The notes beneath the pieces are model-generated. The model did no database searches. It saw nothing but the letters and a program-made list of their open reading frames with translations, and was not told where the DNA came from. The translations under genes were made by a program, and so were the position numbers. This document shows, in pieces, positions 1 to 64,000 of a stretch of 64,000 nt of DNA. Within the stretch, counting starts at the first letter, position 1. The number at the start of each line of letters is the position of its first letter. The DNA is from Octopus sinensis (lineage: Eukaryota): positions 33,170,001 through 33,234,000 of the forward strand of contig NC_043010.1 of NCBI RefSeq assembly GCF_006345805.1, given 5' to 3'.

Positions 1-1395
1 CTGTTCTTTACCAGGAAAGCTTGGATTATGTGGGTGGAATGAGCGGGCGCATTGTTGTTAAGTGGCTAATTCTTCACCACCCACATATTCAAACACTTTC
101 AATGCACACATGTTCAGTCACTTTTGGCACACAGCATCATGAAGGCAACACATAACTTCCTGCTAGTATTCCATATTGATTATTTGGCCTTGTGGTACCT
201 ATTCATGATGCACAATACCGTGGGAGTCAAAGAAACCGGTCAACATTACCTTCACATTGTTGCGAACCTGTTGTGCTTTTTAAGCCTTGATGATGACATA
301 TGCATCCATTGGGAAGACTGGAACTTGATTTTTGAATCATAACCATAAACACGTCTCATCACCAGTAATAATGGTCTTCATAGAATCTGGGTTGTGATTT
401 GCACAGTGCAACATGTCTTGAGTGATTTTCATGCAGAGTTGTTGCTGTTGAGTGAACGGTCTTCATCCCAGAGCTCGCAAGATGGGAGAAGTCCGAAACG
501 TGGTCCTTTGCTATTCCTAAGACCCGCAGAAGAGGAAGCTGGTCAACCCCTGACACCGAGAGCATCGGTAGATGGATGAATGCGCATCCAGGCTCAGCGG
601 TTGCATAGGAAGTCGGGGACAAGAAACAGGAAGAAAGAGTGAGAGAAAGTAAGAACAAAAGAGTACAACAGGGGTCGCCACCACCCCCTGCCGGAGCCTT
701 GAGGAGCTTTAGGTGTTTTCGCTCAATAAACACACACAACGCCCGGTCTGGGAATCAAAACCACGATCCTCCGACCGCGAGTCCACTGCCTTAACCATTG
801 GGCTATTGTACCTCCTGCTTCTGCTGCTCAATCAGCCCCTTGGCGAATTTTGCTGAAACTCTCCACATACATAAATCTTCTGTTAAAATGGAGTTCACTG
901 ATCCTGTGCTTATTCCCCCTTTGTGAGCAATTTCCTGAATTGTTACGCGAGTCTTCTATGACTATGTGCTGAACCTTCTCAATTGGCTCCTTATTTCAGC
1001 TTATGGATGGTCTACCTGAGCATGCCTTGTTCTCCGCTGAAGTACAGCCATGTCTGAAGCGGTTGTACCACCCCTTGATCTGAGTTTTGCCCATAACATC
1101 ATCGCCAAAGGCCAGCTGAATTTTCTGGATGGTTTGAGCTTGAGTATCACCAAGCTTTTGGCAAAATTTGATGCTTGGTGTGTTCGGTCAGCTTATGTGA
1201 AAACGAGAATCCAGCGAGCATGCATTACACATCTGTATTCTAGGTATAACAGCTGAGAACTGATCTGGCCTACTGGTACAAAAATGTTCACACATGTGCA
1301 GGAATGGTGACCTATCCAAAGGATTTTGTCCGTGCGGCATTGGTTTTGGTGGGGAAAAAATGAAGTTAGATACTTTTTGAATGCACCTCATGTAT
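1..1395 (-). mobile_element. Decayed mariner transposon, interrupted by a SINE and running off the window start
   Basis: Minus-strand frameshifted translation gives KLGDTQAQTIQKIQLAFGDDVMGKTQIKGWYNRFRHG...SGRPS (mariner HTH), RVSAKF, QDMLHCANHNPDSMKTIITGDET and VKVMLTGFFDSHGIVHHE. A TIR-like TACATGAGGTGCATTCAAAAAGTATC lies at about 1370-1395. Confidence 0.85.
480..817 (-). mobile_element. tRNA-derived SINE inserted in the mariner
   Basis: Minus strand begins TACAATAGCCCAATGGTTAAGGCAGTGGACTCGCGGTCGGAGGATCGTGGTTTTGATTCCCAGACCGGG (A-box/B-box tRNA head). The mariner frame resumes on both sides. Confidence 0.75.
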
Positions 1396-1608
1396 TAAAT
1401 ATTTAATACATACATCACATAGTTACACTGGACATTCTGGAGCCTGTACTTTGTTCTTTCAGAGTTGACCATCTGTTATAAATTTAAACTACATGATTAA
1501 CTAAACAAATGGTAGTTATTGTACAAAGCCACAATAGGTTCAGACATAACTGTGTGATTAAGAAGTTTTACTTCACAACCATTTGACTTTTGGGTACAGA
1601 CCCACTGA

Positions 1609-1650
<42 letters not shown>

Positions 1651-1749
1651 AATTAAATTAGAGATAAAACCACTATTAGGTTTTATCTCTTTAATTTATA
1701 TTTATACTGTAAAATTAGATTTAATCCTAAATCTAATTTTTCCCTGTAA

Positions 1750-2022
<273 letters not shown>

Positions 2023-4792
2023 TGTTTAATCAGATGAATTTACAGCTGGGATTTTACTATTACCCCACCTCCACCCCACACCCTTTCAAAAATGGAGGAT
2101 TGAGAAGAGGAAGAAGAAACTACCAAAACACTTATTGTCAGCTAAAATAACAAACATTTTATTGTTTGTTTATTGTGTTCCACCCCCTTGGCTTCAGTAT
2201 GTGGAAAGTCTCATTTCTACCTTTATCATCACCACTATGTGCTGGCCTCCTAAACAGCACAATTTAAACAAGCGTTAAGTTCTCCATGAACCAACACAAT
2301 TCTAGACCTATTAGTTTTTTTTTTATTATTTCCAGTCCCCCTCCACCTCCAAACTAGTTAAAATTCTTTAAATCAAACCTAAACTTATTCCTCATACTTC
2401 TGTTTTTTTAATCTTCTATGTTATTTTTTTAACCACCTTTTTTTTTCCAATTTAAATCTAAAATTAATTAGTTATTTTGTTTATTTATTCATTAAAAAAG
2501 TTTTTGCAGTTACCCAAACAAGCCTTTAATCGTAGTTATTTTGTCACTATTGATAAATTAACAAGACTGCTAGTTTTTTGGTTTTTACTTTTTTTTTTCT
2601 GTCATACAAATCTTTTAAATTCACAACTATACTTATGTCCCATTAACAGTGCAGTGGGTTTTTTTTATATATATACACACATTTTTAAAACAACTATTCA
2701 TTTTCTTTAAATTTACCTCAAGTATAGATGTGGAAATCAATTTATTTGTGGGACAATGAAGAAAAGCATTAAAAAAATAAAATGAGAAAAAAGCCAAATG
2801 TCTTATTGTTCTTCTGTAGATGCATTAAATGTTAATTATAATTTATAGAATTTGACAGTGTAAGAAACATTGCTGTCTTTTTTTTTTTTTAAGCAATTAC
2901 ATTTATAAATACTTTTATCCTAGAAGACTCCAACCATTATGGCTTTCTTCTGCATACATCAAACCAATATCCCTATGCAGCCAAAACACTATTTAATATG
3001 TTGGTTTTGTGTGTGATTTTCATGCAAACAAAAATAGTTTTGCATTAGGCAACTTTTCTTAATAACTTCTATACAGATTTGTACAAAAATATCCCTTTTG
3101 ATTTCATTTTCAGATCATACAATGTACACATTTTATAGAAACTGAATTCTTTAATGTCATTCTTGATGCAACAGACCCCCACTTTATTACAGGATTAAAA
3201 TACTATTAAGTCAAATTACACAAAACAATTAAACATTTAGAAAAAGTTACACATTTGTTTCTAAAAGTGTAGTGTAACTGAAATTGCCCTAATAAGAAAT
3301 TCTAAATTAGAAATTTCCTTAAGATTAACACCTTCACCTCTAGATGAACAGGATGCTGAAGGCTGGTAGTAAATGGATATGAAAAATTTAGAACAAGCAT
3401 GTGTTTTTTACCAAGAACTAGCAACATAAGTAATCTTGGTTTGTGGAGAACTTCAACTGTTGCACTAATTACAACAATAATGATGCTTTATTAATTGTTT
3501 ATTTTAATAAATACAGAATTTTTTTAACAAATGAGAACAAAGAAAATATCACAGTGAGTGGGAATGCAGTGGTTTTGGTTGTTTTTTTTTCAGAAATTTT
3601 TCAATTCAAGATATCTGTAAATAGAAATAATCTATTTATTAAACTAATTTTAACTTTATTCTTGCTGAATTTAAACATTCTTGTGGAATGGACAAATCTC
3701 ATTTCAGAATTATTTTAATTCCACCATTTTATTTTTTATTTTTATGTCTTGCATCCTTCTTATATCCAACTAATAATGGCCTTGTCTAGCTGAAAATTAT
3801 TATACAAATAGATTAAAGACTGCAGCCGACTAGGGTGGTGGTAGTGGCAGGTTACTGATCTGAACTCTCAATCAAGTGGAAACAGTTGATTTATTCATGT
3901 TGTGGGTTGGACACTTGTAACAATGCATTCATTTGCAAACATTACAACAAAATTATTGTAATATTTCTGAGATTATCCTTTTAACACTTTTTCTTTTTTT
4001 ACATTGGTTTGCCTGATTAAAAATAATTTTTGAGGGTGGGAGGTATTTAAATATATAACACCATGTTTGTGTCACTGCCAGCTTCATATTGCTGTTACTA
4101 GTTTTTCTTTTTCATTTTGTAATAAATCTTGATGACTATTGTCACGTTTTCCATGTGAGGGACAGCATCCTATTATCAAGCAAACATCTTGGGATAAAGA
4201 AAATGTATATGAACAGTTATGCATACTGATAGTACATCCTTGCTTCCCTGCTCTTAATATATACATAAATGGAGATAGGGATGAAACCTAACCATTCGGT
4301 TTGCCAACTTATGCATTGCTGCTCAGCACCAGGTCTGGCTCTTGTGATACTATTTTATCTCAGACAACTACTGAATGATAGACTGTAAATGTTTTAGCAT
4401 ACTGTATTACTGAGATATAGCCTAGAACTTTTTCCTCTTGCCACTTGTAATAGCTGCTTGTTTTCATCATTTTGTTGCAGAATACATGAAACAATTCTCA
4501 TGTAAAATACAAAAAATTCTACCTTGAGATAGCAACTATAGAAAATGTTACAAAGATGATAATGTCGAGTAATTTTTCTTTCCCCAACCCCTTTTTTTTT
4601 AATAAGGTGTTTGTGTTTGCTCCTCTGCCCCCAACTAGATGTGCACCTTCTTTGTTTTCAAAAAGATAAATGAAAGCACAAGGTGTGTTGGCTGTTCAGC
4701 TTTCCAAGAACTGAAACAAATGGAGTGCAACTGCCTGTTTTTTTGCCTAGAGAGCAGAGAGATAATGAAATAGCAACAGTCCAGTAAATCAG

Positions 4793-4901
4793 CTATTGGA
4801 AATTTTTGCTGAAGTGGTAGTTGAGGGATTGAAATTGCCTTCTCCAAACCAACATGAGGAGACAAGTGTTCTGATGTTCATATAATAGGTATGTCATAAG
4901 G
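4793..4901 (-). CDS. PEMT-like gene, exon 7 (terminal): (N)LMTYLLYEHQNTCLLMLVWRRQFQSLNYHFSKNFQ*
   Basis: Acceptor ttttactttactag|, phase 2 matching exon 6. LMTYLLY aligns to PEMT PFTAEIY with T and Y conserved. An alternative phase-2 acceptor exists at 4746. Confidence 0.7.
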
Positions 4902-5050
4902 CTAGTAAAGTAAAACAAATGATTCTATCCAAAAATGAAGTCTTGGTCAGGTCTTAAATCTAGGCTTAACTACTTTCCATCAGTGTACCACTTTTACTTA
5001 ATAAGAAGTAATGTTAAATTTTAAATCTTCACAAACTGAGATATACTTAC

Positions 5051-5125
5051 TTTCTAATGTGCATTATCTCAATGTAACTGAAGCCAAGGAACAAGGTAAC
5101 TAACACTCCAGCTTGGCTGGCATAT
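5051..5125 (-). CDS. PEMT-like gene, exon 6: (I)YASQAGVLVTLFLGFSYIEIMHIR(N)
   Basis: ttcttttattacag| ... agaaa|gtaagt; 75 nt, phase 2-2, the same size as recalled human PEMT exon 6 (HASPTGLLLTVLVALTYIVALLYEE). Confidence 0.9.
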
Positions 5126-6904
5126 CTGTAATAAAAGAATTCATTATTTTTTTTCCTCATGTGATCCAAAGCGTGTTGGTTTATTTTATTTATATCAAAT
5201 TTCAAATAGTCTGTACTATGCATTATCTGCTTACACTTAATAATTTGTACTATGCATTATCTACTTACTTTCAATGTCTATTTGTTTTCTTAGAATTTGG
5301 GTGCAAATTATTTCCCTTCTGACTTGTTTCAATAAAAAAAAAAAATTCAGACCTTGCTCAATTTTCATAAAAGCCTGGAAGTCTCTTGTTATGGCTTACA
5401 ATAAACAGAACGTTGGTTACTTGATTTTTTTTTTTTTTATCTCTCTTTCCACTTTCTTTGGATTATATGCAGCAACAGTAAATGTTCACAATAGGAAATA
5501 CCTAGAGAAGGATGATTTCTCTACAAGGATTCCATTGAATAGCTCTGAAAATTATCACTATCAACAACATAAAATCAACCAGTTTCATAGTACTCTTTAA
5601 TTCACTCAGTACCACCAATTGTCTTCCTTGCTGCAGTTCTGTTGAAGGCAAAGATAATGCTTATATATGATTGATTGATTCTAGTTTCAGCTCACAAGCT
5701 GTGGCCATGCTGGGACACCGCCATATGTTTAGTATTGAAAACAAATTCCAAAACTTTGTGACAAATATGATACAGGAGAACCACAATGAGTGGGAAAAGA
5801 TCAAACTCATTCTTGCCTGATGAAATTTTGCTTACATAAGACATTATCAGGCCTGCAGCCTAGTGTTTAATGTAGGTTTCTAAGTCTGGTACTTGTTCTA
5901 CTGGCCTTTTTTGCAGGACAGCTAAGTTACAGATATTAACAAATCGGTACCAGTTGTCAAGAAGTGGACAAACACAAAGCCATATATATACACACACACA
6001 CACACAACATACAATTAGTGTCTACATAGTTTCCATCTATCAAATTCAATCACAAAGTTGCAAAGCAAACTTCTTAATCACAACCATTGTTTCTTCAACA
6101 TTTGAAGCCTTCAGGAAATGATTTATATGGTTTGAAAATGTGCACACATTTTCAAAATTAATTATTAGTGGAATACTTATAAAACAATTTCTGAAATTAC
6201 TTACTATACTGTATTCCCATAAACTGAAAGCATGAACAACTGAATTGTTGGTACTTCACAGTACCCCATAAACAGACCACAAATTACTAAACTGATAGTA
6301 GCGGTCAACAACTAGTGGTGCAATATGACACTGTTGAGTCTAACCACAATATTTCTAAAATTAGGTCAAACTCAAAAATCCCCAAAATTGGTGATGGTGT
6401 GCATCAATTTACTTCCCTGCATCAACTCTTTCTCTGTCAGACAAAGAATAAGGGTTTGAAACATCACAATTCTTCATTCCTCAAGGTAACTTATAGATAC
6501 CATTCCTTACAGTTTGCTAGCAGTCCTGAGTTCAATATTTATTGTGGGTAAAGCCTGCAGACAGATGGTTTCTTTCAAATTGATTTTTCTTTCCTATAGA
6601 TACACCACATGAAGATCAGAGATGTGGGGTTCATTAGTTTCATATTTAATACAATATAAAGATTCTAACATTTTTTACTAGAGGGAGCCAAAATAGTTGC
6701 AGTTTCGATGATAGGAAAAAAACTGACAAACCTATTACAACTGAGCAGATTGAGAATATCTGGCAGGTGATTGAAACTATGAACTATTCACTCAGTGTTC
6801 TGCTAGCCTACCATGCAGTTACTCTACTCCAGAAGTAGGAAGGACAAAGTTGACTTCAGCTAGATTTAAATAAATCTAATGCAATACTCTGTTGTTGTTT
6901 TCAA

Positions 6905-7105
6905 CCCTTTAGCAGCCAAATTGGCTATATCAGCGAAGTATTCTACCTGTTTTATGTTCAAACTGGCTTCTTACACCAACCCTACAATATCATTCTAAAA
7001 ATTAACAGCTACCTCAGCAAAATAGAAGATAATGCATAATTAATTCAAAATAGTGTGAATAAATAAGCAGTACATTTGACAGTAATCTGAATGCTAAAGA
7101 GTTAA
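6905..7105. mobile_element. MITE with CCCTTTAGCA...TGCTAAAG(A/G)G TIRs and T(T/C)AA flanks (piggyBac-like); copies at about 27845-28060 and 61716-62242
   Basis: Three similar copies of about 200 bp (the third interrupted by a CR1 fragment) with terminal inverted repeats aaccctttagca / tgctaaagggtt. Confidence 0.75.
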
Positions 7106-7432
7106 ATGACTTGAGAAAAGGCATTAACCATGATCCTTTTACAGGATTGCTCAGAGTAGACACCTTGTCTGAATGCTTGCAACAGAATGAATTTCATTAA
7201 AGGCATCCAAGAGCCTGTAGATAGTATTAAAGTGGGTAACATATTTGTTAACTACAATGCAGTGTTTTCCCAAGTGTCCCACCAGCTAGATATGGATGTG
7301 TGAAATATATATTTGTTATATTCATTTACCAAGGACTCTGCAAGTGAACTGATACCACTCCAGCAATAATTCAAACTCTACACTGTCCACAAAAATACAT
7401 TCTAGAAGAGATAGTTAAAATATTGAACTTAC

Positions 7433-7553
7433 ATTAATGATGCTCCTAAATACAAGAGACTATTTCCCAAAAACAATGTTGATTCAATACTAAGTAAACT
7501 GGCACAAGTTGGGAATCCTGGAGATGTTTTAGTGGCAGTTTTACTGGAAGGGT
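7433..7553 (-). CDS. PEMT-like gene, exon 5: (D)PSSKTATKTSPGFPTCASLLSIESTLFLGNSLLYLGASL(I)
   Basis: ttttttgttgatttcag| ... ttaat|gtaagt; 121 nt, phase 1-2. GFP and FLGNSLLYLGASL align to PEMT VFP and YWGSTANYLGWAI. Confidence 0.85.
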
Positions 7554-8769
7554 CTGAAATCAACAAAAAATATGTAAAAGGTATATTTTTAAAAAGCATC
7601 CTAAATAAATACAGTATTAAAGTGAGAGCGACATCTCAGAGAGCCATCCCTGTTGCACAATGGAAATCTTCATGCTCATGTCCTTGAAAAACATGAACAC
7701 TACAAAATCTCATATTCCTTTAACCTTATAAATCAGAGCAGTACTATAATAGAACCATGATGAATTGAACATAATAATACTGTGGTATGAGAGTAGCTGT
7801 GGGTAAGGAAATAAGGTGTGCAGAACAATACAGTAATTGAGTAAAAGTACATTACGGGAGCAAGACCTGAATTAATGAACGTAGAGAAGGCTGAAAAAAA
7901 GTGAGAATGGTTTGGTGAGAGAGAAGGGAAAGCAAACGATGACTTAGAAAAATAAAAGAGGACTAGTAGTGGATGTGAAAAGAAATGAGATGGCAAGGTC
8001 ATGTATTGAAAAAGGACAAAAGTGAATGAGTGAGAGAAATGATGAAAATGAATGAGGAAGGGTGAGAAGAGTGACAAAGTAAAAGATGGAGGAGACGAGA
8101 GTAAGGTAGGTTGTAAAGGATATGGTAAAATAGAGAAGACTGCTTTAGCAGAGAAATGGCTTTAAATTACTGTGGTACAGTAAATTAAGTATACTGAATG
8201 TTGTTATAATATGTGAAATTGAACAGAACATTATAATATGGACACCAGAAAAGTAAGCTGCAGATTACAGGAAGACAGTGCAGTGATTGAAACTGTAGTC
8301 TGCTGATTTAGAGTGTCATGTAAAATCCTGTTGGAATTCACTTTTCATCCCTCTGAGGTCAATAGGAATAAGAAGTAACAGTGATATAAGAATGGATCTT
8401 AGTCAGAACTTCAGGCCAGTAGAATTCAGTTATTTGATAAACTGAAGCTTAGTGTGTAAGTGGCTTAATATTCCAGACAGAAACAGCACTAGGTTGGGCA
8501 GATGCCATCCATCTGATGAGCTGCCATGCAGTTTCCATTTCCTCAGTTTTACTCATAATACATGGGTCAATGAGAGGTTAAAGTAAAAAGACACCTGTTC
8601 AAGATGCCATGCACTGAGATTGAACCTAGTATTTTATTACTAAGAAATGAACTTCCTAAACTATTCAGCTATACTGCTTCTAAACCAGTTATATACTGGA
8701 GTAAATCCAATCAACTGTTTCTAAATAAAATATTGATCGGCAACAGAAATTAATATTTTAAGCAGGATC

Positions 8770-8976
8770 ATAGACACACTCTAGCTTCTGACCCACTGGT
8801 ATGCTGTCTCTGCTCTGTTTTTTCCATTGCACCAATAGTGGCCTCTGTTCCCAGAGCTGGTTGGTTTCATACCACCACCAATCAGACACTCCTAACCCGC
8901 TAATCTCTCCACTTCTTATCATCCTTGCCCCCAGCACTATAATAAACACTACCCCCAGTCCTTCCTCCCCATAACA
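8770..8976 (-). mobile_element. Possible solo LTR remnant related to the Gypsy LTR at 20502
   Basis: Minus strand starts TGTTATG...GAAGGACTGG like the 20502 LTR and shares a (CAG/CTGA)TTGGTGGTGG motif; similarity is patchy. Confidence 0.3.
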
Positions 8977-9304
8977 TCATTTCTCTGGAACCTTCTCATT
9001 GCTCATGTTTGTCCTGCTGCTGCTGTTGACCTGAAACAGTTTAAACAGAAAATTTACAGTATCAAGCTTATCAGTCTCAGAGGGCCTGCAAAGGCCATGG
9101 AGCATGCCCTCTTCCTCCAAATTTACTAATTAAAAGAAATAGAAGCAATGTTTCATGTCCCGTTGTCTTCTATTTTAACTGAAACCAGTAAATTATTAAA
9201 TGCATCAATTTAATCATCTAACCTAAAGAAGACTGTCTTGCTGTTACATTAACCCTCTCTTATATGACAAGTGTAAGTTTTTAGAAAAGATATAGTTTTC
9301 TTAC

Positions 9305-9450
9305 CTTTCAAAATATGAGATATTTCCAAAGACTTAATTCCATGGTGAATATGACAGACTCCAATCAAGATGAAGAAATATCCAGTAAGAAGAAACATAT
9401 TTGACTGAAGAAAACTCCAGTGAGGTTGGTCAGCAATCAATTTCAAGAAC
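9305..9450 (-). CDS. PEMT-like gene, exon 4: FLKLIADQPHWSFLQSNMFLLTGYFFILIGVCHIHHGIKSLEISHILK
   Basis: ctaattgatag| ... gaaag|gtaaga; 146 nt, phase 2-1, the same size as recalled human PEMT exon 4. Ungapped alignment conserves F, QP, L, G93, G100-V and L111. Confidence 0.9.
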
Positions 9451-9696
9451 CTATCAATTAGAAGAAATAATAATGAATATGACTGAAGCTTTCAGTACTC
9501 ACAAGAAATAATAAATGGCATTCATCTTTGGAGTTAGAAAATATTACAACTCCCAACAGTTGTTAACTCACAACAAGGATCAAGTGAGACACTCAATGGA
9601 ATATTATTGCCCCATCTAGAGCTAAACATGAGTGCCCTAGACCATATAAAAAGATAGACTAGTAGACTGATTGCTATAAAATTACTAACTTATAAG

Positions 9697-10000
9697 TGCA
9701 GGCATGACTGTGTGGTAAGAAGCTTGCTTCCAAACCACATGGTTCAAGGTTCAGTCCCACTGCATGGAACTTTGGGCAAGTGTCTTCTACTATAGACTCA
9801 GGCTAACCAAAGCTTTGTTAGTGAATTTGGTAGAAGGAAATTGAAAGAGGTTCATCATATATATGCATATATATATACGTCTGTGTGTGTGTGTCTTTGT
9901 ATCTGTCTGTCCCCCACAACTGACAATTGGTGGTGGTGTATTTATGTCCCTGTAACTTAGCAGTTCGCCGAAAGAGAACAATAGAATAAGTGCCAGGTTT
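9697..10000 (+). mobile_element. tRNA-derived SINE, family A (copies at about 26150, 36895, 59648 and 63585)
   Basis: GACTGTGTGGTAAGAAGCTTGCTTCCAAACCACATGGTTCAAGGTTCAGTCCCACTGC head, repeated several times in the window. Confidence 0.85.
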
Positions 10001-10259
10001 TTAAAAAAAGTGGTGCTGCTAATATTAAACAGACCTCATGAAACATGTGTAGAAGAGAAATTTGGAACTTATATAGTAAGTATTAAAATAAAATTCTATG
10101 ATATGGTGTGATGTATATTAGGATTTGATGAATTGCATGGGGACTTCTATCTCTAAATAACATATATATATGTAAGTATGATAATTGCTTCAGTCTTAAT
10201 AGTTTCACTATATATATATTATATACATAGTGAAACTATTAAAACTGTAAATATTATCT

Positions 10260-10480
10260 CATTACAATAGAGATGTTATTCTTTCATTTTTAACACATAA
10301 TACTGAAATAGTCTAAGGGATAAGAAATTGCTCCAGGCTCGCATCAGGCAAGAAGTTGAAAATTGTTTTGGTTCATAACACTGCATAGACCCTAAATAAG
10401 GCATGCGTAAAATTTAAATGAAATCAGTTGTGTAACTCAAGAGTTTTAGTGATGCACAGACAGAGTCTCAGTTTTATACA
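10260..10480. repeat. Dispersed repeat of about 200 bp; second copy at about 48060-48235
   Basis: Shared CACATAATACTGAAATAG...GGCTCGCAT(C/T)AGGCAAGAAGTTGAA...AAGGCATG(C/T)GTAAAATT blocks. Confidence 0.7.
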
Positions 10481-10942
10481 TATAGATTATGTTTGCATAG
10501 CAAAGTACCACATACCTACAAATCATTAATGTTTACATACCAGCCCCTAGGAATGCATCTAATATGTAAATTGGTATACCCAATAACTTAACTCTGCTGT
10601 TTGCGATGGCTATATAAGCAATGTGTTCAGAGACAATAGTGTGTTGGATAAGTGCTGAAGAAGAGTAACAACTCCCTGAAATACAGTATATACACTCGTT
10701 ACCCATTTTTGTCTTTGATCACATTGTTTGTTTACATCTGATGTCTCGATACGAAATGTAGTAAAAGCAGTGTTGGCTATAGATACAATAGAATATCTGT
10801 AGAAATAACCTTAACAAAATATTACCATATTTTTTTAGCAGCCACACAATCACATCCTCTCAAAACAACCTTTAATACATTAACATCTTACTAGCACTCA
10901 ACTTATTTCATAAGAGAATTTTGTAAAAAAAGCTTAAGTTAC

Positions 10943-11043
10943 CCAACAAACGATGGTACAAGAAGTACAGCTGTGGCCAATGCATAAATCAGATCACCTT
11001 GATGGCTATTTTTCAATTTTTTCTTCAAAAATATTGTACACAC
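10943..11043 (-). CDS. PEMT-like gene, exon 3: VCTIFLKKKLKNSHQGDLIYALATAVLLVPSFV(G)
   Basis: ttttttttttttag| ... gttgg|gtaact; 101 nt, phase 0-2. YALATAVLLV aligns to PEMT YSLSVTILLL. Confidence 0.88.
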
Positions 11044-13426
11044 CTAAAAAAAAAAATATAATATCTGTAAATTTTTCATCATTATCATTCATTTAAGTCC
11101 ATTTTTTCAAAAACACCTACAAGGTTTCCATATATTATTTATGAGGACTTATTTTATAGTTTAATTTTAACTCCTGAGAACTATATAGTTGCATGATCTG
11201 CTAGAAATAGTAGCCAAATGTCATTCAAATCATATCCTACTGTCTTTAAAAACAAACTGAATAGTCACAGCAAGTCTGCTCTGTTAAGACTGACCTGAAG
11301 CTGAACAACAATAACATACTTCTTTTAAATTCTAGAGCACATTCTTTGATCCTTCATCTACCTAAGCTTCTCCAGAATTAACTTTCATCTTTCTTTTGTA
11401 ATTATCTCATACAAGATTTTTCAAAATTTTTTCCAATTTCCATGTAGCTCCTCTTGCAATGCAATGTTATCAGTTGTACCATTTCATCTCCCATTACACT
11501 GTTGGAAAAACTATTCAAAGTATTGTTGTGATAGGTAAACATGTTCCTTGGTTTGTTGTAGCTATCACAGCTAAGGCTGTACTGAAGCACTGTCTTTAAA
11601 ATATGGCTATTTATTGTATTTTATTAACACTCATTTATTTTATAACAATCATAATAATCACACATTTTTCAGGAGCAAAACAGTTCCTTACTTCAAATAT
11701 GTTAACACAAACCTAACTAACTAAATAACTTTCTGGCAAGCTACTGGCCTATTTGAATTATTTCTCTTAGCTCATCTTTTCAATTATGCAAGTTAATTAT
11801 TACCATGCATGAATCAGATGATCACAACTGTCTTGAGTAAATTATACTATGCTAAAGAGGTCCAATAACACTGAAACATGTCTTCCCCTGGCTTATTTGA
11901 GTTATTATTTCTCTTAGCTCATTTTATTTTCTGTTTTTCTTTGATATATTTCTGGTGTGTCAAGGCTAAAGAAACAACTGAATAATTCAAGACTATGCCT
12001 CTAGTATAAGTTCCAACTGCTATTTTTTATACCAAGAGTTAAACCTTGTTGTTATTTGGTCTATATATCACTTCAGTGTAACATTCTACAAAACACAAAT
12101 ACAACCTACACTGGAGAAGTGCTCACGTATCACGAACAGAGCTGATGCTACACACACACACAAACATCCTCAAATGCATACAAAATAAAAACCTGGTTAA
12201 TTGACAAAGACTCCCATACCAATCTGGTATAACCATAAACCACATACTATTAACACGCATCATCAACATCATCATCATTTTAACATCCACTTTTCCATGC
12301 TTGCATAGGTCTGATGGAATTTGTCAAGACAAATTTTCTATGACTCGATGCCTTTCCTGTTGCCAACCCTCACTTGTTTCCAGAAAGTGATATTTCCTAT
12401 GGTCAGATATATTTTTCACAGAGAAGTAGAGAGATGAATAACACCACTTGCTTTCTGAACTATCATCTATCTATTTTCAAGTAGTCATCTCAATTTTGTT
12501 TCTCCGTTATTAAACAATAATCCCAGTACTCCCTTCCTAATATTGCAGACCCTGAAACTCACTCCCTACCAACATCTTCCCAGCTCACAGGTGAAGCTGA
12601 ACATCAAAAGTACCCTTGTCAGAGAACCTGTAGAGATCAAAGAAACTCATCTGTTTTCCTCTAACTAAATAGTAAATAAAACCCACTTCAAATGACAGTG
12701 AGCAGTAACAATGAAACTCCTGGTAAATTGCATTATTATAAGTAAATGGCTTTCCATCAGTTTCAACAATGAAGATTCAGTTGTTCAATCAAGTGGACAA
12801 CCTGCTTATTGAATTAGCATGAAAGTGGATGAGTATTCCACAGGCACATGTACCATTAACATAATTCTCAGCATGACTGTACAGATACAGTCCATTCAAC
12901 AGGCTTTCACATAGCTTCTGTCAACCCTATTGAACTCACAAGGCTTGAATCAATTCAAGACAATGGTAAAAGACACTTAAGGTGTTGTATAGTGGGATTG
13001 AACCCAGCATTTCATCATTATGAAGCAAACTTCTCGACTATTCAGTTATGCTCTCTCCACATACTACATATAAAGTAATATCAATAAACTGAACTCCAGT
13101 GGACTTGAAAGATACATTTTTCATCTTGTACGTTTGTGTAAGTGAAAGTTTTCAGAGAAATTTCAGTTTCCTTTCCTACCTTCTCTGTGTCATTCCAATT
13201 TTATTCAGAGAAGATGATCCCAGTCACAAACAATTATGTATAAACCTACTTTTATTTCTGAGAGAATATCACATAATTTTAAACTAATATTACAAAAGGA
13301 AAATAACTTGAAATAGAATGATCAAGCATAAAAAGAAATTCAGAAATTGGTTAGTATATAAAAGTGTGTGTTATTTAATCTTAAAAGTCAAACAAGAGAG
13401 ATTATAATATTTGGATTAAAACATAC

Positions 13427-13537
13427 CATCAGCCACAAAGGAAGAATAACTAAGATGATGCATAACAGTATCCAAAGCTTGGTATCAGACCACCTAATCT
13501 GAGAGTCAGGGAAGAAGAAATCAGGAAATAATTCCAC
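13427..13537 (-). CDS. PEMT-like gene, exon 2: VELFPDFFFPDSQIRWSDTKLWILLCIILVILPLWLM
   Basis: ttttattttag| ... gatg|gtatgt; 111 nt, phase 0-0; hydrophobic TM1 preceded by I.WSD. Confidence 0.88.
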
Positions 13538-13654
13538 CTAAAATAAAATTTTTAAATCATGAATTAAAAGAAATTTTTTTAAAATTACTTTTCTCTGAAA
13601 ATACTGATATAATTTTTACACATTGTGTGTGTGTGTGTGTTTCTGTAATTCATC

Positions 13655-14525
13655 ATTGTCAAGATCCTTTAACTGATGCAGCCAGTTGTTGGAGTGTCAC
13701 TCTAGACACTTTCATAGTCAGCCATTGCCACTGGTCTCTGTTCTGTCATGCATAACAGGTTCACAGTGCTGTGAACAGTCCAGTCCCTTGATGGTGCCAA
13801 ACCAGAATTTTCTCAGCCTGCTTCTCTTTCGCTTTCCCTCAAGTTGTAGCAGGATACATGACCATGATAGGTAAGCTTCTATCTTTTTACCTGCAGAAGG
13901 AGTGGTTCCTGTCTACCAGCATACTTGTTGGCTTGCTGCCTGATAAAGCTGTTCATTTTGTGCTCTGTATATGGGATGTGCAATAGCCTTCTGAAATACT
14001 TGTGCTCAAATATCTGGATACTTTGTCAGCTATAAGAGTACAGCTTTCACATCCATACAGAAGGACTGAAGTCACTAGGGTCTTGTGCAACTCTGAGTCT
14101 TGTTGGAAAACTAATGAAACTGCTTTTCCATATATTGTTCAGCTTTGTTGTGACAGTAGAGACTAAGCTGAGTCTTGTTGTTATCTCCCTTTGAGATACT
14201 CCAATTCTTCAGAAAAAAGTCAGAGGCAATGTACATACTTAAACATAGGAAATTCCCTGGAGTGGATAACATCCCATCAGAGCTAAAACATGGAGGGCCA
14301 AAGCTTATCAAGGCACTAACAGTTGCCTGTCAGAAGATATGAGAGAAAGCAATAGCCAAAGGAGTGGACCCACTGATGATATTCATTCCCAAAAAAGGCA
14401 ACTTAAGACTCTGTAAGAATTATAGAACCATCAGCCTAATTAGTCCCCCAGCAAAGTATTGTTAAGAGGCCTGATAAACAGACTTAAGGGGAATGCAGAA
14501 GAAATCTTTGACCAAAGACAGCAGA
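13655..14525 (-). mobile_element. RTE-type LINE remnant with an inverted 5' segment
   Basis: About 13655-14325 on minus has RTE C-terminal motifs (LVTSVLLYGCESCTL). About 14335-14525 on plus has IFIPKKGNLRLCKNYRTISLIS (RT N-terminal). Confidence 0.75.
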
Positions 14526-14757
14526 TCTCAAAAGGAGGTGTCTGTAATTAGAGATATGTAAACATAGAAATTATTTCTATATAAATCTAGTAAGCTTTTG
14601 AGAAAATCTTTTCCAAAATTTTATTAAACCGAAAATCTTAATAATCCCTTCGTAAATTTGTTATATTTTACAACAAAGAGATATAAGATCTGTACATAAA
14701 TATGGTATGCTGTGCATGTCAATGGATATATTTAGAATTTATGTAAAGAAGCAGTTT

Positions 14758-15178
14758 GGATCTTTTCAGTTTGAACGGTAGTTTTTTCTAGTGGTGTCAT
14801 ATGAAATTGTCACCCATAATTATAACCCTAGTATCGATCGATTGCATTTCAATTTGGGTTAGGGTTAGTTAGGGTTAGAGGTGGGGGGACGGGTATCTTT
14901 GTTTCTTCACAAATGTAAATAAACCCAATCTGTTTCTTAAACGAGGGACATATTCATACGGCACAGAATGTTTTTTACCTCAATAGACGTCATTGATTGG
15001 TTGAAATCGCAGAAATTGAAGAAAAAAAACAACAAATATCTTACAAACTATAGAATTTTCTCAATAAAGCCAAGAGAAAAAGATGTTTTATAAACACATT
15101 CTACCAGTATACCAAATTTAAAATGTTTTAGTTACCTAGAAATTATGTTAAAAACTGCCGTTCAAACCGAAAAGAGAC
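14758..15178. mobile_element. Non-autonomous element with GGATCTTTTC(A/G)GTTTGAACGG inverted ends and an internal TTAGGG-like tract; partial inverted copy at 23119-23345
   Basis: Ends are GGATCTTTTCAGTTTGAACGGTAGTTTT and AAAACTGCCGTTCAAACCGAAAAGA; GGGTTAGGGTTAGTTAGGGTTAG at about 14857-14880. Confidence 0.8.
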
Positions 15179-15239
15179 ACTAAATTACGTTATAAGATAC
15201 AAAACAGTGTTTCAAAGTTTAGTACGATGCCAGCAGTTT

Positions 15240-15415
15240 TAGGGGAAGGGGATACCACACAGTACTTAACTAGTATTTTATTTTATTGAACCCTATAGGA
15301 TAAAATGTAAAGTTGAAGTCGGTGGGATTTGAACTCAGAACGTAAAGAACCGAAAGAAATGCCGCGTAGCATTTTGCCAAACGTGCTAACGATTCTGCCA
15401 GAGAGCCATTAACCA
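15240..15415 (-). mobile_element. tRNA-derived SINE, family B (copies at about 22700-22895 -, 39690-39875 -, 53124-53320 +, 60965-61180 +)
   Basis: CTGGCAGAATCGTTAGCACG...AAATGC...TTACGTTCTGAGTTCAAAT head, repeated in the window. Confidence 0.85.
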
Positions 15416-16134
15416 AATAGGAAACATGAATGGTAGTGTCTCTGAGATATATTTGGCAAGTTAGAAGAAAACTGCTGTGGGTGAGAATCTGGAAAGTAAA
15501 TCCTTCTCAAAATTTGAAGTAAGGCTGTGAGCTTTATTTCAGTGAGGTGGCAGTTAATCAAGGGCCCCGGATTTATTCCAGCTAAATTCCACTGTTATAT
15601 GTCCTGGGTGAAAGGGGTGATGTCAATCAACTCCGATATGGATTGCTACTGACAAGCTGTTTATTCGATACCACTCAAAAAACAAAGCAAGAGCGCTCTA
15701 GCCGTGACCACCTTGTCTCTTTTATATATCAGGAACTACATGATCCAATGTGTCCGGGGTTTTTCTTTCTTTCTTTCTTTTGAGACTGTAGTGGTTGATT
15801 CGAAGATCATTTGGTTGCAATTTTTCGTAGATGCACAGATTCCCTTGATCATTCGTTTCTGGTAAATTTATCAACCAAGTTTAGATTGAACATGAACTAA
15901 GAATCTAGCGAGACTTAACTAAAGTACTGTAAGACTTGAAATATGACGCTCTACAGAGTCAGCTACCTTATACTGCCCTGTAAAGAGAATTTTGCACATA
16001 TCCCTTCACATTGACAGAAGAAACATAAATAAAGGAATTTCTGTCATCATTTTCTTTATGCTTCAATGAATAAATCTCATGATGCTAGTAGAAAAACAAA
16101 CTGTCGCTGAATATAATGAAATATTTTAAGTTAC

Positions 16135-16215
16135 CTTGCTGAAGTCTATCATTGTGTTTTCACCGCAACAACCGTAAAAGAGATATGATGGAAAAGAGAC
16201 GTCCGCAGACGCCAT
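16135..16215 (-). CDS. PEMT-like gene, exon 1: MASADVSFPSYLFYGCCGENTMIDFSK
   Basis: ATG in a CpG-enriched segment; donor agcaag|gtaact, phase 0. GCCGENTMIDFSK matches the recalled human long-isoform PEMT N-terminus DCCGGLGNIDFRQ, with the intron at the same place. The seven exons join to 744 nt, 247 aa, with no internal stop. Confidence 0.88.
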
Positions 16216-16339
16216 AACTGTCGAGCCTCGTTTTAGATACACAGAAGTTTGTTTTGTTTTTTAAATCGGACATAAGGGTTCGATTTCTACTAGAACACAT
16301 TTTTTTTAAATTTATATTCATGACATCATGGTAAAGGCA

Positions 16340-16625
16340 TGAGACTAACGATTGGGGTGTACAGTTTACAATTATATGCTTGTGAGGTTAATTCCTGGAC
16401 AGATTGACACTCTGTCTTTGAGCAAAGCACTTTCCTGATTGCTCGTTGCTCCAGTCCCGATGTAAACGAACACCAACCGGTTGCTAATACAGTCCTCTTT
16501 CCCTTTAGCTATCACATCATTGATGTTCCACTGAGTGAAAGGGGATGGGTCGTGAGGGTATTCGTTTCTGCTCACGACTGCATAAACGATTAGCAAGCTA
16601 TACCCGTTTATAAGTGACACCTGGC
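16340..16625 (+). mobile_element. Decayed SINE immediately upstream of the PEMT-like first exon
   Basis: TTGAGCAAAGCACTTT...CGTTGCTCCAGTC core typical of these tRNA-derived SINEs. Confidence 0.6.
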
Positions 16626-17189
16626 TGTACTATAACTCCGTGACATTACGATTTCTAAGAAAATTATAGATTATTATGTCTACTGCAGTGTACGTCAAAA
16701 CTATAATGAGAAATATTTATACAGTGAAGAAATTATACATTATTAGTCCTATGGCTCATAGTTTAATCAGTAGACTAGGATGGGAAACAACTCTAGATAG
16801 GTATCGGCCTTATTGTGTCTCCTCATCAACATAAATTTCACCAGACTTACCAGGATAGTAATGAGAGAATCACCAAATTGGTTTAAATAATATATTGGTA
16901 ACTGAGCTTGTATCTTTTCTTCACCACATAAATATTTCTAACTAGATTCTTAATGCTTAAACCATTGTTTGTCGTTTGGATGGCATTTCTCAGTAATTAA
17001 TCTCCATCATTATTCTTTAATATACATTTTTATGTCTGTTCACCATCTCACATGTATGGAAACATAAACACAGTTTATACAGACCCAATCATATAAGGTG
17101 CTTTGCTTCACACTTTTAAATACTCACAATGGAAGAATGCCAATTTCACCACATTGTCTACAATGTGTTATTACTTAAACATTAAACCA

Positions 17190-20100
17190 TCTTTTCGGGA
17201 GAATTGCCAGACTTGCGGGATACAGGGATGACACATTGGAACAAACAGTTAAATTAGCATTTGTGACAGGATTTCCTGACCACGTGTCAGTCGAACTACA
17301 AAAGCTGCCAAATATTCACTCCATGGCAATAGGAGAGGTAACATCTCAGTCCAGAGTCATCATCTCGTGTTGCAAGATGACACCTTTGGCAGCGACTGCA
17401 ACAAAAGGTCAAACAAAGAGTGGCAGAGAGGGGTCAAACAAAGAACATGTGTAACCCTTCAAAGGGCAGTGTTTTCGGTGTCAGGGTTCGCACATGGTGA
17501 GAGACTGCAAAGAACCCAGGCCTGGAGTAATTTGCTATCGATGCAGATAAACAGGCCGCATCATTAGTGAATGCGTTCAGGGAAACGGTCTAAGGGAGAC
17601 TACTGTACCAGTAGTCGTCCCGTCGAAAGAATAAAGCATGTATACAGTCGTTGCCAGTAATAGATGTTGTGGTGGACAGAAAGATATCACTAGCCCTCAT
17701 GGACATGGACTGCTCAACAACCCTAATGAATCTGGAGGTGGTAGAAGAATGGAATGGACTGAGTAGTGTAAGGGTTGTTGATGATACAGAAGTTGAATGC
17801 AGAGGAAGGAGCGATGTGGAGATGGTGGTACAAGGGATGAGATTAAGGGCGCACACGATCATGATTGACCGCATAGTGGACGGAATCGATGTGGTGATGG
17901 GGATGGACGCCATTGTCCATTTGGGAGGTGTCACGGTCAATGAAGCTGGTGTAACGTACAGTGATGCGGGGGCACTATGCACCGTGAGTCCATAATGGGA
18001 GAGTGGGGAGAGCTGTGAAGAAAAATATGCTGCATACACCATTGCAGACAAGAATTTGGGGGCTGTGTTCAATAGCCGGCAGTGGACAGTGGAATGGTAC
18101 TGGGAGGGAGATCCTCCGACATTGAAGCATACCCTGAAAAGTGATGCCAAAAGCGAGTCCGAGGGAGTGGTGGAAAGGTGGATCAAAGAAGGCAGTCTGA
18201 TCCCTTGGAAGGAGGAAGCAGAGAGTGGACTGCTACCACTGATGGCAGTGGTGCAGCCGAAGAAACATAAAGTCAGGCCAGTATTAGATTTCCAAGAGCT
18301 GAACAACCACGTATTGTGCTATATGGGCGGCAAAGCCACGGACATTTGCAGTGAAACCTTGAGAGAGTGGAAGCAGATGACAGGGGCCTCCACAATCGTC
18401 AATTTGAAGTCGGCATATGTGCAGCTGCATGTGGCTGCGAGACTGTGGAAATATCAGCTAGTAAGGTGTAAGAGTCGGACATACTGCTTGACCAGGTTGG
18501 GATTCGGGCTAAATTCAGCACCAAAGATTATGGCGACAATTCTCAAAACCATCCTGGGAAAGGTGGACAAGGTGAAAAGAGCCACCAATTCCTATATTGA
18601 TGACATCCTGGTGGACGGGAGCATAGTGTCGGCAAAGGAGGTCATAAGCCACCTGAAGAGTTTTGGGCTAACTGTCAAACTGCCAGAGGCAATGGAAGGA
18701 GAAGCTACACTGGGACTCAAGGTATGGAGAGACAAGGCCAGCGCATTAGTGTTTCAGAGAGGGAATGAGATCCCAGAACTGGGTTCCAAGATGAGTAGGT
18801 GAGAACAGTTTTCTGTGTGTGGGAAGCTGCTGGGGCACTACTCAATTGCAGGATGGCTCCAGACTGCATGCAGATTTATCAAGAGGTGAACTGAAGGAGT
18901 GAGGTGGAGTGACAATGTGGCTGAAAAAACAACTGCCATGATGCAAGAAGTCTTGGAGAGAGTGACGGCGGAGGACCCAATAGGAGGAAACTGGTATGTG
19001 CCCCAATTGAAGAATGGGATCGTGTGGTGTGATGCCAGCAGCATAGCAACAGGTGTTGTCCTGGAAATTGGAGGCATCATGGTGGAGGATGCAGCCTGGC
19101 TCAGGAAGTAGGACGACTGCAACCACATCAACGTGCTGGAGCTGGATACCATGTTGAAGGGGCTAAACCTGGCCCTGAGGTGGAGGATGCATACCATCGA
19201 GATCTGGACTGATTTGGCCACTGTACTTAGATTGGTGGGATCAAAGGTCACTGGCGAGGAGAGGATGCGAACCAAAGGAGGCACAGAGATACTGATAAGA
19301 TGCCATTTGGGAATTTGGGAGTGAGCTAGCTGCCAATTTTGACCCAAGGCTGAGTGTGGTTTTTGTGCCCTCTGAGAGGAAAAGAGCAGACATCCTGACC
19401 AGATTAAAGAAAGCCTGGTTGCAGGTGCCGGAGGATCTGGAGCAAGAAGTGGATTCAGTGTGTTGACTGAGTGACTCAGTGCATACCATGCATCACATGG
19501 GAGTGGACAGGACCCTGATACTAGCCAGGAAAGTTGACTCTGCACACTCTGACTAGGCAAAGTGTGCTGAGAGTAGTTGGGAGTTGTGACAGGTGCCAGT
19601 CCACTGACCCTACTCCAGGTGTACATGAGGTAGGAAGCATTCCAGTTGAACACAACTGGAAATGAGTGGCAGTGGACGTGATGCACTACCAGTAGGGAAC
19701 ATACCTCTCAATGGTCGACTGCAGATCGGGGCAGTTGGCCATATGGAGAGAAATGAAGATGGGAACTTTAGAAGAAATCACAAGAATACTAAATGAGATA
19801 TTCCTAGAACAAGGCCCTGTGGATGAGTCACTTATGGACAATGGCACTGCATTTTGCTTAGAGGTGTTGGGGGAAATGCTCAACAAGTAGCATGTTAGCC
19901 ATTTCTTCAAGGCAACATACCGGCCAAGTGGCATCAACACACCATCAAGACTATAGCAGAGAGAGGTCACATCTCACTGGTCGAGTCTGTTTTTTGGTAA
20001 AATATGTTGCCCAGGACGGGACAGGCTGAGGAGTCAGTGTCACACAGGGCAATATTCAAGTATGAATAGAGACATCCATGTACTGCATTGCTGTAACCCA

Positions 20101-20729
20101 CAAAAGAGAAAGAGCATGCCTTTGTGCAGGTCGTGGAGGAAGTCTGGATCAAACCCCCAAATGCACAGTGCACATCACAATGGGGAGAGGGGACCATAAC
20201 ATCTGTAAATTCGAGGAACAATATGTCTGTAGATGCCATGCCACATCGTGTTTTGGATGTGTGCAGGATCATCACTGCGACAGAGGATGGAGCCAACAGT
20301 AATGGACAAGAGGATGAAGACGGCAGCAACATGCCAGGAACTGAGGCCAGTTCTGAAGGAAGTCCCACAGTGGTCACAGAGGGAGTGGTGCCCTCCTCAC
20401 TGGTTGGTTGATTATGAGACAAGTTAAGGCATGTGGTCAGGGTTGAGGAGAGGGTGTGGGCAGGTTAGTTGAATGATCTTCAGATCAGGGAGGGTATGCG
20501 GTGTTATGAGCCAGGCTGTGTTGTAAGGAAGGACTGGAAGTGAAAGAGTATACATGTCCTGTCGGAAGTGGGGTTGGTGAAGCATGATCAGTCAGTTGGT
20601 GGTGGACATCATATGAGAGTAGACATGTCAGACAGTATGGCAGCAGACAGAGTATATGGACATTGTGAGTGACCCTTCCAGATCAAGACAGAGCATGTGG
20701 ACATTGTGAGTGACCCTTCCAGTTCAACA
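17190..20729 (+). mobile_element. 5'-truncated, decayed Ty3/Gypsy LTR retrotransposon (gag-PR-RT-RH-IN, PPT, 3' LTR)
   Basis: Two CCHC-type knuckles (about 17470-17575); protease-like ALMDMDCSTTL; RT VRPVLDFQELN...LGFGLNSAP...YIDDILV (18056-18802); RNase H VWCDASSIATG; integrase remnants; purine tract then LTR TGTTATG...TTCAACA. Multiple stops and frameshifts. Confidence 0.92.
20502..20729 (+). repeat. 3' LTR of the Gypsy element, with an internal 24-bp direct duplication
   Basis: TG...CA ends; GGACATTGTGAGTGACCCTTCCAG occurs twice; preceded by CAGGGAGGG. No 5' LTR seen. Confidence 0.75.
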
Positions 20730-21384
20730 GTTAAGATTACTGCAATCCTCTCTTTGCTTCTGTCTTTTTCCTCCACATCACACCACCAACAGCTTTACAG
20801 AAGCAACTGTCTTTTATAGTTACACAAATTACAAATGAAACGGATAAACTCATTTATTACGTAATTGTTTAGATATGATAGTTATCTCAGTTTCCAAACA
20901 ATATGTCACAACATATTGGTATATCACAAAAGTTATCTAAGGATCCCATGATTTTTAAAGCTATAATTTAAGGCTTCAGAAAATTTACATTAAATACTTG
21001 AGTGACTCGAAAAACTTATTATTCGGGATTTTGTTACACACAAAGATGGATAATAAAATGAGGTAAGTGAAAGTTTCCTATTTGTAATCTAGTCCCACCT
21101 TTTATAAGGCATAATATATCTAAAATAACATTATTCAAAATTTACTTCCTTTTTAAGGTGATAGGGTGTGATTTGTGAGAGATTTGGCTTATATTTCTAA
21201 CAGGTTGAGCAACCACATAGAGGCTCAAGTGTCTATCATTGTAGTATATTTTTTAAATACCTCAGTTTTCCTAAGAGATCAGGAATGGTGGTATGATTTT
21301 TCATATACTCACAGAATGTGTGTATATGTGCATGCATATATATATATATACACATAAGATTTTCTGGGTAGGTTTCACTGATGG

Positions 21385-21436
<52 letters not shown>

Positions 21437-21443
<7 letters not shown>

Positions 21444-21799
21444 AATAAAACATATGCATACATACATACATACATACATATATGTACACACCTACATTTA
21501 TGTGTATATATACATGCATATATGAGTACAAGACACCACAAATAAACATAGAACACAACGAGAAACGAAAACATAAAACCAAACAAGGAAACGGACTTTT
21601 TTTAACAACGAAAAGACAACCAACACAAGGAACATTCCCCTTCTTCAGCTGCCCCTGTTCCGACTCAATGCATGTTTTATATTTTCGTTTCTCGTTTTGT
21701 TCTACGTTTATTTGTGGTGTCCTGTACTCATATATGCATGTATATATAGATGTAGGTATGTACATATATGTATGTATGCATATGTTTTATTTATTATAT
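21437..21799. repeat. Foldback element: inverted arms of about 125-140 bp around a 94-bp spacer
   Basis: 21437-21579 is largely the reverse complement of 21674-21799 (e.g. GAGTACAAGACACCACAAATAAAC / GTTTATTTGTGGTGTCCTGTACTC). Confidence 0.9.
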
Positions 21800-22219
21800 T
21801 GTTATTATATGATCGAACGCACGCGTCGTTTTTCTTCTTCTTCCAAGTAAGTTTTATTTCAATATATATATATATATGAGCAAAACGTCCACCACCCCAC
21901 CCCCGAATGGACGGTGTTGAGTTGTCAAACATTTAAACCAAATTTTCTCAAAACAACTTGTCCGACTGTCCCATAGGCCTCCCCTTTGAGAAACACTGAT
22001 TTAACCTAAATTTGAGACACCAGCAAAAGAAGAAATAACGATAGACTTTTTTTCTATTCCAAAGAAAAACGATTTTATTCACACAAATATGCAACCGAAG
22101 AGTTTAAAGTACCAGTAATGGTAAGGCTGTTGACTGGGAGAACACAAATATGGTTTAAATAGTAAGCTTGGCAGGAAAGAAACGTCTAACCCATGCCAGC
22201 ATAGAGAACAGATGTTAAA

Positions 22220-22246
22220 TGATGATGATGATGGTGATGGTGATGG

Positions 22247-22281
<35 letters not shown>

Positions 22282-22288
22282 GTGATGA
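22220..22288. repeat. (GAT/GGT)n microsatellite at the end of a family C repeat
   Basis: Visible directly. Confidence 0.95.
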
Positions 22289-22294
22289 TTTTCC

Positions 22295-22665
22295 AATTCT
22301 GAAACTTCTGGGATTCTTGAAACATTGGGTTAATTAGATGAATAACATTCCTCCCGTTGACTAACCTCAGAGTTTTTCCAAATTTTTTTTTTAAAACTGA
22401 AAGTGAATGTTGTAGAGGAAATGAAGATATATCATAAAGCTTTTCCAGAATTATCAACTTATCTACTCAAAGGTATTGGTAATCTGGAAATAATTGATTA
22501 TAGAATAGACCACAAAATGTCCTTTGCTGCTTTTCTCTCTACTTTGTACAAAATAGGGGTACTCACTGATGAAGATGCCCCAGTTATTATCAATAAGAAA
22601 TATTTACTGCTAATTCATTGAACACAACAAAAATATAGAATGGAATCTGCAGTGTCTGGAAGTTC
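22295..22665 (+). pseudogene. PTPA: Processed pseudogene fragment of PP2A phosphatase activator PTPA (PPP2R4/RRD1)
   Basis: KLLGFL..N*MNNIPPVD*PQSF then FPELSTYLLKGIGNLEIIDYRIDHKMSFAAFLSTLYKIGVLTDED...KYL...*TQQKYRMESA aligns to PTPA KLVALLNTLDRWIDETPPVDQPSRF, VPEVAVYLKESVGNSTRIDYGTGHEAAFAAFLCCLCKIGVL and YRMEPA. Contains stops and frameshifts and no introns. Confidence 0.85.
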
Positions 22666-23078
22666 ATTTTTTATCGGAGGAAATATTAGTTTCAAATTTT
22701 GGTACAGACCTGGCAAGTTTGGGGAAGGGGTTCAGTCAATTACATTGACCCTAGTGCTCAACTGGTACTTATTTTATCAACCCTGAAAGGATGAAAGGCA
22801 AAACTGACTTTGGCGGAATTTGAACTCACAACATAAAGACATATGAAATGCTGCTAAGCATTTTGCCCAGCACGCTAACAATTCTGCCAGCTCACTGATC
22901 TCTCAAAGGAATTATTGACTACTATTCCAGTTCCTTGAGTCAGTTTTGGATTCAGCCAATTTGCAGTTTTAAATCCCCTTATCTAAGACTATGTTTAAAG
23001 GCTTGTAGCTTGATTTCTTTGGATGGAGGCATTTTGGAGGAGGCAAAATTAAAAGAGGTCATAAAAGTGACAGAGGGT

Positions 23079-23652
23079 ACTGACCAGCATCGCTTTTGCT
23101 AAAGATAAGAGTTAAAATGGATCTTTTCGGTTTGAACGGCAGTTTTTAACATAATTTCTAGGTAACTAAAAAATTTTAAACTTCGTATACTGGTAGAATG
23201 CGTTTACAAAGCATCTTTTTCTCTTGGCTTTATTGAGAAAATTCTATAGTTTGTAAGATATTTGTTGTTTTTTTTTCTGCAATTTCAACCAATCACTGAC
23301 GTCTATTGAGGTAAAAAACAAAAACATTTTGTGCCGTATGAAACACCTAGGGTTAAACTTAACTACCTCTGTCAGAAAAATCATTGAAAATGTATGCTGA
23401 TTTTCAAAATGGTAAAAGTGTAAAAAACAAATTAAAAAGGGTGGCTTATTAGCAATTAAAACCTAATGACTGACAAAGAGAGGTAAGTCCCCAGCCTCTG
23501 ATGAGGATTAAGATGGTCTACATCAAAATCCGAAATCGCGATCTGGCTATGTACTCTGGGGACTTACGTCCCTTTGTCAATACTCAGGACAGTGATTTTG
23601 TGGTTTTTGAGTTATTTTAACTCTTTTCTTTAGCAAAAGCGGTGCTAGTCAG
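23079..23652. mobile_element. MITE with TIRs of about 40 bp, carrying a nested fragment of the 14758 element
   Basis: ACTGACCAGCATCGCTTTTGCTAAAGATAAGAGTTAAAAT versus ATTTTAACTCTTTTCTTTAGCAAAAGCGGTGCTAGTCAGT. Confidence 0.75.
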
Positions 23653-24022
23653 TCTATTACTTTTGCGACCTCTATTAATACACGCACACACATACATATA
23701 TATATATATATATAGAAAGACAGAGTGTGTGTGTAGGGGGTGCCTGTGTGCGCTTATATATACATGCGTTTGTGGATGTATGTGTATATGTATGCATGTG
23801 CGCACGGATAAATAATATGTTATATCATATGCGCTATATACCTCTACAAAAATGTGATTTTCATTGCTGGAACGTACTTTTCGATCAATTTGCTTGACCA
23901 GAGTTGAGTTCGGGTAAAATAACCACAAAACAATCGAAACTAATTGTTGATAACCAAATGTGAAATGTCAAAGGTTAGAGAAGATTTCGAACTAAAACGA
24001 GGCTCAGGGTAAGAAAAGAAAC

Positions 24023-24111
24023 ATGGCTGCTGGGCGTTCATATCCATTCGGATTTGTAAATCAACACAACAGCTCCATTAATTCTGCCTCATCAACGAAT
24101 TTTGCTTACGG
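24023..24111 (+). CDS. PEX13: Peroxin-13, exon 1 (MAAGRSYPFGFVNQHNSSINSASSTNFAY)
   Basis: ATGGCT start in a CpG-enriched segment; donor tacgg|gtcagt, phase 2, in frame with exon 2; length similar to PEX13 exon 1 elsewhere. Sequence itself is poorly conserved. Confidence 0.7.
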
Positions 24112-27100
24112 GTCAGTATTAAGTTTGCTTTATGTATTTTTCTATGTATTTATCCTTGTGTCTGAATGTTTTATGTACTTACCTGTATGACTACCGATCT
24201 GTATACAAAACTCAGGTTCTCGTGAGTAAGCCTCAAACTTCGTCTAATTCTGTTTCCAAATTTCATGATTAATTTTTTAATATGAGACATTGTATATCTA
24301 TACAAAATCGGTCTCTCTCCATTGTTTTAGCATGTGTGTGTATTTATGTGTATGCACGTAGTTTTTATTTCGTGTTTACATAGATCTGACACATAACTTG
24401 GAAGAGGGTCCATAAAGTGGTTTCGATGCGATGTTTTTAACTCTCCTTGTAAGAATATACTACTCCTTAATGTATCTTTACTGACCACTAATCACTTTCG
24501 GAATTTACCGTGTTACTTCGAGTGGGGTTGTTAATTAGTCATGGTTTGAGGGCTCGTAGGTATTTTAGTTACGTGCTGCCTTAATTGCAAAATTACCAAG
24601 CTTAACGATATTAATTAGTGACGCAAGTAAAATCATTAACAAGCTGGGAGTTGTTAATAATTTTCCTTTTCTGTGCTCTCAATCCAAGTCTCCTGTTAGT
24701 AGTGTAAAATTTAAAACATTTCTATGTAACACTTCTATGCAATTCTAGGAATGCAGTCTGCCGCCAAAGCTATGCACTTCAAAACTCCACACAACAACAT
24801 CCAGTTTTGATTAAAATAATCTAAATTGGTTTCATGTGTTCTTGTTGTTTAACCCCAGGCCTAATCTGATCAAGCAAAACTCATTAATGTGTTCGAGTTA
24901 CAATTCTAGCTTATCTTCAGGTAGTCTCATTGTCTAATGTGTTAAGATGTAGAACGTCCCAGCAGAAGGAACAACTTACTGGTTTCTTATCTCATAGTCC
25001 CATCTGCTGTATCCCATTGACTTTACAGCAATAGATTTTCACCTTTCTTGGAAAATGTTCCCGAGTCTGAGATTTTATATTTCTTGTTACAAAAATATTT
25101 GTAGCTATCAATCATGTTCTGTAGTTTCACTCCTATTTATTGCTCCACTTGCTAAAAATAGCTGCCAAATTCTCTTAAAACACATGGGGTGGGGGAAAGA
25201 CATACATAACAATGTAATTCTACATATACAAAAAGATGGAATAGTCGTAGTTGTGGCTGGTATGTCTTTGGTCATCTAAACATCAACTTATTCTGGAAGT
25301 GAAAGAATAAGCTATTATAATATTGTGATTTTATTGCATTAACTCTTGCTTGACCAATTTCTAATGAAGTACACTATGTGTCATCATCATTTAAAATCTG
25401 TCTTCCATACTGGCATGGATTGGATAATCTGACAGGATTCAATGAGCTGGAGGACTGCATCAAGCTCTCGCCATGCTTTCTGTAGCTGGATGTCCTTTCT
25501 AATGCCAACTACATTACAGAGTGTATTGGATGTTTTTTCTCATGACACCAGCACTAGTGAGGTCGCCAAATAACTTGTAAGACAAAGAAAAAGTAGTCGC
25601 CTCTTGACTAAGTGGGATTGTAGTAGAGGTGCAGGCAGCTTTATGCTAAATGTTAGCGGGACAGGCACTGCTATCTTGCTCTACAAGAGATACATGGCCT
25701 CTCTGCATTACATAAGAGTGGATAGGAGTCACTGAAAAGATGATAAAAATGATGATAAATTTTGCTTCAGTTATAGAGAATGAAGCCAAACAAATATTCT
25801 GCTTTTATAATGCTGTCATAACTCATAAAAAGAAAACTTTAATCTTTCTCATATTTAAGGTATGTATGTTTGTGTGCTTTCACTTTCAGAGGAGCCTACT
25901 TATTGTGATCACATTGGAATAAAGGAATTTTTAATAACAATAACAACTTGATAAATTTAAGCAGAGCTTTGTTTCTAACAAGGAGTTAATCTTCAATTCA
26001 TTTTTAACTAAAAAGTTTGACCAACTGATTTTGATAATATTTTCCCCTACATAATGTGTTTGTGCACCCACATGTGTGTGTGTGTGTGTACATACTCATA
26101 TAATCATCAGTATACAGCCAGCCATGCCATCTTAACTCACAAACTTAGCTGCTTTTGATAAGCACTAGTATAACTGACTTGAGAAGTTCACTTTGCAACC
26201 ATGTGGTTTTGATTTCAGTCCTTGGGTAAATGTCTTTGATTACATCCCTAGCTACATGAGGGAATTTCGTAGACAGAAACTACAGGAAGCCTATCAAGTA
26301 TTTATCTGTGTGTGTGCATGTGTTAATATTCATGTATGTTTATATTTCACCCTTGTCACCACTTAAGTAAAGTGGTGCCGATGCTGACATTCCTTGGTGT
26401 GAGTATGACTGGTTACTCTGTGAAATGGAAAAAAAAAACATTCATTACTTGAAAAACAGGTAAAGATTGGCATTATGCAAAGTATCCATCCATAAAATCC
26501 TACCTCAAATATCTCTCCATTGAAACCTGTGCTAGCTGAGACAAAAATGGGCATTAAACAAATAACTGAATCCAGACACACAATTCATTAATACAAGTAT
26601 TTGTGCTCAAAAATGAAACATAGCTTTAGTTTATGTAAGTAACCTACTTCATAAGTAAGTGGGTAATAAATTGGATCAGCAACCAAAAAGAAAATCACAT
26701 TCAAACTTGCATAAAAGATAGGATTATGAATGCATTCTGTCTTCAATGTTTGAAGTAACCAACATTTCAAATACTGTAACACCATTTAATTTTATACTAT
26801 AAGTTTGAAAGAGTGCTTTTATTATTATTTTTTTTTATTTTAAGAAACTAATGTTTTTAGTCCGTTAATGTCATTTATAATGATAGTCCATTGATAGTCA
26901 TATGATGTCACTTATAATATATTAGATATTGTTATTTGAATATAGACTGTAGTTTATTGGCTTTTTTCAGAGATGATATGCTCAGCTGGGGCCTTTTAAA
27001 GTATGTCATCTTACATGATTTATTCTATATTTCCATTAACCCCTTTACTACCATATTTCTAATGAAATTCACTTCTTAAGTCTTTCAGTCATCTTTGAAA

Positions 27101-29578
27101 ATAATTATCTGAATGGATGGGTTAGATATACTACTGGCCCACATTGTAATAAATGTTTGTCAAAGACCTCCCCTTCTTCCCAACAAAAACCCCAATGTAT
27201 TCTATCTAATTGCTCCAAATGCAACACAGACATGTTCCTACATACTTATGCTGCATATCAGATCCAGTGCATGAAACGCAGCAAGTGTTACATCATCTTT
27301 TAAAGAACAGCTCAAAAAATGCAGAAACAAAGATTTTGTTTGTGTCTGAGGAGAGTCATTTTCTTTTTGTGCCTTATAAGATTTTGCTGCTATCATTAAA
27401 GCTGTAGGTTGCAATATCATTAACCTATGGATAAAAGCTGTTCTGATTTTGAAAAAACCCAAATTAACTGGCTTGATATGACTGCCAGTGGAAACAGTGA
27501 ACTCAATGGCTCACAGTTCTTGACCCAATTCACCTTTTGCACATGTCACCTAAATCATGGAACTCAGTTTACAGCCTCCAAGTTCTTCACCTTTAAGCAT
27601 ATGGTGATACCATTATTTCACAGAAGGATCCAACATGCCAACAAAATGGACATGAGCATGTAATTTACCTTTGACAGTGAAAAAGATTTTTTAATTAACT
27701 GCCATGTGTACCACCAGCAGTTCATCACATAACTACCATATGCATCACTGGTGGTTCATTTTCATAATTTAAGAAAATATTTTATTCTGTATCTTTGACA
27801 TAGTTTTGAAGATATTTAAATAACACGAGTGCTACATATTAAAGTTTAACCCTTTAGCATTTAAACCAGCCATATCCAGCCAAAATATTCTGCCTCTTTT
27901 ATGTTCAAACTGGTTAGATTCAATATCTCACACCTGTCCTCATTGTAAAAGATAAACAATCACTTAATCAAAATTCTGAAGCCATAAGACAATACATGAT
28001 TAATTCAAAATCATGCGAATAAATATGCATTACAGAATAATCTGAATGCTAAAGGGTTAATTATGAAATATTGAAAAAACAAAAAAAGAAATTACATTTT
28101 GTTGTAATTAAGCAGTATGCATTGCAATTGCAAGAAATGCATGGTGTCATTGTAACAGATTGTGGCAGTTAACATATTAAATAACATTTTCACTACTAGA
28201 TATTATTAATTAGTGTTTGGAACAAGAATTTTATATCAAATTCATGATGGAAGTTGTAATGAAAGGTTTTATATCTTATGTTCAGATGCAATCTGAAGCA
28301 GGTTGTTATCAAAAGGGTTAATAATATGGAGATTTAATTTATATATTCATAAAATCTATTTTATCTGTTGACTTGTAACCATGTTGCAAGGTTATATACT
28401 TTGCCTCAATCCTGCATTTTATCATCATCATTGTCATAGAATTTGTGCTTTCAAATTTTGTATGTAGTACAGATCTGTTCAGCAACATTTCTCTGTGCAA
28501 TATCATCTATGAGGCACAATATTTTTAGTTGTGACCTAAGTCCTTCCATCTTGTTATTTTTGTGGTACTTCTTACTATGAACTACTACACATTTCAGTAG
28601 CATCCATTTCAATTATACGCTCACATCAATTCACTCATCTCTGTACACACTTCACCTAATACCTCATCATCATCATTTAATGTCTGTTTTCCATGTTGGC
28701 ATAGGTTGGATGGTTCCACAGCAACAGGCAAATCAGAGGACTGCATCAATCCTTGCTGTCTGCTTTGCCATTTCTATAGCGTAATGCCTTTCCTAATGCC
28801 AACTAGCAGTTGTGAGGTCACCAAGTAACTTGCAAGACAAGACCTCTCAATTGAGAGACTGAAAAAAAAAGAGTGTTGCATTGGATGGGACACCTGGCTG
28901 CCTCAGGTGGGGAGAGAGTGAGAGAAAGAAGATGGTGGTGAAGGTTAGTGCGTTGGGGATTGGAGAGGGTAAGTAGGTGAGTTCACAAGATTATGAAAGG
29001 AGAGTGGTAAACGGAGGTGGTATTGGGAGGTTTAAGTTGTGGGGAAGAGATTCAATGGGGACATATTGTGTACTGGTAGGAATGTGTTGTAGAGTGGGAT
29101 GAATGCAGTGGTTGGTGAGTATGGATAGGCGAAGGGGAGAGATGTTGGGAAAATGGGTTGTAGAAGAGATTTATCAGGGACAGGTTATGCGTGTGTGTGG
29201 GGGTTGGGGCATGAACATAAAGGATATGCCCTTTGTAGCCTTGATTTTTACAGCAAATTGCCAATTATTTCACACCTTTGTCATCTCCTCTTAAAATCTC
29301 CTTTCACTCTGAGAAAGAAGCCCTGAGAGCGAAAGGCTGTAGAACATTTGTTAAGATTGTTATTGATTTCTAGAATGATATCCAGTGTTTAGCTATGTCA
29401 TGAGGTAGGTCCCTAAGGTCTAACAACACAAGAGTCGCTTATCTTGTGAAGTGTTGCTAACATATTTAATATAGCGAGTCTCTGCATTATGTCAACACTA
29501 ACTTCCCTTTGTTTTTCATGTTGCAGGCATCCCTGTGTATTTTCTGACCAGACATTATATGTGTATTTTTTTAAACAG

Positions 29579-29782
29579 GCTTCCAAGTGGCCCAGCTCTG
29601 CCTAGTGCATCAGCCATACCTCCACAGCCTCCGCCCAGACCAAATCGGACGCAAGGCAGCAGTTTACCATCTTACCGCAGCAGTCCATTTGGTTCTTATG
29701 GTTTATATAACAACAATAGTTATGGTGGCAATCCCTACATGCCTTACCATTCCAATTATGGTATGAACTATGGTTACAGTGG
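29579..29782 (+). CDS. PEX13: Peroxin-13, exon 2 (Pro- and Tyr/Gly-rich N-terminal region)
   Basis: aaacag| ... gtgg|gtaagt; phase 2-2; PPQPPPRP...YGLYNNNSYGGNPY...YGMNYGYSG. Confidence 0.93.
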
Positions 29783-30654
29783 GTAAGTCTTTCGTTGTTG
29801 AAGTAATTGTTATTGCTGTTGTTGTTGCCGTGAAAGTATAATAGTAAAATCTCAGTCTGTGACCTAGTTTTAAAGATAAACAGGATTTAAAAAAAAATTT
29901 TAGTGACACGAAGCTGGCTAACACAAGAGAGAACTAAATTTACTGCTAAATTGGAACATTCCTGATAATATCCACATATTAGTCACATGACCTACAAATG
30001 CCCTTTGCAGATCCTTTTTTGTTTTAAGTATTGGTGGAGTAGCACAGTTGGCAACTTCTATGCAAGTCTCATTGGTGTTGAGTAATCTCATAGGAGTGCA
30101 TTTTTGATAATGGCATCAATTATAATATCATCATTTTACATCTGCTTTTACTCTGGCATGGGTTGGACAGGTGATCACAGTCCAAGTCAGTTCTTGTTTG
30201 GAGTTATTGTCCTCTTAGATGGCTCTTGATTGTACATTTATTTTTGGCTTTGTTTCTCTGGCTAGGTTAACATTAACTAACATAACAACTATTTCAGTGA
30301 TAATAGAAAAATACTAGAAGTTAGTATTTAATAAGCTGTTTGGGTCTATTCTCTGTGTTTGTGTATGAAAATCCTCTGGTGTTTGCATTATGGATATATT
30401 TGTGTGTTTGTGTATGGATCTTCCTTAGCACTTGTCTATAAAGCTATACCTACTCTATGATGCTACTCAACCGTGCAAAGCTATTCTGGGGTATGGAGCC
30501 ATTCTATTCGTTGGAAATACTCCAATATATGAAATTACTCTAGTATTATTTTAATGAATGTTTGACATGATATTCTGAAATTCTAATTTACTTCATTCAT
30601 ATGAAATTTGAAATTTAATTTGGTTTAATAGTTAAATCTTCATTCTTTTCTCAG

Positions 30655-31115
30655 GTTTGGCACTTCAAATAGTGTCATTGATGACTACAACAGCTTGTAC
30701 CGACAAGTGGAGGGGAGTTCACGGCAGGCATTCCAGTCAGTTGAAAGTATTGTTCAGGCCTTTACCTCAGTTAGTATGATGTTGGATTCCACATTCCAGG
30801 CCTTGTATAGTTCTTTCAGAGCTGTAGTAGGTGTAGCTGACAATCTTTCTCGTCTCCGTTCTCAGTTATACAGCATTCTGTCAGCTTTGGCCATCATGCG
30901 AACTCTGAAGTACATCATTCGTAAAATACTTGAGGTGTTCAGATTGCGACCAAAGGGCCATGCAGCAGCAGCTTGGCAAGAAGCTTCAGTTGGTTTATTA
31001 CCCCAGCAATCAATTTTTCCTGCTGATTCAAAAGGGCTCAGTTCTTGGCCCATTTTAATGTTTTTTGGAATCATAGTTGGTGCTCCATGGTTGATTTGGA
31101 AATTAATCTCTGCAA
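30655..31115 (+). CDS. PEX13: Peroxin-13, exon 3 (Peroxin-13_N domain and TM)
   Basis: SSRQAFQSVESIVQAFTSVSMMLDSTFQALYSSFRAVVGVADNLSRLR...SSWPILMFFGIIVGAPWLIWKL; canonical splice sites, phase 2-1. Confidence 0.97.
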
Positions 31116-32236
31116 GTGAGTTTTGTTTTATATTTTTCCCTTTTGCCTTAATGTTCAGATATTTTTTTTTTCAGTTTAATCAATGAAAATGTACAATGTA
31201 GGGGTCAATAAAATAAGTATTAGTGAAAGACTGGGGTCAGTATAATTGACTGACCTACTCCCCTCAAAATAGCTGGCCTTGTGTCAAAAATTAGAAAAAA
31301 TTATTATATTGTGTCTATATCAATCTATATCAAATCTTAACTTTTTTACACAATCTACAGGAATGTTAGGTATTATGATTATGAAATTTTTTTCTCAGTT
31401 GTAATCTTTATGTTTGGAAGTCAGATACTCAGATGTAAGTGAGACGTACATTTGACACAATAACTTCCTAGATAAAATACCTACTTTCTGATGACTGTAG
31501 TGACTAAGTTCCCACTACAGACAGATACGAAGTGGACAATCTTTCCTCGTTTTTTGTTTTCCTATGTGGCCTACTATGGCTGTCATTACAAGACCAGACA
31601 GCTACAGATTAATTTTATAGCTATTATTAGGTCCAGTCTTTTGTTACTAAAACAGGTCCTTCACAGAATGACATCCAACTATACAAACATTAGTTCCAAC
31701 AATATGAAATATCCTCCAATCCATATCAAGTTAACATGAGATTAGTCACCATTGATATTGTTACTTACGAAGGTGGGTCTGAAAAAGCAGTGGTGTGTCA
31801 CACAAACCCTCTTGGTCCTTTTACATTCTGTGTTGAAATTTGACAAGGTTAGATTTTCCTCCCACTCTTCCAGGGCCAATAAAATAAAGTACAGTCATGT
31901 ACTGAGGTTGATCTAATTGACTGTAACTCTTCCTCTTAAAAGTATGGTTTTGTAATTATTTATTATTTGCTAGATCTGAAGGAAGGTCTTCACAAGTCAT
32001 CTGAAACTGGTGAGATTAAGGTCTTTAATGCTCCAAGTCAATTCCTGGAGGGAGGGGAGATAAATCTAGAAAACTAACGTTCTGGAAAAGAAGGAAGGCC
32101 AGGCTGTATTGGTTAATGTAGGACCTGGGTAGGAGTGTTGGATATAACAGAAGTGATGAATAAATGCTATTCCACACTGTGAACAGAAAGAGTTTATGTT
32201 ATATCCTTAAAGCCTCCAATATTGTAGTACGTTTGA

Positions 32237-32830
32237 CATCATCATCATCGTTTAACGTCCGCTTTCCATGCTAGCATGGGTTGGACGGTTCAACTGGGGT
32301 CTGGGAAGCCAGAAGGCTGCACCAGGCCCAGTCTGATCTGGCAGTGTTTCTACAGCTGGATGCCCTTCCTAACACCAACCACTCCATGAGTGTAGTGGGT
32401 GCTTTTTACGTGCCACTGGCACGGAGACTAGACGAAGCTGGCAACGGCCATGATTGGATGGTGCTTTTTACGTGCCACCAGCACGGAGGCCAGTCAGGGC
32501 GGCGCTGGCTACGGCCATGTTCGGATGGTCCTCTTACGTGCCACCGGCACTGGTATCACAGCTACAAATTCCATTGATGTTGATCGATTACGATTTTGAT
32601 TTTCACTTGCCTCAACGGGTCTTCACAAGTGGAGTTTTGTGTCCCAAGAAGGAAAGGAATGCATAAGTGGGCTGGCTACATCCCAGGTAGAGGCCACGGG
32701 ATTATGGCCTCACTTGTCCTGCCGGGTCTTCTCATGCACAGCGTACTTCCAAAGGTCTCGGTCTCTAGTCATTTCCTCGGTGAGACCTAAAGTTCGAAGG
32801 TCGTGCTTCACCACCTCGTCCCAGGTTTTC
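32237..32830. mobile_element. Family C repeat (CATCATCGTTTAACGTCCGC...) joined to a minus-strand RTE LINE 3' end; further family C copies at about 12265, 25380, 28670, 35340, 37110 and 57980
   Basis: 32590-32830 is nearly identical, as reverse complement, to parts of the RTE tail at 57600-57860. Internal GTGCTTTTTACGTGCCA repeats. Confidence 0.85.
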
Positions 32831-32846
32831 CTGGGTCTACCTATAC

Positions 32847-33720
32847 TGTAACAGTGTTATAACTATATAAAATAGAAATAGCAGCAGTAATGAGCACGTA
32901 ATGAACCAACAATCAATATTTCCTACACACTAACTTGAACTGTAAACTGTACCTGGACTTCAAAGATCAAACTACAAACTCCCTCCTATGTCAGACTGCT
33001 ACTATTTATATGTAGCAGTCCCATCTATTCTTGTTAGGGGGTGTCGTACTCTCACCAAACATCTCCCCTTTTGAGATATTGAGCTCTGAAGAAATAAAGT
33101 AATTTTATTTATTATCTCAAGGTGTTCAGTCTACTTCTATTTTCTCATGCTGGTCCTATGGGACTCCATTACTTTCAGTCGGATACATAAAAAAATACTT
33201 CCATAGGAATGTCTCTTCTTAAGCTGATTTATGTGTCTCTTATGTTCCCAGGGCGGGCCTTTAATTAGATACATCATACTTCCTATTTTTTTGGCTACAA
33301 GGCCATCTTCCGAGCCTTCTTTACAATTTCTGTAAGTTTTAAATGCACTTTATCTCCTACTTCGAAATATTTCGTTGCATCTTTTGCATCTTTACATCTT
33401 TTTTTCTCTGGCAATAACTTATCAAAAATCGATTTTATTCTTCTTGTGAACATCAACTCTGTGGGTGACTTTCCTGAATTTGTATGTGACTTAGGGGTTA
33501 CTCTATATACCCTTAATAATTTTATTAGTGCTTCATTGTTACTTAATTTGTTCCTAGCTTTTCTTAACGCTTTTTTGAACGTGCTCCCGAATCTTTCTAC
33601 CTGCCCATTTGACTTCAGATGGTAGGGTGGAGTGAAAATATGCTTTATTGCATGCATTTTACAGAAGTTCTTGAATTCATACCCCAAGAATTAACGTGTC
33701 TGGAACACAGTATTGCGCAA
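32847..33720 (-). mobile_element. Gypsy remnant: integrase core, PPT and 3' LTR (32847-33061)
   Basis: FKNFCKMHAIKHIFTPPYHLKSNGQVERFGSTFKKAL (integrase core); minus-strand AAAAGGGGAGA PPT followed by TGTTTGG...TGTTACA. Confidence 0.85.
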
Positions 33721-33799
33721 ACAATTTATATAGGAACTTTATAGTTGTCATAGTGGTTGGTTTATTGAGACAGAAAAAATAATATAATTACTATCTGAA

Positions 33800-34650
33800 G
33801 GACAAAATACTCTATCAATTGCAAAAATATTTACATGAGATCACCACACAATTAAGAAGCCTGTTGTAGACAACAAGGTGTTGCTTGATCCTCCAAGACC
33901 AAACCCAAATCCCTTAAACCCCAAGATGAATGAAAACTGAAGTATGCCATGATGGAAAATCCTCATGCAATGAGTAGTAAGATTTCTGAGGCAGCTGGCA
34001 TCAGCAATGTACCAAAAAGCTTGGTAGTGCCAAAAAGATGGAAATTTCACCTCCCCTTTTGAAAAACCATCACAAGAAAATGTTGGCTACACAGAAAAAT
34101 ACATGAAACAGAATTTTCGCGATATCCTATGGACCGATGAGTGTAGAGCAACACTGGATGGTCCCGATGGTTGCTTAGTGGACGAAATAGCATAGCCCAT
34201 ATTAGGAGGCAACAAGGGGGAGGAGGGGTGATGTTCTGGGCTGGATTGCTTGGGAACACAATAACAGGTCTTTTCAGGGTTGCACAAGGGGTTAAAATAA
34301 ATTCTGTAAACTATTGTCAATTTCTGAGTGATAATTTCCTTCCTTGGTATCAGTCAGCAGAGAAAAAGAGCATCAATTATTTTCATGCAGGACAAAGCTC
34401 CATCACATGCTTCAAAGTATTCTATGAAGTGGTTGAATGATTATGACATCTTGGAATCCAATGGGTGCCAAATAGTCCTGACTGAACTTTGGAGAGCAAT
34501 ATGTGATACATGTTACAGTGTACCAATGCAGCAACTAGAAAATCTTGTCTCTTCAGTTGATAAGAGGCTTTTGGAGTTGATTAAAAAGAAAGGAGGCTGT
34601 ATTAGGAGATACCGAATATTATTGTTTGTTATATGACTATTATACAATTT
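33800..34650 (+). mobile_element. Decayed Tc1-family transposase
   Basis: ILWTDECRATLDGPDG, RRQQGGGGVMFWAG, KINSVNYCQFL and IFMQDKAPSHAS motifs across frameshifts. Confidence 0.88.
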
Positions 34651-36169
34651 TTGCTCAACTTTCTAAAATATTATGCAAAGGTATATTGTATCTCAAATAC
34701 ATACTGACAAAAATGTTCAAATAAGCATTTATTTAGTTTAAAAATTTTTTTTTTTGGCATTTCTAAACTCATTTTGGTCAGTATGTAACTATTCATTCTT
34801 ATTTGTCCAATTATCTTTGACTTAATAATTTTGAGAAGTACTTGGTACTTTAATTTGCACTACAATTTTCTATGTACTGATTAACACTTTGTTTCATTAT
34901 TTCCCTTGTTTTTTTTTATAACACAGTTTCTTTGTTTGACTAAAACCCTTCAAGGTGATATTCCAGCCTGACCTCAGTCCAGTCTCTGAAACCAATAAAA
35001 GATAAACAATATTTATACATACATGTGTGTGTGTATGTGTATAGTTGTAGTGTCTCATGTACGCTTCATGTTCCTATGCATGTAGTAGTAACAATATTAC
35101 TGGTTACATGTTAATCAACAACATTTAGTGTCTCTAGATAAAGCTCCATGCAGCTATGATTAGCCAAAAGATTGTTGTTTACCTCTAAGGTCAACCCTAA
35201 TCAAACTGACCTATGATCAAAGCAACCCACCTGTGACCATCTTGTCTTTTTTCCAGATATATTAATAGTACATCAAGGACTACATTATAGGAATTCTATT
35301 TCTGTGTAGAAAGTATATTATAGTTTCTCTGAGTGTTGCAGCTAACTGGGTTGATTGGGTGAGGACTGGCAAGCTAGGAGGCTGCACCAGGTTCCAGTCT
35401 GATCTGGCAACGTTTCTACAGCTGCATGCCCTTCCTAATGCCAACCACTCCAAGAGTGTAGTGAGTGCTTTTTACATGCCACTGGCACAGGTGCCAGTCA
35501 GGCAGCACTGGCATTGACCATGCTTGAATAGTGCTTTTTACATACCACCTGCACAGGAGCAAGTCAGGCGGTACTGGCATCAACCAAGCTCAAATGGTGC
35601 TTTTTAGGTGCCACTGGCATCAGCCATGACTACGATTTCACTTGACTCAACAGATCTTCTCAAACACAGCATATTGCCTGACAATTGAAGGGTAATTTTA
35701 AACGGGCCAGTTATGTGACACTGGCATTGGCCATGGCTACGATCTATTATCTATATAGTTTTTTTTTATTTATTTATGCTTTGTTTACCATTTAGGTGAC
35801 AGGCTGCCCACATTACCATCTGATGAGCCAATGAAAGTTGTCACTCGACCTGCTAGAAACAGCAACCAATCCTTACTGTTTTAAAAATGACAGAACATGA
35901 GATAATGCAGTTCTGCATACCTTAAAAAGACACGATGATCATGACTGGAAGCTCTTTAAATCCAGGGTCTACTCAGCCGGAGCTGACTTCAGGTTAAACG
36001 CCATCTGATCTGTTGGCAACTTTAGCTGAGTTTAGCATTGCAAACATACACTGACATGGTTTCTTAATTCTCTCTTTTTACTGCAGATGTTCAGGCAGAC
36101 CATTTTTTTTACTCAATCAATATCATCTTAAAAAAAGCTAGCTATATAATTTTCTCTCTATTTATTTAG

Positions 36170-36295
36170 AGCTTCCTGGCTGGGTAACAGGTGATGATGA
36201 CCATTATGTGTCCTATGGCCTCTATAACTTTGTTGCTGAAAGTAATGATGAATTATCATTCAATGCAGGCCAGAAGATTATCATTGCACCTAAAG
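36170..36295 (+). CDS. PEX13: Peroxin-13, exon 4 (SH3 N-terminal half)
   Basis: WVTGDDDHYVSYGLYNFVAESNDELSFNAGQKIIIAPK; tttag| ... aaag|gtatt; phase 1-1. Confidence 0.95.
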
Positions 36296-38084
36296 GTATT
36301 GTTGGATTAACAGTATTATTGTTGTTATTAAAAATAGAGTAACAGAAAGAGGAGGGTGCTATGGTAAATATTGTATGATAGTTTCATCTCTCGATGGTTG
36401 GACTTCAAATGACATGAGGATGAAATTTGCCTGTCATGTTTGTAGACATGATAAAATACTCGGGGTCTGTTAATTGATGTAATAGAGTGAGATGACATGT
36501 AATAATTGATAATTTTGATCTTATTGGATATGTTAATATATAAGAGAAAAATTATCATATTCTCAAAGACTTTGTGTTATGTTCTATATAGTATGAATTA
36601 TTTGATAGTATGTTGGATATATTGAATTCATTTAGAATAATTATCAGTTTCCAAATATAAACTTCTACATAATAGAGGGGTTATTATATCTTGGCTTAAA
36701 AATACAGTTGGCCAGCTCAGTAAAGCAGTTTTATTGATAGTTAATGCATATAACTATAGACATTAGGAAGATCACATTTACCATTAAAATTTCCAGGTTC
36801 TATGTTTATGAGTGTAGTTATTGTAAGAAGTAATCTTTTGATGAAATTTCAGCTTTGTTGAGGTGTAACAATTTCACTTCATTTACATAGACAAGCATGG
36901 CTTTATGGTTAAGAAGTCTGTTTTGAAACCACTCTTTTCAGTTCAGCCCCATTACAACACAAGCCATATGCCAATTAATGTCTTGTGCATGGAAACTGTG
37001 AGAGCCCATTATATGTTATGTATATATGTCATCAACTGGCACAAAGCTATCTCCCCCTTCCAGTTATCTTGCATACATATTGATGACCTTTGCTGGTGCC
37101 ATGCATAATGCACCCAGTACACTTTGTAAAGTGTTTGGCATTAGGAAAGGCATCCAGCTGTAGAAATCATGCCAAAATAGACAATAGAGCTCGGCAATCC
37201 ACTGGTTTGCTAGCTCTTGTCAAACTGTTTAACTTATGCCAGCATGGAAAATAAATGTTAAATGATGATGGAGCGTGATCGTTACCAAGTCGCCTTACTG
37301 GCTCCTGTGCTGGTGGCATGTGTAGAAAGGATTCGAGCGAGGTCGTTGCCAGTACCGCCTGACTGGCCCCCATGCCGGTGGCACGTAAAAAGCACCCACT
37401 ACACTCTCGGAGTGGTTCTAGTATGGAAAGCGGACGTTAAACGATGATGATGAGGAGGAGGAGTTTCCCCACTATCTCATCTTTATATTAACATTAATTG
37501 ACTACCAGTGTTGGCTTATGTCCTTGTAAGAAAGGGGTACTGAAGCAAATAGAATGAGTATTAAGCTTATGGTGTCAATTTGATCTTTTAAACCCTTCAA
37601 GGTGGTGCCACCAGCATGGTCACAGTCCAGTATCTGATGAAACCAGTAAAAGAGAATATTACTTGCCATTCTTAAGGGTCAGAGACCATGCTCTGTAAGA
37701 AATGGTTATCATAACAGCAGGCGGTCAACTGGCACTAACGCTCCAGTAAACAGTGCCTGTTACCTTGAATGGTTATAACGCATTTATTCCCTCTTGAAAC
37801 CACTCCACTTCCTTAGCTGTATCAAAGAGTTTCATATTTTACAACCTGGTGACTCCTTTGTGACATCACTTTAGACAAGAGTTCTACTTGGCAAACCCAT
37901 TCCTATCTGAGCTACACTCATTTTAAGTGCATAGTGGACTGGTTGTCACACTGTGAAGACACTAAATAACATCATTTGAACTGTTGACAGTTGCTGCTTG
38001 TCCACTCAGCCCATGTTTCATTATGTCTAAAACATTGTCACACTAAATGCTTAGTTTAGTAAACTATGTTTAGTATACATTCTA

Positions 38085-38123
<39 letters not shown>

Positions 38124-38411
38124 CAGACTATTGTTGCCGTAATAACTGATGTATACTGCCTTGGCAGCAGTATGTATGTTCCATAGCATAGTCAAGTGTC
38201 AATGTTATGTCATTTTGATAAATGATGCAATTATTCTTTTATGAATAGTAGCATTGTTGGTTATGGATCAATCACTGGCTCACTTTATTTACAATGCTGA
38301 ATGACTTGCATAGTGTGAAATCAAACTTAACTGTACAGCTATCCTATGGCCTTTATGTAATATATTTGATTAGCATTATATTTGACTAAAACATTTGTTT
38401 ATTTTCTTTAG

Positions 38412-38671
38412 ATGAACAACCACGACTGAAAGGCTGGATTTTGGCTTCTGTTGACGGCAAAAAAATTGGCTTAGTTCCTGCAAATTACATCAAAGAACCT
38501 GTACGGTGTACTGGACGAAAGAATATTTTGGTTGAAAACACAATTAACCCTGTGCCATCACGCTCATTTAGCTGTCCTACTGACTCTCAAGAAAATTATG
38601 GTAAAACAGTGTCGGACAAAAATATGGAAGATATATTTGAGTCGTGTCACTCTGCACCAACAGTCACTTGA
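38412..38671 (+). CDS. PEX13: Peroxin-13, exon 5 (SH3 C-terminal half and tail)
   Basis: EQPRLKGWILASVDGKKIGLVPANYIK...*; the joined CDS is 1140 nt, 379 aa. Confidence 0.96.
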
Positions 38672-40049
38672 AATATTTGATTATTTGCTAGGATTGTTGT
38701 GTAATTAATATTTTAATTCCTTGTATATAAATGTTTGAAAGAGAGAGAGAGAGAAAGAAAGAGTGAGAGAGAGAGAGATGCAATATATTTAGTCATTGTG
38801 ACTGGTGATTATGATATAGACTAAGAGTTGGGAGCTAGTGTGTCAGCTTCTGGACTGAGGAATATGCAGTTAATGCCAGTTGCAGTAAAACAGGGCTCTC
38901 ATAGACCTTTTAAAGTATCTACCTTGCTCTCAAAATGAATGTTTTGAGATAATGTATTGAAACACAAAAATCAATGATTAAATATACTGCCCGTCCTGCA
39001 ATGTGAATACCACTGAGAAGTGAGTTAAAGCACTGTTAAATTAACAATTGTTTGTCACTGTTTGAATCTCTTGAGATGGATGATTCATTCGCACCTCAGT
39101 GTGTCACAGCTATCTAATATTTATGGTTTCCCTTAAATGTATTTCTTACAGTTTCTAAAAAAATACCAGTAAACCAATAATTACATATACAACAGCAATT
39201 TTAAAGAATTGTTTTTATATTTATAAGAAAAAACTAAATTATCTAAAAGGTGAAGGATTTTTGTTAAAAGAAAATGGAAATACAAATTCTGAGTTATACC
39301 ATTGGTCCTTTTGTTGTTATTCTCTAAAATTTCTAAGTACCATACAAGTTTTCTGATTGCAATAACAGGTTCTCAGTGCAAAATTTTGGTAGATAAAAAC
39401 TAACCATACATTTTATATCAATGTAGATTCTATCTTGCAGACAAAATAAGCCTCAAAGTATTCCAAGTTTCCAACAGACTTATCATTGATTCAGCACCAT
39501 TTCTTTCTTTTTTTGACCAATTCTATTGTATTTTTATAATTAGATATTATTAGGACTTGTATAAAAATTGTTAAATATTTTGTTTATTGTAAATGTATAA
39601 CCAATTTATTGCACATAAACTTTAACAACCAAGTAAATTCTATGGAAAATGAAAGTCATAAAAATACAAGGACATATTTATTCCTTTCTACTGGAAACAC
39701 AAAGTTTCGAAGTTGATTACATCGAGCCTCAGTGCGTAACTGGTACTTAATTTATTGACCCCAAAGGGATGAAAACAAAGTCAACCCTGGCAGCATTTGA
39801 ACTCAGAACCTGAAAATAGATGAAATACCATTAAGCCTTTTGCCCGGCTTGCTAATGATTCTGCCTTCTCACTGCATTAACAAGGACATTTATTACAAGA
39901 AGATAGAACTTTGGTGCTATTTTATTTAATGCAAACCTTGCAGTTGATGCTGCTCTGCTAGTTTTGCAATATTGGGCTCCAACCTTGTCAATGATAATTG
40001 ATGATCACCTTTTTCTACAATGTCAGTTTTTGAATACAAACTTTTGACA

Positions 40050-41100
40050 ATAAGTTAGTAACACAATTGAAACCAGATTCAACAAGGTAAGATGAAAGAA
40101 AAGCAGTAAGTACAGCTAAGCTTCCCCACAGAGTAGTGGATACTTTGTAGCAGTGTCATTACTTTTCCATACATTATGTTCATCTTTAAATCTTGCCTGA
40201 AATATTTCATCACTCTGCAATTAAACGAGATTTTCCTGCAAACATGTACAGTACCAGCAAGATTAACTTCAAAAGGAAGAAGTTACCCAATGCAGTATAT
40301 TTAAATGAAGTAGGTTGCTAAACTTCGCTTGCAAGTTTTTCAAATGTTCAGCATATACACAATCACCATGCAGATTACTAACTAGGAAATTGTAATGCAT
40401 GACATACAATATTCATTTTCTAAAGCTGTACTTTCCCCAGAAAAGCATTAATAGCTCCTTTGGAGAATATGAGATCAGTTTTCTCCTTGAAGTTGTTTAT
40501 TAAACAAATTTTATCAAATATATCGCATTTAGCTGCAACCATTGTTGTTAGCCAGAAATGAAAAAGTGTTCCAAAGTGCAACAAAACGCATACAATTACC
40601 TTTTAAGAACCATCTTACCTTGTGTGAATTACAAGGTATTCAAATGCTTCATTTTGATAATAGAATTCATGAAAGATGTGGTCTAGTAAAGAATTTGATT
40701 CAATATAGTTGACTTTTATTACAATATTGAAGGCAAACATACACTTAATTGTTTTGCAAATAAGTGTTGCTGGTGTATCACACTATGCAAAATAATGCAG
40801 AGAGCATTTTTTTTAAATAGGCAATAAAGCTTGTCTGCCAATCATGGATGGAGCGCTGTCATCTTTTTGAGGGGAATATTTTCCTCCAAATAAGTTGTCT
40901 TTGAAAATTGTTTTGCCTTTAGTGTCTATTTTAAGACAAAATAATTTCCTCTTTGAATCCATTACCCTCCAAAATTCAAATGTACACTAATAAAATAACT
41001 TACTTATCTTACGGGATAGATTCATCAGGTTGAAGAATAAATTTCTTTACTTGTAATTTGGTTACAGTATCTTTTTTCCGTCTTAAACTGAGCACCAATC
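40050..41100 (-). mobile_element. Possible highly decayed hAT transposase remnant
   Basis: Minus-strand NKQLQGEN resembles the hAT LN..LQG motif; otherwise heavily disrupted. Confidence 0.3.
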
Positions 41101-42039
41101 TTATCCTTTTGTTTTTGATTTGCCTGTATATGTATATACTATGACTGCTTTGGGTAGCACTGGCAGTATTCTTAAATACCAAGTATGGGTATGTATTTCT
41201 ATTTTATTGCTGCTGTCCTCAGTGTCTGTTTTTGCTCAGCATTATTTCTCATCTTTCTAGGGAATTTTATGACCAGCTTCACAGATGTTTTGAAACTATT
41301 TTTTCTGTTATTGTTTTGAAAAGTAGAGTAGTAAATAAATTAGTAATAACAGGATTCCTAGCAACATTTTTCATGCACAAGACTCCACATTGGAAACTAC
41401 TGGTCTAAAGCACAATATTTTCATGATCCCTGAAAAAGTGTGGACCCAGCTCTAGATGTTAGTGCTGTACAATGGGACAGAACAGATGAAGTAATTCTGA
41501 AGTAGACTTAATTACACAGCCAAGCTAATTCTAATGATAAGAGTATAATAAAAATCAAACAAATCCAGTCCTAAGTATTCCCCACCTCCACTTTTCTTTG
41601 TAATTCCAGTTACCTCTAATTCACACACTACTTCCACCTCATCGCCAGCAACCATTGCTTTTTCTTTGCCATATTGTCTCGCATCTCAATCTTTATAGCT
41701 ACTCCCATGCACCTTCATATTGCCCTCTTGACACATGGCAGTTGAGGGAACCATTTTCATTTTCTCCAGTTGATTCTTGCTTTGCAAATTCCTTGGCAAC
41801 AAGGGCTGTTATATGGGATAACCCATGTCAATGTGTAACCATTTAAACCAGTTTTTCGTTTTCACATTAAATGAGGATTAGCAGGTATTTTGATAAGCTG
41901 GGATAATTCAGTAAAAACTCCCATGATATAGTTCATAATCACTAATCCAGCTAGAAAAATTTCAAATTTCCTAGGCTCCCACTTGCTGTACAAACATCAT
42001 TTGCAAAGGTAGGCTTTTCCAGTTTGTCTTTCTGTTTAT

Positions 42040-42790
42040 TATACATTTTTGACTTTTAGCCCCAGCCATGATTCCAATGCATAAAGGAAGTACTTAACGG
42101 TGGTGTAAAGCTTAAACACCAAACATTGTCCACAAGAGAAAAAATTTTGATGAAGTGATTTAGATTGTATGAAAGTGAAGGTGTCAAGCTGTCAGATGAT
42201 CTTGTGTAAGAACAAGCAAAAACATTCCACAAAGAACTCAGATGACAGTGAAGGCTGGCAGCAGCATTTCAAGGATCAACATGAGTTAAAGTTTCATGCT
42301 GTGTGGTGAAACACAATCAGCTGAAAATACATCATTATGCAGATGGTTGTAAATCCCCAGCAGCAAGACTGATGAAAATGAGGAAGATGTAAAGAAAGTT
42401 TCTATTGATTGGTTAATTCAGCTAACAAATCTAAAACAACTCAATTTTATAAGTGAGCAAGAAATAAGGAAGTGCTGCGGCCAAAAATGCAAGATATGTT
42501 TAAAAAAAAAAGCTTGAAAGTGTACAACAGTCATCACTTGAAAATCCAGTGCCTTCAACATTACCTCACCCAGGTGTGCTGCCACTGTCATCATCAGTTC
42601 CTGATATTTTATTCACCTTACAAGATGATGATGGGAGTACTGGCAGCCCCTCACCCCAAGAAGATGCCAATCCTGATATCCCTTCATCTCAGTGATGATC
42701 TTTGTGTACGTCAACAGAATCAATGTACCAGTACTTTACCACTCATTTTACCTAGGTTTTATTTAGAATTTCATTTGATGTCTCCCTTTT
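42040..42790 (+). mobile_element. Decayed pogo/Tigger-like remnant
   Basis: CENP-B-type HTH traces (EGVKLSDDLV.EQAKTFH..., GW...FK..HE.KFHAV) followed by an acidic tail; many stops. Confidence 0.45.
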
Positions 42791-42944
42791 CCTGATTTAT
42801 AGGGTATTTTACCTAACCTACCATACTTGCACTCTCCAGGTCCCAATAATGCCAGATTAGTGGTTGTGCACTGTACAGAAATAAACACATCAAACATGTT
42901 TAAAACAATAAAAAAGAAAAATTTTTTAATTTTCTTTCACATCT

Positions 42945-42950
42945 TTTATT
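42945..42950 (-). promoter_or_regulatory. RPS7 polyadenylation signal AATAAA
   Basis: TTTATT on plus, 26 nt downstream of the RPS7 stop. Confidence 0.75.
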
Positions 42951-42975
42951 TCAGCATTTGTCAATCCTGCTTTAA

Positions 42976-43053
42976 TTACAGAATATAATCAGGAAACTCA
43001 AATACAACCTCCTTCCCTGTCAATCTTTTGTAAACTGCTCGGAATACTTCAAG
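42976..43053 (-). CDS. RPS7: 40S ribosomal protein S7 (eS7), exon 7
   Basis: tttcag|LEVFRAVYKRLTGKEVVFEFPDYIL*; 78 nt. Confidence 0.97.
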   Translation of the reverse strand, partial: LEVFRAVYKRLTGKEVVFEFPDYIL

Positions 43054-43703
43054 CTGAAACAAAAAAAAAAAAAACGTTTTTATAAAACTGAAAATTTCTG
43101 TGATTACATATGATCTAACTAGAGAAAACATTTTGTTGCCTGGTATTTCCTATAATGCCATCACCACACCATTGCCATAAAATGTCAATAATGAACTTTT
43201 TGTTTCATGAAACTTATGAAAGTTTGTTATAGAGCAAGTTTTTAATATAAATCTGTTAATAATGAACTTTGTTTTGAAAAAAAAAAGTTATGAATATAAG
43301 TTGTTTTCATCTGGATTATCGCAACATTCTGTTTCTCAGTTTCATAATTTTTTTTAGTTCAGTAATAGCATATTTTAATTCAGCTCGTATTCCCCATTTT
43401 TCCTAACTCAATCCAACTGATGTTTTTTTCAAGTGAATCTTCACTCATTGAATTCTGTATTTGTAGACTTGAATTTTTCCAGCAATTACAATCCCATGCC
43501 TGGACTGACCAAAAAATACCATTCCTTTCAAATTGACTCTTTCACATCTTTATTAACCAAATTTTTAATAAAAATCTTATTGTAGTTGCACCCGAATGAC
43601 CAAATTATTCCTTAAGGCTGTAAATTTTCAGTTGTGCTTAGGGGTAGAAAAAAATGTCCCCTATTTGAAAAGCTTTATTGTCTGTGGCATATTGCATTAT
43701 TAA

Positions 43704-44480
43704 CCCTTTCGTCACCAAACCGCCCGAAAAAATTTTGGTTCATGTTGATCAAACCACCCAGAATCACATATTCATATGAGAATATCAGAGCAAATCTCGT
43801 TAGTTCATTTGTGAAAACACGTGATTATACTGCGTAAACAGTTCAGCTACAGTTTTGTACAACAATCTATGTGTTATTTTGATTCTGTGAATTTTGGGAG
43901 ATTTTTTTCTCCAAATTTGCAATTCTGACAAAAAAATGGATACGAATTTCATTCTATCAAGTAGCGAGTCAGAATTTGAAGGATTTTCCACTGAAGACCT
44001 AGATAAATCTAACATGGAAAGTTGTAAAACATCCCTCTCTACAAACTTCAACCTTGTAAAGACATTTCAACTGGCCATCCATTAGGAGTTTTTCTTTGTT
44101 GATAGACAATCACAGCACTGCCTTTTGCAAACCCCGATCTTTTTCTAATTTATGTAGATCAGCTGGACTCAGAGGGATATCTCTCTGGCAGGCTTTGCTT
44201 TTCCTTCTTGCAGTTATTTTTTTGGGGAGCAATAACTTGTCCTCAACTGCATTGCTACATCTGCTCAGAACTGCAGATGGTCACACCACCTGCAAGTCCT
44301 ACCTGATTTGGTGTATAATATAAATGCATGTACAATGCTCATGTTTATCATATACAAAACCAGGTATTGCCACCATATATTACCCAGTCTATCAACCGGA
44401 TAATAACTCATCTGGTTCAGCCAATCCACACCACCCATGTACCTGTTATAATCAAGCAAATGGGGTGCCATTTTCATCTA
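43704..44480. mobile_element. Decayed piggyBac element in RPS7 intron 6
   Basis: TTAA|CCCTTTCGTCACC terminus at 43700-43716. Minus strand has DYNRYMGGVDWL...WWQYLVLYMINMSIVHAFILY and a Cys-rich end (CCDC...VCREGCFTTFH). Plus strand has SSSESEFEGFSTED. Confidence 0.8.
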
Positions 44481-44864
44481 CATATGGTTACGCACTGGCA
44501 GATTATTTATCAACCTTTTATCTCTGTATGCAGTCGCTATATTTCTTTTCTGCCATTGGATTATTTCAGCTCTTTCAATTTTGCTTTTTTATATATCCAA
44601 CGGCATTGTTCTTATAACATGGTTAAGAAATGTGCATGGATGACCTTTCTTCTTAAGTATAACCTACTACACAATCAACACCACCTAGCCAATGGGTGCT
44701 TTCAATGGAACCCAGACTCTTGCAGGCATTTGAGACAAGTCACCAGCTTGAGGCCCTGAAAAAACTCATGGGCACTATCATTACTTCCTCATTCCAAAAA
44801 ATCCAAACATTCACATCATTCAAGAAGTCCGACCAGCAATGTAAGATCAAAAAACCAAACATAC

Positions 44865-45015
44865 CTTATGTTCAATGTTAGTTTGTTGATTCTTGTCTAA
44901 ATGCACCTTTATTAGCTTAGAGCCATCCATCTTTACACGTATCCTCTTGCCAACAATCTCAGCAGGGAAACATAAGTCTTCTAAGATTGCTTCATGGACA
45001 GAGGTCAAAGTTCGA
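44865..45015 (-). CDS. RPS7: RPS7 exon 6
   Basis: [50 protein letters not shown]; 151 nt; AG/GT. Confidence 0.98.
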
Positions 45016-45237
45016 CTAAAATGAAAGAGAAACAAGAATATCAATTAAGGAAAATGTGTGTGGAGGTATATAAATACAAATACATCACATATAAACTGCT
45101 TATGAACATATTCTACTAAACGAGATTAACTCTATTAGCAATTACAATGCAAAATAAAGATAATAATATTCATCTTTATTACAAACAGATAAATCATGTG
45201 TACACACACACACACATTATAGAATTTGATAACACAC

Positions 45238-45302
45238 CTGATAGGTCTCTTTTGCTTTTGCTTATTCTTGATCTTTCTATTGGGCTTTGGCAAAATTCGC
45301 CT
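45238..45302 (-). CDS. RPS7: RPS7 exon 5
   Basis: RRILPKPNRKIKNKQKQKRPI(S); 65 nt; AG/GT. Confidence 0.97.
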
Positions 45303-46564
45303 CTGTAAAAAGAAAAATATACAGAAATAGGTAACATTGTGACATTTCTAATGAAATACATATTACATGCAATTTCTCCCAAATAAGTACTTAAATAAAT
45401 TGAAATAAAATAACCTCAGTAAGTTGATGTTATGATCATAACATTGGGAAGCTGAAGTGGTTCCTTGGATTGCTTGCTCCCAGGCTGAAACCAGCAAATG
45501 CCTACTTTGATCACTACTCTAAAAGAACAACCTCCTCCAACTCAACCTTCATCATAGCAAACTATTTTTCTCAGCCAATTTGACTTCACTGACAAAGACA
45601 AATTGGCATAACAAAAAGCTCAGCAAAAAACTGTATTGTATGCCTACACATCCATTCACTTCATTAACTATGCATTTTTCCTATTCTCTATACAAAGTTG
45701 CAAACACTAAACAGTTTTAATAGAATTAGAAGTGATCATACCCACAAGATGTGCCAATAACAAACCACTTCAGTATTCCCACTGTTCTTATTGCAGTTAG
45801 CAACATAACATCTGCCAAAGGACTACAGCAAGACAACCTACTTGAACAGCTCCTCTTTGCATTAGCTGTTCACTAAACCATTCCACTGTCTGGTACAGGA
45901 CACTGATAAGTGTTAAGTAAATGGCATTGAAGAGCAATTACGTTTATCTTAATAAACCATAAACACAAAGTTTTGCAATGACTGGGCCACGTCAAACTTA
46001 GAGAAAACTTCGAAAATGTAGCAACTTGTACCATACTAAACATTGAAAGCCACTTTACCCTAGACTTTCTAATTTAGCTCTATGTGGCAAATGATTAATT
46101 CTACCTAATGATTATTAATGAATATTTTCATCACATACTGGTGTTCATGCTTCCTTTCTAACCTTTATGTACACTAGTTTTGTATATACGCAAACCCAGT
46201 AACAGGCCCAACTACATTCCACTGTCTTATACTACAATTAGTACTACTGAAGTTATCCATTTTCCAACTGAAAAATGGATAACTTCACTGTATATGATAC
46301 TAGCAGAGATACCTGGCACTGCTCGAAGTAAAAAATGGCATAGTTTTTATTGTTTTGGTCGCGGGACTGTGGACATGCTGGAGCACCGATTTTAGTCAAA
46401 TAAATTGACCCCAGGATTTATTCTTTGTAAGCATGGTACTTATTCTATCAGTGTATTTTGCCAAATAGCTAAGTTACGGGGACGTAAGCACAGCAACAAT
46501 GTCAAGTGAGGGTGGGAGTTCAGAGACACACACGTGTGTGTGTGTGTGTATATATATATATACC

Positions 46565-48000
46565 TCCTCTGATATATGGCATTTGGTCAATGAAGGAATT
46601 TGATGGCACAGCCCTCACCTGTTTCCTGCCATGAGATAGGCTTGTCTGGAACTCTTGACAGGAAGAGATCCAGTTTTGTTTTTAAGATACCTACATCCAC
46701 ACCATGCAGGTCTCTCAGGCATTCTGGAAGGATATTGAGCTGTAGGCTTTTGTAGCTGAAGTTGCTGCAGTAATTGGTTCTGTATTTTGATGGCGATGCT
46801 GGGATCAAGGCCTTCTAGGATTTTCCAGATGTATATCACTGAGTATCTTTCCTGCCTTCATTCCAGGGAGAAAAATTTTAAATCTTTCAGCCCTTCCCAG
46901 TAGCTGATACATTGTATCAAGACGATTTTCTTAGTGTTGGATTGCTTCAAGTACCACCGTGGATTTTACAGTGTGGGGTGATCATAGTTGGGAGCAGCTG
47001 AGGATGTATGTCCTCCAAAGGATCATCGTTTCCTTTTCTCCTGGTTTGAAAGTTTGGAGGATCTATCCAGCATTTTATTACCAAATTGGTAATATGCACT
47101 TGAAAAGATGCATCATTGCTCATGTCAGTGCCCAAATCATGCACTGATTTTGATTCAGGGACTTCAATTCTTACAGGGCCAGTGTATCCTGTCTGCATGT
47201 CATCTAGCTTTGTGTGCTGGTAGGTTAAGGCCTGAAATTTTCCTGCATTAAACTGCATGTTGTCCTCAGCCAACCTATACACTGCTTGCAGCTCTTGTTG
47301 CAGATGTTTAATATTTTCAGGATTTTGTATTGTCTGAGAGACTGTTGTGACATCTGCGTAGCTAGCAAGGGTGGCTATATAAGCAGCTGAGAGAACCACT
47401 ATGAATAGCAGTGGCCCCAAGACAGTACCATGTGGAACACCACTTGCTATTTGTTTCCTTGGAGGTGGCCCCATTGGCCACCACTGCCTGATGTCTATCT
47501 TTTAGAAAATTGTGCAGCCACTCTCCAAGTTTTCTACCTATGCCGAGATCACAGTTTATGACATACTATACCATGGTCGAATTTGAGTCATTCAGCAGCT
47601 GTTTTAACTCCCAGTCACAATGTTGCAAGAGCTGTGTTTAACAGCTTCTACCTGGCCAAAATCTATGCTGTGTCAGCCAACAAGTCATTTTCTTCAAGGA
47701 ACGCGATTAGTTTCTTGCAGACTATTCATTCCACAACTGTGCTGATATGTGAAGTCAGAGAGATAGGCCTATAATTTTTAGCATCTGCTTTTTTTCCACC
47801 TTTATGGATAGGGTATACTATCCCTTCCTTCAGCTTGTCTGGGAGCTTACCACTTCCAAGGAAGTTCTGAAAGAGAGGCTGCAGTGGTTTTGCAAGGGCT
47901 CGCTTGCATGATTTGAGAAGGACAACTGGAACTCCCATCAGGGCCAGCAGCTGAGTTTGTGTCAACCTCATCTATGGCCAGCCAGCATTACATCTGCAAT
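46565..48000 (-). mobile_element. Truncated CR1/L2-type LINE in RPS7 intron 4
   Basis: IHKGGKKADAKNYRPISLTSH, SGVPHGTVLGPLLFI, YADVT, IYIWKILEGL; frameshifted. Confidence 0.88.
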
Positions 48001-48352
48001 GTTTATGTACTCGATTTTGCCTCTCCCTCTCTATATATATACATACATATAAATCTATCTCTCTCTACAATAAAGACATTGTTTCACTTTTGCCACATAA
48101 TACTGAAATAGCGTAAGAGATTGCAATGGGCTCGCATTAGGCAAGAAGTTGAACATTCTTTTGGCCCAATACACTGTATGTCCCCTAAGAAGGCATGTGT
48201 AAAATTGGGATGAAATCGGGCGTAGTTACTACAGCAGCTTCAAACAATGGAAACAAAATTTTACATGCAAAGTTGGTTACAGCACGATAGGTATCTTTGT
48301 TCTAATTAAACAATTTACTTTTAAAGATAAACAAAGTTCTTTTTTTACTCAC

Positions 48353-48493
48353 CTGTGCAATGAAAACTACATGTTTCCCACTGAACTTCTTTTCTAATTC
48401 TCTTACTAAACGGATCTGTATCTTCTGGTAGGACCTCAGCTGAGGTACAGGGACAAAAATAATGATGGCTTTTTTGCCACGGATGTCAATTTC
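48353..48493 (-). CDS. RPS7: RPS7 exon 4
   Basis: [47 protein letters not shown]; 141 nt; cag| ... cag|gtgag. Confidence 0.98.
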
Positions 48494-48525
48494 CTGATGC
48501 AAAAAGAAAAAAAAAATGTCACTAA

Positions 48526-49246
48526 CCCTTTCATAAAACCACGACTATAAAATTTCAGTCAATATTACTAAACCATCCCAAACCAGCCATAATGATTTAT
48601 TCCTATTTTAATGAGAATTTCAGCACAAATCTCGTTAGTAAATGTTTCACTATGGATGAAAAGAGATACCAGTTTCATGCTATCAAGTAGCAACTTTGAA
48701 TTTGAAGTATTTTGGAAAGACAGAAAATCTCAGAGAATATACATGTGATAGCAAAAATCAGATTTTGTTCGTCACCTTGGAGGATGTAGAAGGGCGACGG
48801 AGAACACTGGCGGATCTGGTTGGCTCTACGCATGATGCTGCTTCTGAAACCACTAACTTGAAATGATCCCAGCCCCAACAACCAAGAGCATGAAGCCAAG
48901 CCTATGTGCATTAAGTTGAACTAATAAATAATAGTAATTTGCACAATTCTTCTGTATCAAAATCTTGTATACCCATTGAATGAGCTAATAATTCATTTTC
49001 TAGGCAGATGATTAAACAAAATTTAAATAATTTTATATATTGCTGAATTTACCTGTAATTAGATTTACTGAGATGGAAAAATCATGAAATAGTTGGTTAA
49101 GAACCTATCGTGTTCCAAAAATTACAATATGTTGATAAATAAACACGGAGTTGTTTTATTAAACCAGTATAAATTTTCAACTATTTTAGAATTTAATTGA
49201 AACACAGAAGGCATGTAATTTAGTTAGAAATATACTAACAAAAAGG
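48526..49246. mobile_element. Non-autonomous piggyBac-like element filling most of RPS7 intron 3
   Basis: CTAA|CCCTTTCAT... at left and ...AAAAAGG|TTAA at right. Shares CAAATCTCGTTAGT and TATCAAGTAGC...GAATTTGAAG blocks with the 43704 element. Confidence 0.6.
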
Positions 49247-49309
49247 TTAAATATAATCAAAGCACAACAAACTGCAGAATTTGATGATGTATAAAATAAA
49301 CCAACCAAC

Positions 49310-49381
49310 CTTTGCTCCAGTAATGTACAGCTCTCTCAACTGGTTCTTTAAATCACTACTAATTTCCAACTCCAAAAGAGC
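49310..49381 (-). CDS. RPS7: RPS7 exon 3
   Basis: ALLELEISSDLKNQLRELYITGAK; 72 nt. Confidence 0.98.
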
Positions 49382-50507
49382 CTGCAAAAGTATGGAGATG
49401 TACACAAATTGAAAACCAAACACATACAAACATACTACACTACAGAATATATCAATAGATTTTATTCATCATTACTTAAGTGTAAAGTATGCCTATTTTT
49501 TAAAACTATTTAATCAAAGAGAAAACAGTGCTTGTGTGTGTGTGTATATATATATACACACACACACACACAACCATACATATGTATGAAGGCACAGACG
49601 TGGCAGTGTGGCAAGAAGCAATCTGAGCACTTTTGGCAATCAATATAATTATGGGTATAAGGAAAGCCACAAACCTTTTGAAGATCAAGGTCTCCAGTAT
49701 CATGACAGAAACAAGATTTTAAAAATTATCAGTTTCTATGAGACACTAGAGTACACCAATATGTGGAGATCCAAACATTAATCCCTTATAAAAATAAAAC
49801 TCATCGACTGTGACCAAAGCTCTTATAAAATATTCTATACACCAGTGAGATACCTATCTCCCGATGAGCATATGGTGGAATACATAGGTAGAACACGTTT
49901 CTAACAGTACATGCCTGGAAAACCCACAAGATCAAAGTTTGGAAGATTTGCAATGCAAGTACTGGGTATAGTTGTGGGTTCAATTTCTATACGGAGGAAA
50001 AGTAGAATAATGTAAGCTAGCATGAGCTAGAGTACTATATTTATTCTGTCCTGTTTTTTCAGTTCAGTCTAACTTGAGTGGATTCACAAACTGTGGTAGC
50101 ATACATATAAGCTACAGTAGTTGCAAGTAGGAAAGGGACGCCATTGGATATATAAAAAGCCAAGTTCTGATCCACAATTTTGTCTTGTCTGGGAAATGAA
50201 AACAGTGTAATTTAAAGGCAACAAAGGGATTAATGAAATTTGAACACGGAGGGGGTGGTGATGGTTTTAAAACCATGGTAGCATCTTGAAAGAAATTTTA
50301 TTTGTGATAGCTATTTCAGAATTTTATCATGAAAAGCAGAGTTAATCTTAGGTAGGTTTGTACCTAAAGTGCTAAAATACTCGTGAACTATGGAATATGT
50401 TTATAGAAAAGTTGAAACAAAATTGTGTGTGTGTGTGTGTATATATATATACCCACACACATGCACGAGTGATTGTAACAGCAATACCAGAGTAATCAAA
50501 AACTAAC

Positions 50508-50582
50508 CTGAGAAATTTGTGATTCAAAATCATCAGGCTTCTCGCCCGGAGGTTTAACAATCTTAGCGCAACTGGAATACAT
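50508..50582 (-). CDS. RPS7: RPS7 exon 2 (first coding exon)
   Basis: tttgtag|ATG YSSCAKIVKPPGEKPDDFESQISQ|gttag; 75 nt. Confidence 0.97.
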
Positions 50583-51429
50583 CTACAAATGTAAAATTGA
50601 TACAAAATTAGTACATTTTAGGATATACATACATGTTATGGAAAATATTTTCATACCTAGGTCACTGAAATTTATGTGATAGGCAGGGAATATCTTATGT
50701 CATACCAAGTATTTGGCAATTGTTCAGTTTACGGTTGCAAGAAAAAAAAAATAAATAAAAAGGACATAACTAAATACACCCGAGTATGTTGCCTGATACG
50801 TTACTCTTGTCCCCCCCATGTCATCTTTATCTGTTGTTTACAACTGATTCTTAGCTTCCCTTTGGAGAAAATGATTAGTTGGACTCAAAACTATTTGTAT
50901 CTCTCACACATAGATCTGTATTTTTTGACTGGTTGTCTAGCTATTATTTCTTACTGCTTTCTTTTTCCCTAAAAGTACGCCTCAAAAAAGATATAAAATA
51001 AAGAACTGAGAAAAAACAAAAACTGAACAAGTACCCAAGATAGTTTACCAATATTACAGATTTCACTAACAAAACAATCAATCCAAAAATTACACTGCCA
51101 TCCAATAAAAAAAGGATGAAGTAATGAAGTCTGCTAGATCAGGGGCCGCTCAGTAAATAACAACCACTTATACATGTCAAAGGACGAGATAGAAATAGCT
51201 AAATTTCCTTCAAATCACACTTGTTCATGGTTGACTTAGGCCCTACCTCTCCACACACCTATAAATACATTCTTGTTTCCTGTCTATCTGATAAGAGCAC
51301 GGGGTATTCAGACTAAATCTGAAAGTTTGCATAAAAAGGAAAAAACAATATCCCATTCAAAAATATTGTTTTTTAAATAAATAAAAAAAAATACCAACTA
51401 GATTATGGCCAGAAAATAGGTTTAATTTT

Positions 51430-51900
51430 AAAGTTAGTACCCTCAGCTTCAAGATAGCTCTGGCACCTGACAGAATCTTCTAACACCTGCTTGATCTTGG
51501 TCACCAGCTCAGCCGTGGTAGAGCAGTTGGTGTCCTCAACTACGCTCCTCATATACTAATGCATGCAATTTACACTCAGGGGAGACCAGAAATTGGGGCT
51601 GATGAAGTCATAAATTCTCCAACAGACACTTCTGACTATTTTCCGACGTATGACAAAGAACCGAACCGTTCCAAGATCAAGTCCCCGCGTCCAGCAGCTT
51701 CACGTAGCCATCAGGATTGAGTCGAAGGCCCGTTCAATGTTGTCATCACCTTCTAAGTCTTGATGTAGCCTTTAGTGTTCATAGAACACTAGTAATGATG
51801 TCGGCATTTTGATACGCGAAGAGGAGCTTCATGATACGGGTAATTCTCTCCCAATAGGCTTCAGTACTCCATGTCAGCAAACTTTATCTCAACTACATTA
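51430..51900 (-). mobile_element. Decayed Tc1/mariner-superfamily transposase C-terminus in RPS7 intron 1
   Basis: NCMH*YMRSVVEDTNCSTTAELVTKIKQVLED...EAEG resembles the NP.DY.VW..VE...T.AEL..KIKQ ends of DD34D/DD37D transposases. Confidence 0.6.
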
Positions 51901-52932
51901 ATCTTTATGCTAGCCAAGGGAAAAAAAAAAAACAAATATGGTCCGAACACCCTGTATAAAGCATAAACACTTGTATATGGGGAAAAATTTGAAGGGCAAT
52001 GAACGAAAATCGGTATTCTTCCGACCAGAAAATCATTAATGGTAACATAGCTCACGGTCATAAGATTAATATCTCGTGGATTGTTTCTTCAATGATAACA
52101 CAATTGCTCCTAACTAAAATCGCCTCGCCACGACAGCCCAGTTGAACAAATCCGACAGAAACCTAATCTTTTTCCCTCGAGGTGTAAATTGGAATACATC
52201 ATTCAATATACTACGATTTGGGGGCGATGGAGTCGCTGTCTCTAAAAGACCAAGCAAATTCAAAGATGCCCCTTATCCATTCGTTTTTAGCACTGATCAA
52301 CAGCTATTGAGAAAACCTATAATTTCAGTCATACCAGGCGTGACTATCCTGTCTTTTTACTTTAAGGACTAAATATTAATGTTTACTGTAGTTTTTAATT
52401 TTGAAGATATGTGAATTTGGAAGATTTGTCTGTTATAAACTGCCCTACTACAACGAACATACATTGGATACATGCTGTAACCTAACTTGCATTACAAATA
52501 AAGTTTAAACGGAAAGACAGGATGACTTAAGTGACTGAGATATCGAAATACAATGCTCCACATGCGGGAAGGTGTAAAATATTACCAGTTAAATCAATGT
52601 ATTAATTCTACAGTTGAACTGAAAACTAGAAATTATATATTTAATAAATTTCTGTTATTAAATAATCATTATTAAAACGCATCTCAGTGATTATGTTAAA
52701 CAAATGTAAAAATAATAGCATGTAATATACGTCGCTGTCACGCCGAGAGCCGATCAGCAATGTTTATCAGTTAATAATTCGTAGTTAAATTAAAGCATCT
52801 AAAAACAAAAATATATATGAACGGAAGAGTAATATATTAAATTTATATCTATATCGATATTTTAACACACAACGCTATATTAGAAGGAAAAATTTAGTTA
52901 ATTTATGAAGACAATCAAGAATTTAGACATAC

Positions 52933-52958
52933 CTCAGATAACGGCGCTAGCGGAAGAG
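52933..52958 (-). promoter_or_regulatory. RPS7: RPS7 non-coding exon 1 with TCT initiator / 5'TOP tract
   Basis: Minus strand TT-CTCTTCCGCTAGCGCCGTTATCTGAG|gtatgt: a pyrimidine-run start typical of ribosomal protein mRNAs, and a strong donor. The exact TSS is inferred. Confidence 0.8.
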
Positions 52959-53005
52959 AACGAATCTCGTTGTGGACTACTGAAGTCTCGTTACAACAAA
53001 ATTAA

Positions 53006-53013
53006 CCGGAAGT
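53006..53013. promoter_or_regulatory. ETS/GABP-type site CCGGAAGT in the RPS7 core promoter
   Basis: Perfect motif about 50 nt upstream of the inferred TSS; common in ribosomal protein promoters. Confidence 0.55.
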
Positions 53014-55584
53014 TGGTTACAACGTGCGCCGGTAATAAACAATTTTTATTTATTGTTTTAAAAAAGTTTTTTTTTATTTTTTAAAGCAAAACGGGATGTT
53101 TTGTCAATTATAATTTATTATAAGGGGGCGAGCTGGACGAAATGCTTAGCAGTATTTCATCTGTCTTTACGTTCCGAGTTCAAATTCTGCTGAGATCGAC
53201 TTCGCATTTCATCCTTTCAGCGTCAATAAATTAAGTACCAGTTGCGTACTGAAGTCGATCTAATCGACTGGTCCCCTCCCCAACATTTCGTGCCTGTGCC
53301 TAGAGTAGGAAAAGAATTATAATTTATTAAGTTTTAGATTATAAGGGAAGTTAAATTACTCAAAACTAGAAGTCGAAACGTGGCTTCGTCGCCCCCTGCC
53401 GCCACCTTGCTCAGCTAGAATTCTTTGTTTAATGTTACGAATGTCTTGTATAGAAATCTATTTACCACGCCCTGTATTTAGACACCCACACATTTTCCGT
53501 TTTATTTCTAGGAAACCGTTAACTGTTGCAGATAGTGTTCTATTTTTATATGACATCAGTGCTAGTTGCTGGCCTCTTAAGACGCCCGACCAGTATTTTA
53601 AATACACTCAAGCCTGCTTGCTGCTTAGATAATTTTATCGTCATGCCTTTCTATGCTGTGAAAAAAGGACGTGTACCCGGGGTATATGAGACATGGTGAG
53701 ACAATATTATTATTAATAATTATTTGCACATATAATTTGCCATTAATAGCCGACGAGAATGTATTGTAGCTCTTCACCCCGATATTCGAAACTTTGAGTA
53801 CTATAATGACAACCTTTTACAGTTTGTTCTAAATTATAATATATATATATATATATATATGTCAGTATGGGGAAATGTTAACTTTCCAACTCTTGAAGTA
53901 TTTGGTACTAAAAAATAACAATTCAATCTTACAAAGTTCAAAACCTTTGCGGTTTCATTTATTATTTATATCCCATACACGTGTAAATAATGAAATTATG
54001 CTTGGCATTACTCAGACTTTTGGCGGACTTATCCAAAACTCAGTCGGACTTTACTGCCACTTAAACACCGGTAGATTTCCGAAACAACGGAGATCAACAG
54101 GCGAGTGAAGTGGTCTCGAGATTCCATTTGTTTTCTAGTCTGTCGAATTTTCTTATACTGATGGTAAAAGACCAGATGGTATGATTTTCTTCACCCGTCA
54201 GCAAAAAAAACCCCCAAAAAACCCCACCTGTTGGGTGTTAGCAACTGTGTAGAAAACGAATATGAAAAAAAAAAAAATTGCGCAAATGAACCGGCGGATG
54301 GGAAGAGGACTTTCGGAAAATTCATAAGATCCGATTTTTCCGTCATAACTTTCGGAGACTAAAACAACCGTTCATTTTCACGGGGGGAATTTTGGGTCGC
54401 AGTTTTTCATAAAAATTTGAAATTAGAATTTGAATTTGTGTTTATTTTTTCCATATTCTTCATCTCCGTATTTTCCCACGTAGATTGATTGAAAAAAAAA
54501 ATTCGGAAAAAGTTTAAAAAAAAACTTTAATTTCATATTACTTCGGGAAATTAATCTGAAAGAAATTTTTACAGAAAGGCGAGTGGATCGATTATATATT
54601 TCTTTCGTTATGTTACCGAAGTTTTGCGAGATTTGGCTCTTATTTCTAGCATGTGGATAACCTGCTTGAAGGCCAAGGCCGGAGAATAGAGATTTTGAAA
54701 ATGCGATTTTTGAAATTTTCTTTGCAGAATCGGATCCTCCATAACCAAAGACGTGGGATTCCGTAAAAATAAAAAAAAATCAATATATATACATTTTACC
54801 GAAAGTTATGATGGAAAAATCGGATCTTATGAATTTTCCGAGAGTGCTCTCCCCCACACCCCCGGATCATTTGCACAATTTTTTTGTTTTGTCATATTCG
54901 TTTTCTACACAGTTGGGTTTTTTGTTTTTGTTAACGGGTGAAGATCTTTATATTAACCCTTTTATGTGTCCTTACACTGATGGGCACCCTCTACTCTCCA
55001 ATATAGTACTATGTAAGATTCTTTTGTTACATACCCGGTTCTTTTACTGTTATTGCCGGTTGGTTTTCTTACTGTTGTCGACAGAACAAATTTCAAAATA
55101 TTCAGTGTTACCTACCAACTATATTTTGCAACTATTGTTATTGAAACCACTGGTATTTGTGAGCAAATAACAAAAAGGAAAAAAATAATAAATCCTGGAA
55201 ACCCTTATTCTAATGACAAAGCACATGGCTCTGTGAAAACCCTTACCAAATTATATTGTTGCAGACAATTCTGTTACAGTCTCGTCTCCGCTATTGTCTT
55301 TTGAAATGAACTGCCCTTTTTGTTAAAAAAAAAAAATTACTATGCACGTATGTTTTATGCCAACTGTTCATATATGACAATGGAATTATTTTAAACATTT
55401 AGGCTGCAGTGACGAGTGGTTATTTACCTAAATTTAGGGATACGTTAGTTAAAAGTTAGCTCTACAACCACGTGGGCTCGGAGTTTATATATAAAACCTT
55501 AAATTTTCAAAAATGTTTCAGGCCGAAAGCTGCAGCCATGCTGGGGCACCACCGTTGAATGTACTACACTAGTATGTGAAACCA

Positions 55585-56580
55585 CCTCTGATACGTGGCA
55601 CTTGCTCAACAAGTTCGACGCTCCTGCTGAGAAGTAGGTTCATCTGGAACCCCTGACAAGAAGAGATTGAGTTTAGTTTTAAAGAAACCCACATCCACAC
55701 CATGCAGGTCTCTGAGGCATTTAGGAAAAATATTGAAGTGCTGTGGTCCCCTGAATCCCAAGCTGTTGCAGTATCTGGTCCTGTATTTTGATGATGATGT
55801 TGGGATTTTTTTTAGCACCATGAAGTGGCGCCCTGTTCTGCTGTTGGGGTAACTTTCAATGACAAAATTCGGGACAAGGCCCTCCAGGATTTTCCAGATG
55901 TATATCACTGAATATCTCTCCTACCTTTGCTCCAGGGAGAAGAGTTTTAATATTTTCATGTCAGGGCCCGGGTCATGCACTAATTTTGACTCAGGAATTG
56001 CAGTTCTTCCTGGACCAGTGTATCCAGTTTGCATGTTGTTCAGCTTTGTGTGCCGGTAGCGCAGGGCTTGGAACTTTCCTGTATTAAACTGCATGTTGTT
56101 GTCCTCAGCCGACCTGTATATTGTATCCAACTCCTGTTGCAGATGTGCAATATTTCCAGGGTTTTGTATTGTCTGAGAGAGTTTTGTGTCATCTGTATAG
56201 CTAGCAAGGGTGGCCATCTTAGCAACTGAGGGCATGTCTGAAAGGGCCACTATGAACAGCAGTGGCCCCAAGACAGTGCCCTGTGGAACACCACTTGTTA
56301 TTTGTGTTTCCTTGGAGGTGGCTCCATTGGCCATCACTAACTGCCTTCTAGCTTTTAGGAAGTTGTACAGCCATTCTCCAAGTTTTCCGCCTGTGCCGAG
56401 ATCATGCAGTTTGTGACAGATCATACCATGGTTGACTTTATCAGAGGCTTTTGCAAAGTCAAGATATATCACATCCACACTCGAGCCATTTAGTAGTGTT
56501 ACAGGAGCTGTGTTAGACAGCTTCTACCTGGTCAAAATCCATGCTGGGTGTCAGTCAGCAAGTCATTTTCTTCAAGGAAC
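55585..56580 (-). mobile_element. Truncated CR1/L2-type LINE, same family and orientation as 46565-48000
   Basis: DVIYLDFAKASDKVNH...SGVPQGTVLGPLLFI...YTDDTK; IYIWKILEGLVPN. Confidence 0.9.
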
Positions 56581-57117
56581 ATGCATATATATATATATAC
56601 ATATACATGTGTATATATGATTCCGAAACGCGCGTCTATGGATAATCGGATATTGATTGATTTTCGTTACATTACCCTCTGCCTGGATAAATAGGATTCA
56701 AGTATTATGGTTTCTCTGGTAGACCCCTTTTTTTAAGTAGAGGAAATGGCTTAGATTTTGGCTGCTATTTCTGAATTTCGGTATGTGGTGATGCATTTCT
56801 TTTGCTAACCCCTCAATATTAGTATATATATATATATATGTATATATATGATCGTTGTGGTCCTCAGTAAAGAGTCCTGTGAATTCCATTTTCTGTCTAT
56901 TTTATATATGTGAAAGCAATTGGTGGTGGGGGACATCTTCTCTGAGCTCTGCCTATACTGTTTTACATTTATTTACAATATATCCAGGTTTTCTGTTACA
57001 TTGTAAGGTTTATTTGTTTTAGGTGTAATTGATATTTGTTGTCTCTAAGTGGGGTGTGGTTGGCCTTTGCAAACATTTCACATGAGTATAAATGGGTGTT
57101 ATGTGTGTGTGTGTGCG

Positions 57118-57160
<43 letters not shown>

Positions 57161-57169
57161 ATACATACA

Positions 57170-57980
57170 TAGTAGTTGATAGCTTCCGTTACCTAGGTAA
57201 CCAAGTCAGGAGTGGGTGTGCTGAAAGTGTAACTGCTAGAATAAGAATAGCCTGGGCAAAGTTCAGAGAGCCCTTACCTCTGCTGGTGACAAAGGGCCTC
57301 TCACTCAGAGTAAAAGGCAGACTGTATGATGCATGTGTACGAACAGCCATACTACATGGCAGTGAAACATGGGCCGTGACTGCTGAGGACATGCGTAAGC
57401 TCGCAAGGAATGAAGTCAGTATGCTCCAATGGATGTGTAATGTCAGTGTACATACTCGACAGAGTGTAAGTACCTTGAGAGAAAAGTTGGACCTAAGAAG
57501 CATCAGATGTGGTGTGCAAGAGAGACGATTGCGCTAGTATGGTCATGTAGCGAGAATGGATGAAGATAGTTGTGTTAAAAAGTGCCACACCCTAGTGGAA
57601 GAGGTAGACCCAGGAAAACCTGGGACGAGGTGGTGAAGCACGGCCTTCGAACTTTAGGTCTCACCGAGGAAATGACTAGAGACCGAGACCTTTGGAAGTA
57701 CGCTGTGCGTGAGAAGACCCGGCAGGACAAGTGAGGCCATAATCCCGTGGCCTCTACCTGGGATGTAGCCAGCCCACTTATGCATTCCTTTCCTTCTTTG
57801 GACACTAAACTCTGCTTGCGAAGACCTGTTGAGGCAAGTGAAATCGAAATCGAACCAAATTGAACGACTGGCACCCATGCCAACTTCCCTTCATTGGACA
57901 CTAAACTCTGCTTGCGAAGACCAGTTGGGGCAAGTGAAATCGAAATTGAACCAAATTCGATGACTGGCACCTGTGCCAGT
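57170..57980 (+). mobile_element. 5'-truncated RTE LINE (RT C-terminus and 3' UTR with a tandem duplication)
   Basis: VDSFRYLG...ARIRIAWAKFRE...KGRLYDACVRTAILHGSETWAV...RRLR*YGHVARM; the TGGACACTAAACTCTGCTTGCGAAGACC unit is duplicated. Confidence 0.9.
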
Positions 57981-58719
57981 GGAGCGCTAACAGCTCCATC
58001 CAAGCAAGATTACTGCCAGAGCAGCTGTCATGTTTCCGTGCTGGTGGGCACGTAAAAAGCACCATTTGAGTGTGATCGTTACCTGCATTGCCTTACTGGC
58101 ACTTGTACCGTGGCACATGAACAAAACATTCGAGCGAGGTCATTACCAGTGCCCCTAGACTGACTCCTGTGCAGGTGGCACATAAAAAACACCATTTCGA
58201 GTGTGGCCGTTGCCAGTACCGCCAGACTGGCCCTCGTGCTGGTGGCACGTAAAAGCACCCACTACACTTTCGGAGTGGTTGGGGTTTGTTTAAAGAAGTC
58301 TTGCCCTGGTATGTGATGTGTTTTTTATTTTCCCTTGGCGAAGGAGTAATTATCGTAATGCACCTTCGTGCATTAAATATGGTAATGAACCCCTGGAATG
58401 GCCATAGGGAATGTAAATATGGTTTCTTCTTTTTTGCTTGGACACTGGCTTTTCATAATAGGTCTTCCCCTTATCTTAAAAAGTAATTTTTAATTGAAAA
58501 AATTTCTAAACGATGAACTTTTATCTTACCATATATATTATATAAGTATATATATATGTGTATATATATATGTGTGTATATATATATATGTGCACACACA
58601 CACACACTCATGTGTATTTTACTGTCTTGAGAGGATCGTTACACCAATAACACACACACACACACACACACAAGTTCAATGCCACTTCTCATACAATGTA
58701 AACATGAACATAGTAATAG

Positions 58720-59360
58720 TGGACTTATGATAATGAACAATATGTCTCCTCTGTGTGAACTATATGAAATAAAGAGACATGCATAGGACTTCATGCACTG
58801 CATGCAGTTCTCTAGAAAGAAATTAGATATAAGGATGCCAGTGGAACCTGCCCTAGACATTGGGGCAAACATTGGAGCAAAATACAGAGGATTTGTGACT
58901 GAGCAAACACTTGGTATAAAGCAGATGAATATCAAGGAGTGATGTTTGTAGAGGTTGTGCTGCATTAGAAGTTAGCCCATAGGTTTAGAAAGGCCCTGAA
59001 GAACACCAAACTCAATGTTAAGATTGTTGAGAAACTAGTGAGATCCACAATTATGAAAGATGTGTCCCTATGATAAGATCATATGCACTAAGAACTGTAG
59101 TTTATACTTTTTACTCCACTATTAACTGTAAGACCAGGAATGTGGTCTGCAGCATAAAATGCATGGAGATGGTGTACAAGATACATTGGAGAGAGTAAAT
59201 GGACACTGGTGGAAGTATAATGACAGGAGACAGCCATCTATACTCTATCAACATGGTGGCATGGTTGACTGAATTAACATTGATATTTTGTCTAAACATC
59301 CAAGAGACCCTTTGATTAGACAAATACATTAGAATATCCTCATAAACAAAACATTACCAA
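58720..59360 (+). mobile_element. Decayed Penelope-like retroelement (GIY-YIG endonuclease end)
   Basis: LAHRFRKALKNTKLNVKIVEK, INCKTRNVVCSIKC and YIGESKWTL traces across frameshifts. Confidence 0.55.
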
Positions 59361-60399
59361 TACTGAATAGAAAATACAGATAATAGGTTGTAGAAATTCA
59401 ACGTTACTGTTACCACTCATGTAATATGCATACATGGGTGTGTCCATGTGGGTGGATCAGTAGGCATGTATATGATGATATAGGCAGGTATAAAAAAGGT
59501 TGGGGTAGAATAACAGTAGAATGCAAGTAAGCCCATACAAATAGATACATGTAAGTATGCACAATTGCACACATATAGGCATAGGTAAGTATAAATAAGG
59601 TAGGAAATATGACAGAAGGCTATCAGGGAATGCATACAAATACATTTAGGCGTAGGAGTGACTGTGTGGTAAGTAGCTTGCTTAGGAACCACATGGTTCC
59701 GGGTTCAGTCCCACTGCGTGGCACCTTGAGTAAGTGTCTTCTGCTATAGCCTCAGGCTGACCAAAGCCTTGTGAGTGGATTTGGTAGACGGAAACTGAAA
59801 GAAGCCTGTCATATATATGTGTGTCTGTGTTTTTCCCCCCAACATCGCTTGACAACTGATGCTGGTGTGTTTATGTCCCCGTAACATAGCAGTTTGGCAA
59901 AAGAGAATGATAGAATAAGTACTACGCTTACAAAGAATAAGTCCTGGGGTTCGATTTGCTCGACTAAAGGTGGTGCTCCAGCATGGCCGCATTCAAATGA
60001 CTGAAACAAAAGAGTAAGGAGTATATAGGTGTGAACAGTTCCTATACACATGCGCACATAAACACACAGAGGAACACAACCACACACATACATGCAAGCA
60101 TACACACAGATTCTTGCTTCTTTAAAAAACTGCCAGATATGCACACACACACATGCTGGAATACACTCTGATAATACATACATACAAACATACTTACTTA
60201 CTCACTGAACTGACTCAACCACACAAATATGCCTCCTAGACCACACAACTGTGCACGATCAGATGCTCACACGTACATCAACCCTGTTCTTCCCTCTCCC
60301 TCCCCACATAAAGAACTACACCCTAAACCCATAAATCTTCATATATGAGACCATATATGAGAACAAAAAGCCAAACCATTAAAGGGGCCATGGATGGCT

Positions 60400-60770
60400 A
60401 GTGCATACAAGTCCTTGGTTTCAGTGGCTATTGTGCATGATTCTGGCTATGAACTGGTTGATCACCATCCCTATTCTCTTGATCCTATTCTATTGATTTG
60501 GATCCATCTGACAATCATTTGTTCCCCAAATTGAAAATTACTTGGCTGGGAACCAGTATCACAGTGATGATAATGTCATATCTGCTGTTGACTTTTTTTT
60601 ATTAACTGGATGAAAACTTCTTCACTAATGGGATCCAAACACTGCAATGTTGATGGAAGAAGTGTGTGGAGCACAAGAGGGACTATGTTGAAAAATAAAT
60701 CCCATTTGATCACATTCCATGAGAGTATCTTAGTTAGCCAATGAACTTTTCAACTGGTCCTTGGGATCAG
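60400..60770 (+). mobile_element. Mariner transposase C-terminal remnant with right end
   Basis: (H)PYSIDLDPSDNHLFPKLK...GNQYHSDDNVISAV...FFTNGIQTL...WKKCVEHKRDYVEK*. Confidence 0.8.
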
Positions 60771-61911
60771 TGTTACTGCAGTAAAATAGATCTATTTTGA
60801 CCAAACATGCAATATTAGTTATATCACTCTAGGTACTGAGTTCAAATCACGCTGGAAATGTCTTGACTTTTTGTTTTTATAGAGTCGGTAAAATAAACAG
60901 AAGACATATATTGAAGTATATTGAAGCCAGCATCCTCCCTCAAAATATGTGGTATTGTGCTAGCAAGCTGGCAGAATCATTATTATGCCAGACAAACTGC
61001 TTAGCTGTATTTTTTCCAGTTTTATGTTTTGAGTTCAAATGTTGCTAAAGTTGATAGTGCCTTTCATCTTTTTGGGGGTCAATTAAATGACTACCAGTTG
61101 AGAATTGGAGTTGATGTAATTGACTAGTCCCCTCTCCTAAAAATATTTCAGGCCTAGTACCTTTAGTAGAAAGAATTATTTTTTAATTTTTATTATTGAG
61201 CATGTAAGTTCCGTAGCTGCTTATAAAAAAGTTTCTGTTTGAGTTTGTGTTTTATATTTGTTAATTAGCCCCAGGTCTGCACTGACTAAGTAATAATTAC
61301 CCCAGAGAAGATTGAGCAACCCCATGTTGAAAATTGTTCTAATCCTGATCATTCCATCTAATTAGGACTACATTACCTGGTGTGTCCTTTCCTTTTAAGG
61401 TAGTGAAGCATTGAGAAAGATTTAGCTATTATTTCCAGCATGTCAAGCAACCACAAAGAGGTTCCCTCATTGGTTTATGTGCTTCAGTTTTAAGTTTCTC
61501 CAGTTTAAGAATACCAGGACCACCATCTCACAACCTGGATACCTTTAGTGCAGTCCATTCTGCTGCAAGCATTCAGAATAAGTCCCCGGTTTAAGGATAT
61601 CTTGATGTGTTTGCTGCAAACTATGACCCATGGGTTTTTATTTCTACCCCTCCTCCAGTTTTAGGTACCCTACAAAAAAAAAAAAAATCAAAGACTGTGC
61701 CCTTCCTCATCTGGTTAACTCTTTAGCATTTAAACTGACCATATCTGGCTAAAATATTCTACCTGTGTTTTGTTCAAACTGGCTAGATCTTGCCTCTCAC
61801 ACCTACCAGATTTTTAAAATAGACAACCACACCATCAATATCTCAAACCTACAAATAATGCGTGATTAATTCAAAACAATGCAAATAAATATGCATTACA
61901 TTTCACAGTAA

Positions 61912-62220
61912 CATCATTAGCGGAAAGTGTAACCTCTCAAAGGAGCTGTTCTTCACTCCTGCTCCAGAGCGTCAGCTGCAGGATCACTCCAAAAAGCTCT
62001 ATCTGCAGCGATTTCATCTCAATCGAAGGAGAGGGGCTTTCTCCGTCCGGTTTGCGGATCCGTGGAATAAGCTGCCAGACGAGATAGTGAAGATGCCGAC
62101 AACCGCTCGGTTCAAAGTCTCTCTTGACCAGAAATGGCATGAACACCACCCTGTACATAACTCCATGTCCCCCTACATGGCCTTGCTTTTTGCTTTTTGA
62201 GCCAAAAAATTAACTTAACT
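61912..62220 (+). mobile_element. CR1-type LINE 3' fragment nested in a MITE
   Basis: RRFHLNRRRGLFSVRFADPWNKLPDEIVKMPTTARFKVSLDQKW-like frame and a TTAAC tail; MITE halves flank it. Confidence 0.75.
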
Positions 62221-64000
62221 TAATCTGAATGCTAAAGGGTTAAACCACACACTTCTACAAAACTTTAAATATTGAGATAGTTTAGATTCAGTTTTTTTTT
62301 TTTTTTTTTTCATGTGACTGCTGAGATAACTGTTATATTGACTTAAATTCAGAAGAAAGGGGTTTTGTATGAGTAATAAAAAAAATAGGTGCCCACTCGA
62401 CTTTGGATATCCTGCTGCAGCTGTTGTTCCTTTTGTGCATTGTCCGTTTTTTTTTATTAGAAGCATTCAGTCTGTTTAAATGATTGAATGAAAAAAATTT
62501 AACAACCCACTCTGTAAGTTTGTGTTTGTATAATGATGGGTGGAAAAGCCACAAAAACCATAAAATCAACAAATTTCTATGGTTTTTATTGTTAGCAGAA
62601 ATAGGCTGCAAGCACTTTTAGAGCCCCGCCCAGTGAGTGTCGCAAACCTGTCTAATATTTGTAGGATATGACAGACTCGTTTCTCTTGTGCCGCTTGTGC
62701 GATGACAAAATGGAGTTAATTTATGCTGAGAACACATACTAACCAGCCTGGTGTTGAGTGTAGTGTTGTCTAGCCCTACACTATGACCAATCACATCTAT
62801 GCTGGTAGTAACCAAACACCTACATCAGCAGTGATGTAGGTTAAGCTGGTTGTTCTTACTCAGCAAACCAGTTTGTTTTCTTCTTACTTTCTGACAGTTT
62901 CTAACTTTAAGCAGGAAAAATAAAATTTTAAAAAAAGGTGGTAGGATAAGTAGGAGGTGACTATAGCTGTGATGATGTGGTAGGAGGTGACTATGGTGGT
63001 GGGGAGTAAGAAGGGGTGGCTATAGTGGTGGTAAGGTAAGTAGGGAGTGACTATAGTAGTGGTGGTGAATTGTTTTTCTTATTTACATAAAAACAAGTTT
63101 TTATGTTGTTTAACGTGATTGGACAAGCCCCTGATCCAAAGGTACTCTAGGTGACCATCCAAGTTAGTAGGATTACATTATTTGATGTCATTTATTTACC
63201 GAATACAATAAAGTGTGAATTGAGTGAAAATTTCACTGCTACATTTAGCAGGTCAAGTGACCATCTAGAAGCTTTTTCACAACATAGGTGAAATATATGT
63301 TATGGCATTCATGCCTTTCCAAAAGGTATCAGTTATATATGTTAAACAGTTTCAAATAAGAATTGAAACCATGAATGGCTGCACTACATACCAGCCAAAT
63401 GATGATGATGCCATGATGTTCATGTCTTTCTCAAAAGTATCAATGATTATTGGAATTGAAACTTGGCTGTAGAATGAATAAAATGTCAAGCAACCACCAC
63501 CCTCTAAGATGTTTTTTCATTGTGACTTTGTTCAAAAGTTGTTACAATCAGCAGCATCATCAATATTATAATAGGCACCAGCATTGCTGTGTGGTTAAGG
63601 ATCTTGCTTCCTAACCATGTGGTCTCAAGTTCAATTTCATTATGTAGCAGCTTGGGCAGCCAACCGAAACTTTGTGAATGGATTCGGTAGGCAGAAAATA
63701 GAAATGGCCTGTTGTGTGTGTGCATACATACCCTTATCTTGACATCACATGGTTGTAAATGAGTATCACCATCATACATGTTCATTTAATCTTCCATAAA
63801 GGAAGGACCTTAGAAATTTTGCCACAACATATTTTGTCTGACCCATGCAAGCATGGTAAAGTGGATGTTAAACGATGATGATTTCCATGCTGGCATGGGT
63901 TGGATTGGTCTGCTACACAGCAATTGTAATATTATTTAGAAATTATAGGGCAGCAAGCAGACAGAATTGTTAGCACACTAGGCAAAATGCTTAGCAACAT

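What the first reader, a model, noticed from the sequence alone, without database searches (positions are those of the whole stretch)
4793..16215. Intact 7-exon PEMT homologue that has lost the PEMT catalytic/SAM-binding motifs (candidate pseudoenzyme or neofunctionalised lipid enzyme)
Seen in sequence: seven GT-AG exons (81, 111, 101, 146, 121, 75 and 109 nt; phases 0, 0, 2, 1, 2, 2) join into a stop-free 247-aa multi-pass membrane ORF, none of it evident from the ORF track. Knowledge (recalled human PEMT): same intron phases, identical 146- and 75-nt exons, and matching anchors CCG..IDF, QP, G100-V, FP, G...YLG, .AS..G and T...Y. The invariant family motifs are replaced: NPLYWN..ARWE becomes ILPLWL..CTIF, G98 becomes L, LGFAGTFLGDYFGI becomes LEISHILKDPSSKT, NPMYWG becomes STLFLG, and the di-acidic E180-E181-P (implicated in SAM binding) becomes R-N-L. 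Inference: a frame and all splice sites preserved across 11 kb of TE-rich introns suggest purifying selection on a protein that probably no longer methylates phosphatidylethanolamine. It could be a regulatory partner of a canonical PEMT, a lipid-binding ER/MAM scaffold, or an enzyme with a new substrate.
Basis: partly seen in the sequence, partly recalled or inferred. Interest (0 to 1): 0.85.

Follow-up and report, generated by a model that had tools for sequence, protein, structure and literature searches.

The report
Divergent PEMT-like membrane gene in octopus
This is a real, spliced gene kept across octopus, argonaut and cuttlefish; it descends from the lipid enzyme PEMT but has replaced the charged residues and loop the enzyme is thought to need, so it probably does a different, unknown membrane job.

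Summary
The finding is largely right. The window matches Octopus sinensis chromosome CM016872.1. On the minus strand lies annotated gene LOC115219548 ("uncharacterized protein", no Pfam domain).

The seventh exon (4901-4793) is wrong. The true last exon is 25 nt at 3614-3590, outside the stated coordinates, so the protein is 219 aa, not 247.

The same 7-exon structure, and the same position relative to an Skp1_POZ-domain gene, hold in O. vulgaris, O. bimaculoides, Argonauta and Acanthosepion; PEX13 flanks the other side in O. vulgaris, O. sinensis and Argonauta. dN/dS is about 0.13.

PEMT homology is solid:
- A cephalopod profile finds genuine PEMTs in an exhaustive search (E 2e-8 to 3e-7).
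- hhalign gives 99.5% probability, E 2.5e-22.
- All five introns of a canonical annelid PEMT coincide in position and phase with introns 2-6 here, including the 146- and 75-nt exons.

Pfam's PEMT model does not detect the protein. R34, E36, the GDYFG loop and E180 are replaced; E180-E181 became an invariant R-K. Packing glycines and the QP and ASxxG motifs remain. G98-to-L is not diagnostic.

Loss of activity is inferred, not shown. I could not test whether octopus also has a canonical PEMT.

The parts
16135..16215 (-). Coding exon 1 (81 nt). It runs from the ATG to FSK and encodes the N-terminal CCG..IDFS motif.
   Evidence: Exact spliced reconstruction of P0001. The CCG..ID.S motif is also present in lamprey PEMT P0012.
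13427..13537 (-). Coding exon 2 (111 nt). It encodes W.D..LW and TM1, with LPLW in place of NPLYW. The following intron is phase 0.
10943..11043 (-). Coding exon 3 (101 nt). It starts with VCTIF in place of V(A/G)RWEH and encodes TM2.
9305..9450 (-). Coding exon 4 (146 nt). It encodes QPHW, TM3 with G121 and G128, and C130-H131. Exons of the same 146-nt length occur in canonical Owenia PEMT and in the snail homologue.
7433..7553 (-). Coding exon 5 (121 nt). It encodes a variable loop that replaces GDYFG, then FP, ESTLFLG (in place of DNPMYWG) and YLG.
   Evidence: AlphaFold2 confidence (pLDDT) is below 50 for residues 150-164.
5051..5125 (-). Coding exon 6 (75 nt). It encodes YASQAG...SYIEIMHIR, which is TM5. 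The 75-nt length is shared with Owenia PEMT, the snail homologue and the Owenia paralogue. Isoform X2 skips this exon.
3590..3614 (-). True last coding exon (25 nt including the TGA stop). It encodes (K)YLELKNF*.
   Evidence: The C-terminus is conserved in all cephalopod orthologues.

Best explanation
The locus is a real, expressed, seven-exon gene: Octopus sinensis LOC115219548, with orthologues in O. vulgaris, O. bimaculoides, Argonauta hians, Acanthosepion pharaonis and another decapodiform. It encodes a 219-aa multi-pass membrane protein that is a deeply diverged member of the PEMT family (phosphatidylethanolamine N-methyltransferase, Pfam PF04191).

Shown:
- Homology to PEMT along the whole length, and shared intron positions.
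- The helix-packing scaffold is kept: Q78-P, G93, G100, G145, YLG152, A158-S159, G162 (human numbering), plus the N-terminal CCG..IDFS motif.
- Every conserved charged residue of canonical PEMTs is replaced (R34, E36, R67, D120, E180), as is the G-D-Y-F-G loop. E180-E181 is an invariant R211-K212.
- The gene is under purifying selection. The segment homologous to the cofactor-binding C-terminal hairpin is the most conserved part.

Inferred: it no longer binds AdoMet or methylates PE. It acts as a non-catalytic ER-type membrane protein, a pseudoenzyme. It may keep a lipid-headgroup or partner-binding surface built on the old TM4-TM5 pocket. Nurim is a comparable case: an ICMT-family member with no demonstrated methyltransferase activity.
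For: Gene reality:
- A 100% match to annotated proteins.
- A unique exact spliced solution, with the same exon plan, in five genomes.
- Conserved neighbours: Skp1_POZ in all five genomes, PEX13 in O. vulgaris, O. sinensis and Argonauta.
- A spliced 934-bp transcript contig from a decapodiform.
- dN/dS of 0.126-0.154 over long distances.
- Between Octopus species, exons are 1.8% diverged against about 8% for introns.

Homology:
- hmmsearch of 1.84 billion representatives returns, outside cephalopods, proteins nearly all of which carry a PEMT Pfam signal (13 of 14 full-length hits; 9 at or above the 25-bit cut-off); E is 2e-8 to 4e-4.
- hhalign gives 99.5%, E 2.5e-22.
- 5 of 5 introns of canonical Owenia PEMT, and 6 of 6 of the snail homologue, fall in the same alignment column and phase.

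Motif loss:
- Of 30 columns conserved in at least 6 of 7 canonical PEMTs, 13 are kept in all cephalopods (mostly Gly/Ala/Ser/Leu) and 12 are lost. The lost columns cluster in the RWEH, GDYFG and E180 blocks.
- The Pfam PEMT model scores the cephalopod proteins below significance: E 4.3 at best against a 25-bit cut-off. The recalled human PEMT used as a control scores 117.8 bits.
- The GDYFG-equivalent loop varies among cephalopods and is predicted disordered. That fits a decayed catalytic loop.

Established knowledge:
- Shields et al. 2003 (J Biol Chem 278:35826, cited in PMC8770322) assigned AdoMet binding to G98-x-G100 and E180-E181.
- Nurim as an inactive ICMT relative: PMC13137591.
Against: - No biochemical data exist.
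- The region homologous to the cofactor site (residues 166-219) is the best-conserved part of the protein: 32 of 54 residues are invariant. It carries new invariant polar residues (E170-S-T, E206, R211-K212, and C130-H131 in TM3). That could equally mean a remodelled but working active site.
- The Tyr of NPxY is retained in decapodiforms. The Pro of that motif is also missing in siboglinid PEMTs that still score over 70 bits.
- G100 is kept.
- The AlphaFold2 model (pLDDT 74) gave no informative Foldseek match, and I could not inspect its coordinates.
- The only close-range comparison (O. sinensis vs O. bimaculoides) gives a nominal omega of 1.35, from just 12 differences.
Confidence: 0.68

Rival explanations
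1. It is still an AdoMet-dependent membrane methyltransferase with a remodelled cofactor site. It may act on PE or, more likely, on a new lipid or small-molecule substrate (neofunctionalised enzyme).
For: - Strong purifying selection is concentrated on the C-terminal hairpin homologous to the cofactor pocket.
- New invariant polar residues are present: C130-H131, E170, E206, R211-K212.
- G100, YLG, AS..G and, in decapodiforms, the motif Tyr are kept.
Against: - All conserved acidic residues of canonical PEMTs are gone. That includes E180, which is reported as essential for AdoMet binding in human PEMT (Shields 2003, established knowledge).
- The GDYFG loop has decayed into a variable, low-confidence segment.
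- The Pfam model does not recognise the domain.
Confidence: 0.22
2. It is a decaying PEMT pseudogene or an annotation artefact with no protein-level function.
For: - The catalytic motifs are lost.
- The nominal omega is 1.35 between O. sinensis and O. bimaculoides, based on 2 synonymous and 10 non-synonymous differences.
Against: - The frame is open and all 12 splice sites are intact in five genomes that span octopods and decapodiforms.
- dN/dS is about 0.13 over long branches.
- 92 invariant residues were counted.
- A spliced transcript exists in a decapodiform.
- The 10 replacements between the Octopus species fall in the N-terminal tail and the variable loop.
Confidence: 0.02
3. The resemblance to PEMT is a chance or compositional similarity between hydrophobic proteins. 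The exon chain is one of many possible stop-free chains. This was my starting null hypothesis.
For: - tblastn of human PEMT against the window gives only noise, with the best E in the gene at 3.3.
- 60 alternative chains of the same lengths are stop-free.
- There is no Pfam hit.
- Pairwise BLASTP gives only 22 bits.
Against: - Database-wide significant profile hits go almost only to PEMT-family proteins.
- hhalign gives E 2.5e-22.
- Independently of composition, 5 of 5 intron positions and phases coincide, with identical 146- and 75-nt exons.
Confidence: 0.01
4. Question of origin, not function: the gene is an old spiralian PEMT paralogue that coexists with a canonical PEMT, rather than the cephalopod orthologue of PEMT itself.
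For: - The annelid Owenia fusiformis has both a canonical PEMT (P0009, 80 bits) and a divergent 188-aa paralogue (P0019, 15 bits).
- That paralogue sits on another scaffold and has the same 7-exon plan, the CC..IDFS N-terminus, no GDYFG and a short last exon.
Against: - Cephalopod proteins score no better against P0019 (38-39 bits) than against canonical PEMTs (46-55 bits).
- Their weak nearest non-cephalopod neighbours are a snail-like group: Bradybaena P0016, P0014 and P0020. This fits gradual divergence of the mollusc orthologue, but long-branch effects cannot be excluded.
- The Owenia loci show no shared neighbours with the cephalopod locus.
Confidence: 0.4

Closest known systems
PEMT / Opi3 family (Pfam PF04191; human PEMT, lamprey PEMT P0012, Owenia PEMT P0009)
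   Same: - The proteins are collinear over about 190 residues: N-terminal CCG..ID.S motif, W.D..LW, (N/L)P..W, QP.W, G93, G100, FP, ..Y.G, YLG, AS.(A/T)G and the Y173 equivalent.
- Length and number of helices are similar.
- All five introns of the annelid gene are shared in position and phase.
- The 146- and 75-nt exons are identical in length.
   Different: - It is not detected by the family HMM.
- R34-W-E36-H becomes T/S-I/L-F/S-L.
- GDYFG becomes a variable loop.
- The Pro of NPxY becomes Thr.
- E180-E181 becomes R-K.
- There is a 4-residue insertion after FP.
- The protein ends 8 residues after the EE position and lacks the PFT..IY tail.
Nurim (NRM), the ICMT-family nuclear-envelope protein with no demonstrated methyltransferase activity
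   Same: It is a member of the membrane-embedded methyltransferase superfamily that is conserved yet apparently non-catalytic (PMC13137591). It serves as the conceptual precedent for a membrane-methyltransferase pseudoenzyme.
   Different: It belongs to a different branch (ICMT-like, not PEMT-like). No sequence relationship to the octopus protein was tested or seen here. Nurim is widespread in animals, whereas this clade has so far been seen only in cephalopods.
Other divergent spiralian PEMT-like proteins (Bradybaena similaris BFZ25744.1 = P0016; Owenia CAH1789361.1 = P0019; Tubulanus LOC141910734 = P0011)
   Same: - They share the exon plan (snail 63, 96, 113, 146, 115, 75, 28; Owenia paralogue 48, 93, 98, 128, 85, 75, 40).
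- They have the CC N-terminal motif and weakened catalytic motifs.
- They are annotated as hypothetical or uncharacterised.
   Different: - Most still keep Glu at the E180 position; 6 of 8 divergent homologues do.
- Several keep HP.Y or part of GDYF.
- They score 15-51 bits on PF04191, whereas the cephalopod proteins score essentially nothing.

Membership tests
PEMT (Pfam PF04191, phospholipid methyltransferase) | Significant match to the curated family HMM (gathering score 25 bits) | tested here: not met
   No hit at E<=10 for Octopus P0001. One of five cephalopod members reaches only E 4.3. The control, recalled human PEMT, scores 117.8 bits.
PEMT (Pfam PF04191, phospholipid methyltransferase) | Statistically supported common ancestry with bona fide members (profile searches) | tested here: met
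   hmmsearch with the cephalopod profile hits proteins named PEMT that score 57-96 bits on PF04191, at E 2e-8 to 3e-7 over 1.84 billion sequences. hhalign gives 99.5%, E 2.5e-22.
PEMT (Pfam PF04191, phospholipid methyltransferase) | Shared gene structure (intron positions and phases) with canonical PEMT genes | tested here: met
   Owenia PEMT introns at alignment columns 121, 163, 213, 255 and 280, with phases 0, 2, 1, 2, 2, are identical to octopus introns 2-6. The 146- and 75-nt exons are shared. The human gene was not checked.
PEMT (Pfam PF04191, phospholipid methyltransferase) | AdoMet-binding G98-x-G100 motif (Shields et al. 2003) | tested here: inconclusive
   G100 is invariant (G128). 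G98 is Leu/Phe in cephalopods, but it is also Ser, Ala or Ile in canonical lamprey and annelid PEMTs. The first Gly therefore does not define the family.
PEMT (Pfam PF04191, phospholipid methyltransferase) | Acidic E180(-E181) motif needed for AdoMet binding | tested here: not met
   E180 is invariant in 7 of 7 canonical sequences and replaced by an invariant R211-K212 in all cephalopod orthologues.
PEMT (Pfam PF04191, phospholipid methyltransferase) | Conserved G-(D/E)-Y-F-G loop and (N/H/D)-P-x-Y-x-G motif; R-W-E-H after TM1 | tested here: not met
   GDYFG becomes KDPSS/TDRSS/KAYSV/KANSV. NPMYWG becomes STLFLG/STLYFG, with only Gly kept throughout and Tyr kept in decapodiforms. RWEH becomes TIFL/SLSL/SLFL.
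PEMT (Pfam PF04191, phospholipid methyltransferase) | Catalysis of PE to PC methylation with AdoMet | not testable with these tools
   This needs an enzyme assay or yeast complementation.
Membrane-methyltransferase pseudoenzymes (nurim-like concept) | Conserved family fold, loss of cofactor and catalytic residues, and purifying selection | tested here: met
   The scaffold columns are kept and the charged columns are lost. dN/dS is about 0.13. Absence of activity itself was not tested.

The most novel reading that the evidence does not exclude
Coleoid cephalopods, and perhaps molluscs generally, have turned the PEMT scaffold into a protein with a new conserved polar constellation: C130-H131 in TM3, E170-S-T, E206, and a charge-reversed R211-K212. 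This protein either performs new membrane chemistry or acts as a lipid sensor or regulator. It may be the only PEMT-family gene left in cephalopods. If so, cephalopods have lost de novo choline-headgroup synthesis by PE methylation while keeping and repurposing the protein.
Probability: 0.25. Interest if true: 0.7.

Novelty: new variant of a known kind. Interest (0 to 1): 0.5.

Why it matters
- It gives a family assignment to a conserved cephalopod "orphan" that databases list as uncharacterised with no domain.
- It is a clean natural example of a membrane-embedded methyltransferase scaffold kept under selection after its conserved charged residues were replaced. Membrane pseudoenzymes are much less documented than soluble ones.
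- It raises a testable question about phosphatidylcholine supply in cephalopods: do they still have a PE-methylation pathway?
- The series of progressively degenerate relatives (Tubulanus, snail, Owenia paralogue, cephalopods) could show which PEMT residues are structural and which are catalytic.

Tried and rejected
- I first treated the finding as a chance ORF chain. Sixty alternative stop-free GT-AG chains of the same lengths exist. tblastn of recalled human PEMT gave only noise. Pfam gave nothing. BLASTP gave 22 bits. I abandoned this null when the protein database returned the annotated orthologues.
- Profile searches against PDB sequences gave nothing useful, whether with the cephalopod profile, recalled human PEMT or the canonical PEMT profile. 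No solved PEMT turned up and ICMT was not reached, so I could not map the motifs onto a solved cofactor site.
- AlphaFold2 with only five cephalopod sequences was unusable (pLDDT 41.7). With 19 family members it reached pLDDT 74.4 and pTM 0.68, but Foldseek against PDB gave no significant match. The best family-related hit was steroid 5-alpha-reductase 7c83 at E 2.7.
- The word-indexed homologue searches with the cephalopod alignment and with the mixed alignment added almost nothing.
- The lamprey PEMT locus was too long to fetch and the Tubulanus gene was not on record.
- Literature searches found nothing on PEMT in octopus, cephalopods or molluscs, on PEMT pseudoenzymes, on the gene and protein accessions, or on the two SRA runs. 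Neither Shields 2003 nor the ICMT structure paper is held in the library.

Full report
**1. What is in the sequence**

The finding's interval starts with CTA and ends with CAT on the plus strand, so the gene reads on the minus strand.

I enumerated AG...GT-bounded segments of the stated lengths that keep a frame open from the ATG at 16215 to the stop at 4793. That gave 60 chains.
- 16215-16135
- 13537-13427
- 11043-10943
- 9450-9305
- 7553-7433
- 5125-5051
- 4901-4793

So the literal observation is in the sequence. A stop-free chain is not in itself beyond chance.

My first tests were negative:
- tblastn of human PEMT against the window gave noise. I recalled that sequence from memory and validated it at 117.8 bits on Pfam PF04191.
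- Pfam gave no PEMT hit for the 247-aa product.
- BLASTP gave 22 bits.

**2. It is a real gene, with a different last exon**

A search of the protein collection returned a 219-aa protein that is 100% identical over the first 211 residues. It is annotated in Octopus vulgaris and O. sinensis as LOC115219548, "uncharacterized protein", with no Pfam domain.

Orthologues were also returned:
- O. bimaculoides LOC106875363
- Argonauta hians, 73-75% identity
- Acanthosepion pharaonis, about 54% identity
- an unnamed decapodiform

All of them end in ...IRK.L..K.F. In the window this C-terminus is encoded by a 25-nt exon at 3614-3590, behind a good acceptor (tttctatttacag).

An exact spliced-alignment script finds one and only one exon chain that reproduces each protein in each genome:

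| Species | Exon lengths (nt) |
|---|---|
| Three Octopus species | 81, 111, 101, 146, 121, 75, 25 |
| Argonauta | 81, 108, 101, 146, 124, 75, 25 |
| Acanthosepion | 84, 108, 104, 146, 124, 75, 25 |

The window is identical to the part of O. sinensis GCA_006345805.1 CM016872.1 compared.

It is alignable only within the genus Octopus, at intron-like identity. It has no counterpart in Argonauta or Acanthosepion.

None of the seven exons overlaps a dispersed repeat. About 9% of the gene interval, all of it intronic, matches repeats elsewhere in the window.

**3. Selection, expression and context**

Nei-Gojobori dN/dS values:
- Octopus vs Argonauta: 0.126 (dS 1.09)
- O. bimaculoides vs Argonauta: 0.139
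- The two decapodiforms: 0.135

Between O. sinensis and O. bimaculoides there are only 12 coding differences, 2 synonymous and 10 non-synonymous, for a nominal omega of 1.35. Exons are 1.8% diverged against roughly 8% for the six introns. The ten replacements lie in the N-terminal tail and the variable loop.

The decapodiform orthologue sits as an uninterrupted ORF on a 934-bp contig assembled from run SRR27666080. That is a spliced mRNA.

The neighbours are conserved:
- PEX13 lies upstream and divergent in O. vulgaris, O. sinensis and Argonauta.
- A 120-aa Skp1_POZ protein gene lies downstream and convergent in Octopus and Argonauta.
- The Skp1_POZ neighbour is also present in Acanthosepion and O. 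bimaculoides.

**4. Is it a PEMT homologue?**

Yes, by three independent lines.

(a) *Exhaustive profile search.* I ran an hmmsearch with the five-sequence cephalopod profile over 1.84 billion representative proteins. It gave 16 hits at E <= 1e-3. Outside cephalopods, all but one of the full-length hits carry a PEMT Pfam signal:

| Protein | Source | E-value | PF04191 score |
|---|---|---|---|
| P0008 | Lamellibrachia PEMT | 1.9e-8 | 75.7 bits |
| P0009 | Owenia PEMT | 4.1e-8 | 80.4 bits |
| P0010 | unnamed | 1.0e-7 | 95.5 bits |
| P0012 | lamprey PEMT | 2.6e-7 | 90.6 bits |
| P0013 | Ridgeia PEMT | 1.2e-6 | 72.3 bits |

Weaker divergent relatives also appear: Tubulanus at 50.6 bits, the snail Bradybaena at 24.8 bits and an Owenia paralogue at 15.2 bits.

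(b) *Profile-profile comparison.* hhalign of the cephalopod alignment against seven canonical PEMTs gives probability 99.5% and E 2.5e-22 over 186 columns. The match runs from the N-terminal CCG..IDFS motif to TM5.

(c) *Gene structure.* This line is independent of amino-acid composition.
- The canonical Owenia PEMT gene has exons of 135, 116, 146, 112, 75 and 133 nt.
- The snail homologue has exons of 63, 96, 113, 146, 115, 75 and 28 nt.
- On a joint protein alignment, all five Owenia introns and all six snail introns fall in the same column, with the same phase, as the octopus introns.

I verified it on an annelid PEMT, not on the human gene.

**5. What has changed**

Thirty alignment columns are conserved in at least 6 of 7 canonical PEMTs. 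In the cephalopod proteins:
- 13 are kept in all four sequences. These include Q78, L84, G93, G100, L111, F133, G145, L151, G152, A158, S159 and G162. They are mostly small or packing residues.
- 5 are partly kept. These include G112, P134 and Y143, which is Tyr in decapodiforms and Phe in octopods.
- 12 are lost.

The losses cluster in three blocks:
- R34 and E36 of the RWEH block become T/S and F/S.
- G119, Y121, F122 and G123 of GDYFG are lost. The segment is variable among cephalopods, has pLDDT below 50, and is even alternatively spliced in Acanthosepion.
- E180 and Y188 become R211 and F219.

No conserved charged residue of canonical PEMT survives. By contrast, 6 of 8 other divergent homologues still have Glu at position 180.

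- G98 is Ser, Ala or Ile in canonical lamprey and annelid PEMTs, so G98-to-L is uninformative.
- The EE position reads R-K (invariant), followed by Y or N, not R-N-L.

Conservation within cephalopods is uneven:

| Region (residues) | Invariant residues |
|---|---|
| 166-219 (old cofactor hairpin) | 32 of 54 |
| 106-138 | 18 of 33 |
| 139-165 (loop) | 2 of 27 |

New invariant polar residues appear: H108, C130-H131, E170-S171-T172, E206 and R211-K212.

**6. Structure**

AlphaFold2 with the 19-member family alignment gives pLDDT 74.4 and pTM 0.68. The long helices are 46-73, 78-105, 115-138, 166-187 and 191-213. Foldseek against the PDB finds nothing significant. The sequence searches of the PDB found no solved PEMT and did not reach ICMT. 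I therefore could not map the motifs onto an experimentally defined cofactor site.

**7. Interpretation**

Shown:
- It is a conserved, spliced cephalopod gene under purifying selection.
- It is homologous to PEMT over its whole length.
- It retains the scaffold but lacks the conserved charged and loop motifs.

From established knowledge:
- Shields et al. 2003 assigned AdoMet binding in human PEMT to G98-x-G100 and E180-E181. PMC8770322 cites that paper when it uses the equivalent Cho2 G102A/G104A inactivating mutant.
- Nurim is an ICMT-family protein without demonstrated methyltransferase activity (PMC13137591).

Inferred: the cephalopod protein no longer methylates PE and works as a non-catalytic membrane protein. 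The strongly conserved TM4-TM5 hairpin may serve as a binding surface.

The main rival is a remodelled, still active methyltransferase with a new substrate. The new invariant polar residues and the strong constraint on the old cofactor region keep that rival alive. I give it about 0.2.

Pseudogene and chance explanations are excluded.

**8. Origin**

Owenia has both a canonical PEMT and a degenerate paralogue with the same seven-exon plan, so old paralogy is possible.

Pairwise scores place the cephalopod proteins no closer to that paralogue than to canonical PEMTs. Their weak nearest neighbours are a snail-like group. That fits a mollusc orthologue that diverged progressively, though long-branch artefacts cannot be ruled out.

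Whether Octopus also has a canonical PEMT is the key open fact.

**9. Novelty and score**

No paper in the searchable library mentions the gene or a PEMT pseudoenzyme. Databases list the protein as uncharacterised with no domain. I rate it a new variant of a known kind: a PEMT-family member with degenerate catalytic motifs.

The result is a solid remote-homology assignment with a plausible pseudoenzyme story. It is not a categorically new system. Interest: 0.5.

Noticed in passing
window 24023-~31186 and beyond (+): The PEX13 gene lies head-to-head with the PEMT-like gene. The ORF at 30695-31186 scores 155 bits on Peroxin-13_N. The annotated 379-aa PEX13 starts about 7.8 kb upstream of the PEMT-like ATG. 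The arrangement is conserved in Argonauta.
   Followed up: partly
window 1-2022 (+): This is the end of a 120-aa Skp1_POZ-domain gene, which I take by eye to be elongin-C-like. It is convergent with the 3' end of the PEMT-like gene and is a conserved neighbour in Octopus, Argonauta and Acanthosepion.
   Followed up: partly
window 3590-16215 compared with L009 (O. bimaculoides): Synonymous divergence in the CDS (2 differences in about 140 sites, 1.4%) is far below intron divergence (about 8%). About 11 synonymous changes would be expected at the intron rate. This could reflect constraint on synonymous sites (splicing signals, or RNA-editing structure in coleoids) or chance. It remains unexplained.
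   Followed up: partly
window 5051-5125 (-), exon 6: An in-frame exon-6-skipping isoform (X2, 194 aa) that removes the TM5 segment YASQAG...IRK is annotated in both O. sinensis and O. bimaculoides. Another isoform (X3, 189 aa) reads through the exon-5 donor.
   Followed up: no
L004 21299-21341 and 26032-26097 (Acanthosepion): Cuttlefish isoform P0006 replaces the first part of exon 5, the loop that corresponds to GDYFG, with an alternative 43-nt exon. That is further evidence this loop is unconstrained.
   Followed up: no
L007 (Owenia fusiformis CAIIXF020000007.1) 10001-22574: Owenia carries a second, degenerate PEMT-family gene (P0019, 188 aa; exons 48, 93, 98, 128, 85, 75, 40) in addition to canonical PEMT on another scaffold (L005). 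A 219-aa gene with no domain hit lies 4 kb downstream. It showed no tblastn similarity to the family.
   Followed up: partly
residues 16-26 of the product (window ~16170-16138, -): The N-terminal CCG..I(D/N)(F/M/L)S motif is conserved from lamprey PEMT to cephalopods, the snail, Tubulanus and several unnamed homologues. Its role is unknown to me; it might be a di-cysteine lipidation or targeting signal.
   Followed up: no
window 17590-20422: This is a GC-richer block (49% GC at 18-20 kb) with overlapping long ORFs on both strands. One of them (18056-18802, +) gives a sub-threshold reverse-transcriptase match (24 bits). It is probably a decayed retrotransposon in the PEX13/PEMT-like intergenic region.
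   Followed up: partly
window 55921-56478 (-), 46947-47474 (-), 33295-33687 (-): There are other mobile-element remnants. A reverse-transcriptase fragment scores 53.5 bits at 55.9-56.5 kb. A similar ORF at 46.9-47.5 kb gave no RT hit. A sub-threshold integrase-core fragment lies at 33.3-33.7 kb.
   Followed up: partly
intron 3: window 9451-10942 compared with L009 14816-23687: Intron 3 is 1.5 kb in O. sinensis but 8.9 kb in O. bimaculoides. This implies a large lineage-specific insertion or deletion.
   Followed up: no
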